DNA of 64,000 nt. It comes from Enoplolaimus lenunculus (taxonomy: Eukaryota). This document shows positions 1 to 64,000 of this stretch, one piece after another. The notes beneath the pieces were generated by a model. It was given only the letters and a program-made list of their open reading frames with translations. It was not told the origin of the DNA and did no database searches. The stretch lies in NCBI GenBank assembly GCA_030248215.1, contig JASANG010000440.1:372001-436000 (forward strand), given 5' to 3'. Each line of letters opens with the position of its first letter. The first letter of the stretch is position 1. A program made the translations under genes and the position numbers.

Positions 1-680
1 GAATTTTCACGAGACGCCGTGATTTAGGAAAAACAAACACCGCAACCAAACGAGGATATCACGGGATACTTGAGAAAGCTTACTTGGTAAGCAAATATTC
101 TGCAATCCGAGGGGATAACCCGTTATTCCCTTGAACCTTCCCCCCCTATACTGCTTACTGAGTTACCCCTAAGTTAGCTTGATTTCAACGCGGTTAATGT
201 GAACTTACAAACTATTGATTACCTAAATTAAAATTTCCGTTCACAACTCCAGACCGCAGTGAAATGCAGACGTTTATATTTCAGCTTGTAACAAAATTTG
301 CACCTCGAACAGGGTTTTAGTACAGCATCCTGTTGAAATTATCCACCATCCAATATTATCTTTGTCAATTTGCTCGTATTTTTAAGTGTATAATAGCAAC
401 TGCAATCATCAGTTGGCGATAGGTCTTGTATAAAACTGTCGAATCATTTGATAAAATGTTTCAAAATTCAGCACAGTTTTCGAATTTCATTTGCAATCAT
501 TTTGAACTAAATTTAAAATCACCTACTGTAATATTTTGTATGTTTACAATCCTATTACTAATTGGTTATAGGTGCTATTCACATTTGAGAATATAGACCA
601 TTTTGGTAATTTTTGTACCTAAATTAACAAAAACAATTAAATTATTTTTCAACAACTTTTAATTTAATTAAATATTTCAG

Positions 681-3600
681 CAAAAACCACCAACGCGCGT
701 TGGACTCAATGCAAGCGACGCTCGAAGCCGAAGCTCGCGGCCGAGCAGATTTGTTGCGAACGAAAAAGAAACTTGAATCCGACATTAACGAACTTGAAAT
801 TGCACTCGATCACGCGAACAAAGCAAATGCCGACGCTCAAAAGAACATTCGTCGGCATCAGGAACAGATCAAAGAACTTCAGGTTTGTCGGCTTTTGCTT
901 TTATTTTTTCCATCGTGGTGTATTGTCAAATGTGTGTAGCTCCTATCGCCAGTTTGTGGCAATATTTTAAATAAAACGCGCTAAGGTAACAACAGTAAAA
1001 CTGAAGTTCTACACAGTGGAACGTTGAACTAAATTCCGCAAAATATTTAAAAATTTGCATGATTAAATTTGCATTTTTTTTTAATTTTGCAAGGCCCACA
1101 ATTTTTCTAGTGAAATATGTTGGTACAAAAACTTTAGAATCCAAAAAAATTTGCGTTATTTAATTGAAAAAATTTAAATATAAAAAGTTGTATTTTAATT
1201 TTTAGAGTCAACTCGAAGACGAACAACGCGCACGCGATGAAGTACGAGAGCAATTCACAATGGCCGAAAAACGATGCAACATTTTGCAGTCAGAAAAAGA
1301 AGAGGCTCACATTCATTTGGAATCGGTTGGTTTCATTTATTTATTATTTTCATTTATTTATTATTTTTATTGCTTTTTCTTATTTTCTAAAATACTGTAA
1401 CGACCCGAATAAGAGGGGGGTAATAAGAGGAGGTTCCGTAACGAAGGCCGGCGGAGCGTGGGTTAAAAATAAATAACAGTCCGTAACCGAATAACAGGGG
1501 GTTCCTTCTGGAGAGGCCAAATAAATATCAGTCCACTCTCTTATGTGGTTCAGTACAGTAATTACTTTCATTTATGAAATATGGCTTGTTTGTTTGCTTG
1601 TTTGATTGATCTTTAGTTTTTTTTGTTTTTTATCTTTAGTTTGTGTGGCGTGAGATTAACGAACGTGGTTTTAACAGTTCCGTGTTAGAAATGGCTAAAT
1701 TACCTTTAAAAATATCAGATAGTGAAATTTTTTCGTTCCTCGTTAAACGTACGGATAAGAATGTATTTAGTCACGATTTTATTTGCCAACGGTCATGTTG
1801 TCCCGAATCCAAATTTAGCGGAGCCGTTGGTCCTGATTGAGCAGATTTTTTTAGTTTAAGTTAAATTTTATTTTTAGTCGGAACGCTCACGACGACAAGC
1901 AGAAATGGATGCCGGCGAAGCGCGTGATTTAGCGAACGAACTCAGTGCTCACAACACGGCGTTAAGTGCAGCCAAACGAAAAGCTGAAACCGATTTCCAA
2001 GCCCTTCATGTAAGCATTTCGGTTTTATTTGATTTTCATATCAGCAAAAGATCGGCTGTGATTGGCTGATTCTGACTTGACATGCGGCATTAAAAGCCTA
2101 CTGGTCTTCTATAAAAATCCGTTGTTTTGCATTTCATGTGTAGGTTTGTTTTACAGGCAGAACTTGACGAAGCGATCAATGAATACAAAGCAGCCGAAGA
2201 GAAATCACGTAAAGCAATGATGGATGCTGCCAGACTGGCTGAAGAATTACGACAAGAACAAGAACACGCACAAAGCATTGAACGTTCTCGTAAAGGACTC
2301 GAAATTCAACTCAAGGTAAACTTTAATTTGAACTTAACTCAACAATATATTATATATTATATTTATTATGTGTATTATATATACTCACTAAAAATATGCT
2401 TAAAATTAAGTAAAACTGTTGCCGAATTAAGTGTCGGTTTTTTTACTTACTGTGGTGCTTGGCAAAGTTTTACTTAATTTTAAGCGAACACAAAATTTTT
2501 AGCGTTACATTTACTTAATTAATCAGGAAATGACAGCAGTAGTTTTACTTATTTACATTATTTAAGCAAAGATTTACTCAATATTTAGTACACTTATACT
2601 TAAAAAGTTAGTAAAATATAACTATAGTATTTTAAGTAGTGTTCTACAGAGTATTTATATATACATATATATTTTTTATATATGTATATATATGAATATA
2701 TATTTCTTAAGAACAATAGTCGTATTTTGAGTTGCAAGGAAAATCCACGCATCTTATGAACTCAAATGTTGGAAACATTTTCAGACGAAACGTTTTGCAA
2801 ATTTAGTTTAAATTCTAGCAAAAATTGAGTAAATTAATCATTTTTTAGTTGAATTTCACGATCCGTCAGTACGACAAATATCAAAATTTCATTCCAAAAT
2901 CAAAAAAAGTTCTATTAATAATTTAAGTTTCTGAGTTCGAGTTTTTAATTATTCGATATCAATAATCTCTACCAAGATTTGTTGCATAATTTTGCTAATT
3001 ATTTTTAATTTAAATTGTTGTTTTAGGAAATGCAAGCACGACTTGACGAAGCTGAAGCTGCCGCGTTGAAAGGTGGCAAACGTATGATTCAGAAGCTTGA
3101 AACTCGAGTAAGTTTACAAAAATTGAGCTGTGCCACATATTTCGGAGGCAGAGACAGATTGAAGCGAAACACCAATCTATAACATCGTCTTAGTAACTTT
3201 ACAAACACAAGAAATCAATAAAACAATTTTAAAAATGGATAAATTGTAATATTTTTAGCCAGAATTCTTTAAACGCCGCAAAAATTTACCATATTTTTGA
3301 ATTTCGAGAAACTGTTATGTCAGAAATCATGAAATATGTTCATTTTTATTCGCAACTTTTATTTCAACGCATATACAAAACTTGTTGCGTTTATTTGAGA
3401 TTTCGAACTGAAATTTAAATTAAAAACATTTTTTAGTTCAAAATTTTGATTTTCAATAAATTGAGTAAATATTTTTTGTTTTTTTTTTAGATTCGCGAGT
3501 TAGAAAGTGAGCTTGAAAACGAAACTCGACGCCATCAGGATACACAGAAATTCTTACGTAAAGCAGATAGACACGCAAAAGAACTACAGTTCCAGGTCAG

Positions 3601-6600
3601 TTTCACTATGGTTCACCATAATGACTCGAGGAGTCAAAAGGCTACGCGTTTCGGGGGCCCATGTTAACTATAGAGAGCTACCTTCTAAGTCGAAGCTTAA
3701 ACCTTGGCCCATATTCTCAAATGCATATAGCACCTATCACCTGTTTAGTTACAGGTTTTCAAACTAACGAACTGGTGCAATTACAGATCTCAAAATTTGT
3801 ACAGTAGCAGAGAAAATAGAAAGCGATAAATGTGCTGAATTTCAAACATCACTATTCCCTGCTTTGAAAGTTACAACGCCTATCACCAACTGGTAATAGA
3901 TGCTACACACATATGAGAATACGAGCTCTAAACCTAAACCTAATCGTAAGCATAAAGCATCACAGTCTCTTAATCTTACCGTCTTCCAGTCTCCCAAGTG
4001 GTAGGCTGCTATGAGTAACATGGACCCACTTTGGTACTAATTAATGTGCTGTGTCCATTGTAATTTTATGCAATAAAAGTATGTGAATTTAACAAATTTT
4101 ACAGTTTTGACAAACCGTAAAAGTTTAGTTTACTGGCAAAAAGTTTTTTTCTGACGTTATTTTATTAAAGACCCATATTCTCAAATGCATATAGCACCTA
4201 TCACTAGTCAGTAATAGGTTTTCAAGCTAACGAACTACTGCAATTGCAGATCTCAGCATTTACACAGAAGTAGAGTCAATCCAATGCAACAAATGCGCTG
4301 AAGTTTAAACCTCGCCATTCCTGGGTTCGAAAGTTACAAGACCTATCACCAACTGGTAATACGTGTTGCACATATTTAAGAATACGGGCTCAGGAATTTA
4401 GTTGAAAATTTTTGACCATCTAAGACCGTATTCTTAAATGTATATAACACCTATAATTAGTTGCTGATAGGCCTGGTAACTTGCGATCAGTAAACAGATT
4501 TCATTTGCCATACTTCTACGCGCAATTTGAAATCTGGAACTGGAAGTCTTCGCCAATTTGAAACTCTATCGCTAACTGGTAATAGGTGCTATACGCATTT
4601 GAGAATATGGGCTCTAAAATTCAGAAGCTGATTCTAAAATGTGTTAAAATAACTGTTTTCTCCATCAATTTCGTTAGGGGGTGTATCCCGTTTATTTCGC
4701 GTTTTATATACGCTCCCCGTTTTTAGGTTGAAGAAGACAAGAAAGGGCACGAATGTCAACAAGAATTAATTGAAAAACTGCAAGCGAAAATCAAAACGTT
4801 CAAACGTCAAATTGAAGAAGCTGTAAGTTTATGGCTTAGATATTAGTGCTATGCATAGCTGAGAATACATGCCCAAGCCGTATACAGGCCTGTAGACAGG
4901 GGGGAAGATGCTCAGATCCCCTATAAAATTTTCTAGCCTCGCTTGTAAGTTTCAGTATTTCAACCGCATGCCACACCTATAGTTATCGGCCCATGCACAG
5001 AACATGGCCGGGTCGTTTCCCGGCGGAGCTGTAGTAAAGTCAGTTTTAGCATTAGACTAACTTTTTTGTTTGGCCTCAGGTTTAGGCTTTAGGCTTAGGA
5101 ATAGGCTCATCTTTACATTTAGGCTTAGGCTTACGCTTAGGTTAGGGATATGCTTATACTACTGTTGCGGCTCTGTTCTATACATTGGCCAAGTCATTTT
5201 GCCCCCTCTAACACGTGGAGCTGGCTACAAACCTGGTTTTATAGCGAAGCAATGCTACTCGTTTGTGAAACCTAAATGGTTACAGCTGAACCTAATAAAT
5301 TTGAGAGATGAATAACCAATGAGAATACGATTTATAGGTTAAGTCTCATTGCGAGTCGACGCCAGTTGCGCAGCGGAGAATTTTGATTGGTTGAGATCCA
5401 CATTAAAAAACTAATATTGTGGATGTTTAGCCAATAGAAATAAACCAGAATTGGGGTTAAATCACGACCTCCTCCAACCATTCCTACTGAATCCGACGTA
5501 GTCAAATTTAAAATTGTCATTTTCAGGAAGCCCTTGGAGCGACCAACTTGTCGAAGATCCGCCAATTGCAACATCAAGTTGAAGACGCCGAAGAACGAGC
5601 AGAATCGGCCGAAAATTCGCTCGCAAAGTTACGCATGAAAAATCGTAGCTCAAGCGTAATGGGTTCACAGTCGACCAGTGTGCTTATGGTATTTAAATTT
5701 GAATAATTGATTAAAAAATAACTTTAACCTAATCGTTAATCACAGTTTACACGTTTCGCCACACTATCGTTTACGTGTCCACGAATATGATTGGTTAATT
5801 TATTACTGCGGCGATAGAATCCACAAAATAATATTTCAGATATTTAAGAAAAAATTTCTTACATTTAAGAAATATAATTTTCAAGGTGGACTTGAAAAGT
5901 GTTTCTGTTATAACAGAAAATTTTTCAAAAAAGTTTTGAAATTAAGTCTAAAAATAAACGTTTTCCAGTTATTTTTAGAGAAATTGTCTTAAATATCAGA
6001 AAAACTTTTCAGATTTGCCACAGAAAATACTTTTCTGAATAAATTCAGAAATACTTTTTTGTGTGAAATCAAAACTGTTGTTGATAAGCAACATTGTCAA
6101 CGAAAGGGCTAAAATTGCTAAAATTAATAAGTTAAGCTTCGGTATTGTCAAATGAGCACAGGTCTTCAAACGAGCAACTTGCAACAAATCCGAGAAATGT
6201 TCTGTAAAAAAGTAGGGATGTAAGCGATATCCAAATATTGTGTTTGATGTTCCATCAATTAATAGCCTCTATAGTTACTCAATCTGCAACCAAACAGGCT
6301 ATATCTGGTATAGCGATTTGCAGTATATACCAGCCAAGAATATAAATGTTAACGTTTTCGTACTGCGTTGCAACTTACAATTACAATTGCACCAGTATAT
6401 GCGTTCTTTTGAGTCTACAGTGAGTCGTCTTCTAAGAGGCTGAAAATTGGAATTTTTAACCACAGGGGCCAATGTAAAGAACAGGAGCGGAACAGTATTA
6501 TAAGCGTATTTTTAAGCCTATGTTTAAGCCTAAACCTAAGCTTAAGCCTAAGCCTAAGCATAAGAATGAGCATATTCCTAAGCCTAAGCCTAAGCCTAAG

Positions 6601-7287
6601 CCTAAGCATAAGACTGAGCATATTCCTAAGCCTAAGCCTAAGCCTAAGCCTAAGCATAAGAATGAGCATATTCCTAAGCCTAAGCCTAAGCCTAAGCCTA
6701 AGCATAAGACTGAGCATATTCCTAAGCCTAAGCCTGAGCCTAAGCCAAGCAAAAAATAAGTCTAAAGCTTAAGGTTACTCTATTGCAGTCTCACAGAACA
6801 ATGTTCCGCCCCTGATCTATACATGAGCCACCGCCGGAGTAATGTCCAACAATGGCAACTTTCGATTGACTAAGAAAAAGAAACTTATCCGTTTGTTTGT
6901 TCAGACTTAACCCTTTCTCACATGAATATTTTCTATTTCCCCTGAGACCTACTTTTATGCTAGGATTCGAACTCCGGTGACTGGAGTGGGAGGCGTATAC
7001 CATCACCACTCAGCTGTAGGAGCGTGACGCTCGAGCCCGAGGGGGCTCTCACGTCTTGTGGTGATTTAGTACTATGTATACGTGTTGCAATTGTTAAACA
7101 CGGTGCGATATATACCATTTAACGTATATACACTGCGCTTAGTTGCCTATAGGCAACTCAATGTGAGAAGGGGTTAATATCACTGTGAATTTTACGATTT
7201 GACTAAAAGTTTGTTGTTTCTTTTCAGCCGTCACCAAGCGTAGTCCGCAGTGGCTCTCGTTCACGCGCTGGTGGGTTTGAAGAATAG
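681..7287 (+). CDS. Mhc: Muscle myosin II heavy chain, 3' part (LMM + non-helical tailpiece); 5' part lies upstream of the window
   Basis: Nine phase-compatible GT-AG exons: 681-882, 1206-1325, 1878-2009, 2157-2315, 3027-3107, 3491-3595, 4727-4822, 5527-5688, 7228-7287 (TAG). Translation [103 protein letters not shown] is collinear with the nematode UNC-54-type myosin tail. Whether this gene has a motor head cannot be seen in the window. Confidence 0.95.
3706..4614. mobile_element. Three adjacent ~200-bp MITEs of family B (3706-3928, 4170-4391, 4424-4614); further copies at ~11864-12081, 33372-33580, 55270-55485, 61153-61373
   Basis: Terminal inverted repeats (G)GCCCRTATTCTCAAATG..TAGCACCTAT / ATAGGTGCTA..CATTTGAGAATAYGGGC. 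The 4424 copy is flanked by TAA on both sides, which is PIF/Harbinger (Tourist)-like. Confidence 0.7.
6467..6829 (+). mobile_element. Telomere-repeat-bearing MITE (family A) with an internally expanded 48-bp GCCTAA-rich unit
   Basis: Left end GGCCAATGTAAAGAACAGGAGCGGAAC, right end GTTCCGCCCCTGATCTATACATGAGCC, and ~4 internal 48-bp repeats. Confidence 0.8.
6911..7173 (+). mobile_element. piggyBac-like MITE (family E) carrying a tRNA-like segment
   Basis: TTAA|CCCTTTCTCACAT...ATGTGAGAAGGGG|TTAA. Near-identical inverted copy at 42017-42279, diverged copy at 19944-20205, partial copy at ~16625. Confidence 0.8.
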
Positions 7288-7498
7288 AAACGGTGCAGAT
7301 TCAATTGAAAACCTGTTTCGTCGCTCAGGAAATGCCAGCTCCCAACCCACACCCCCAGGTCTATTAAATGCAAACTGAACCTACTATCCTCGCCCTGCCC
7401 TGCTCCGGCCTGAACAATCATCCATGGATAACGAATATTGGATCACGATTTAACTGCAGTACGCAGAATTATACCTGTAAACACTATAATGCATCAAA

Positions 7499-7504
7499 AA
7501 TAAA
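7499..7504 (+). terminator. Candidate polyadenylation signal AATAAA of the upstream myosin gene (second candidate at 7724-7729)
   Basis: AATAAA ~210 nt after the stop codon at 7287. Confidence 0.45.
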
Positions 7505-8399
7505 CACAATTCACACCGAAATGACAATATAATGACCACATCGACCTCTTATGTTTTGGCTTGGTTCTATTCTTCGAAATTTTGGCAAACAGCTTATAGC
7601 GAAACAACGTAGAAACTTGCTGAAAATACAGCTAGTAAATATTTACAGAACAAATGTACTCAAATTACAAATAGTCATGTAGACGTTATTCATTTGTGTT
7701 TTATGGCAAAAAATTTGCAATCAAATAAACGTAATTTTTACAACGAATTTTGCAGAAAATATTAATAGACTTTGCTGTTTTATCATTAATTTTGCAGTTT
7801 ATTTTAACTTTTAGCGTTATTTAATAGTAAAAATGAGTGAAATTATTAGAAATTCGGCTGAAAATCAGTGTTCAGTGTTCAGTCGAACTTCGACTGTTGT
7901 TGTTGTTTTACTTGGGTTGAAATACGTTTACGTTTATTTCATTCAAATTGTTTAAAATCTGTAAAGTACATTTAGTTTTCGTTAGCATTTTGTTTCAACT
8001 TACAATTTTGATTTTTAGACGGTATTTTCTATCTTTCCGACCCGTAGCCAACTGAAGCCAGGTATTTGCTCAGCCCCGCCCACCGGAAAAATTTTTGATT
8101 CCCATGGAAAAGTTTCAACTTTGCTAGCAAGCCAACAAAAACCGTCGTACGCCCCTCATGAATAATTTTCAGCCTCCCCTGGCCATGTGATCTGGCTACG
8201 GGCATGTTCCTTACTATTACATATTTTGCTTTACTTACACGTTTTTTGTGTAAAATTGGACCCAGTCGCAGACAGCTTACTTATATATTTGAAGCTCGGA
8301 GACTCGAGAAGTTTTTTGATTGAGGGCAAAGGGAACATTCAACGCCATAGCCCAGTTAAGTAATGATGCACGACAATGTGTACTTAGCTTACAATTGAA

Positions 8400-8608
8400 C
8401 GCCAATGTAAAGAACAGTGGCGGAACAGTATTATAAGCATATTCCTAAGCCTAAGCCTAAGCCTAAGCCTAAGCGTAAAGAATGAGTTTATTCTTAAGCA
8501 TACGCCTAAGCGTAAGCATAAGCCAAGCAAAAAATAGTCTAAAGCTTAAGCTTACTCTATTCTAGGCTCAGAGAAAAACGTCCGCCCCTGATCTTTAATA
8601 CATGGGCC
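8400..8608 (+). mobile_element. Family A MITE with 8-bp TSD CAATTGAA
   Basis: TSD at 8392-8399 and 8609-8616, ~27-bp TIRs, internal GCCTAA repeats. Confidence 0.85.
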
Positions 8609-10752
8609 CAATTGAAAATAGTTTGGTTTAAAACGTATGAATTCTCATTGGTTGATTGTAAAAATCGTTAAGATACTATACACGTTTCCCATTGGTTTGA
8701 GTTGCTCTGAAACGTACAGTTTCGAGCATTTTTAAAGGTTGTCTGCGACTGGTGCGATCTGCATCGTTTGTTGAAATCCAATGAAAGCAAAGTTGACAGT
8801 TGTGAAACATATTTTCTATCGTTTTGTTGCAAATAAAAACTGCTGACAATTATTCGGCATAAAATTTTATCAAAAGTACAGCGTCACCCTAAGAATATTG
8901 AAATTTCAAGACAATTTTTTCCTAAGAGACGGCATAGAATCGCAGGCTTACGAACGATTGACGTAAAATTCTTAAGCTACAGAATAAATCTCTAAATATT
9001 TTAAGAAACAAGTGTATTAAGTTTATACAAAATTGTCTTGAAAGTATTCATTGTATGGACAATTGCTGAAAAACAGATAAAATTAATATTTTAAAAAAGT
9101 TAAAACTTTCGGCTAAAAAGAACAGGGGCGGAACAGTACTATAAGTATTTTCTTAAAGCCTAAGCGTAAGCCTAGCCTAAGCGCAAGCGTAAGCATAAGC
9201 CTAACCCTAAACGTAAGAAAGAGTTTATTCCTAAGCCTGAGCCTAAGCGTGAGCATGAGTTTATTTCTAAGCCTTAAGCTAAACCTAAGCCAAGCAAAAA
9301 ATAGTCTAAAGCTTAAGCTTACTCTATTGTAGTGCCACAGAAAAACGTTCCGACTCTGATGATTACATGGGCCAAAATTTCAAACGAAAATAAATTATCA
9401 AACACAAATCCATACTCAACGTCTGTTTGCGTTCTATGGCCATAAATTAAACAAAAATTTGTCATTTTAAGAAGCTTCAACTTAAAAAAGTAAATATCTT
9501 TCAAGGCACTGAGTAAGTGGAGATATTTTGAAATTAATTCGTGTCGCTATTAAGACAAACACTTTTTACCGTTTGTCAAAACGCTATTTTGCTCAATACA
9601 AACGTTGTTTTCAAAACGAAAACAAAACGTTTGTGTTTTTAACACGATTTGTCATACATCTTTGAGCCTGAGTCTAATAACTTAAACTGGCACAAAAATC
9701 AGGGGCGGATCGTTTTTCGGCAAGACTGTAATAAGAATATTAAGCTTAAGCTTTAGACTAATTTATTGCTTAAGCTCAGCCTTAAGCTCTAAGGAATATA
9801 TGGTTATGCAGCGGTTACGGTCCGTTTCTATACATTGACTTTTAAAGACACAGCCTGTGTCGCACAGTTTTTCCCTTGCCATATTTCCCCAAGGGACAGG
9901 AAGGCTAAAACGTTGTTTGGCGGGGCGGGGGGAGCACAGTAACACCTCCCGGTGTTACGTACCCGATTGAAATGCTGTTAGTAATAACCCATGTTGCTTT
10001 TATGGCTGTGTCTATTTCCAAAGGAACAGAAATACAGTAGATTTAAGCTTTAGACTAATTTTACTCTCATGCTTATATTTAGGCTTTAGACTACGGCTTA
10101 TCCTGGCGTTTAATTATAGGCATAATAATGAATCAACAGAAACTATCAGCAAAGCGTTCGAGTTTTACTGTAACAAATAAATTGTGTTGTTTGCAGAAAA
10201 TATTTTAACTGAAAGCCTGCAAAACAGAACATTCTCGGTAAGTATTAATATAACTGCAGAAGCAATCAGCTTGCAGCGCAAAGTATTGCAACAAAGTTAC
10301 TAGAAATGCTGAGTGCAGTTTGTTTAGCAATTGCGATGCGTTTATTTTGTCCGTATTTATGCAATAAGTATAGTATTCTGCAGTCTAATTGCAATTTTGC
10401 ATTATTCAAGAGAATACATTTTAAGGATTGCGTTAAATTTAAAATATTGTATGAAGTAGGTATACTTAGATTGTAAATTTCGAAATGTTTCCAATTGGTT
10501 CAAGTTACAAAAGACTTAACTGGAAAATTCTTTATAGCCAAACTTCCAATTGTCAGCAGCGTTGAGTTCAATTTAATTTTGCAACCGAATATACGTTTAA
10601 CGGTAAAAAATATCGGTTCGTTTCCGTTATATAAAAATGCAGTTTTTTTCTCGTTATTTCTATCATCGCAGCAAAAACTTGCACGTGTGAATATTGACTT
10701 TAGTTTTAATGTTAGTTTCATTAGTAATTTTATGAGCTAAATAAGTAATATT

Positions 10753-13700
10753 ATGTCTTCTTCATTACCGACCACAGCAAAACTTGGTATATTTGAACCT
10801 AAAATTGCGGAACAGCGAATTAAAGTAAGGTTAAAGGAAACATTTTGGTGATTATTGTCAATTTTGTAGATAAACTTAAATTTCGTCACACCGGTTATTT
10901 GGTTCATAGAAGCTCCGGCTGCAAGCAAATTTACTCGCCAATGTATGGAACAGGGCCGGAACAGTGGTATAGACATATTCCTAAGCCTAAGCTTAAGCCT
11001 AAGCCTAAACCGTAAGGATGAGCGTATTAATAAGCCTAATCCGAAGTGCAAGCCTAAGCCTCAACAAAAAATTTAGTCTAAAGCATAACCTGACACTAGG
11101 TATTACAGCGCTACAGGAAAACTTTCCGGCCCTGTTCCATACATGGGCCAGTTAAACAGATGGAGCAAGCAGAGCTCATAAAGGACGGAATAGTTTTTGC
11201 AAGCGTAAGATTTTAAATATTTTAATGTTGCAAAACAATTTTCAGCTCATAGAAAAATATCGAAAGAAATGAGTCTTTTTAGTGTAAAATATTAGAAAAT
11301 GTAAGACATTTTAACGTTAGGCAGCGTAAACATTTGTGAATTTTTAATATTTCAGGAACTCGAACAATGCCTGGCCACCGAAGGTTCAAAGCGTCAAAAT
11401 GCCGAAGACCAAAATTCACGTCTTGTCGTTGAAAAGAATGATTTATTTCAACAACTCCAAGTCGAACGAGACAATGTGAACGAATGTGAAGAACGAACGG
11501 CGAAATTGATTGCTCAAAAATCAGATCTTGAAACTCAAGTTGGGGTACGGTAGCATGGAAGTCCATTGAAACTGAAAATCATAACGAAATCAGGAAATTT
11601 TACACAAAAGCACAGAACTCGAATCTTTATGCAAATCTGTCCAATCAAATACAGGGGAGTCGGTCAAATTTTGCCCTGAAACCAGTAAATTTTTTGAATT
11701 CGTCCCGGTGTAATGTTGCTACATTTACTTGCGAATGAAGTAAACAATGTAGCACGTGCACACTTTTCCCCGCATTTAAAGTCAAGGTTTACATTTAGGC
11801 TTAGGTTTAGGCTTAAATGTACAATCAGGTTGATGTGAAGAATTAATCAATCAATTTGACCTTGGGCCCGTATTCTCAAATGTGTGTAGCACCTATCACC
11901 AGCTGGTGATAGCTTTGGTAACTTTTGAACCAGTAAATGCTGAAAGTCAAATTTCAGCACATTTTTCACGTATAATTTGCCCTACTCATGTACCAATTTT
12001 GAGTTCAACAACTGCAATACTTAGTGAGTTTGAAAACCTGTTACTAATGATAGTTGCTATATGCATTTGAGAATATGGGCCTGGGAAAAACCTGAACCTA
12101 AATCTAGGGGCTATATTATCTAATGTGAACAGCATATATCATCAGTTCGGATTCGGTTTTCAATCTGACGAATGTCTGCAACTGTGGATGTCAAAATAGG
12201 CATAGAAGTAATACAAATCAAATGCGAACAATGTGCTCAATTTCGACCCTCGTCATCCGCTGGTTCGAAAGTTACAAAACATATCACCAAGTGATAAATT
12301 GCTCCATACATTTTGAGAATATATGCCCAGGTGTTTGTGTACATTGTGGGTGGAAAGTGTACAAGTGCCACCCACAACTGCAACATGGTTTCAGTTACAA
12401 TTTGTATTTTTAGGACATTACAGTAAGACTTACCGAGAGCGAGTCGCAATTGGTCGAGGCGGAAAAAGCCAAAAAATTGATGGATTATGAGCTGGACGCA
12501 GCACGGAAATCCGTCCAAGACCTTGAATTGACAGTTCGTAAGCAAGAAGCTGACAAACAAACGAAAGATCATCAGATCCGAACGCTACAAGACGAACTAC
12601 AACAACAAGATGTGGTATACTGTTTGAGTACTGTAGTGACCTGAATAAGGATTGCGTAATACTTTTATGTCCCGAACAACCTTTATAGCGCCGCCATAAG
12701 AAGAACAGAGAAAATAAGTGTTAAGAGCGTCTATTTTGAGTCCGAATCAATTAAAGTTTGGTAAACAATTTAATTTACAAAAAAGTTTTGTAAAGAATTT
12801 AATTACAAAAAGTATTAGATTTTCAAATGAAATTTGAAAAAATCAGACAATGTTGATATTGTGGATGCTGGTGTGATTAAACGATCCGATCGGTAAACAA
12901 GATCGCTTCTGTCAAAAGTTTCTTGTTACAGGGCTGAGATAAATGTTAGCTTTAAGGTCATAAATCTGTGCCGATATTTTCATGCCAGTCCCACGCTACG
13001 CTTGATTCGTCCTGCATATAAAGTGTCCGAACGACTTTTCGATACTCCAATGCGTCCGTCAAGCGATACCAAAATAGGCTACAATGTCAGCTGAGATAAC
13101 TTTAGCGAATAGCGGAAGGTTTAGTATCGGTTACCAGTTAGTGATAGCTTTTCATACTGTCAAACTCAACCGCTTACAGTTGACAAAATTGCCGCAGAAG
13201 TTAGACAAATCAAATGCAGAACTTTTCTGAATTTCTAACCTCACCGTTCACTGGGTCGAACGTTACAAGACATATCGCCAACTGATGATTGGTGTTACAT
13301 GAGAAAGCCCATGTAAAGATTAGGGGCGGAACGTTTTTCTGTGAACAAGAAATGACTAAGCTTAAAGCTTCAGACTATATTTTTTGCTTGGCTTAGGGTT
13401 AGGCTTAAGAATATGATCGTCCGTACGCTTAGGCTTAGGCTTAAGTTTAGGAATAAACTTTTTCTTACGCTCAGGTTTAGGCTTACGGTTATACATGGCT
13501 TACGAATATGCCTATAATGTAGTGCGGCCCCTGTTCTTTACATTGGCCGTTGAGAATAAGAGCCCTTGGTTTAACTTTCACGACGCTGTGTGTATTTGTA
13601 TTTATTTCAGATAATTTCAAAATTGAATAAAGAAAAGAAAACACTCGATGAACTCTATCGAAAACAACAGGACGACATTCAGTCGGAAGAAGATAAATAC

Positions 13701-16700
13701 AATCATTTGAGCAAAGTTAAAGCAAAGCTCGAACAGGCTCTTGACGAGGTAAGCAGTTGGGCCAATGTAAAGAAAAGGGGCGGAACAGTATTATAAGCAC
13801 ACTATCAAACCTATGACTAAGCCTAAGCCTAAGGCTAAGCGTAAGAATAAGCATATTCTAATGTCAAAGCCTACGCCTAAGCCTGAGCCTAGCAAAAATA
13901 GTGTAAAGCTTAAGTTTACTCTGTTGCAGTCCAACATGAACGAGTTCCGCCCCTGATCTTTACATGGGCCGGCAGTTCAAAGGTGTATTTACTATTTTTA
14001 TATTACTGTATATTTCAGGGAGTTGGTTTTAACTCAGAACGAGTTGAATCCACTCAGAAGCCTGAGCTCTGAATTAGATCTTCTTAGGACACAGAAATCT
14101 GAATTGATTGAACTCATTCTGAGTTACTTAATCAGCTCACCCGGAATTAAATCATCTCAGAGTGAGTTTCGTGTTCACTGTTGTTACTCATAAATAACCA
14201 GAAATAACTAATTGTCTCTCTCTGAGTTGCACTTCATAGGAGATTACAGCGAGCACATATGCAAATTATTCGTCTGTAGTATTTAGTGCGTAGTATTTTA
14301 CATGATCAAAGTCGGTTAACAATTACCATTGAACCTTTCACACTTGTACCCCAATTAAGATGACTCTAATTAGGATTTAGAGACTCTACCCGCTTACGGA
14401 CTCTTATTAGGGATTCTGACACCTACTGATTGGGACTCAAAATCGGGAGCCGCCTCTTTTTACCCCCGTCTTATTCGGGTCACTCCTGTAATTGCAATCA
14501 CTGCTGTTTTGGTGGCAAAGCCTTGAGAATGACCAAATTGATGATGAGGCGACTTGTAGGATTAGGAATTGAGTCCATGAACGAATGATTTTGAGTTCAT
14601 TTGAGCTGGAAGACGCGTTTGAGCGAGAAAAGCGAGCTAGGCAAGAAATCGATAAACAGAAACGAAAAATTGAAGGGGAACTCAAAATAGCGCACGAAGC
14701 GTCTGGAGAACAGGCTCGCGAGCGAGTTGAGATCGAAAATAGTCTTCGAAAGTAAGTTTGCGGGTTGCGCTATACTTTTGTTGACGTGCGGCGCTGTCCG
14801 GCGCCGTCCGTATCCGTACGAGACGTCCGTCACCGTCCATCACCGTGCGGTATCGTACGCAAATATCTCACGAACGATAACGTATGGTGACAAATGGTGA
14901 CGGACGGCGTCGGACGTGACGCAAACCTTATTTAGATCAAAATCGCAAGTACAAAGCAACAGAATTTTGGTTCGAGAGCAGTGCCGCGGTTGGAGCATTC
15001 AAGACCCATAAATTTTCAATTCGGCCTCAGTCCAGGAATAAAACACCAATGCGCAATCCATAATGGGTAAAGAGGGAATTAACGAGTGAAAACTTCTTTG
15101 AAACGCACAAAATCATGAAAGACAAGGCCCATAATTTCAGGGATACCAGCGTTTTTCTGTGGGACTGCAATAGAGTAAGCTTACACTTTAAACTTTTTGC
15201 ATAGGCTTAGGCTTAGGCTTTAAGTATAAGCTCATTTTACGCTTAGGCTTAGGCTTAGGCCTAGGTTTTTGCTTAGGAATACGTCTATACTACTGTTCCG
15301 CCTCTGTTCTTTACATTGGTCAAAGACAGTATTGGCAAAATTTTAGTTGATACATTTGGTGGAAATTTGAAATTGTGCTGTCAAAGAATTTATTCGGATA
15401 TAAACAAAAATGGTGTCTGAATGTTGCATTGAAGTATTATCGTTAACCGGTGAATAGTTGCTATACTCATTTGAGAATGAATATACTCGGAAATTTGATG
15501 ACGGAAAAATTTAAAAATTGCAGAAAAGACACAGAACTGCAAGCTGCCGCTGCGCAACTCGAAAATGAACAAAGTCTCGTTGTAAAATTGCAAAAACAAT
15601 TAAAAGATCAACAGACACGAATGCAAGGATATGAAGAAGAAATTGAAGCAGAACGTCAAAATCGACAAAAAGTAACCGAGTGAAAGCAGGGTACAACCGG
15701 ATGTCTGTTACCGGATCTGGCAAAATTTGTTTGGCCTTTGGTTCCGGCGCCTCGATTTTATTAGTTCCGGTTTCACTTTGCTAACTACTGAATACAGTTT
15801 TAGATTCAAGGGTTTCAGGTTAAATTTTGTTAAATTGCTTATTCAGTTTTGAACTTGGTAAATCAAATTGAGTCTCTTCAAAATAGGCTCTACGGGACTA
15901 CACAAACTGAGTTCAATTCGACTCCACCAGAGTCAAATTCTGCTCACTTAGTCGCACGTTTGACTATGGCGAAGTCTCAATTGAATCAATTTGTGTAGTT
16001 CCGTAGAGCCTATTTCGGAAAGAGTCAATTTGACTTGCCATTTTTGCAGTGAATTCTGTGCACTATACTTCGACTTTTTTGCTTGCTTTACAAATATTTG
16101 GGTTTGAAATTTTGTATCGCGGAACCAGCAGTTGGGCTCATGTATAGAACAGGGCCGGAACAGAACCTAGGATAAGCATATTCCTAAAACTAAGCCTAAG
16201 CCTAAGCCTAAACAAAAAATTAGTCTAAAGCTTAAACTGACTCTATCATAGCCCCTCCGGAAAACGATCCGGCCCCGATCTATACATTGGCCAGTAGTTG
16301 CACATGCTTGCTGACGTGGGTCAAAAATGAGTTCAATTATGCTAAAAGTGGGAATGTTTTTGAAAACATTTTGGAAATATGTTATGTCATAGGCTGAAAA
16401 GTATCGCGGTGAGCTTCAAAACGAACTCGAAGACTTAGCCGAGCGTTTAGATGAAATTGGTGGCGCAAGCGCAGCGCAACAAGAACTCAACAGAAAACGT
16501 GAGACCGAACTCGCCAGACTGAGACGTGATTTAGACGAGGTAAAAGTCTACTTATGATGTTCAATCTTGAGGCTGCAGAGTTCATTCCACTTTAAATCCA
16601 GTAAATCGGAAATTTTTAAATTAACCCTTTCTCACCTGAATATTTTCAATTTGATCAGAAATCTAATTTCAAGCTAACAAACATGACGAATGAAATGGGA

Positions 16701-19700
16701 GGCGTTTATCACCACCACTAAGCCATACGAGCGGAACTCTGGAGTTCGAAGTGGCTCTCGACGACTTGTGCTGATTTTGTACTGCGTATACGCGTAGTAA
16801 TTGCAAACCGCTGCGCACTGTTAAGGCTTAAATTGCATCAAGCCGTATTCACACGTGCAAGTTTTTGCTGCGAGAACTCGCAGCTGCCACTCGCACTTGC
16901 AAGTTTTGTCAAAAATCCCGTTCGAAAAACTTGCAGCTGCAAATAATTCATTAAAATCACAGCTAGCAATTTAGTTCACATGTGTTAATAAACATGCAAT
17001 TTCAATGACTTTATTGCTGCCGCTTTCTCATTGGCTGATGAAAAATGCAATTTCTGCGTGCAATTTCCTGTTGCAAGTACTCGCAACAAAAACATGCACG
17101 TGTGAATAAGGCTTTAATTTAGTAATCGCAGCAAAAATTGCAATTTTAGAGTGCAATAAGTCACGAGGCACAATGCGATACGTTACGTAAGAAGCATCAA
17201 GAAGCTGTCGCCGAACTGTCAGAACAAATGGACCAATTGCAAAAGCAAAAAGCAAAGTAACCGTTATTTCTCGAAAGTATTTATTCAACGCAAATATTTA
17301 CATCACTGCTGTCTTGTTTAGCGGCTAACGCTAAGTTTTCAAATAACCCAAACTATGGTGTATAGACGAACTAGATCGCTTTCACAGCGGTTGATGAACT
17401 TTCACACGGCGGTGTGTTTGGTGCGGCCATAACCCCCAATGGCCGGCGGGGTCTGAAAACGGTCAGCCGTTTTGAAACAAATTCAATCTGAAAAACGCCA
17501 CATTGAAAAAAATGGACTTTTTTGATAATTTTATATACAAAAATGCGTCTGGTTTCTCGCTCGTTTTATTCGCACTGACTTTCAATTGATTTGGAAATTT
17601 AATTGATTTTCATTGATTTGTTTTCGAAACGTTTCATCAAGTCGGTATTCATGCTTTGACGACAGTGTTTCGCAATTTATGCAACTGCCACAGTAGCATG
17701 TGTGAACCATGAATTTTTAGGAGGGGTCTGATACAGACCACCCCTCACCTCCCAGTAAGTTACCAGGAGTAAGCATGATATTGTGGATGTTGCAGTACAT
17801 ATATCACACGTTCATTTCTAAGCCATAATCCTACCGAGTTGTTAGCGATAAGAGCTAAAATTGTGTGCTTTAAAGCTGTAACATGTTTCGTGTTTTCAAA
17901 ATAGTTGCGTCGATTTTAATATTTGTTCTTTGTGATTTTATTTTCTTTATTTTTTGTTATTTTTTGTTTTGTTTCTTATTTCAGAATTGAAAAAGACAAA
18001 TTGACAGCGGAACGCGAATGTGACGAACTGCGAACGACACTGGATTCCGAAAGCAAATCAAAAGCGAATCACGAACGGCTCTCGAAACAACTTGAAACAC
18101 AAGTGGCCGATTTACAAAACAAGGTAAACTGGTTGATTTTATTCACAGTAAAGACTACACTGCAAAAAATGGTGAGTCAAATTGACTATCTTCGAAATAG
18201 GCTTTTCGGTCTTACAAAAATTGAGCCAAAATTCGACTTTGACACAGTCAAATTCGATTCGCTGAGTCGCACGTTTTACTTTAGCAGAGTCGAATTTGAC
18301 TCAGTTTGTGTAGTCCCGAAAAGCGGATTTTGAGAGAGTCAATTTCACTCACCATTTTGTGCAATGTACCCATTTTTAGCCTGCCTCTGCTTTCGCTCGC
18401 TATAAGCTTTCCAGACCACCCCCCTGATGAACCAAACATAATTTAGATGTTTGATGAATCCATCTGAATATGAACAGCAGACCAAGTGAGACCTTCTAAG
18501 TCGCTAAAGGTAACTTGCCTCAAAACTAAATTCCACCCTGGTAAAAATAAATTTTACGCTACGTTCATGTTACCTAAGGGAAGTTTGAAGGGTCAGCCTC
18601 TGTTATTGAAATTTTTATGCAGGGGTATTTTAGACACGGTTTCAGTTACAAGAGACCCCCGTTTTCGAAATTTTTACAAAACGTTAACCCTTGTTCCCAA
18701 ATGCTGACTGTATGCATGAATGATGCGGTCACACTTCTAATCTTCAGCGCAAAATCGCTGAAAAGAAAATCATTGCGAGAACAGATTAATTGAATAATTC
18801 ACAACATTTCTATTGAAAAGTTACTTTATTTATTTACAGCTGGACGAACATTCGCGTCAAATAGTCGATTTGACCACAGTCAAAATTCGACTGACAAGCG
18901 AAAACGGTGATCTTGGCAAACAGCTTGAAGAAGCTGAAGCTCAAATTACCGGCCTTGGAAGGCAAAAGGCGACGCTGACGGCCCAATTGGACGAAATTAA
19001 CCGGACGCTCGAAGATGAATCCCGGGTACGATGCCATTTTGATGGCTGAAACAAAGATCGAACTCATCATTAATCGGATTAAGTGGCGAATAGAAACGGA
19101 ACTCGGCCAAGACAAGGCGCATCCACAGGGATCAAAACCATAATTTTGTATTATGATTTTGCATTAAAAATTGCCGTTGACGTCGCAGACTTGTTTCGCT
19201 GAAGAGGTTTTGGCCCAGCATTTTTGTAGAGCATCCCAAGACTTTACGGCCGGGTACCCGGGGCCAATTGCCTTCAAGACGTACTCTCGTGCAAGGTATC
19301 AACCAGGCGTGCAGAAGTATAACGACAGGTGGTAGCTATGTGGGATCCGATACGCGATATATAATGATAAAAAAATTGCAAGCGAATCGAGCGAGAACCT
19401 AAATCAGCTTGAACTTAATGCTTAACCTGAATTGCGTCGAAGGCTCAAAATTTCTGAAAACCGGATTTGTTTTAACGGTGGTCCTTAATACCCGGGGGGG
19501 GGGGGTTAATAGTTATGGTTACGGCAGAATACCCGGGGGGGGGGGGTTAATAGTTGTGGTTACGCCAGCATTAATGGATTAGAGTTTGTTTCGGTACAAC
19601 CCTAAAATTAAGATTAATATAAAACGGTTAATTAAATTTAGTTTTTAAAATAAATAATTCTGTTGCTTTTAAGGAAAGACAAAGTTTACTGTCGCAACTA

Positions 19701-22700
19701 CGAGCATCACAAGTTGAATGTGACAGCTTACACGAACAACTTGAAGATGAATTTGAATCAAAGTCTGAATTGCAACGCGCGTTGTCTCGAGCGAACGCAG
19801 ATGTGCAACAGTGGCGAGCGCGATACGAAACAGAAGGCATCGCTAAAGCTGAAGAACTTGAAGAACACAAGTAAGTGCGATTTCTACCCTTTTCCGCATG
19901 AATATTTTTTATTTCATCTGAGATCAAAGTCCAATATTCTTAACCCTTTTTCACATGAATATTTGCCATTTCACATGAGATGTAATTTCAAGGTGAGATT
20001 CGAACCCCAGTCTCACGGGTGGGAGGCGTTTACGAAGACCATTGAGCTATAGCAGCTTGACGCTCGAGCCCGAGGGGCTCTCACGTCTTGTGGAGATTTT
20101 GCTCTACGCATATATGTTACAATTGTTAAACACTGCTCACAGTGTGTGTATTGCTCGTATATTATTGTATTTAGTTGCTCATAGTATACTCTAGGAACGA
20201 AAGGGTTAAACGAATATAACTGTGAGCGATCCCCACCGCTAATCCCTAAACGGTAAAGACATAACCGGGTAATGACATACCCGTAGACTTAGGTTATTTC
20301 GCACAAGAGATTCACTCAACCTTAAAAACAGGTTTCCTCTCTGGGAGGAAAACCTAGAAATATATAAAAGAGAAAACCTTAATATATATCAGGATAAAAA
20401 CTGGTTTAATATCCAATTTTGCATGAGCAAAATAACAAGTATTTAGCTCGTTATTGAAAGATACTGGTTCTGAATTCCATAGGAAGGTTTATGTCAGTTC
20501 TGATTTTAATTCAATGATGATATCATGTTTTTCTTTTGTGGTGATAATCTCCTGGAGTTAAGAATGAACTTAGATAACATAGAGTTTCTTAGTTTGTTTT
20601 GATGCTAAGTCACAACTAGTTTCAATTAGTTATTTCTAACTTAGTTTTTATTTAGTTTTCAACTATTATTGTTGAAAACTAATCGTATCCTGGTATTAGT
20701 AAGTTGCTTACTTTGTGTTATAATTCGTTTCGTATTATTACTTACATTACTTGTTATTAAAGCTTAACCCTAGTTCTGTTTATTAGCGAGTTCGGCGGGC
20801 TTCTGAGTCTTAAATCGGAGATCGAAACCCCTGTTAAGGCTGGAATTGGATGAACTCGCCCAGTCCTCTAACAATCCTATTACTCTAACCCATGTCTACT
20901 AAGATATTCCTAGTTTACAATAACATCTGTCAACAATTAGCGAAAGGTGTTTTAAATGAACTAAGCACGGTAGATATGGGTTTTAAAATGTACGCAACGG
21001 GCAAATCAAGTACGAAAAATGTACTAAGTTTTGAAATAAAACATTTGCCGGTTCAAAACGTATCAGACCAATTGTCAACCTGCGATAGTTGCTACACACA
21101 TTTGAGAATACTGGACGTTTTTTGAAGCGTAAATTTTAATTCGAGATTTTTGAACTCAATGCGTTTATTATCAATGCTGGACTAAAACTCGTGAAGTCAT
21201 TTAAGGGGGGCGAAACGGCTCTTTGAACTGCACAGTGGTGTTAGTCGGACCAAATATTTTTAAATTATTTGCTAAAAAGTCAGATGGTCCGGATATTAGC
21301 TTAGAAAATAACAAACATTTATTAAGACATTTTTCACGATTCGGAAAACCCTGGCGGCCAAGAGACAAACTCAAACAATCGAGGCAAATCAGCAGTGACC
21401 CAATCAGATATTAAAACCAAAACCTGACCACTGATACAATGAACTAATTTTATTAACCGGCTGTAAACATTGCAACTTTTTTATTAACCGCTTGTAAACA
21501 AAAATTATAGCTGGAACGATGCCCAAATTACGTATGCTGAGCGTTCGAGATTTATTAAATCATATATGTGTAATATTTTTGTTTATTTCAGACGTAAACA
21601 ACACGCTAAAATTAGCGAACTACAGGAGCAACTCGAGTCTGCTCAAGCGCGTATTGGTTCAATTGAAAAAAATCGACTTCGAATCCAGGGTGAACTTGAC
21701 GATGCTCACGTTGAAACTGAACGGGTATTTTAATGTATTCTTGTCTTTTAAACGCAAATATACTGCAATATTGCAATTTTGCAATTTTTGAAAAAAACTA
21801 AATTGCAGCATGAGTATATGCTAATCGCAGTTGACAACGCTACGTATGGTACTTGTTTGTCAATTGTACATCTTTGCTTGCTAAGACTTAGACCAAAGCC
21901 ACTGGTATTACCTAAGCCTTTAGTTAGAAATAACTCTAACGCTTAACAGTAAAATGAAGGGAAACTGTACAAGAACCAAATGTCAACACTGGAACAGCGG
22001 GATCCAGGGGTAAAACACGGTTACTCACTGAAAGACCTGCAGAATTTTTATTCAAAATCCCCAGGGTCGAAGCTAAAATTTCGTATCGAAACGGAACCAA
22101 CTCCAAAGGAAACCTTTACCTTTTACTCCTACTCAAATTTTGATGTTTTGTATGGAGGTATAAGGGTCCATTTTGCAAGCGTTTCTGCTATGAATTTTAT
22201 GAGAGCATTTACCCTTAGAAACCGGTTGATGGTCGTGTGAAACCCCTGGTAAGAAACGAAATATTCATTTCTGTTTTTGAAAGACAACAAAAATTAATGA
22301 TTTTAAGGCAAACAACTACGCTCAACAGTTGGAAAAGAAACAAAAAGGATTCGATAAAATAATTGAAGAATGGAAACGGAAATGCGATGAATGCGCTGCC
22401 GAACTGGAAGGATCCCAACGCGAAAATCGATCCATGTCCACTGAAGTATAGTTAAAAACGGATGTCCGCATAGCGGTCAACTTGTTGTACTATCTACACT
22501 GTAAATTTCAGTGAGTTGATTTTAACTCACGTTGAGTTGAATCACTCAGTCTGAGTCAACTAACCCAGAGTCAAAACAATTCAGAGTTAGAAACAACTCA
22601 ACTCTCAGAGTGAGTTAATGTTTACTGATATCGACTCAGAAATAACTTACTCGCTAGCTGAATTGATTAATCAACTCATCGGAATTTACAGTGTACTGCT

Positions 22701-25700
22701 TGGCCCGTGTTAATTATACACACCTTCCCACTGTGTGACTGGGAGAGTTTGCCAAGTTTAAGCTTAGGGTGAAGATTAGGCTTAAGTTCACGCTTAGGCT
22801 TAGGCGTAAACTTTGGGTTTGGCTTAGAATTATGTTTATGCTTACAATCAGCAAACAGACGACTCTGGTTAGCAAGGACTCACCGCGTTGCTATGATTAA
22901 TTCCCTGGTGTAACCGGATATTAATTTAGCGGATACTGAGACCAGATCCGGTTGGCGAATTTTTTAACGGAACTGGATGTTTAGCGGATACCATACAGCG
23001 TCTGGTTAAAGCATTTGGTTCGGGCAATAGATTACATATGTTTACTGAATTACATATTAGCTTGAATATTTCATTTTTACAACCGCGAATCACAAAACCT
23101 GAACGTCTCAGCTTGACCGGCCAATGTAAAGAACAGGGGCGGAACACTATGATAAGCATATTCCTAAGCCTAAGCCTATGCCTAAGCCAAGCAAAAAAAT
23201 TAGTTTAAAGCTTAAGCTTACTCTATTGCAGTGGCACAGAAAAACGTTCGGCTCCTGATCTTTACATGGGCCGCTTGACCAAAGAATGCAGTCGCAGCAA
23301 AATGAATCGCAGCAAAATGATAAAGACACTGATTCGTATAAAAGAAGTCTTTTCAAGTTCGGGACACCGCCGTAGATATCTGGTATCCCGTTGGTTTATG
23401 CCGGATACCGTAACCAGATCCGAATATTCGGTCGTATCCTGTAAATACCTCAGTCTGTTTCGAAATTACAAATATTTTCAATTAAAAATTTATTCCGTCA
23501 TTTTGCTTGCATTCAAGATGTGACCACGAAACAGGATATAAAAAGTATACTATTCTGATTTGAAATAAGACCTCAATTGCTATAACTTAACTTAAGCCGC
23601 ATTCACACGTGCAAGTTTTTGCAGCAAATATTTGCACGTGCAACTTGCATGTGCAATTTTGGAGACAAAGCAGCTTTGAAGTTCTTGCAGCTACAAATTA
23701 TTCACATGGAATTCATGCTATTGAATTTAATTCGCACCTGTCAACCCAGTAGCAAGTCGCTTAAATTTCTTGCACCTGCAGTTTGATTGGTCGATCGGAA
23801 TGTTCCTTTAAAAATACTTGAAGCTGCATGTATTTCGTGCAAGTTGCAGCTACGAGTTCTCGCTGCAAAAACTTGCACGTGTGAATGGAGCTTTATTTAT
23901 AAACATTTGCGATATCACAAACGAAAGACGATCAGAGCCGCAAATGTTTCATCTTGTCTCTTTGTGTAAAACTCGATTCCTAAATGTATTCCTAATTTTA
24001 AATTTTCACTTTTTCAAACTAACGGTTTTTAGTAGTCTTATAAATTAATAGGATTTTAAAGATGGCTTGTAAAACGTTGCAGAAATGTAATCAATTTGAT
24101 TATTTTGTAGATATTCAAGTTAAAGAATGCCTACGACGAAGTAAACGAACAAGGCGAAGCATTGAGGCGAGAGAATAAAAACTTAACTCAGGAACTCAAA
24201 GACATCACGGATCAGCTCGGTGAAGGTAAAAACTGCAATGTATTTTGCAATAGGAATGCTAAATTTGTTATGGAACATCCACGTTATACTGCACGCGCTA
24301 CTCCAAAAAAATGTCTGGGTCTGAGTAACGCCCGACGTCGTTTTATCACACTCTATTACGAGACCACTATAAAGTCCGGTAGTCCCTAACGAGGACGTAA
24401 AAACATATTGCAATGTGTTCATATAGCATCGCAAACATACATAACAACAACACAAATACATATATACACTTTAGAAATTATATTTGTGAGTATCGACATC
24501 ACAGATAACGAAACATGACCAGAATTCGTAAATGGGTCACCCACGTAATACTGCGCGCATTACTGTAAAACGTTGCCTACCCTCCCAGTTTGGACCTGTG
24601 ATAAAAATCGATACGATGACAAGTGTGGTTGAAACCCATGAAGTACAACTTAACAATCGTGTAAAGCATTACATTATATTTTGGACGCTTTTCGTGTTTT
24701 AAACTGTTTACGTTTTGTAAGACGAGCAATTGTGAAATGAATAGCTAACATAGCTAAACGCTATTCAGTAAACGCTTTTTAACATTTGTCAAAACGCTAT
24801 TTTCTCATCAATAAAAGATCTTTTCTTCAAAACGCGAAATGTGTGCGTTTAGCGTTATTTATTCCATTATTTGGTGTTGTGTGTGTTTCGGGTGGCCGCA
24901 ACGTTCACGAACTACAAAAAGCGATTCGTCGAGTTGAACTTGAAAAAGATGAACTTCAATGTGCGTTGGACGAAGCTGAAGCGACACTCGAAAGCGAAGA
25001 GTCAAAGTTGCTCAGAGCTCAACTGGAAGTATCTCAAATTCGACAAGATATCGAGAAGCGATTGCACGAAAAAGAGGAAGAATTTGAAAATACAAGGTAT
25101 CCGGTAAAACTGGCCCTGGATGGGGGAAGTATATTAGCCCATTGACCGTTCTGCGCTGAAAATTTTGCGATTCAAAACGTTCAAACGTTCATCTAACAGT
25201 CACAATCAGTTTTTTATGCGAATATTTTCAACAAATGTGCATCTTAAAAATACCTTCAGCAGCGCAAGTGTTTAGCACAAGAATTGCTGTAGTCTACAGA
25301 GTAACAACAATCATTTGAAACATTTTTTTGTTGCAGAAAAAATCATCAACGAGCGTTAGAGTCAATGCAATCCAGTTTGGACGCAGAAGCACGCGGCCGT
25401 GCTGAAGCGGTTCGTTCAAAGAAGAAACTCGAATCTGACCTGAATGAGCTTGAAATCGCACTGGATCGGGCGAACAAAGCAAACGCGGAAGCGTCAAAGA
25501 GCATTCGTCGGCATCAAGAACAGATCAAAGAGTTACAGGTTAGTCAGTTTTTGGCCTGGTAAGTCAAAAAAACCTTATCCTTGGGGTCATGCGCTTCAGA
25601 AATCAAATCCTGGCTACGCTCGTTGCAATTCCTTTTTCTATTTTCAGATGCAACTCGATGATGAACAGCGAGCTCGGGAAGATCTTCGTGAACAATTTGC

Positions 25701-28700
25701 AATATCTGAGAAACGATGTCAACTGCTGCAAGCAGAAAAAGAAGAAGGTGTCATCAGCGTTGAACAGGTGACCGATAGAACATCCAGAGGGGAGTTGGAG
25801 GCGGGGTATATGCCCCCACTTTCAGAAATTTTTTTATGGTAAAATGGTGAGGTAGCTATCTTACAATTTTCGCCCAAAGAAAATTGGCGCATATACACCT
25901 TTACAGTAGAAATTGCGTTTCATAACTTTTGCTAAACCCGTTTCTTGTCAGAACTTTCTGTATCTGCCGATGCAGGTGTCTTCAAACTATTCAGCGTGTC
26001 ACGGGGGTATGTTACGTACGACAACTTTCCCCCATGGTTTCAATAGTTTACGTGCCACAGCACAAAAGGAAATTCTTGGGAAAATATTTTGAAAACTACT
26101 TGGAAGACGTGCCGTTTTTCCGCAAAACTCAAATAGCGTAAACATAAGCTTCGGATTGGTTTTAGCCTACGCTAAGTTGTACGGTTATCGTTACGTTGAG
26201 GCGTACGCTTACGTTTAGGTTTAGGAATATGCTTATACTACTGTTACGCCACTCAAAGTAACATTGGCAATAATCATAGTTACTGGCATATAAACCACAA
26301 TTGGACTGCGAAAGCTGCACAAAGAATGTGGACTGATTAAGCGGTTCGGAGTTGGGTCAAAAATGTCGAGCATTGATTGGGTAAAACCAGTAAAGAAACC
26401 CTCATCAGACATAAGCGAGTTGTTATAAACAGAATAAAGTTTTCCGAAGTACGCAAGTTTATGTGGATTCGGCATAAAATCTGTTGTTCAACGATAAATT
26501 GAAATGATTGCAGTTTGAATTTTAAGGCCGAACGAGGCCGTCGGCAAGCAGAATCGGACGCGAACGAAGCTCGTGAATTTGTAACTGAGCTGAACGCTCA
26601 AACGGTTACACTTAACGCTGCGAAACGAAAAGCTGAATCTGAGTTTCAATCGTTGCAGGTGAAAGCTGGAATATTTTAATGGTCTTAGAATTAAGTCCGC
26701 AACAAAGTTGTTATCTACTCTATTTTCGAGGAATTTTCGCTTCGTACGAACTAAAGCGCGAAGTCTGACGTTTGGACTCGAGTCAAAGGGCAGTATTTGG
26801 AACTCGAGTCAAAGTGCAGTATTTTGAACTCGAGTCAAAATGCAGCATTTTGAACTCGAGCCAAAGTGCAGTATTTTGAACTCGAGTCAAAGTTTAGTAT
26901 TTTGAACTCGAGACAAAATGCAGTATTTTATGCTCGAGTCAAAGTGCAGTATTTTGAACTCGAGTCAAAGTTCAGTATTTTGAACTCGAGTCAAAATGCA
27001 GCATTTTGAACTCGAGCCAAAGGGCAGTATTTTGAACTCGAGTCAAAATGCAGCATTTTGAACTCGAGCCAAAGGGCAGTATTTTGAACTCGAGACAAAA
27101 TGCAGTATTTTATGCTCGAGTCAAAGTGCAGTGTTTTGAACTCGAGTCAAAGTTCAGTATTTTAAGCTCGAGTCAAAGTGCTTTATTTTTTTCGAGTCAA
27201 AGTGCAGTATTTCGAACTCGAGACAAAATGCAGTATTTTAAGCTCGAGTCAAAGTGCAGTATTTCGAACTCGAGACAAAATGCAGTATTTTAAGCTCGAG
27301 TCAAAGTGCAGTATTTCGAACTCGAGACAAAATGCAGTATTTTAAGCTCGAGTCAAAGTGCAGTATTTTGAACTCAAGTCAAAGTGCAGTATTTTGAACT
27401 CGAGTCAAAGTGCAGTATTTGGAACTCGAGTCAAACTGCAGTATATATTTGAGTTAGGATTTTTGAAAAAATTTTGACCAAAATGTGCGTATATTATCGC
27501 CTTGAATATTTACATATTATTCCAAAACAGAATCATTTTGAAGAAGAACATTTTAGTTACAGATTTTTGGACGCGAGTATAGCGACAAAAACAAACAAAA
27601 CTGTACCCTTTAGAAGCTCTGTGAGGCTGTAGACATAGGGGCCAGGGATATTCAGCCCCTTGGAAAAATTTTGGCCCCCAAAAAAATTTTCAATCTTGTT
27701 TGTAAGTCATTGAAAAACCTTGCAATACTGCTCGTGAAAAATCTGTAGTCCCCATAGCAAAGTGAGCTTGCTACTGACCTCAGCGGTACACGAAGTATGT
27801 CAAAGTTTTTAATTTAATCATCCGTTCAAAGAATTTCAAAGGCATATCTCCCTGTATACCCACCGTTTCAAACGCCCATGACTAGAAACAACTGCTTTTA
27901 TTCTACAGTTGGAATTCGAAGATACCGTAACCGAACTGAAAGCGTCAGAAGAACGTGGACGTAAAGCTATGATCGATGCAGCGAGATTGTCCGAAGAACT
28001 ACGACAAGAACAGGATCACTCAGCAGTGGTCGATCGCGCACGGAAAGGCCTGGAGTCCCAAGTTAAAGTAACCGCAACATTTACTTGTCAAAGTGGTTGC
28101 AATACTTACAGCACAAAGTCTTAGAACAAATTCATTGTTTACTGTCGTAACTGGTATTTTTCTGATTGTTTCAGAACTGGACTCAGTGTAATAATGTGAG
28201 ACATGCTTGTCCGTTATTTATGCACATGCAAAATCGTGCAATGCACCGTATGTATGCTAGCTGGCAGCATATAGTCGACACATATAGTCGACGAAATATG
28301 CAGTTGGAGAGGCGGGCTGCGTGCGCGCTGGTAACAGCGTCTGCCTGATACGCAGATCGTCGCTAGTTCGAAACCACGCGTAGCCTGCTTTTCCAGCTGC
28401 TTAGTAAAAATGTCTGAAGTCCCGGTTGTTACCAAGACTGACACTCAGTATCAGATTTAATTTCTTATTTTTGGAGATAATTCAAAATTTTTATTTTATA
28501 ATTTTAGGAACTGCAATCTCGACTCGATGAAACTGAAGCCTCCACATTAAAAGGTGGCCGCAAAATGATACAGAAGCTTGAAACGAGGGTAAGCTGAATT
28601 ATTAACCAGACGCCATCAGCGTGTTGAACTGGTAGGTGTCAGCGACTTTTATACCATGGACACAAACAGCAAAAACGTCTGGTATATCCAATCAAACAGG

Positions 28701-31700
28701 TATTACGGAATACTGCAAAGAGTCCCTGACATTTAAGCCAAAGTCGTTCCAATCCCTTGTAGTATTCCCCCATTTTGCCTGCCGTTGTTAAGCCTAAGCC
28801 TAAACCTAAGCAAAAAAGTTAGTCTAAAGCTTAAACTGACTCTATTACAGAACCTACGGAAAACAATCCGACCCTATTCTATACATGGGCCATATATTTT
28901 TTTATGAATTTTTTTGGTTTTTTCGTTTTTTAACATTTTCCGTCACCCCTTCGGAAAAACAGAAACCAAGAACGAGAACACCCTGTTTTTCCGTTGGTTT
29001 TTTCTTTCGACCATCACTATTTGAAAACATGAGCAAACGATGCATTGCAGTAGATTATAATTTTTTAATTTACAGTCGTGTTTTGAAATTTCAGATACGA
29101 GATCTGGAAGCCGAACTCGAAGCGGAAACACGGCAGCATCAAGAAACCGGTAAATTGTTACGGAAAGCGGACCGGAAAGCAAAAGAGCTACAATTTCAGG
29201 TATCTGGTTTGCTTGGACGTTCTCTGGACCGTAGTGTACGCTTTTAAAGTTGCATCATTTAGCTCATAGAACTCAACGTCGGAAACGGTTAAAAACAGGA
29301 TTGTTCTGGTTCTGAAAATACGTCGGCTTATCATGAACTGGCAATAGATGCAACACACAGTTTATCGATCCTGTTGTAAATCTTTGTACTTCACTTGTAC
29401 AGCCTGATTTGGTCAGATTTGTGCCAATTCAATACAACACACGACCTCGACTACCGTAAGACCACTATGAAAAAGTTACCTACAGTATCCAAGTTATTCT
29501 TTCAATGCAAAAACCTTTATTTTTTTCAATTGTTTCAGTGCGAAGAAGATAAAAAGAACCAAGAACGGCAACAAGAGCTGGTCGACAAACTACAGACTAA
29601 AGTCAAAACGCACAAGCGACAGATTGAAGAAGCGGTATGTCTTCAAGTGTTCCTGTGTATTAATAAATTGGCCCATGTTACCCTAACCAGAGTATCACTG
29701 TATTTTCCTGGTTTTCGAATACAGTAAGCCTAAAGCATTAGACTATTTTTTGCTTAAGCCTATAACTGTTAAGGCTAAAAGGCTTACACCGAAACCTAAA
29801 TGAAAATAGTCTAAATCTTTAGGCTTAGACCTTGGCTCATAAGCTTATTTCTACGCTGAGGCTTAACGAAAAGTTTAGGCTTAGGCTTAGAAATATCCTT
29901 ATACTACTGTTACGCCCTTCAAACTCACATTTGCCGGAAATACTTTGTTTACAAAGTAAGCGGTGTCATACGGTAATAACCGGCCCATGTAAAGATCAGG
30001 GGCGGAACGTTTTTCTGCTCGACTAGAATAGAGTAAGCTTTAAGGTTTAGACTAATTTTTTGTCTGGCTTAGGCTTAGGCTCAGAAATGTGCTCATTCTT
30101 ACGCTAAGGCCTACGCTTAGGCTTAGGCTTAGGCTCAGAAATACGCTCATTCTTACGCTAAGGCCTACGCTTAGGCTTAGGCTTAGGCTCAGAAATACGC
30201 TCATTCTTACGCTAAGGCCTACGCTTAGGCTTAGGCTTAGGCTCAGAAATACGCTCATTCTTACGGTAAGGCCTACGCTTAGGATTAGGCTTAGGCTCAG
30301 AAATACGCTCATTCTTACGCTAAGGCCTACGCTTAGGCTTAGGCTTAGGCTCAGAAATATGCTCATTCTTACGCTAAGGCCTACGCTTAGGCTTAGGCTT
30401 AGGCTCAGAAATATGCTCATTCTTACGCTAAGGCCTACGCTTAGGCTTAGGCTTAGGCTCAGAAATACGCTCATTCTTACGCTAAGGCCTACGCTTAGGC
30501 TTAGGCTTAGGCTCAGAAATATGCTCATTCTTACGCTAAGGCCTACGCTTAGGCTTAGGCTTAGGCTCAGAAATACGCTCATTCTTACGCTAAGGCCTAC
30601 GCTTAGGCTTAGGCTTAGGCTTAGTAATATGCTTACTGTTCAAAACTCATAGCGTTTCCCCAACAAATATGTACTAATTTTAGGAATCTATCGCTGCCAC
30701 AAACGTCGCAAAAGTTCGCCAATTACAGCATCAAATCGACGACGCTGAAGAACGTGCAGAAATTGCAGAAAGTGCACTTGCAAAACTGCGATTACGCAAT
30801 AAAACGTCAGCCAATGCTGGCCAACTGTCAGTTTCTGCAACCGGATCCGCAAACCCAGTCATTTCCACGGTTAGTGATTATATTTTTCACAGGTATTGTC
30901 TGAAAAACCGCATACATACCACACTGCAAAAAATTGTGAGTCAAATTGACTCTCTCCGAAATAGGCTCTACGGGATTACACAAATTGAGTCAAATTAGAC
31001 TCCGCCAGAGTCAAATTCGACTCACTTAGTCGCACGTTTGACTCTGGCGGAGTCGAATTTGACTCAGTTTGTGTAGTCCTGTAGAGCCTATTTCAGAGGG
31101 AGTCAATTTGACTCACCATTTTTTGCCGTGCATACGCCATTCGCAGCCTTCCTCAGAGAATACATACCAAAGCACTGACCTTAGATCCCACAAGATTTTA
31201 GTCCTTTAAAATCAGTTCATCGCCTCACTCAAAAAAGTAATTTTGAATTTATTCAGAAAACTATTTTCTGTGGCAAATCTGAAAAGTTTTTTACTGATAT
31301 TTAAGACAATTTTTTTAAAAATAACTGGAAAACGTTTATTTTCAAACTTTGTTTCAAAACTTTTTTGAAAACTTTTCTGTTATAAACTGAAATAGTTTTC
31401 AAGTGCACCTTGCGAAGTATATTTCTTAAATGTAAGAAATTTTTTCATAAATATCAGAAATATTATTTTGAGTGATGCCGATATAGCAATTTACCAATGT
31501 CTTTGAATGCGCGCTGCATTTAACCATTGTTAATATTGTCGCAGCTTAGCTTCTGAAACTGTTCATAAAATAATCCTTGAGTTCGCCGTCCAATGTAAAA
31601 AACATGGGCAGAACAGTAGTATAAGCATATTCCTAAGCCTAAGCTTAAGCCAAACAAAAAATACTCTAAAACTTAAGCTTACTCTTTTCTAGTCCCACAG

Positions 31701-32264
31701 AAAAACGTTCCGCCCCTGATCTTTACACGGGCCAGTTCGCCAACCCATACAGTGATAACTTTATCAGCTTGTCATATAAGCACAACATTTTCTGTAATAC
31801 TCCAGAAATCCTACAGTTCGACGAACAACATTCATCACTGAGACAAATACAGCCGTGCTTGAGTCGTATTCTCAAATGTGTGTAGCACCTATCAGGATAC
31901 AACCGGACGTCTGCCTCCGGCTCCGGTATTTTTCACCTCCGGTTGCACCCTGGCACCTATCAACACTTGGTAATGCAAAATTTTATTTTTAGAACAAATG
32001 AGAGTTTAAAAAATAGCAAATTTTTGTGCAGTTTTTAATGTACGATTCTTTGCAAAAATTTTGCAATTGGTAACTGCAACAGTTTGTCACTTTGAAAGCC
32101 AACCGTAACTGGATTTTCAATATTGACTCTGCGGGCTGTTAATCTGCTAATGGCACAAGTTAAAAATACGTCTATTAAACATTTTGCAGCGTTCAATGTC
32201 TCATTTGAATACGTGGTTGAGTCAGTTTAACCGACCCGAAGCTGAAGACGATATTGAAGTCTAA
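10753..32264 (+). CDS. Headless myosin rod protein: 24-aa leader + complete S2/LMM coiled coil + tailpiece, ~1138 aa, paralog of the upstream myosin
   Basis: 24 phase-compatible exons: 10753-10824, 11356-11544, 12414-12614, 13611-13748, 14606-14751, 15524-15671, 16393-16539, 17150-17256, 17985-18123, 18840-19025, 19674-19870, 21592-21724, 22308-22445, 24111-24225, 24892-25096, 25337-25538, 25648-25767, 26527-26658, 27909-28067, 28508-28588, 29095-29199, 29539-29634, 30684-30869, 32190-32264 (TAA). Total 3417 nt with no internal stop. Myosin-rod motifs [52 protein letters not shown]. The first and last exons are assigned from splice sites and phase only, so they are less certain than the rod exons. 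Confidence 0.88.
16841..17113. mobile_element. MITE family C (~220-300 bp); copies at 23595-23892, 34451-34725, 42771-43056, 51488-51710
   Basis: TIRs AGCCGTATTCACACGTGCAAGTTTTTGC / GCAAAAACWTGCACGTGTGAATA.GGCT, often with TTA/TAA flanks. Confidence 0.75.
19944..20205 (+). mobile_element. piggyBac-like MITE family E, diverged copy
   Basis: TTAA|CCC...GGG|TTAA. Internal minus-strand tRNA-Gly(CCC)-like segment at ~19997-20053. Confidence 0.7.
22497..22693. mobile_element. CACTG-ended MITE (family F); related copies at ~48159-48356 and ~14010-14230
   Basis: TA|CACTGTAAATT...AATTTACAGTG|TA with internal GAGTT/AACTC motifs. Confidence 0.6.
23119..23272 (+). mobile_element. Family A MITE with exact 8-bp TSD GCTTGACC
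   Basis: TSD at 23111-23118 and 23273-23280. TIRs GGCCAATGTAAAGAACAGGGGCGGAAC / GTTCGGCTCCTGATCTTTACATGGGCC. Confidence 0.9.
26769..27443. repeat. 26-bp minisatellite (GAACTCGAGTCAAAGTGCAGTATTTT), ~26 copies, intronic
   Basis: Period 26 (e.g. 26826, 26852, 26878), with a CTCGAG core in nearly every unit. Confidence 0.95.
28315..28385 (+). pseudogene. tRNA-like relic with GAT anticodon inside a dispersed repeat (related copies ~47785-47980 +, ~62540-62720 -)
   Basis: Acceptor stem GGCTGCG/CGTAGCC, anticodon stem TCTGC/GCAGA with loop CTGATAC, GTTCGAAAC B-box. The T-stem is degenerate. Confidence 0.5.
29982..30640 (-). repeat. Family A MITE whose interior expanded into a 54-bp TTAGGC-rich minisatellite (~10 copies)
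   Basis: Starts with the GGCCCATGTAAAGATCAGGGGCGGAAC TIR. Unit CTTACGCTAAGGCCTACGCTTAGGCTTAGGCTTAGGCTCAGAAATACGCTCATT at ~30065-30625. Confidence 0.9.
30922..31130. mobile_element. Fold-back CACTG MITE (family D); copies at 18158-18366, 59948-60199, partial copies at ~15860-16050 and ~62085-62195
   Basis: Almost fully palindromic CACTGCAAAAAATKGTGAGTCAAATTGAC...GTCAATTTGACTCACCATTTTTTGCMGTG, with 2-bp flanking duplications (CA/CA, TA/TA) compatible with CMC-type elements. Confidence 0.8.
31588..31733 (+). mobile_element. Family A MITE with exact 8-bp TSD AGTTCGCC
   Basis: TSD at 31580-31587 and 31734-31741. Confidence 0.85.
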
Positions 32265-33952
32265 GTTAAACATTAAATCCAACCATAAATGTTCATATTA
32301 ACTTGCGTACACTGTTTTAACTGTTGTTAGTCAAATGCTACATAAATGTATAGAAATTGCGGCACACGTATAGAACAGGGCCGGATCGTTTTCCGACGGG
32401 GCTAAAATAGAGTCAGTTTAAGCTTTAGACTATTTTGTTTGCTTAGGCTTAGGCTTAGGCTCAGGGTTTAAGAGGCTTAGGAATAGGCTCATCCATACGC
32501 TTATGCCTAGGCTTAGGCATATGCTTTTGGAAAGATTATGCGGCTCCAAATTTTTCAACCCCAGTTGAATTAAACATTATGTAATGAGCGCAAGCCGTCA
32601 ACCATGTTAAACCATGTTATTACAAGAATGGCCAATGTTGCTTTAAGGGGCGTAACAGGAGACTAAGCATAATCCTAAGCCTAAGCCTAAGCGTGCCAAA
32701 AATGTGTTCCTAAGCCTAGCCAAACCAACAAAACATAATTTAAAATCTAAACCTACTCTTTTATGGACCCACCGGAAACCTGGACGCCCCTTAAAGTCAC
32801 ATGAGCCGCAAGAATTATAGACCTGTTTTAAGGCTTAAGATAGTTAAAACAATTTAAATTTGAGAAAAAGAAAAAATTTGTGTTTAAAATATATCATTTT
32901 GCAGCTCGTAATAAATCATCATACCATACCAATGATTTTACTGCACAGCAGCGTACTGAAATATATTAATACTCAATTGATAGAATATGTTTTTTTTCAG
33001 TATAAATGATTTTCACAAACACGAATATGAAACTATGTTTCAGGCTTAGGCTTAGGTTAAGGTATATCCAGTTTGTAATCAACATATGGCATCATAATTA
33101 GGTTAAACTTAGGTTCAACTTTACGGCAAGTTATTATAGTACTTGCTAGTTGAAATGGACGGTCGTAGCAAGCAATTAAATTTGCTAAAATTTTTAAAAT
33201 CACACCATTTTTGATAAATCAAACCTAAACCAGACAACCGAAACAAGCCAACTTTAAAACTATTATTTTTAGGCATAAAAATTTGTCTTTAGGCTTAAAT
33301 TTAAAAGTATACACTGAACCTCAAATTACAACATCAGGCATTTATCACACATTGCTTCAGGTGTTACTAGAACCCGTATTCTCAAATGTGTGTAGCACCT
33401 ATTACCCGTTGGTGATACATCTAATATCATTCGAACCAAGAAATGGTGAAGTTTGAAATTCAACACTTGCATTCGATATACTCTACTTCTGTGTAAATTT
33501 TGAGATCTGCAATTGTAGCAGTTCGTTAGTTTGAAAACCTATTACGAACTGGTGATAGGTGCTGTACACATTTGCGAGGGCCCTGGTGTACACATGATAT
33601 TGTTGATTTTACGAGTTGAGACCAATGGTAAGCGAACACATTCCAACTCTGACCCTCCCCAAAGATTCTATTTACATATGAACCAGTAATAATATCAACA
33701 GTCATTTAATAAATATAATCAAATTCCGGTTAATCTTCACCATTAAAAACAAATGCATTAACAACATTAAATACCCGGTAGCGGATCCGGAAATTTTTGT
33801 CTCATTAAGCAGCGAATTTATTCGTTTACAGGGTATTTTAGTTGATATTGTCTGGATTTCTGAAATCTTACTTCGGCAGGCAAAAATTAACGATACTCAC
33901 TTGGCAGACATTGAAAAGTCTGCCCATAAAATTCAGGGATAAATGAGTGATT

Positions 33953-34147
33953 GGCCAATGTAAACAACATGGGCGGAACCGTATTATAAGCATATTCTTA
34001 AGCCTAAGCCTAAGCGTAAGAATGAGTTTATTCCTAAGCATAAGCGTAGCCTAAGCCTGAACCAATCAAAAAAATTGGTCTAAAGCTTAAGCTTACTCTA
34101 TGCTAGTCATACAGAAAAACGTTCCGCCCCTGATCTTTACATGGGCC
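33953..34147 (+). mobile_element. Family A MITE with exact 8-bp TSD GAGTGATT
   Basis: TSD at 33945-33952 and 34148-34155. Confidence 0.9.
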
Positions 34148-36705
34148 GAGTGATTGATATATGATCTAATTTTGTATGTATGTGAACTTTAATTTTAAAC
34201 CAGAAATGAATCAAACCAACACCATGCAGCGTTCAACATTAATTACATACATGTTCAAGTTGTGTTCTTAAATGTGTGTAGCATCTATCACCAGTTAATA
34301 ATTTGCAAATACTAATATCTGCACGCAGCAACAGAATTGTAAAATTGTAAAACTGCGCTTTGTTTAAAGCACATTTCACTACAACTTAAAGTCGAAATAA
34401 AAACAACAAAATATTACAAAAAATTATCATGGCTAATGTTACAACGCTGAAGCCGTATTCACACGTGCATGTTTTTGCTACAAGAACTTGCGTCTGCAAC
34501 TTGCACTTGCAAATTTTGTTCAAAATCCCGTTCGAAAAACTTGCAGCTGCAAATAATCCATTAAAAGTCAAAGCTACGAATTTAGTTTAAATGTGTAAAC
34601 AACCATACAAGTTCACTGACATTATTGCAACCGTTTTCTCATTGGCTCATGAAAAAATGCAAATTCTGCATGCAATTTGCAGCTGCAAGTTCTCGCAGCA
34701 AAAATTTGCACGTGTGAATAGAACTTAAAGATTGCATGAGCATCCCGCAGTTATAATACTGACTTGTCCAATTTTGCGTTGACACTTTGATAATAAACAC
34801 TGCTGCTTCATTGAATCTAATGATTTTAGAAGGCCAATTAAACCTGCCCGAGTCCTCGCAGTCTCAATTCCGAACTGAAACTGCGTTGCAACCGCACTTG
34901 TAACAATAGCATTCGTCAACGGATCAATAATTTACTTTGAGGAGCGTGCCGATTTTCCACGGGACTACAATAGAGTAAACCATAAAGCTTTAAACTATAT
35001 TTTTGCTTTAGGCTTGGGTTATATCTAAGGCTTAGGTTTACGATAATAATGCGTACAGTACTGTCACGTCCCTCAGAGTCAACATTGGCCTAAAAATAAT
35101 CGTAAAGTGAATAGTGTCACCGGTACTGTAGTACAATGAATTACATATCAACAATTATTGTTTATAAATTACTACAAAGTGTAGCTTTGGCTTCTTAGAG
35201 CCGCGCGCTGCCAAATAAATTTTGAATATATTTCTGTTTAGTAACAGATACCAGCGTCCGGCGGAACGCGGCAGTATCCGGCACAGTAAAGAATAAAATA
35301 ATTTGTAAATTTTGCAACAATTAAAGTGTATCATATTAGGTTTTCAGACCCTGTATGTTGAAACGGTATATTGTACCCTGTCAGCGACTTTTCGGTTATT
35401 TTCCATCCAGCGGGGCTTTGACTGAAAATGGTCGGATTTTAAAATTTTTAGCGTATTTGAGCTTCTCATGACCTGCCCTATTTGTTTCACACCCAAATTT
35501 GAATTTTTAAAAAATTCGTTTTTTAAGGTCCATGGTCCATATATTTATATAATTCAGCAAACAATATATACAGACAGATATATTTACTTTACAGATCGTT
35601 AGACTTCACTTCTGTACATAACAAGACTCAAAACAAAAAACACAAGTGAATACGACGATCACAGCAATAAAACAAACTAAAACAATAAATAAATATAAAT
35701 AGAAAATAAAACATTTGGACAACATGCGACCGAGAATATCCACTTCCAGCGTTCATATCTGGCAAAGAATCTGTATCCGGTTCCGCATATCTGTTATTTC
35801 CACATCCGGTAACACCTTGCATATTAAAGTAGTAGTTTATTCTAAAATGATGTAAGAATAGTTGACTTGATTACTTGAGTAATTGATAGTATCAAAGGAT
35901 GCTTGGAAGCTGTAAAGTAAGCTAATGTTACCATTTAGCCCAGTAATTTGAATAAAAGGCCAACAAACCTGACGTTCCACGTTTGATCTCACCAGGAACA
36001 GGAGCAAAACGTATCGTAAAAGGTCCAATATGGCACGGTACTGGCTTGGATTTTAGGATTAATTTATTACAAAGTCTAGAAACACAAACTCGCAGCCAAG
36101 CATAGCATAAGCTCAATATCCACGTGAAATTTTTTGTAGCTATGAACCTTGAAGATTTTAGTACTGTAAGAATGAAAGATATCATCATATCGAAGGAACA
36201 TAATTTACCAAAATATACACAGAATAATCACGGAATGAAACAGAAAACGATGCGAAAATAAATTTCATAAAGTAATAAACACGGCAAAAGAAACCTAATT
36301 TTTGACTTGTAGCATATAAATTTAGAAATAAAAATCGCATTTTTCAAAAATTCAAATTTGGGTGTGCAATGATCAGGTAAAAGTCATGAGAAGCTCAAAT
36401 ATGCAAAAAATTTTCAAAATCAAACCATTGCGAACGGCATCTTCGGAAGCAATAACCGAAAAAATCACCGTTGTTTAGCCTAAGCTTAAAAATTAAATAC
36501 TAAAAATTGACGTATAATTTAGGATGGGTTTTGACCAATTTTTTAAATTTATCCGTTTACACTTGTGACCCGTATTCTAAAATGTGTGTAGCACATATCG
36601 CGAGTTAGCAATAGATTTTCAAACACGGCTTACTGATTTACTGTCTACAACTTTTTCCGTCATAAAGTGTACTATGAGCAACTCAACGCAAACTGTGTAC
36701 GCGAT

Positions 36706-37933
36706 TAGCCATATCGCTAATCTGGTTTGCCGCGGCACCACTTTAGCCATATCGCTAATATGGTTTGCCGCGGCACCACTTTAGCCATATCGCTAATATG
36801 GTTTGCCGCGGCACCACTTTAGCCATATCGCTAATATGGTTTGCCGCGGCACCACTTTAGCCATATCGCTAATATGGTTTGCCGCGGCACCACTTTAGCC
36901 ATATCGCTAATATGGTTTGCCGCGGCACCACTTTAGCCATATCGCTAATATGGTTTGCCGCGGCACCACTTTAGCCATATCGCTAATATGGTTTGCCGCG
37001 GCACCACTTTAGCCATATCGCTAATATGGTTTGCCGCGGCACCACTTTAGCCATATCGCTAATATGGTTTGCCGCGGCACCACTTTAGCCATATCGCTAA
37101 TATGGTTTGCCGCGGCACCACTTTAGCCATATCGCTAATATGGTTTGCCGCGGCACCACTTTAGCCATATCGCTAATATGGTTTGCCGCGGCACCACTTT
37201 AGCCATATCGCTAATATGGTTTGCCGCGGCACCACTTTAGCCATATCGCTAATATGGTTTGCCGCGGCACCACTTTAGCCATATCGCTAATATGGTTTGC
37301 CGCGGCACCACTTTAGCCATATCGCTAATATGGTTTGCCGCGGCACCACTTTAGCCATATCGCTAATATGGTTTGCCGCGGCACCACTTTAGCCATATCG
37401 CTAATATGGTTTGCCGCGGCACCACTTTAGCCATATCGCTAATATGGTTTGCCGCGGCACCACTTTAGCCATATCGCTAATATGGTTTGCCGCGGCACCA
37501 TTTTAGCCATATCGCTAATATGGTTTGCCGCGGCACCACTTTAGCCATATCGCTAATATGGTTTACCGCGGCACCACTTTAGCCATATCGCTAATATGGT
37601 TTGCCGCGGCACCACTTTAGCCATATCGCTAATATGGTTTGCCGCGGCACCACTTTAGCCATATCGCTAATATGGTTTGCCGCGGCACCACTTTAGCCAT
37701 ATCGCTAATATGGTTTGCCGCGGCACCACTTTAGCCATATCGCTAATATGGTTTACCGCGGCACCACTTTAGCCATATCGCTAATATGGTTTGCCGCGGC
37801 ACCACTTTAGCCATATCGCTAATATGGTTTGCCGCGGCACCACTTTAGCCATATCGCTAATATGGTTTGCCGCGGCACCACTTTAGCCATATCGCTAATA
37901 TGGTTTGCCGCGGCACCAATTTAGCCATATCGC
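36706..37933. repeat. 38-bp near-perfect minisatellite, ~32 copies
   Basis: Unit TAGCCATATCGCTAATATGGTTTGCCGCGGCACCACTT, head-to-tail with no spacers. Confidence 0.97.
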
Positions 37934-38148
37934 TCATACGGCTTGTCACGGCACTAATTGTTACGTTAGTTTAGGCACCGCCGCAACGGTTCCCGATTGG
38001 TTGAAAATAAACAACTACGTGTCTACGTGTATTAACGTGATTGGACGTTTTTCACGCAGCACAGCGACAATTGTCGCCGTGACAAGGCATATTGATGAAA
38101 TGGCTAGATTAGTGCCGTTGCTACGAAGTCAATACGACTCGACACATA

Positions 38149-39681
38149 TTATTTTTCAGGGTCTACATCCATTTGGCTAGTAGAACTTTCACCACTCGGA
38201 GGGTCGATGATACCAAATTTTGCATGCTTCTCTACTGGGCTGATTAAGCTTGGTGAAATTCGATCTGGTTGCGTCAAATTTACATCGTCGTGTGATGTTT
38301 TCGCTGCAAATCGTTGCAGTTGTTGCTTTCGATGTGGTACTGGTGTTACTGTTGTTTGTTGTTGTTGTTGTTGTTTTTGTTGTTGTTGTTGTTGATGCTG
38401 TTGCCGCGACCTGAACCCAACAGCAACAGACGTTTTACTACATTCCATCATTGCTCTGGTTTGCCCGTCACAATTTCTACGTTGCTGGCCTGCTCCACTT
38501 GCCTTTGCCGTACAGCTTGTTATGCCAATGACTGGAGCGGACATCTTTTTCCTTCCGACAACCATTGCGCCATGCCCTGCAGGTACGTGACTAGAACCAG
38601 AAAACGACCCGACCGAGTCTAAATTTAGCCTAAATCCATTGTCTACATTAACGCTAGTCGAAATTGTCCTAGAATTATTTTCCTGATCTGTGACAAGGGT
38701 AGACTGGGAATCTCGAGGAACGTCAGTTGAATTCAACTTAAACTTTGATTTTCGATCAGATATGCTGCTTTCGAGCTCTCGGCAAGTTGACAGACTCATT
38801 TCAGAGTCCTCGGGTGCTTCAGAGAGCTCAGGTTGAAATGACAGAGCAACAACGCTGGATTCAAAATGGACGTCAGAAATTGACGATTCTTCTTCGAAGA
38901 CTTCTTCCGACGCCAGGGATACAAGCGGTTCTGGTGTTGACGGAGTTTGCGATCTGCAGATAACAACAATAATATATTTGTAAACCACTGCAATCTCAAG
39001 CGCAAAACTGAGTTACGCGAAATAATACACAATGCACAGTGTTGAACAATGATTACTCGTATGCGCACTACAAAATCTACACAAGACGTAAGAACCCACG
39101 AGTGCTCAAGCGTCAAACTGTTGTACTCGGAGCGGAGTTTGATAACCACAATTTTTCTAAGCGTAAAGCTGATGTCAAATTTTAAGCGTAAGCCTGAGCA
39201 GTTTTATTAATCCAGGTTTTAAGGTATCAGGGTAAAGTAAACAAGTAACCAAAAATTGTGTTATCTCTAATGAGCAAAAATTATCAAAAACGGATTATTT
39301 GTGGGCGCACGCCGGCTGGAGGGGTTAACTCAAAAAGACCCCCAGTTTTACACCCTGCAACTTGATACAAGTCGCTATTTACCGATTGCAATAAGCATCT
39401 GATTGACTTTCTGATAGCGATCGCTTTTTGGTCATTGCCGCTGTACACGGAGGTGCCGTTAAATATAATCCGGTTTCAGGCACCGGTCCAGTCCGTCCTG
39501 GAAGTCCTAAATATCGGTCCCGTACTGAAGGGGGTTGATGACAACAGCATCCCCTCGATGGACTGAGGCCGTCTTGACCGGTTGGTTTTCGTGCCCCAGA
39601 ATGATGAGGGCTGACACCTGGCCTGGGGGACGGTTTTCCATTAGCTTCCTGGGTGGAATGATCAAATTGACTAAGTAGATG

Positions 39682-39713
<32 letters not shown>

Positions 39714-42700
39714 GTGATTGGTCGCATTCTGTTGGTGAATCCGCTGGGGACACTGTGCTCACGGTGCGGCTCTGGCGGTGTCGGTGTTTCGATAGTTGAA
39801 GCCGGCCAACACCAAGATTGAGTGAGCCTGAAATATGTAAAACAATCAGCCAAAGTCGTATTTTCACGCATCCATTGCCAGTTGAAGATCAGCCGTGTAA
39901 TTTTTGAACGGCTGACTGGATGATAGGTTGAGTTAAATTGAATTTTTAAATTCAGTTTCACCAACAATTGTATTAAGCATCAGATTTGAAGGAATCATTG
40001 TTCGCTTGTTAGAGGACTTATTATTTACGGCCCATGTAAAGATCAGGGACGGAACGTTTTTCTGTGGGACTGCAATAGAGTAAGCTTAAGCTTTAAACTA
40101 ATTATTTTTGCTTGGCTTTGGCTCAGGCTCAGACTTTGGTTTAGGAATATGCTCATCCTTACGCTTAGGATTAGGCTTAGGATTAGGAACATGCGTATAA
40201 TACTGTTCCGCTCCGGTTGTTTACATTGACCCTACTTGGCTCAACTGGCAAAACCAGCTGCAAACATTTGAGAATACAAAACAGCCACTGTTGCAGAACT
40301 GAATCTGCGCACAGTAACAGTTTATATTAAATACACAAAATTTGTCAAATTTCGAGATAAAAATTATTCACTCGTTCTTCAAAGTTACAAGACCTAACAT
40401 CATCTGGTGATCGGTGCTACACACATTTGAGAATATCAGGTTACAGAATAGCCAATGCGAGCATACGTCTCAAACGCCTTATATTTGACACTAGGTTTGC
40501 AGGAACTTTTTCAATTGCACCCCAAACAGTTTTCAAATTTTTTATGGCAGAACGTATCACCACCCGCTTTCCAAAACTCAGCAGTGTTGTCGATAGAAGC
40601 TAAGTTAAACAGGATTGGAGGGATCGGATCCAAGATAAAATCACAAGCCGTCTGGTTTATCATTTCTAACAGGGTTGTTGACCGGAAAAAATTGCCGAGA
40701 AAAATGGCAAAAATCCATTTTTTCCGGTCAGAAAATTTTTTCCAGAAAAACAACCCTGATTTCTAGATTTTTAGTTTAGGGACAGTAGAGCAATTGATGC
40801 CAGTAGGCCAATCACCTTTTGGAACCAGGTATTCTTTTTGGATCTCTGTCTTACAACGCAAAGTCAATCCAAGTCCTACTTACATTCACCAGTACCGCCA
40901 TTATTTCCGCCGGATGCACCGCTTCCGTTTGTTGAACTGGCCGGATCTTCTTCCCGACGCGGAAATGATGTCGACCGACACAATGAATGAGTTTTCTTCC
41001 GGCATTCAACAACAACCAAGTCTTTGCAGCTTCGATGGACCGGAATTCCGCAGTCTTTACATTTGACGCCTTGTCTCAAAATGCCCCAAAGCTGAAACAA
41101 TAAATATAAAATTATCATCAAAGATCAGATGTTATAGCTATGTAATACATTGCACTGTATGGTATGTTTGCCTAAAACATAATTTGTTACAGAATTAAAT
41201 TTTTAGAATGCAACCATTCAAGCCCATATTCAAGTGAGGGGAGTCAGATTGACTCTGCCCCCCTCCCGGAAAAGATTTGACCCAAATAGAAAATTTTCAA
41301 CCTTGCTTGTAAGTCAACGAAAATCATAGTATGCCTGTTCTGAAAGGTTTTAGTCCCCGGTAAAGTGAGCTGGCTACGGGTTTACAAACATTCCCGCTCC
41401 TGTCATGACCAACGCGTTTAAATAACTTAATTTGAGACAAGTTTACGATGCAACTGTTTACTGAAATTGAAGCGGAAGACAAAAGCCAGTACGTAATGTC
41501 ATAATACTTTAACCATCATAACCAATATTGTGTATTTTTACCATTTCCTATTAAGATTCGCAATAAATTGCTGAATCCAATGAAGGAATGTGCGGTCTCG
41601 GTCAAAAACCGAGACCCAAGAAAGAGACCGAGACCGAGAGACTGTTTGGTCTCGGTCTCCGTCAATTTTGTGACCGTTACCAAGCATAAAAATAACACTT
41701 TTTTTCTAACGAAAGTTTTGAATGTTTTTTCGTACTTCTGTGTCATTCTGGCATAATAAAATGTTGCATCAGCTTAGAATTTATATTAAACAACAAAATT
41801 ACCGCAAAACTTACTAATAACAATATTACTAAAAACAGCAAAAAATTTATTGTGACAAAATCAACAAGTACAACTACTGACGTCCGTTTATTGTGAACGT
41901 TGAGTAGAAAAAACGGGAACTCGTCTTTCTGCTTTGGTCTCGGTTTGAAACCTACTGAGACTCAAAAAACCGAGACCGAGACCGCACATCCCTGATCCAG
42001 TGAGTTGAAATATTAACCCCTTCTCACATTGAGTTGCCTATAGACAACTCAGTGCAGTGTATATACGTTAAATAGTATATATCGCACCGTGTTTAACAAT
42101 TGCAAAACGTATACATAGTACTAAATCACCACAAGACGTGAGAGCCCCCTCGGGCTCGAGCGTCAAGCTCCTACAGCTGAGTGGTGATGGTATACGCTTC
42201 CTACTCCAGTCACTGGAGTTCGAATCCTAGCATAAAAGTAGGTCTCAATGGAAATAGAAAATATTCATGTGAGAAAGGGTTAATACTTTTCCCGCATGAA
42301 TGTTTTCTATTTCACCTCAAACCTAATTTCAAACTTTCACTCGAACCATCAGACTGTCCGCTGGAACGCATTTACCATCAAAGTTACTGGAGCTTAGTGC
42401 TGAAGCTTTGCGGGCGCTCTTGCGTCTTACGAACATTTTGCATTACACACATCGTAAATAATAAGTAAAATTCACTGTATATTGTGTATATATTGCACTT
42501 ATGCAATTTGCAAATTTAGTTGCTCATAGTATACTCTATTAAATAATGTAATTTTGAAACTATTGCTGACGTAAAACTCGTAAAACGTACCAGTTTGTTG
42601 CAGTTAGCGCATGTTGTCGGTGCAAGAAATGTGATTTCGTGAAAATTATGCCTAAATCCTTTGCGCAGATTCGCGGCTGCTTGTCGATTTGCTTGTATAA

Positions 42701-45700
42701 AATACTGTAGCATTTCTTTTTTGCTAATATAATTGTCACTGAAAAACATCAAAAGCAACAAAAAAGATAAAGACCCATTCGCACGTGCAAGTTTTTGCAG
42801 TGAGAATTCGAAGCTGCAACTTGCATGAAATGCTTGCAGCTGTAAGAATTTTCAAAGGAACTTTCCGATTGACCAATCAAACTGCAGGTGCAAGAAATGC
42901 AAGCGACTTGCAACTGCGTTGACAGGTGCGAATTAAATTCAATAGCATGAATTCCATGTGAATAATTTGCAGCTGCAAGAACTTCAAAGCTGCTTTGTGA
43001 CCAAACTTTGCGCGTGCAAATATTTACTGAAAAAACTTGCACGTGTGAATAGCGCTTTAGAAATATTTAAATATCAGAAATATTATTGTGAAACCAACTG
43101 TAAGCTCTTGTAGACTTCCCCTATATTTAACGTTACAGGCTTACGCAAAAGCTTAAAAACGCTAAGGTTTATGTAAGCACAAACTGGCAATATGCATTGC
43201 CTTTACATTTAATGTTAAGGCCTAAGTAAACGTTAATTTCCGCAAAATTAAGCCTACGCTTACGCCTAAGCCGAAGCCTAAGCCTAAGCATAAGCCTAAG
43301 ATTAAGCCTAAGCATTAGCCTAAGCCTAAGCCTAAGCCTAAGCATAAGCCTAAGCCTAAGCCTAAGCCTAAGCCTAAGCCTAAGCCTAAGCCTAAGCCTA
43401 AGCCTAAGCCTAAGCATAAGCCTAAGCCTAAGCCTAAGCATAAGCCTAAGCCTAAGCCTAAGCATAAGCCTAAGCCTAAGCATAAGCCTAAGCCTAAGCC
43501 TAAGCCTAAGCATAAGCCTAAGCCTAAGCATAAGCCTAAGCCTAAGCCTAAGCCTAAGCATAAGCCTAAGCCTAAGCATAAGCCTAAGCCTAAGCCTAAG
43601 CCTAAGCCTAAGCATAAGCCTAAGCCTAAGCATAAGCCTAAGCCTAAGCCTAAGCATAAGCCTAAGCCTAAGCCTAAGCCTAAGCATAAGCCTAAGCCTA
43701 AGCCTAAGCATAAGCCTAAGCCCCAATATCAAAGCGTGGTGGCATTGCACAACAGCCAAGCCGTATTTTGATAAAAATTACCGGATATGAATAAAATTAT
43801 TCAATCAAAATAGTATCATACGTTTAATACAAAGCTACTTTGGCGGATTCAGGAAGTGTTATTCAGTTGAAATCAGCACTACAGTGTTGTTTATAACCAA
43901 AATTAGCAATATTCCATAGTGATTTTATACTCAATATGACAGGACAAAGCCTGCTATAGAACGCAGCGAGAACATTTGTGGAAAACATAAATAACAAGTA
44001 ATATAAAGTACTACTACATTATTAAAGTTGTTTAGCTAAAATATACACACTCAGTTCCGGTATCCGGTTCCGCCTCTGACCAGCAGGATATTTTATTATC
44101 CGGTTCCGGTATTATTGGTATCCGTTCGCCCCCTGCGCGGCTGCTAAGAGCGAGGGTCTGTTATGACTTACTGGTCGGCGTCTAAAACAGCAAACGAATC
44201 AATGAATGGGAAATTGCCAACAATCGATTGAAACTCGGAATGTGATATGTAGTCGTCTTTGTCATGATCATAGTGTTTAAATACGGCCTAAAACAGACAA
44301 AACACAATTATAACAACAGCTACAGAGATATTAAAGTATCTTCAAGAATATTTGGATGTATGGCGTCCGTCAGTAACCGTGAATCACCTGTACGGCGTCG
44401 TCCGTAACCGTGAGTCACCTGTACGGCGTCGTCCGTAACCGTGAGTCACCTGTACGGCGCCGTCCGTAACCGTGAGTCACCTGTACGGCACCGTCCGTAA
44501 CCGTGAGTCACCTGTACGGCGCCGTCGGTAACCGTGAGTCACCTGTACGACGCCGACCGTCACCGTGGGATGACCTTCCTGGCGAGCGAAGCAAGCGAGA
44601 ATTCCGACGCTATTTTGGTACCTAATTTTTAGTTTAAAATTTTAATTTTGAATTTAGAGGGGGCGGCCTATGGCCCCGCATAGCTGCGTCCCTGCAATGG
44701 AATTTATTGCAAAGTTACCCAATATATTTACAAAAACTATAAAAATGACAGAAAACAAGTTATTTGACTGAAAGCCCAAGGAACAGCCACCGCGAACTGA
44801 TCAGCTAAAAACAAACAGCAAAAAGGCAACCATTAAGGACAAATGATAGTTAGCTTAGATGAATTTCCACTGATGGTTTCTATAACGACAAATGTTTCAG
44901 CTCGAAATTAAATTTCTGTAAAAAAAATAAAAAATATTCATGCGGGAAAGGGTCACATCGAAACAAATGACATCATTCTGCAGAAGCTGACTTCAACCAT
45001 GGCTAATTACATCATTTACAGAAACTGACCTCAACCATGGATAATGACATCATTTACAGAAACTGACCTCAACCATGGCTAATGACATCATTTACAGTAA
45101 CTGACCTCAACCATGGCTAATGACATCATTTACAGAAACTGACCTCAACCATGGCTGTGACGTGTTTTTTCACAACTTCCGGATCCATTGCAGGTGATAC
45201 GCCGGCAGCCCAGTCGGCAAATACGGTTGGTTGTTTAGGGCAAGAATACTAAACAAAATTAGAGAAAAAATTACTTTTCTTTTCACTCCACCGCCGTAGA
45301 GTTCAAACTCTGAGCCAGACTGAAATGTGAGTAATGAGTTTTTACCCGATCCGCGTCTAAAGTTAAACCAGTATTTTAAAGATCGCTGGAGATTTGCATT
45401 ATAATGAAGTATTATGTTATAGCTCCAATGAATTTTTCCCCTGAAAACTTTCTAGAAACCGCGAAATTTCAAACCCAATTAAATACACCACATAACTTTT
45501 GGTTTTTCAACGCTCACTGACCAGCTTTGTTAATAGCGTATGTTTTGCACCTTATTAACTCTTAAAGGCTTTGCTCGGGTAGGAACTGTTAATTTTGTAC
45601 CTGTGTGATACAATTCACTACCCGCGAGTATATCCGCGGCAGAAATTTTTCACCCGACCCGTTTTTACCCGCGGGTACTCCCAGGAACCCGCGGGTAAGG

Positions 45701-48700
45701 TCCCATCTCTGTTTTGAGCTGTTGGCGCAATTTACATTTGATTTCCTGCTATGGCTGAGTTTGCCAAGCCATTTACTGAACAGTCCGTTTCTGACTTAAG
45801 TCGATTTTAACCTTATTAATTGACATAAACATCAACTTAACATTTGACCCGTACTCAACTCTAAGACGAGTAATATATCTCATTACAAAGTCAACATAAG
45901 TAATTATTAGTCAGCATAACATTCCGGTAACATTGATAAATTTGGCAAATTGGAAGCCTTATTGAAAAATTGTAAACCCCAGTCAGAACATCTCAACTGA
46001 ACTCAAATTTTAACTTAAATTGAAAAAAAAATCGAAATTCGACTGAAGTTTCGCATTGCCTGCAATCCCGTCATTACTGTATTCATTAAAGTTTTTGATA
46101 TACAAAAATATTCACATATTTTCAACGTCGTCCTGGAATTTAACTGAACGCCAAATTCAACTTACGTTGAGCAATGTTTTTGGTTCCCGTTTGACGGATA
46201 ATTGGTAAATTTCTTCGTCGGAATGTTGAATGTACAGTGAAACCTGGAAAATTAGTTAAAATCAAATCTTATACTCCATCCCTCTAAAATGAGCAATGTA
46301 GAGTAATGTTTGCTAGTTTAAGCACAGAAAACATTACAGCCAATAGTACAAAACCTCCACATAATATCATAGCGCCTTTGGGATGAACTGGTAAGCATTG
46401 AACAGCTGAGCGGTGATGGTAAACGCTTTTCATTCGAAAGTATCCGGGTTCCAATCCTGGCTTAAAACTACATCTCAAATGTATAAAATAGAAAATATTC
46501 ATGTCAGAAAAGGTTAAAAATAAAAGCAATGACAACTAAGTTGAAACTGCAAGATTGAGTATTAAACCCGTGAAAATATCAAAATAGAAAGTATTCATGT
46601 GACAAAGAATTAAAATAAAAAACGTAATTCGAACATTTTCCAACATTAAAATGTCGACTATTTAATTGTTATTTTTATATCTAAACTCAATATAATTAAA
46701 CTAAAGCTAAATCATCACACATACGTATTTTGGGCAGCGTTCCAGGAGATTTTTGCAAATTTTTTTACACGTACATATGCAAATCAACTAAATAGTAAAA
46801 CAATATACTATTACATATTAAGGTTGCAAATATGCAACCGCGTTGACTAGTATAATTAAACTTTAACTTACTTTAAGAGTATTAATCAGATCCATATTTG
46901 CTTCGGGCAATTGAGGTGAAACTGCAAGATCGAGTATCAGACGAGAGAATATCGCTGCGAGTTGTGCCAACTTTTTACAATTCACCAATTTACCATCATC
47001 GTCCGTGTAATCCGGTAGCGCAGCATGTGTTACAATGAGGTCTTTTAAGTGAACTCCCCTGAAACAAACACATATTTTAAGCTAAATCTAATGTTTTAGT
47101 TATTATCTACGATGAGGTCTTTTAAGTGAACTCCCCTGAAACAAACACATATTTTAAGCTAAATCTAATGTTTTAGTTATTATCTACGATGAGGTCTTTT
47201 AAGTGAACTCCCCTGAAACAATCACATATTTTAAGCTAAATCTAATGTTTTAGTTATTATCTATGATGAGGTCTTTTAAGTGAACTCCCCTGAAACAATC
47301 ACATATTTTAAGCTAAATCTAATGTTTTAGTTATTATCTACGATGAGGTCTTTTAAGTGAACTCCCCTGAAACAATCACATATTTTAAGCTAAATCTAAT
47401 GTTTTAGTTATTATCTATGATGAGGTCTTTTAAGTGAACTCCCCTGAAACAATCACATATTTTAAGCTAAATCTAATGTTTTAGTTATTATCTACGATGA
47501 GGTCTTTTAAGTGAACTCCCCTGAAACAATCACATATTTTAAGCTAAATCTAATGTTTTAGTTATTATCTACGATGAGGTCTTTTAAGTGAACTCCCCTG
47601 AAACAATCACATATTTTAAGCTAAATCTAATGCTTTAGTTATTATCTACGATGAGGTCTTTTAAGTGAACTCCCCTGAAACAAACACATATTTTAAGCTA
47701 AAACTAATGTTTTAGTTATTACCAAACAGCAACTGAAGCTATTATTGATAGAGTACATTTGTTGAAAAACGACTGTAAGTATATGAGACATGTTTATCCT
47801 GATGCATATGCAATATAATACATTGCGCTGTATGTATGCTTGTCAGCAGCATACGCGTCGACAAATATAGTCGATGAAAAAAGCCGTTAGAGAGACGGCT
47901 ACGTGGCGCAGTGGTGGAGTGCTTGCCATGGAATCCAAAGCCATTAGTTCTAGCCACTCCTGTACGCCTGATCTTCCAGCTGGTTAACAAAAGGGGTCCA
48001 AAGTTCCGGTTCTTACTTATACTGACAATGCCTTATTGTTTCGTTTCAAAGTGCAATATTTTATTTTCGACAAAACATTTTTGGATGAGGTCAAACACAA
48101 ACTATGAATTCCAGTTATACCCAATCTCAAAGGTAATATCGGAGATAGAATACAGTTCACTGTAAATTGCAATGAGTTAAATAATCAACTAAGCTCACGA
48201 GATACTTTTTCAGTTGATTTAAATTCATGGTCAATTGGTCATTTTTCTCAAATTAACTTGAATCAACCGGCAATTCTGAGTTCTGATAGTCTTAACTCCG
48301 ACTGAGTGATTCAACTTATTCTGAGTTAAAAAATCAACTCACTGAAATTTACAGTGTATAAAGAAAACACTATTCGAATTCACTTACACTATTGGAATTT
48401 TGAATCCAGTGCATTTGGCAAGCACTTTACGATAATTGGAAAAATTTTGAGCCTGAGTCAAGAGTTCGGTCATTTCTGCCATATCCTAAAAATATACACA
48501 GATTAACGAATACTTAATAGTCTCTAATTGAACAGCAATCATACTTGAGTTGAATAAACAAGCTGATTCCAAAATAGTGAATATTTCAAAAAAATAGCTT
48601 CGATTCTGCGTATTCTAAATTATAAAAATTAAATTTTCACTTAAACTAAACCAGCTACTGAATCTAGGAAATCAAAGTAGCATAAGTCAGTATAACCAAG

Positions 48701-51700
48701 AGTGGATGATCACTGTTTATAACAAGAGTGTGCAACTGGGTAACTTCTGTGTATTAAAGAATGTATCCGGCACGCGTTGCGTTTTTCCCTTACCCCCCTC
48801 ATTTGGGGGGAGGGTGTTGAAACCTTGAACGCAGGCAAATACTGTTGCGATACACAGTGCAAACCTTGCCGGATTATGTTCTTGAATTAAGTTTAGCTGA
48901 GTTTTGTGTGCAGTTGACGCCCCGCAAATAAGGGGGGTATGGGCAAAATGCAACGCGCGGTGGTACTTTTTATGCCACGCGTATGTTGGAAGTTGCACAC
49001 TCTTATTATCGACTCTTGGTATAACCAAGAGTGGATGACGTTCACCTTGCAGAAGAGTGTCCAACTGATGCGATAGTCTATAGTACTAAATGTACCAGCA
49101 CGCGTTGCATTTTTACCCGGTTCAATTGGATGGGATTGTGTTCAGGACCCACTTACCAGGAGCACATAGAAGGTGAAGGGACGAGTGAGATGTATCCGCT
49201 CCCGATATTTCTAGAAAGTCAAGAAAACAAGCAATTTTAATATAAACGGTGTAAATTAATCTTATAAATTCTGAAAATAATTTTTTTCAACCGGGGTTGT
49301 ACTGTTCTGAACAGCATATTTCAACTACGCTTCCGCTGGTTACCCGTTTCGCTTCGGCTGGCAGCGCAGCTTGAGTTTTCGCGAGTCGAGCCAAAGCGGA
49401 ATGACTAACGCCGCCAACGACTGCCATGAGTGTATTGAAATTTTGTAAGCTTCGAAGTTTCTAAAATTAACACCAAAGCCGACAAGCAAGTTTAGGGTTA
49501 ATTCAAATTACACAAACTGTGAGTCGAATTGATGTTTTCAATTCCTGCCTCGATTCGGCTTTGAAAAATAAATCGGCTGCGGTCAAAAATTGTATCAGTG
49601 AAAGAATCCTTCAACTGGTGTTCTGTTCCGGAAATCGAAATGGAAACACAGGTGTTTCAGGTTTGATATACTGGGAGCATAGTGAAATGGTTAAGGCATT
49701 GGACGGGACTGTACCTGTCATGTGGCGCCGTGTCAGTTACCGGTCTGTCATGGTCCGTCACCATACGGTATCGTGCACGAGTAAGTCGCTTACGATACAG
49801 CATGGAGGCTGACGGTGGCAGTCGCCGATGTACCTATGTACGGTGCCGGACGGCAACTTACGATGCTAGAATGCATTTTAAGAAAAATTTTAAAGTCAAT
49901 TTTCACATTAATGCGTGGTTTACTTTAATTTTCATGGAATTTCACACCGGCAATCGACGGTGTCATATATTAATTGAAAAACGGCAACAGTCAAAACCGG
50001 TACAAAATTCGAAAAAATATAGAAAAATAACCAATCAATGCAAGATTCGGCTTTTTATAATATAAAATAACCAATTAGAACAAGATTCGGCTTTCTATAA
50101 TATAGAAAAATAACCAATCAGTACAAGATTCGGCTTTCTATAATATAGAAAAATAACCAATCAGTACAAGATTCGGCTTTCTATAATATAGAAAAATAAC
50201 CAATCAGTACAAGATTCGGCTTTTTATAATATAAAATAACCAATCAAAACAAGATTCGGCTTTCTATAATATAGAAAAATAACCAATCAGTACAAGATTC
50301 GGCTTTCTATAATATAGAAATATAACCAATCAGTACAAGATTCGGCTTTCTATAATATAGAAAAATAACCAATCAGTACAAGATTCGGCTTTCTATAATA
50401 TAGAAAAATAACCAATCAGTACAAGATTTGGCTTTTCGGCTTTTTATAATATAGAAAAATAACCAATCACAGACTATTTCGGCATCAATAGATTTAGATT
50501 CTTCTAGCAAACTCTGTTTTCCTATGCCGGATTCGTTTCAGTATTTGAAAAACACTTACTTTGGCCACATTAATAAATTTGACAATAATTTCAGCGCGTT
50601 CTTTCGATGTACTTTTACTCAACACCATACATTGAACCCATTGCGATACGCTCTGAAATAACACAAAATATACGTAAATATTAAAAATTGTTGAAGGTTT
50701 TCAAAGTCAAAATAGACCGACTGCAGTAGATATTATAATTACGACCAAAACCCAAAGCCTAAATCAATGTAATACATTAACTTTTGCACCACTTGAAACA
50801 CAACTCTACTAATATTCTGTTAATAGACAACAACAGCTCGTGTAAACATCAGTGGCGGAACGTTTTTCTGCGGGACTGCAATAGAGTAAGCTTAAGCTTT
50901 AAACTAATTTTTGCTTAGACTTAGGTTTAGGTATAAGCTCATGCTTACGCTTAGCTTGGACTTAGGAATATACTCATACTAATGTTACAGCCCAGTTCTA
51001 TACATTGGCCACAAAAGACTTAAAAATGAAATTCAACAAAATAATAAAAGTATACTCCAAATACTTTAATTCAGACAACAATTTCAATGATTCTACCAGG
51101 TCCGTAACCAGCTTGATATTTTGGAAAAGAGTAAAACAGTTTTACGAGGGACTTGAAGGGAATTCACTGGGCTCACAACGGGGGGGGGAGCTTGAGCCCC
51201 TCTACCGTCACCCCCTTCTGGGGCCGGCGTGAAATTGCAATATACTAAACACAGCAAACATTTAATAATACTTACGTTAAATATTGCAATACTGCGTTCA
51301 AGCGTAGGTGTATTTGATAAGCTATTTGAACTTGCATACGTTTTATACTCGTCAAACTAAAACGGTAACAAATTCGACTTGAAAATGTAATGCTTTCAGT
51401 GTCATTTTTACAGCTTTTTCTAAAATTTTTAGTGTTTTACTCTAAGGATTATTTAAAATACTTGGTGGCATTTGTATTATTTCTTAAACGCTATTCACAC
51501 GTGCAAGTTTTTGCTGCGAGAACTTGCAGCTGCAAATTGTACGCAGAACTTGCATTTTTTTCGTCAGCCAATGAGAAAGCGGCTGCAATAAATTCAGTGA
51601 ACTTGCGTGGTTATTCGTACACACGAACTAATATTCCTAGTTATGATTTTTAATGAATTATTTGCAGCTGCAAGTTCTCGTAGCAAAAACTTGCACGTGT

Positions 51701-54700
51701 GAATAGGGCTTTAGTTATGAACGTGCGATTGCTAACTGACAGATGCTATAGATATACCATTACTGACTAAAATAAAGAAATAAACAGAAACCGGATGCTT
51801 TCAAACTTCCGGTCCCCAAATTATCTTCAGAAACTCAAGTTATACATGATGATGACGCTTACAATTCGACGAGTAACATCCTATTCAAACCATCTTGTAC
51901 ACGGGTACACCCATATAATCAATATTGATATTTGTATAAAACCGTCGGAACCGGAACTAACATAACCGGATATTCAGACACCGGATGCTATAAGTAAAAT
52001 ATTTTGGACCTAAAATTGTCACCCAGAAATATAAATTAAACTGAACTGGGACATTGAATTTTGAGTTTGATATGTTTGAAGTTAAATTTATATATCTTGA
52101 CTCATTTTTGGATAGCCTGTAATCAACAAAATGACACCTAAAATTACCAAATCCACAAAACCTAAGCCGGATGTCGTAATTTAAATTTCCGGTCGTTTAC
52201 AATCATGTCCGGAAATGTAAACTAACCAAAATACGGCATCGTATTATGCGTTCGATATGTGTTTATGTGCCATATGTCATTTAAATCCCGACAAGATAAC
52301 ATTTAAAATAACCGGATCCAGGACGGGATATCCACAATTGGATGTTATATTTCAAACTTCCGGTCGTAAAATGTCGCTCCCCTTAAAAATATACTCACCG
52401 AAATACGATGTAAAATTTTGTGTTCAATGTGAGTCAAATTGTTCGCAATATCTTCCGGTGTCCACTGATCAAATGACAATGATATTTGTTTGACAACCGG
52501 ATTTCTGACCGACACTATTCGCATCCACGCGTACGAAGGCCTAAAATGACGAAAAAATATACTGTAAACATTTTACAACTGAAATTAAAATTCCAGAGAT
52601 GACTGCAACCACCCCCCCCCACCTACAAAAATGTTTGCTGGCTTTCGGCTGAAAAATTTATCGACAGAATTAAATGGGTTTGGTGTTGTAAAACAATTTG
52701 TTTGAAGCCGACTCTAATTTTGCCAGCAAACCGCTTAGACAATTGTTGGTTGCGGGATTGAACTCAAAATTGTAATTTTCAAACATAATCAGAAATCCGA
52801 ACAAAAATATATATGCAACAGGGTGCGAGAGAATATCCGGCTCCGGCTCCGACAAAAAAATCGACATCCGGTTCCGGTACTTCAACTTGCCGGATATTAT
52901 TTTTAAAAATTTCTTAAAAATTTATACCATCATTTGTGTTTATGAAAAGTACCATTGAACGGATTGACTTACTTTTAAATATTTTTTCTGTCACATATTT
53001 AATGTAAATGTTACCATGTGACCGTGTACGTTAACAATCTTTATTGGGTTAAAATAACGCTGGAAAACCAGATATAGATAACGAGTGTTGTTCTAGAGGC
53101 GTAACAGAATATATCTCAGCATATTTCAATTACTTATTCCTAAGACTAAACCTAAACATCAGCCAAAAATGGCTCTATAACTAAGCCTAAGCAAAAATAA
53201 TAGCTTACAGAGCCAGGAACGGGCGGAGACAGGCCATGAAAAGTCTCGGTTTCGCTCAACTTTTGGTAATCACCAAAAAAATTGAAAATAATTTATTTCT
53301 AATGCTTTTTCGTAGTTTTTTGTGTTTTTTCACAGTTTTTTTGTGTGTTTTCAAAATATCTGCTAATAATTATTGCGTAACTATGAAAGTTCATAGATTC
53401 AAAGCGAAATTTCATTCTTCAGACATTATTTGCTTCAACAATATTAACTTCAACTTTTTACAGGTCTACCAGCATTTCCCCTGAATCCTCGACTTCTAGT
53501 GTCGGTTCAAAACTACTGAGACTCAAGAAACCGAGACCTGTCAAATACTGAGACTTGTCGAGACAGAGACCGAGACTCCCATCGCTGATCTTAGCCACCT
53601 CTGTTTTATAGCACCTACGGAAACCTCGATGCCCTTAAAAGGAACGTAGGCCAAACGAATATTGGAACTGAACGCAACGCTACAAAAACATAGAATCGTA
53701 TAATACGGACGTCATTAAGTGTTAAAAATGCTAAGGCGTAAGATGTTAAACATTGTCACGTGAACACTTTGGGTACCTTAGGCCACGGAAGGAAGAACTG
53801 TAAGATGCATATTTGCTATTTGAATCCAATATAGTATTACATTACAAGTAATCGTCCGGTTCCGGCCGGATATTAGACTATCCGGCTGTAGTTCCGTCAG
53901 TTTGCGGTGTACGGTCGCACACTGATATGCATATATACCCATAACATATGACGGTAAAATATCAAAAGATCGCATGCTTAAAGTTCGATGGCACCAATTT
54001 GAGTCGTAACAAAAATGTAACTTTTGTGCAAGCAGTGACTGCTGAGTTTCTAAATGCTAAATATGTTGTAGCTACGGCACCAATTTAGTCATAGCATCCA
54101 TATGGCCAGCCAACAGGGTGGACCAAGGATGCCAATTGGTACAGCAACCAGTATTTTGTCATTTGATTGAACGGAACACTTTTGCCAAGAAGTGACAAAT
54201 GTTGAAAAAGTGTCAGCGTCTCTCATTCGCTTCGAAGTATGATTTGTTCAGATTTAAAATTTTAACTTAATTTATAATCGTAGTAGTACGTAGTATAGTA
54301 GTAATATTAATAATAAATGGTAATAAAAATAAATAAATAATAATAATAATAATGAATAATAATAATAATTAATGATAAATAATAATAAATGATAATAACA
54401 ACTATAATGATATTTAATAATAATAACAATAATAATTAATAATAAAAATAAAAATAATAAATAATAATGATAGTAATAAAAATATTAATAATAATGCCAA
54501 TAATAACAATAATATTAATAATTCTGTACGCTAGTAACCAATTGGCACAAAACAGTAATAATTCATAACACCCGTCCAGATACGTAGGTACGTAGCTACC
54601 AAAATGTATGTGCACATTTCTAAATCTTGAAACTAAGATGAAATAGAAACTATTCATGCAAGAAACAGCTGTATTCACTTGTTTGTATATATTAATGACC

Positions 54701-57700
54701 AACTATAGGTTGTTGACCACTGAATTAATATCGTACAATCATTTCAAACCCCGTTCGCAAATCATTAATAATGATTCAACGCCCTGTGCAATATATCAAT
54801 TCATATCGGCAAACAGGGACCATCCTGGCCGACCTCAATTCTTGGAGCCACCGTGCATATCAGAGCGATTGAAAATAATTTCATGATAATTCATAATTCC
54901 ATGACACTGTTTTACTTAACGAAACTTATTCACACTAAGCATTAACACAGGCATAATTAAAATTTAGAAGCATAAACCTAAACCTAATCGTAAGCCTAAG
55001 CTAAAGCCTTAACCTTCCAGTCTTCAAGTCTGTGAGACCTTTTCGCCCAGGCAGGCGTTTATAATTAAACGTGGGCGAAAATTTGTCAACGAATTTTGTG
55101 TCGTATCATGATCGCTCGTCTTCTTACAATTTCTCTTTGCCTCGTGTTTAAGTTTAGCTTAAATAAATTAAATTCGCTAAAATTAAATATATTCACCAAA
55201 TTGTTCAGCTAACACCAATCAAACGCTACAGCTATAAGAGAGAACCAACACTACTAAGACCTGGGACAGTATTTTCAAATATGCGTAGAATTATCATCAG
55301 GCGGTGATAGGTCTTGTAACTTTCGAACCAATGAATCAAAAGGTACGAAATGCAACGATTTTTTTGCATTTGATTTGACCTACTTCTGTACCAATTATGT
55401 AATATTGAGCTGTAGAAGTTTGCTTAGTTTGAAAACAAATCGCTAACTGATGATAGGTGAGATATACATTTACAAATATGCGCCCTAAATTTAACACTGA
55501 ACTCAAAATAAACATGGTATATAAAGAATTAAACAGTAGAAAACCCATGACATTCATTCCAAGAAACGGGAATCAAAATCAGTGGCTCGTCCTATTAATT
55601 CTGTGTACAGCTTAGGGCCAGTTTCAACGATAGGTCTTGTAGCTTTCGAACCAGTGAATGTTTGCTCTACTTCTGTACCAATTTTGAGATGGTCAAGCGC
55701 AATAATTACTTCGTCAGTTTGAAAAGTTATCTTTAACTGGAGAAATGCACATTTGAGAATACGGATGGGCACAACAGGTGATCCATAACCAGGACCGAAT
55801 ACGTCTCAAAAAATTGTTTCTTCCTATGTGTCGTCCTGCATGATTAGCTTTTTGACCGCTAAACGGAGTCATGCGTCTCCTGACCCCTCCGGCTGTGGCA
55901 GCCTGTCGTTTTGTTATGCTCTTAAAGTGAATCGCTAATTACTATCAAGAGAGGCATTATTGAAACGTTTTGGCTCTTGTATACTTTCTTTCACAACGCT
56001 TAGGGTTTTCATTGAGGAAGATGATCATCTAAGCCAAAGCATAAGCCAAAGCCAAAGCCTAAGCCTTAGACTAAGCCTAAGCCTATGTTGCATCCGTAGT
56101 AATATGCTGTATTGTCGGTATATTTGAACGGTAAACGTATGTAAAGCTAAAAGATTACTGTAATATATGTGCACATATACCGGTATAAGAAGTTGTTGCA
56201 ATCGACCACATGAAGTAGTGGTAGAATGCTTGGTTCGAGCGCAAGAGGGCCGAGGTTCAATTCCCGGTGTGGTCGTTAACTTTGGACAAATCTTTCAACA
56301 GGCATCGTGCCAACCGTATAGTTCCAACAGGTCTTCATCTCAGAAACCATATCGTAAATAAAGTTTACGATCAACAAATTGTGTCACAAAGTTCATCGGC
56401 CACTGATTGATTCCTGGGTCATTAAAATTGAATTTTTCAAAATTTAAAATTTAAATCTGGCAAAATGCAATTTTCGAAACGAAACCAAACCAAAATTTGA
56501 CTCAAAGTTTAAAACGATTTCACACGAATTTGATCAATATTTTTGCCCAAGTCATGCAACTATAAATACGTCGGTCGTTGCGAAGCCAGATTTGACAAAG
56601 CTGTAAGCGTTTCCTATTCGTAGTGAATACTTAACAACAAATTTAATATCACCTCTTTTCGTACAAGATTTTCACAGGAATTATTCCTAAAAATATATGA
56701 TAATTCTATACAGCAAAATAGCAATTGAAACTGGTTAAAATATATAATTGAAATCGTACAAAACCAATCCAGGAACAAATAATCGGACCTCAAAAACACA
56801 ATGAACCAAACCAAACACTAAAACTACCCATGGATAAACCGGCACACCCCTAATAACAGTGCCGGCCCATGTTAATTCTGTTAATTCTAGGCGCCTGCCT
56901 GCTTGGCCTGAGCCTAAACCTAAGCCAAAACCGAAGCCTAAACCTAAGCCTAAACCTAATGCGTAAACATAAACCTAACGCTAAACCTAATCCTAAGCTT
57001 CCAAATCTCTAAAACTTCACGTGTTTGCCTGTCTATCAATGGGCAGGCCTCTTGCATTAACATGAACCAAAATGGTTGTAGTAATAAAAGCACAATTACG
57101 TCACTACGTATTTAAAGTACTATGGGAAAAACAATGACATTCGAACCAAACCGTGGGAAAAATCAGCAGAAGCCAAATGACGACCAAACTAGAAAATCCC
57201 CGTAAACATTCGAAAAAAGCATGCAATTGAAGGTACGTTGGCCTGTAGCCAAACAATATACGACAATTCATCACCCGACAACTTGTCGCCTATAAAGCGG
57301 TCTAAAAAGTTGAATTATAAATCTAAGCCCAATCAGAAGCGTATTAAGCCTAAGCCTAAGCCTAAGCCAAAGCCTAAATATACTGATAGGCAACGAATTG
57401 TCGAATCGATGAAAATTCAAATTACAAGTTGTCCGGCGACAAATTGGCGGGCGGAATTGTCGTATTACTGTAGGCCAATGAGAGTAAAGGGGCGATCTCC
57501 ATCCGGAAATATGTTTTACCCCCACTTGAAAAATATTTGACCCGAAGTAACTTATGCTAATTCTCGCGTATTTTGCCGCCCCCCCCCCATCCAGAATGTT
57601 GGTCTGACTACAGGAACATGTCACCTAAAACTGAACTTTGAGGAAAACAAAACGATTCAATTAATAATTTCGGGTGAAATAGAAAATTTGATCATTCCCA

Positions 57701-60700
57701 TTTTCAAAAATTGTTCATTTGAAATCGACACCCGGAAGCGGAATGGTATTAACCGGAAGCGGAATGGTTTTAACCGGAAGCGGAATGGCTTTAATCTCCT
57801 GTATTACTTTAGCTGTGGGGACCGGCCTGCCCACCGATAGTCCCATTCCTCCGGAATCGTCGCCAAAGAAACAAAGAAAAAAATACCCGAGTGTAGGATG
57901 GATGCAACTATCGTACGCATGGCGATAACAACCAATGTATAGAAACCGGCCGCAATAGTCGTATAAGCATATTCCTAATCCTAAGCGTACGAATGAGCTC
58001 ATACGTAAACCTAAAGCCTAAAGCATAAACAAAAAATTCTTATTAAGCGAAAGCTTTTATTCTATTGCAGTCTCGCAGAAAAACGTTCCGCTCCTGATCT
58101 TTACATCGGCTGCGACCACAAATCGGCCCAAACTCACTGCGATTGCTGATGACTGCTTTCGCATTGAGATGACGATGATGCATCGACTGAATTTACTGCT
58201 CGTTGCTTGACGAAAGTTAAGCATCGCGATCGGTAGCCGGGCGGAGGGCATCTGTAAGATTTGACCTTTGACTGGTACAAAAGATCGACTTTAGGTTTGC
58301 GACACTGATGTCAGGTTATCTGGACCAAGCAGTGTCGTTAAACCGTTTTGCCTTTTACGCAAAACTACACTTAAACGCTTAAAACCTATAATTCGCCTGG
58401 TATGGTTTTGTTTAAAAAATGGTCAAATTTTGAAAATGGTTTGGCACTTTTGAATTTTTCAAAAATCTCACTGTATTATGCCATTTTCAAAATTTTAAGT
58501 TTTTGTTGTTTTGTGTTTAGTTTTGCATTTTTCAATTTCAGGGCTCAAATGGCGCACTCAGAAGTTATTGAGTCTCGTGTTATTATGTCATATTGAAACT
58601 CAAATTTATATTTTTGATAAAATCAATGTCTTGAAATCAAAAAAATTAATACATCGTTTCACGCAGCTTGAAGAACTGAGTCGAATGGTGTTAAATTAGG
58701 GTCGACTGAACGAACGCGCGGTTCACAAGCAATGACCAGATAATGGTGTTGCTTATCGGGTAGCAGTCAGCGGAATGCGTCAAATCAGTTATTTGATCAT
58801 AACTCGGCAACCGTTTGACCAATCGCCACAAACTTAGCATCATTCAACTCAGCGTTGTGAACTGCGTAGAATGGTGTATATATTTTTGAACTCCTTGTCT
58901 ATTATTTCGATATCCGAGGGATGCCTAAAAACCACAACCAAATCAAGCTAAACAATTTCAAAATCTGACCATTTCTGGGCAAACCCCGACCTTGTATCTA
59001 GGTAACGGAAACACCAATCGGGCCCTATCCTAAGCTTTGTACTAAACCTATGCGTAAACCTAAATCAAACAGACCGCCTTAAACTTAAACCTTGGTCGAC
59101 GACATCAATAGAACCTGAGCCTAAAATTTTATGGTTGTCAGAAACCTCCGCCCTTAACCTAAATCTACCCCGGGTGGTAAGCTTAAATCTGAACCCATGG
59201 CATTAAACTTGAACCACAGTTCAAACCCTAAACCTAAGTATTACTCAACCAAGTATAAGCTTAATCTTAAGATACACAATAAACGAAACGCAAGCCTAAG
59301 CCCTCGCAGAACAATTTTTGGTATTTAACCGAATCAAAAAGAACAGCATAAATGCGTAGTTGAGGTTATAAACGCCCAAATCAGGGATTAACACGAATCA
59401 GTGATTTTAGGCTTTGGACACCAAAAGCAACGTGTGAATTTGATGCAATGAATTGCAAATATGACAGCAGCTAAATTGCCAACAATCAACACCACTGGTG
59501 TGCCAAGAATTTCTTAAAAGAGTCGTTCTTAAGCCAGGTTCGTATACAAGGAAGATAGGCGAGATATTCCCTTAAAACTTACCGAATTCTCTTAAAATTT
59601 ACAGAAAAAACTAGAAAAACCCGATTTTACAGGCAGTAGAGTAACCTAAAAAGACGGTAAAAATGTTCTCATTCGCTATGCTCGTTGCTAAAAATGTTTT
59701 AAACGTGGCTATGCGCAGAGGCGGACCCAAAAATTTCTGACGGGGTGGCGTACGACCCCCGCCCCCCCTATGGATCCGCTAGTGGTTATCCACTGCCGAA
59801 ACGAAGTCCTGGTTACGCCAATGGTTTTTGACATAATTTTAGCCAATCGTTTTCGATATGGTTCAATAAGGCACTGTTTATCAGTTGACCGACAACAAAT
59901 CGTATTGGATGAACCAATGGTTTCTCGGCCCCGTAAATATATGTTCAAACTGCAAAAAATAGTGAGTCAAATTGACTCTCCGAAACAGGCTTTTCCTGGC
60001 TACACAAACTGAGATAAAAACTCGATTCCGCCAGACTCAAATTCGACTTGCGGAGTCGCTCAGTGAGTCGAAATTGACTTGCTGAGTCGCTCACTGAGTC
60101 GAATTTAACTCTGGCGGAGTCAAATTTGACTCAGTTTGTGTTGTACTCTCGAAAGCCTATTTCGTAAAAAGTCAATTTAACTCACCATTTTTTGCAGTGC
60201 ACGATACAACTTGTACAACACATATACCACCTACTCATTCAGTTACAGTAAGACATCAAGGTTTCCCCAGCAAGAAATCTGCAAGCACCAGATGACTGGC
60301 TTTCAGTACCTCGCCAGCGCGAAGAAACATTTCCTACCGGCAGACGGCGTTGAAAACCTCGCCGCATGTAAACTGTTCACCTGTGAAATCAGCGTCTCTG
60401 ACAAACGTGGTAAACACATCTGTCTCGTTTACACTTTTGCAATCATTTCATCAAATTTTAACAAAAATCAAATCTTCAATGGTTAAAAATTGACTTTTTT
60501 TAGCTTTTGTTGTCATTAAACTGTATTCGAAAATCGGCCCATGTTACTTTTAGAGGCGTCTTGGTTTCTGATGGGTCTATAAAAAATTAGGTTTAGATTC
60601 TAGATTACTTTTTTTGCTTAGGCTTAGGTTTAGGAACACATTTTTGCAACGCTTAGGCTTAGGTTTACACTTAGACTGAGGAACTCATTTTTGCAACGCT

Positions 60701-63431
60701 TAGGCTTAGGTTTACACTTAGACTGAGGAACTCATTTTTGCAACGCTTTGGCTTAGGCTTAAGCTTAGGAATACGCTTAATCTACTGTTACGCCCACAAA
60801 AGTAACATTGGCCTGAAAATCAATAGAAAAACAATGGTACACCACTTTTCTGAAACTTCTTTCCTGCATCTAATCTGTCTGTTACTAGTTTTCCGTTTCC
60901 GGTATTTTTACTATCAAATATACCTTTATCACTTGGTCTCTCTTACTTTTCACTGTATTTTTAGACAATATCCACCCACAACTGAAACACGAGAGTGCAG
61001 CCAGCAGAGTTTTCGTGTGGTTCAACTCACCCCAGAAAAATGGTCCCTCCGTTGAAATTTTTTCGACCCTGAATATAAATTAAATAAAATCTTCGCAGTC
61101 TCGTTCAAAATATCTTTACCCTTCTGAGGCATCGCGGGCAGGCCATGCTATAAGCCCGTATTCTTAAAAGTATGTAGCAACTATCACCAGTGGCTGATAG
61201 GTAGTGTAACTTTGCAACCAGCCCATGGTGACGTTCAAATTTCACCACATAGTTCGCATTTCATTTGTCCTACTTCTGTACCAGTTTTGAGATCTGCAAC
61301 TGCAGATGTTCGTCTGTTTGAAAGCCTATCCCTAATTGATGACAGGTGTTATACGCATTTGAGAATATGGGTCCTAGTCGCAAGGACCATGTTGGTTCAA
61401 AATTTACGTCTAATGATTGCGCTGTATTTTTCTATGCCGCACAAGGCCGCCCGGTACAGCGCTGGACTCGAGGCGTCGACGCGATTATTGCGCATCTCTT
61501 ATCGTTCTGCTCATGACAGACACAGTCCATTTCCTACCATAGTTAATATCCTCAAAAATTGAGCTGAGTACTAAAAATTTGAGTTGCAAATATTAACGCT
61601 TAATCAAACTTGTTTCCAAGCTTATACCGTGAACCAGGGTGCAAAGCGAAACTGGATTATACCGTGATCGGAATCGGAATCGGAACAGCAAATTCATACC
61701 GCAATCGCAATCGGAACTACAAAATTTGTGATTATAAGAATAATTTGTATTATAACAAGTGTAGTATTGATTAAGGGTGTATGTTTTCTGGTAACAATTT
61801 TCGAAAATGTCGCATGAACAAATTGGCAATCATTTTTTGGTCTTGTATATAAAGCTAAACTAAAATCAATTATTGATAATTTTAACTTATCGAAAACAAT
61901 TTAATAGATAAATGATGCAGAAATTTTATACAACATACACAACAAGTCTCCTAAAATTAAACTGTCGAAATTCCGATTCCGATAGATTGTGCAATCGGAA
62001 TCGGAACTCGTTTTGAATCGGAATTCTAATCGGAATCGGAATTCAATTCGACTGCGCCAAAGTCACAATTTCAACTCACACAAGTCGCTCAGTGAGTCGA
62101 ATTGGAGTCTGGCACAGTCGAATTTGACTCAGTTTGTGTAGTCTGGAAAAGCCTATTTCGGAGAGATTCTACTTGACTCACCATTTTTTGCAGTGCACTC
62201 GTAATATTTGCAGACTCGAAAAACGCAATTTCATAGGCTGCAAATAAACTTGCATACGCAATCTCGCTCGATATCCTCGCAAAAACGTTTATAAACAAAG
62301 TCTCCACCCCCCGAACATGAAATCACGGCTTCAAGCACTGGTCGCAAGCGAAACTTACACATCTGATGTATCGAGAAGGCAAACCAAGTGGTCGAAGCCA
62401 TCAACGCGAAGCGTTTGTTGCAGTTCAGCAATCACTTGACGCAACGTTGAATCTGCGTCAAAATGCATGGGAAACGTGTCGATCCATAACCTGAAACAAA
62501 CGATCAAACGATCCATCGTCAGTCCACGTCGGGACTTCAGAGCTAAACTGGGGCTTAGGATCCCGAGTTAAGCGCTCAACCCCTGCGTCACGCAGTCCGC
62601 CTCTCCAACTACTTTTTTTCATCGACTATATTTGTCGAAACGTACGCTGTCGGCAAGCATACCATACAATGTACATTGCATATATTGCATATGCACCAGG
62701 ACATGCAGGTCTCACATGCTTACAGACGTGACAACTCGAGTTTAGTTTCAACGCAAGTTGACATTTTTAGATTTGTAGCTTTGGCTTTAACTCGAACGAT
62801 CTCATTGACCATCAATCTATAGATTGAAAAAGGCAAACCATTAAATATATACTGGCTGGACAGAGTCGGATCCCCAAAAATTTCCGACGGGGGGTGACGC
62901 CCCTCCCCCAGCCCCCCCTCTGGAACCGCTAGTGTGGCCGGCTTCACAGAGACACGACTAAATCCAATTTCAACTCAAATGTCGAGATTTTACTGAAATT
63001 TTAAGTTTTGAAACTGAACCAAAACATTCCAAGGGGGGTTAAAATTTTTGTTGGAAGTAATGAATTTGCTCACCTCTGCCTCTGTCCGTGGGCCTGTAAA
63101 ACGCAATCAATAAGTAAACATTACCGTATAGCGTGGCACAACTTGAACCGATAATTATAACTAAGACAACGCATGGTAGTATGATCACACGAGTTAGTGT
63201 CCAGTTCCACTGTTGACCTGGGGGTCGCGTCTCTCTGACCGGCACCAACCCCACCTGTTGTACCCGGAGGTCCAACTGTGATCCCGTAAGGCTGACACGT
63301 AGTTGAAGGTCCGTTACTGTGATATAAATCAATAAATATCCGTCCAAACTCCGACGAACAAATGTACCATTGTGATATGAGAAATAACGTTCGTGGAAAC
63401 GCCGATTGGGCCACAATTTCACCCGAATCAT
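38149..63431 (-). CDS. rgef-1: Ras guanyl-releasing protein (RasGRP/CalDAG-GEF family), 5'-partial
   Basis: 15 phase-compatible exons in transcript order: 63431-63125, 62490-62359, 52540-52399, 51356-51276, 50652-50560, 49460-49344, 48485-48388, 47058-46872, 46243-46166, 45248-45144, 44287-44172, 42738-42591, 41091-40884, 39827-39383, 38953-38149. Domains: REM ([16 protein letters not shown]), CDC25 GEF ([42 protein letters not shown]), EF-hand pair ([28 protein letters not shown]), C1 ([50 protein letters not shown]). Confidence 0.95.
42017..42279 (-). mobile_element. piggyBac-like MITE family E, inverted copy of 6911-7173
   Basis: TTAA flanks at 42013-42016 and 42280-42283, CCC/GGG termini. 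Confidence 0.8.
43250..43721 (-). repeat. Interstitial telomeric repeat (TTAGGC)n with interspersed TTATGC variants, ~75 units, in a RasGRP intron
   Basis: Long GCCTAA run on + with GCATAA variants. TTAGGC is the established nematode telomere repeat. Confidence 0.95.
44363..44565. repeat. 31-bp minisatellite, ~6 copies
   Basis: Unit CGTCCGTAACCGTGAGTCACCTGTACGGCGY, period 31. Confidence 0.9.
44966..45156. repeat. 38-bp tandem repeat x5 spanning a RasGRP splice donor
   Basis: Unit AATGACATCATTTACAGAAACTGACCTCAACCATGGCT. The last copy overlaps exon 45248-45144. Confidence 0.9.
47035..47721. repeat. 77-bp tandem repeat x9 spanning a RasGRP splice acceptor
   Basis: Units start at 47035, 47112, 47189, 47266, 47343, 47420, 47497, 47574 and 47651. 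The first copy overlaps exon 47058-46872. Confidence 0.95.
50017..50470. repeat. 43-bp minisatellite, ~10 copies
   Basis: Unit TATAGAAAAATAACCAATCAGTACAAGATTCGGCTTTCTATAA. Confidence 0.92.
54300..54520. repeat. Degenerate (AAT)n microsatellite
   Basis: Imperfect AAT run. Confidence 0.85.
56204..56275 (+). pseudogene. tRNA-like sequence (probable pseudo-tRNA or SINE head), anticodon CGA on a short-variable-arm body
   Basis: 72 nt, perfect acceptor stem GACCACA/TGTGGTC, AGTGGT D-loop, anticodon arm CTTGG-TTCGAGC-GCAAG, GGTTCAATTCC B-box. The D and T stems carry mismatches. Confidence 0.55.
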
Positions 63432-64000
63432 CTAAAAAATAAAATAAAAACATTTTCAAATTAAAATTTAAATGTTAAAATTTACTGACAAAAATTTATT
63501 TTGTTTAAATTTAAGAAACAAATTAAACTTTCGGCCTGTGCTAACTATACAAGCGTCTAAGCACTAGTTTACGCCTAAACCCAAACCTAGGTCTAAGCCT
63601 AAGCGTAAGCCTAAATGTAGGCTTTATACCTCATCTTAAACCTGAGCCTAAGCCTACCAGAGTGAAACATAGTAAGTAGTGCGTTTGGGTCAACTTTTTT
63701 GCATTCCTTCCAAGATGTTTTGAGAGAAAATAGAGTAACTAGAAATTTTTTACTGTACGTATAATTTGCATTAACCAATATAATATTGATTTAGGGTGTC
63801 TGTTGGCTGGCAACAGTTTTCATAAACGTTACATGAACAAAGTGACGATGATTTTTGGCTCTGTAAAGCTGAACTACACCTATTATTGATAAGTTAACTC
63901 ATCGAAAGCAATTTAATAGATAAACGATGCAGAGTTTTTATGCAACATGTCACAACAAATAGAATTAAAATTAAAATTTAAAAATTCCGATTCCGATTGA

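Follow-up and report, generated by a model that had tools for sequence, protein, structure and literature searches.

According to passages of PMC3912159, the Drosophila myosin rod protein carries a near full-length rod in which a non-myosin N-terminus replaces the motor and light-chain sites, much as predicted for the gene described here, and a title cited there names it as a component of the thick filament. Unlike that gene, it arises from the single Mhc gene through an alternative transcript, with a rod common to myosin (PMC3912159, same passages). Molluscan catchin, or myorod, is also headless, lies on the thick-filament surface and forms co-filaments with myosin, but it is an alternative Mhc product whose rod is shorter and whose unique N-terminal domain is long and phosphorylated (passages of PMC4410989 and PMC3912159). 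The catchin/myorod polypeptides are given as 112 and 120 kDa in part of PMC4410989, and part of PMC3912159 puts catchin some 260 residues short of the full-rod protein. Among the closest arrangements is Mhc8 of Lottia gigantea, a separate tail-only coiled-coil gene within a tandem Mhc array; it begins at the catchin start, ~260 residues further into the rod than the present gene, and has EST support (PMC3912159, in the passages on Lottia). In Drosophila, engineered rods without heads assemble into thick filaments, according to part of PMC4212879.

Here we analyse a predicted gene in 64,000 nucleotides of the Enoplolaimus lenunculus genome (contig JASANG010000440.1 of assembly GCA_030248215.1, positions 372,001 to 436,000; hereafter the window). 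Judged from its sequence, the gene on balance probably encodes a headless rod of 131 kDa that stands alone, is likely expressed from a first exon of its own and likely co-assembles into thick filaments.

Gene structure and rod features

The exon chain runs from 10753 to 32264 on the + strand and comprises 24 exons, whose 3417 nt encode 1138 aa and a stop with 0 internal stops. The preliminary description proposed an intact 24-exon reading frame of about this length; the exon count, length and open frame stand, though one acceptor reads GG in place of AG. Predicted exon 1 (10753-10824) has 24 codons, of which the first 14-16 are non-homologous and the remainder rod-like, and ends in a GTAAGG donor. 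The in-frame TAA noted earlier is present at 10738-10740, 15 nt 5' of the ATG at 10753, and closes a two-codon upstream ORF (10732-10740, + strand). Exon 2 (11356-11544) encodes proximal S2 and matches PF01576 positions 27-75 below the curated cut-off, and exon 3 (12414-12614) continues S2 in both the exon chain and the rod alignment. The chain then proceeds through exons 4 (13611-13748), 5 (14606-14751), 6 (15524-15671, where paramyosin homology starts only at about residue 279-286), 7 (16393-16539), 8 (17150-17256), 9 (17985-18123), 10 (18840-19025), 11 (19674-19870), 12 (21592-21724), 13 (22308-22445), 14 (24111-24225) and 15 (24892-25096).

The next seven exons have counterparts of equal size in an upstream gene. 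Exon 16 (25337-25538, 202 nt) corresponds to the upstream exon at 681-882 and matches PF01576 above the cut-off (40 bits); it is followed by exons 17 (25648-25767, 120 nt), 18 (26527-26658, 132 nt), 19 (27909-28067, 159 nt), 20 (28508-28588, 81 nt), 21 (29095-29199, 105 nt) and 22 (29539-29634, 96 nt). Exon 20 contains the KGG region, equivalent to MYH7 1792-1818, which we take to be skip 4, and exon 22 is equivalent to MYH7 1855-1885, which we take to be the assembly domain and which presumably overlaps the assembly-competence region. The coiled coil ends and the non-helical tailpiece begins in exon 23 (30684-30869), as placed by the exon chain and the periodicity analysis. A divergent tailpiece and the stop are assigned to a predicted last exon, probably 32190-32264, and the first AATAAA 3' of it lies at about 32910.

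The encoded rod is a coiled coil of about 1090 residues, free of proline at residues 17-1109, with the heptad hydrophobic and 28-residue charge repeats of muscle myosin-II. Its hydrophobic period of 3.52 residues and charge periods of 9.37 and 28.25 residues match those of P0017, one of the nematode myosins used for comparison (others being P0134 from Trichostrongylus and P0141 from Ditylenchus), to which residues 20-1110 align with 3 gap columns. Retention of the KGG and C-terminal assembly regions, as first described, is borne out by sequence matches of the former to 4XA6, the structure of an MYH7(1777-1855) chimera, and to MYH7, and of exon 22 to its MYH7 equivalent.

Exon 15 is preceded directly by TTTCGG and not TTTCAG, giving a GG acceptor at 24890-24891 that is non-canonical among the 23 acceptors of the gene (1/23). 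A contig from a second sample covers 24784-25400 with 0 differences from the window, GG included, so the site is no base error. We rejected two in-frame AG alternatives, one starting the exon at 24853 (+13 aa) and the other at 24922 (-10 aa), since their scores (-2.2 and -12.8) are far below that of the GG site (6.0) and a conserved stretch of the coil would be disrupted; skipping of the exon was also rejected because it shifts the frame. Exon 15 would then be spliced at the TTTCGG site, and use of a GG acceptor is described for C. elegans icd-2 in part of PMC4484395. The site nonetheless counts against a stand-alone rod, as it could be early decay.

Relationship to the upstream myosin

The upstream gene is of the muscle MHC type and contributes its last 9 exons to the window (681-7287, + strand; 681-882, 1206-1325, 1878-2009, 2157-2315, 3027-3107, 3491-3595, 4727-4822, 5527-5688 and 7228-7287). 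The proposal of a tandem arrangement behind a myosin heavy chain gene thus holds for the rod exons of the neighbour, whose head is an assumption because only these 9 exons fall within the window. The reported identity in size of seven consecutive exons was reproduced (202, 120, 132, 159, 81, 105 and 96 nt), as was the similarity of the first, at 54/67 identical residues; over all seven, 205/298 residues (69%) are identical. Across these 298 codons dN is 0.22 and dS about 3.1, which is saturated. The copies differ at 28/146 outgroup-invariant columns vs 78/190 other columns, and of the 16 changes that the rod gene shows at invariant columns, most are conservative. These values agree with the earlier view of an old tandem duplicate under purifying selection, with the qualification that pairwise dN/dS cannot place the selection after head loss. 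Proximal S2 keeps 14/18 invariant columns, vs 15/18 in the headed myosin P0017, and its block identities are 0.94-1.16 of the nematode mean; conservation at the level of headed myosins is also compatible with a rod to which a head still was, or is, attached.

In the phylogenetic check called for in the preliminary description, the rod gene grouped with muscle MHC, apart from 5 paramyosin-type sequences. The upstream myosin is its sister (96/98 in one tree, SH-aLRT 100 in a second), and the pair is nested in the nematode muscle-myosin clade (98/96; 100). The branch of the rod gene is longer, at 0.31 vs 0.15 for its sister, and relative-rate tests found it faster with 6/6 outgroups (p<0.05 in 3/6). 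The closest sequences are nematode muscle myosin-II heavy chains, with 55-57% identity.

No headless orthologue was found among 120 homologues, of which 3/120 were without a motor Pfam match, all apparently 5'-truncated; this search admitted proteins up to 1778 aa and was crowded by partial headed myosins, making it a weak orthologue test. Among 150 representatives, motor-motif-free proteins of at least 750 aa were at most 41% identical. A homologue search with exon 2 gave no match among 33 candidates, one with exon 16 returned mostly arthropod myosins and no protein of this window, and the ESM Atlas yielded generic myosin-tail clusters only.

The first exon

Stop-free GT donors in the gap between the two genes were ranked by the likeness of their preceding codons to the myosin residues just before exon 2. 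The last 6, 8 and 10 codons of exon 1 placed its donor at rank 1 of 154, 137 and 123, respectively; across the window, 0.14-0.19% of donors scored as high, and by donor matrix it ranked 2/219. These final 6-10 codons carry on the coiled coil, and the donor ranking supports the prediction that exon 1 is a real exon. Homology had been placed at the start of S2; it begins instead within exon 1, at about codon 15-20, and the first ~10-17 rod residues are missing. Codons 1-16 showed no homology to myosin beyond that of shuffles (8 comparisons, p 0.32-0.66), and in synonymous codon choice they resemble the background (log-odds -2.6), 22% of background frames reaching as high a score; a fresh breakpoint would leave codons of this kind as well. 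The exon's proline and A-K-L were considered as a remnant of the head-rod junction and rejected, the likeness being no better than that of shuffles.

A fresh breakpoint would imply a recently beheaded paralogue, broken inside the junction exon, in other words a young pseudogene whose signs of selection predate the deletion. We regard this as unlikely, though several features point towards it: homology breaks off sharply around codon 15 of exon 1, with earlier codons resembling non-coding DNA, proximal S2 is conserved as in headed myosins, and one acceptor lacks AG. Moreover, of the 40 differences listed (of 600), 2 are exonic, and both are non-synonymous (D replaces E at 11433, and N replaces D at 12609). 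Against this reading, with 194 nonsense changes expected per unit divergence, we would have to be observing the gene within ~1-2% neutral divergence of the deletion. The probability that a neutral frame stays stop-free, counting nonsense changes alone, falls from 0.14 at 1% divergence to 0.02 at 2%, and the open 1138-codon frame counts in favour of the stand-alone rod. Non-coding contigs of the samples are already 1.4-2.7% off the window (13/908, 12/599 and 23/849). A chance breakpoint would also have needed a convenient start, yet only 17% of random gap positions offer an ATG in frame before any stop; the window holds no remnant of a head, and the longer branch of the rod gene suggests a lasting change of constraint.

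We think it less probable again that the gene serves as an alternative rod, with motor exons 5' of the window spliced either to the first rod or to the acceptor at 11356. In such an arrangement a single motor would carry either of two whole tails, never both, the second being reached by skipping the first rod and its poly(A) site. Exon 2 would suit it, as its start is in phase 0 and corresponds to MYH7 residue 858, ~20 residues beyond the head-rod proline; the seven consecutive equal-sized exons make it likely that the first copy has a matching donor, which would lie 5' of the window, and the unrelaxed proximal S2 fits a head-bearing rod. The splice would, however, have to skip about 20-30 kb, ~23 exons and a poly(A) signal, as estimated from the size of the second copy. 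Unless both routes are in use, it would also leave unexplained how a rod-like exon that has an ATG and a good donor has outlasted synonymous saturation at 10753-10824. The internal AG acceptors of exon 1 are weak (none among the gap's top 20), and the exon has a proline and G-I-F at the position where the coil begins in headed myosins. No likelier is a combined arrangement in which tandem, 31%-divergent rods would be swapped on one motor, the second also being made headless through its own small first exon.

The missing motor

As previously noted, a motif scan of the whole window in six frames found neither a P-loop nor switch motifs. Searches of the window with 10 myosin heads (tblastn) and a head HMM in six frames also detected no motor or IQ sequence, the best match being at noise level (E 0.046 at 52.8 kb) and the best in 7.3-11.3 kb having E 3.3. 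The argument that a head would not fit was upheld: 7520-10752 contains 2493 non-repeat nt, vs 2550 nt coding for 850 aa, and at the intron density of the rod gene a head of that length would require about 16 kb. The intergenic gap (7288-10752) is 3.5 kb long, as reported, but is not largely MITEs. Repeats, counted from copies within the window, make up 21% of it, a lower bound, vs 39% of the rod-gene introns. They lie at 8400-8613, 9117-9384, 9545-9618 and 9694-9837; a 40-nt element end occupies 10666-10705, and intron 1 holds a MITE with a GCCTAA core and 32-nt inverted ends (10925-11154). The upstream gene probably uses an AATAAA at 7499-7504 (+ strand) as its poly(A) signal; a second AATAAA lies at 7724. 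Upstream of the rod gene, a TATA-like motif, matching by consensus only, lies ~120 nt 5' of the ATG (10628-10634, + strand); neither a CArG box nor a CAGCTG E-box was found there, and a MEF2-like match is consensus only.

Misassembly could produce the same picture if the rod came from a complete gene and its head exons had either been collapsed into those of the upstream myosin or been lost through a repeat misjoin. The repeats in the gap and intron 1 make this conceivable, and among the contigs listed none spans the stretch and none bridges 10692-10983, the interval containing exon 1. We nevertheless consider it quite improbable. The copies are synonymously saturated, which makes collapse of a head unlikely; the window is without N; contigs exist for 7585-8430, 8663-9146, 9747-10692 and 10983-11890; and long X1 contigs have a depth of 21-43 with no piling up. 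Three DNA runs of one study contain the stretch, and the window may itself derive from the best of them. If the misjoin lay in intron 1, the rod likeness of exon 1 (rank 1 of 154) would be a matter of chance, and a misjoin 5' of exon 1 would supply no head because the in-frame stop closes the exon.

Identity with the species' paramyosin, or a long paramyosin, which is likewise a headless myosin-rod homologue, is exceedingly improbable and is refuted by the tree, which includes 5 paramyosin-type sequences, without a named nematode paramyosin, and puts the rod gene with the upstream myosin outside their clade; over the same 805 residues it is 31-36% identical to these proteins vs 47-61% to myosin rods, and it has ~260-270 extra N-terminal rod residues.

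Discussion

For the stand-alone headless rod that we favour, the following history and function can be proposed. After tandem duplication the head exons would have been lost, the break falling shortly beyond the head-rod proline, and an ATG close by would have become the start. Two chains would pair in parallel as a coiled coil of about 160 nm, and this dimer could pack on the filament surface through its charge repeat and C-terminal assembly region. There the headless rod would occupy lattice places without cross-bridges, lowering head density and altering stiffness or spacing in some muscle, a role in head dilution or stiffness like that proposed for myorod and myosin rod protein. Putative heterodimers with the upstream myosin are possible and would yield one-headed molecules.

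If expressed, the gene would mean that a headless thick-filament protein arose independently in this lineage, by duplication and loss of the head. This is the route usually assumed for paramyosin, and here the rod copy is visible beside its parent, with exon structure still matching. It would also add to the thick filament a component that our searches did not find for nematodes, and its separate gene makes the effect of a headless rod on the filament testable, whether on head dilution, stiffness or spacing. The novelty first suggested has to be narrowed, given that a stand-alone tail-only Mhc gene, if a shorter one, is already known as Lottia Mhc8; for nematodes none was found in print, and the main text of PMC5583752 contains no passage on headless or tail-only genes.

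Compared with the nematode muscle myosin-II heavy chains, the predicted protein has the same rod length, register and periodicities, but is without the SH3-like, motor, converter and IQ regions and has a divergent tailpiece. Paramyosin resembles it as a headless homologue of the myosin rod with a stand-alone gene, but belongs to an ancient separate clade, is about 850-930 aa among the sequences examined and is without the first ~270 rod residues; the paramyosin-type sequences align from residue 279-286 of the rod protein, whereas myosin rods align from 15-20. With Mhc8 it shares, as assembled, a separate locus in tandem without motor exons, the neighbour's head being assumed, and differs in keeping nearly all of S2, in its predicted short new first exon and in being a predicted gene of a nematode-type genome. 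The rod gene is no new principle, a shorter stand-alone tail gene having been described in Lottia. Its predicted unique N-terminal part is only about 15 residues, in contrast to the long domain of catchin/myorod. Unlike myosin rod protein, catchin and myorod, it has a separate locus with exons of its own, at 69% identity to its neighbour, and a rod with its own gene can evolve and be silenced apart from myosin.

Gene model and encoded protein

The rod gene (10753-32264, plus strand) comprises 24 exons, in which 3417 nt encode 1138 residues and a stop codon, for a predicted protein of 131 kDa. The preliminary description had an intact 24-exon reading frame of about 1138 residues; all 1138 codons are open, but one acceptor is GG instead of AG. 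Donors are GT in 23 of 23 cases and acceptors AG in 22 of 23, the exception being the TTTCGG (24886-24892) that precedes the well-conserved exon 15 (24892-25096). A second-sample contig spanning 24784-25400 has no differences from the window, GG acceptor included, so the GG is not a base error. On a matrix built from the other rod-gene acceptors this site scores 6.0 (known sites, 3.8-13.7), and in-frame AG alternatives score -2.2 (39 nt upstream) and -12.8 (30 nt downstream). Given this good score, and precedents in the available part of a C. elegans study, where icd-2 is spliced at a GG acceptor and splicing occurs at TTTCAA after mutation (PMC4484395), the site is likely usable; it could also reflect early decay.

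The rod protein can be aligned with complete muscle myosins from residue 15-20 to about residue 1100, with a best identity of 57% and 3 gap columns (to P0017, a nematode muscle myosin heavy chain, and P0018, another complete muscle myosin). The first residue of exon 2 (from 11356) corresponds to MYH7 residue 858, about 20 residues past the head-rod proline, and no proline occurs in the rod protein between residues 17 and 1109. Its periods of 3.52 (hydrophobic) and of 9.37 and 28.25 (charge) are the same as those of P0017. Exons 20 and 22 correspond to MYH7 1792-1818 and 1855-1885, respectively, and PF01576 was detected in three of the six exons scanned with Pfam, once above the curated cut-off. 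The last exon (32190-32264) encodes a predicted tailpiece that is longer than that of the upstream myosin and does not resemble it; it contains a tryptophan and terminates in an acidic stretch. Were exon 23 read through instead, the protein would finish in a different end of 43 codons.

Absence of a head

As assembled, the rod gene has no head. A six-frame scan found no motor motifs, and neither tblastn with ten myosin heads nor a head HMM gave a match that rose above noise (the best, E 0.046, lies far downstream). The gap between the upstream stop codon and the rod gene (7288-10752, 3.5 kb) holds 2493 nt of non-repeat sequence, too little for 850 codons even without introns. The earlier claim of no motor exons and no room for a head is thus borne out; its picture of a gap made largely of MITEs is not, as repeats counted within the window cover 21% of it.

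An isolated 40-nt terminus from a MITE family, containing CACGTG, lies at 10666-10705, 47 nt before the ATG, and the family has full copies near 16.85-17.1, 23.6-23.9, 34.45-34.72 and 51.5-51.7 kb. Two contigs among those listed stop at 10692, inside this 40-nt end.

Relationship to the upstream myosin

The rod gene and the upstream myosin heavy chain gene (last nine exons, 681-7287, plus strand) share seven exons of equal size and 205 of 298 residues, with dN 0.22 and dS about 3.1 (saturated). They are sisters in both trees (support 96/98 and 100), and conserved columns differ between them less often than the others do (28 of 146 versus 78 of 190). As had been proposed, these observations identify the rod gene, on sequence grounds, as an old, constrained tandem duplicate; the constraint may predate head loss. 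Its branch is longer than its neighbour's (0.31 versus 0.15 and 0.26 versus 0.15), and relative-rate tests make it faster with all six outgroups, significantly with three.

In the first tree both myosins fall in one clade with Plectus, Heterorhabditis, Mesorhabditis, Rhabditophanes and Caenorhabditis proteins. In the second, which includes paramyosin-type proteins, they form the first branch of the nematode myosin clade, which suggests a lineage far from well-sampled nematodes. Nematode-type features of the window include TTTCAG/TTTTAG acceptors, GCCTAA-core MITEs and the intron length, on average 787 nt in the rod gene.

Exon 1 and competing readings

Stop-free GT donors in 7288-11310 were ranked by how closely the codons ahead of them resemble the myosin residues that would precede exon 2. 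The donor of exon 1 (10753-10824) ranks first of 154, 137 and 123 for the preceding 6, 8 and 10 codons, so the 3' end of exon 1 very likely continues the junction exon or is what remains of it; in donor strength it ranks 2 of 219. Over its first 16 codons, exon 1 resembles myosin no better than shuffled sequence does, and the synonymous choices there are background-like. An in-frame stop lies 15 nt upstream of the ATG; of random breaks in the gap region, 17% would reach an ATG before meeting a stop.

The rod gene is genuinely present in the assembly; that it is a stand-alone full-rod gene is credible but unproven, and we lean towards that reading by a little. Were exon 1 a working first exon, the kept donor, ATG and 1138-codon open frame would be explained. 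Against a stand-alone gene, proximal S2, which keeps 14 of 18 invariant columns, shows no relaxation, exon 15 has its non-canonical acceptor, both exonic variants among 40 listed differences are conservative replacements, and none of the contigs listed bridges exon 1. Recent beheading of a complete myosin paralogue is the foremost alternative, though an unlikely one: under neutral decay a frame would stay stop-free with probability 0.14 at 1% divergence and 0.02 at 2%, whereas non-coding contigs of the samples already diverge 1.4-2.7% from the window. That these exons provide the upstream motor with an alternative rod is less probable again, and misassembly is improbable. A paramyosin can be dismissed, the rod gene standing apart from five paramyosin-type proteins (31-36% identity) in the second tree.

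Other features of the window

A minus-strand gene oriented towards the rod gene (about 38100-63400), which we take to be RasGRP-like, carries a C1 domain (PF00130, 40885-41091) and an EF-hand-like exon read by eye (near 44170-44290). One of its introns contains an interstitial, telomere-like GCCTAA repeat of about 470 bp (43254-43724); the hexamer is also the core of the window's commonest MITE. Tandem arrays noted by eye comprise a 42-bp unit in about 29 copies (36705-37935), a ~22-bp unit in rod-gene intron 18 (26780-27440), a unit within a MITE of intron 22 (30070-30620), and two arrays of longer units in downstream-gene introns (47030-47710 and 50030-50470).

Proposed function and known systems

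At the coiled-coil rise of 0.1485 nm per residue, the parallel coil predicted for a pair of rod chains, with its 1070 or so residues, would measure roughly 160 nm. Such a headless rod would pack beside myosin on the paramyosin core, via its charge repeat and C-terminal assembly region. It would take up places on the surface but form no cross-bridges, so that the density of heads would fall and filament stiffness or spacing would change. In the available text on fly flight muscle, a transgenic motor-less rod leaves thick filaments, the 14.5-nm repeat and the thick-to-thin ratio intact (PMC4212879). Mussel myorod, in the part of its account available, is located at the surface of the filament, co-assembles with myosin into filaments and, when phosphorylated, modulates myosin ATPase (PMC4410989).

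No nematode headless-rod gene was found in the literature searched, mostly outside subscription journals, and sequence searches returned no headless orthologue: 3 of 120 matches lack a motor Pfam domain, and these three look truncated. Among 150 representatives, proteins of at least 750 aa without motor motifs were paramyosins, fragments or distant predictions, e.g. from lampreys and an acanthocephalan. The lamprey predictions (P0249 and P0391-P0394; five members, three species, 1179-1242 aa) have a full rod without motor motifs; in P0249 the N-terminus is unique and the junction IQ-like. They reflect either a myosin gene that lacks a motor or an artefact of annotation. Two divergent motor-less rods, P0274 from the acanthocephalan Pomphorhynchus laevis (1132 aa, 28% identity) and P0382 (1107 aa, 25%), do not group with the rod gene.

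As described in the accessible portion of its source, Lottia Mhc8 encodes the tail alone, is a gene in its own right within a tandem Mhc array, is represented by many ESTs, and starts at the catchin position (PMC3912159). To judge from that portion, the rod gene resembles Mhc8 in being independent but differs in its full rod length.
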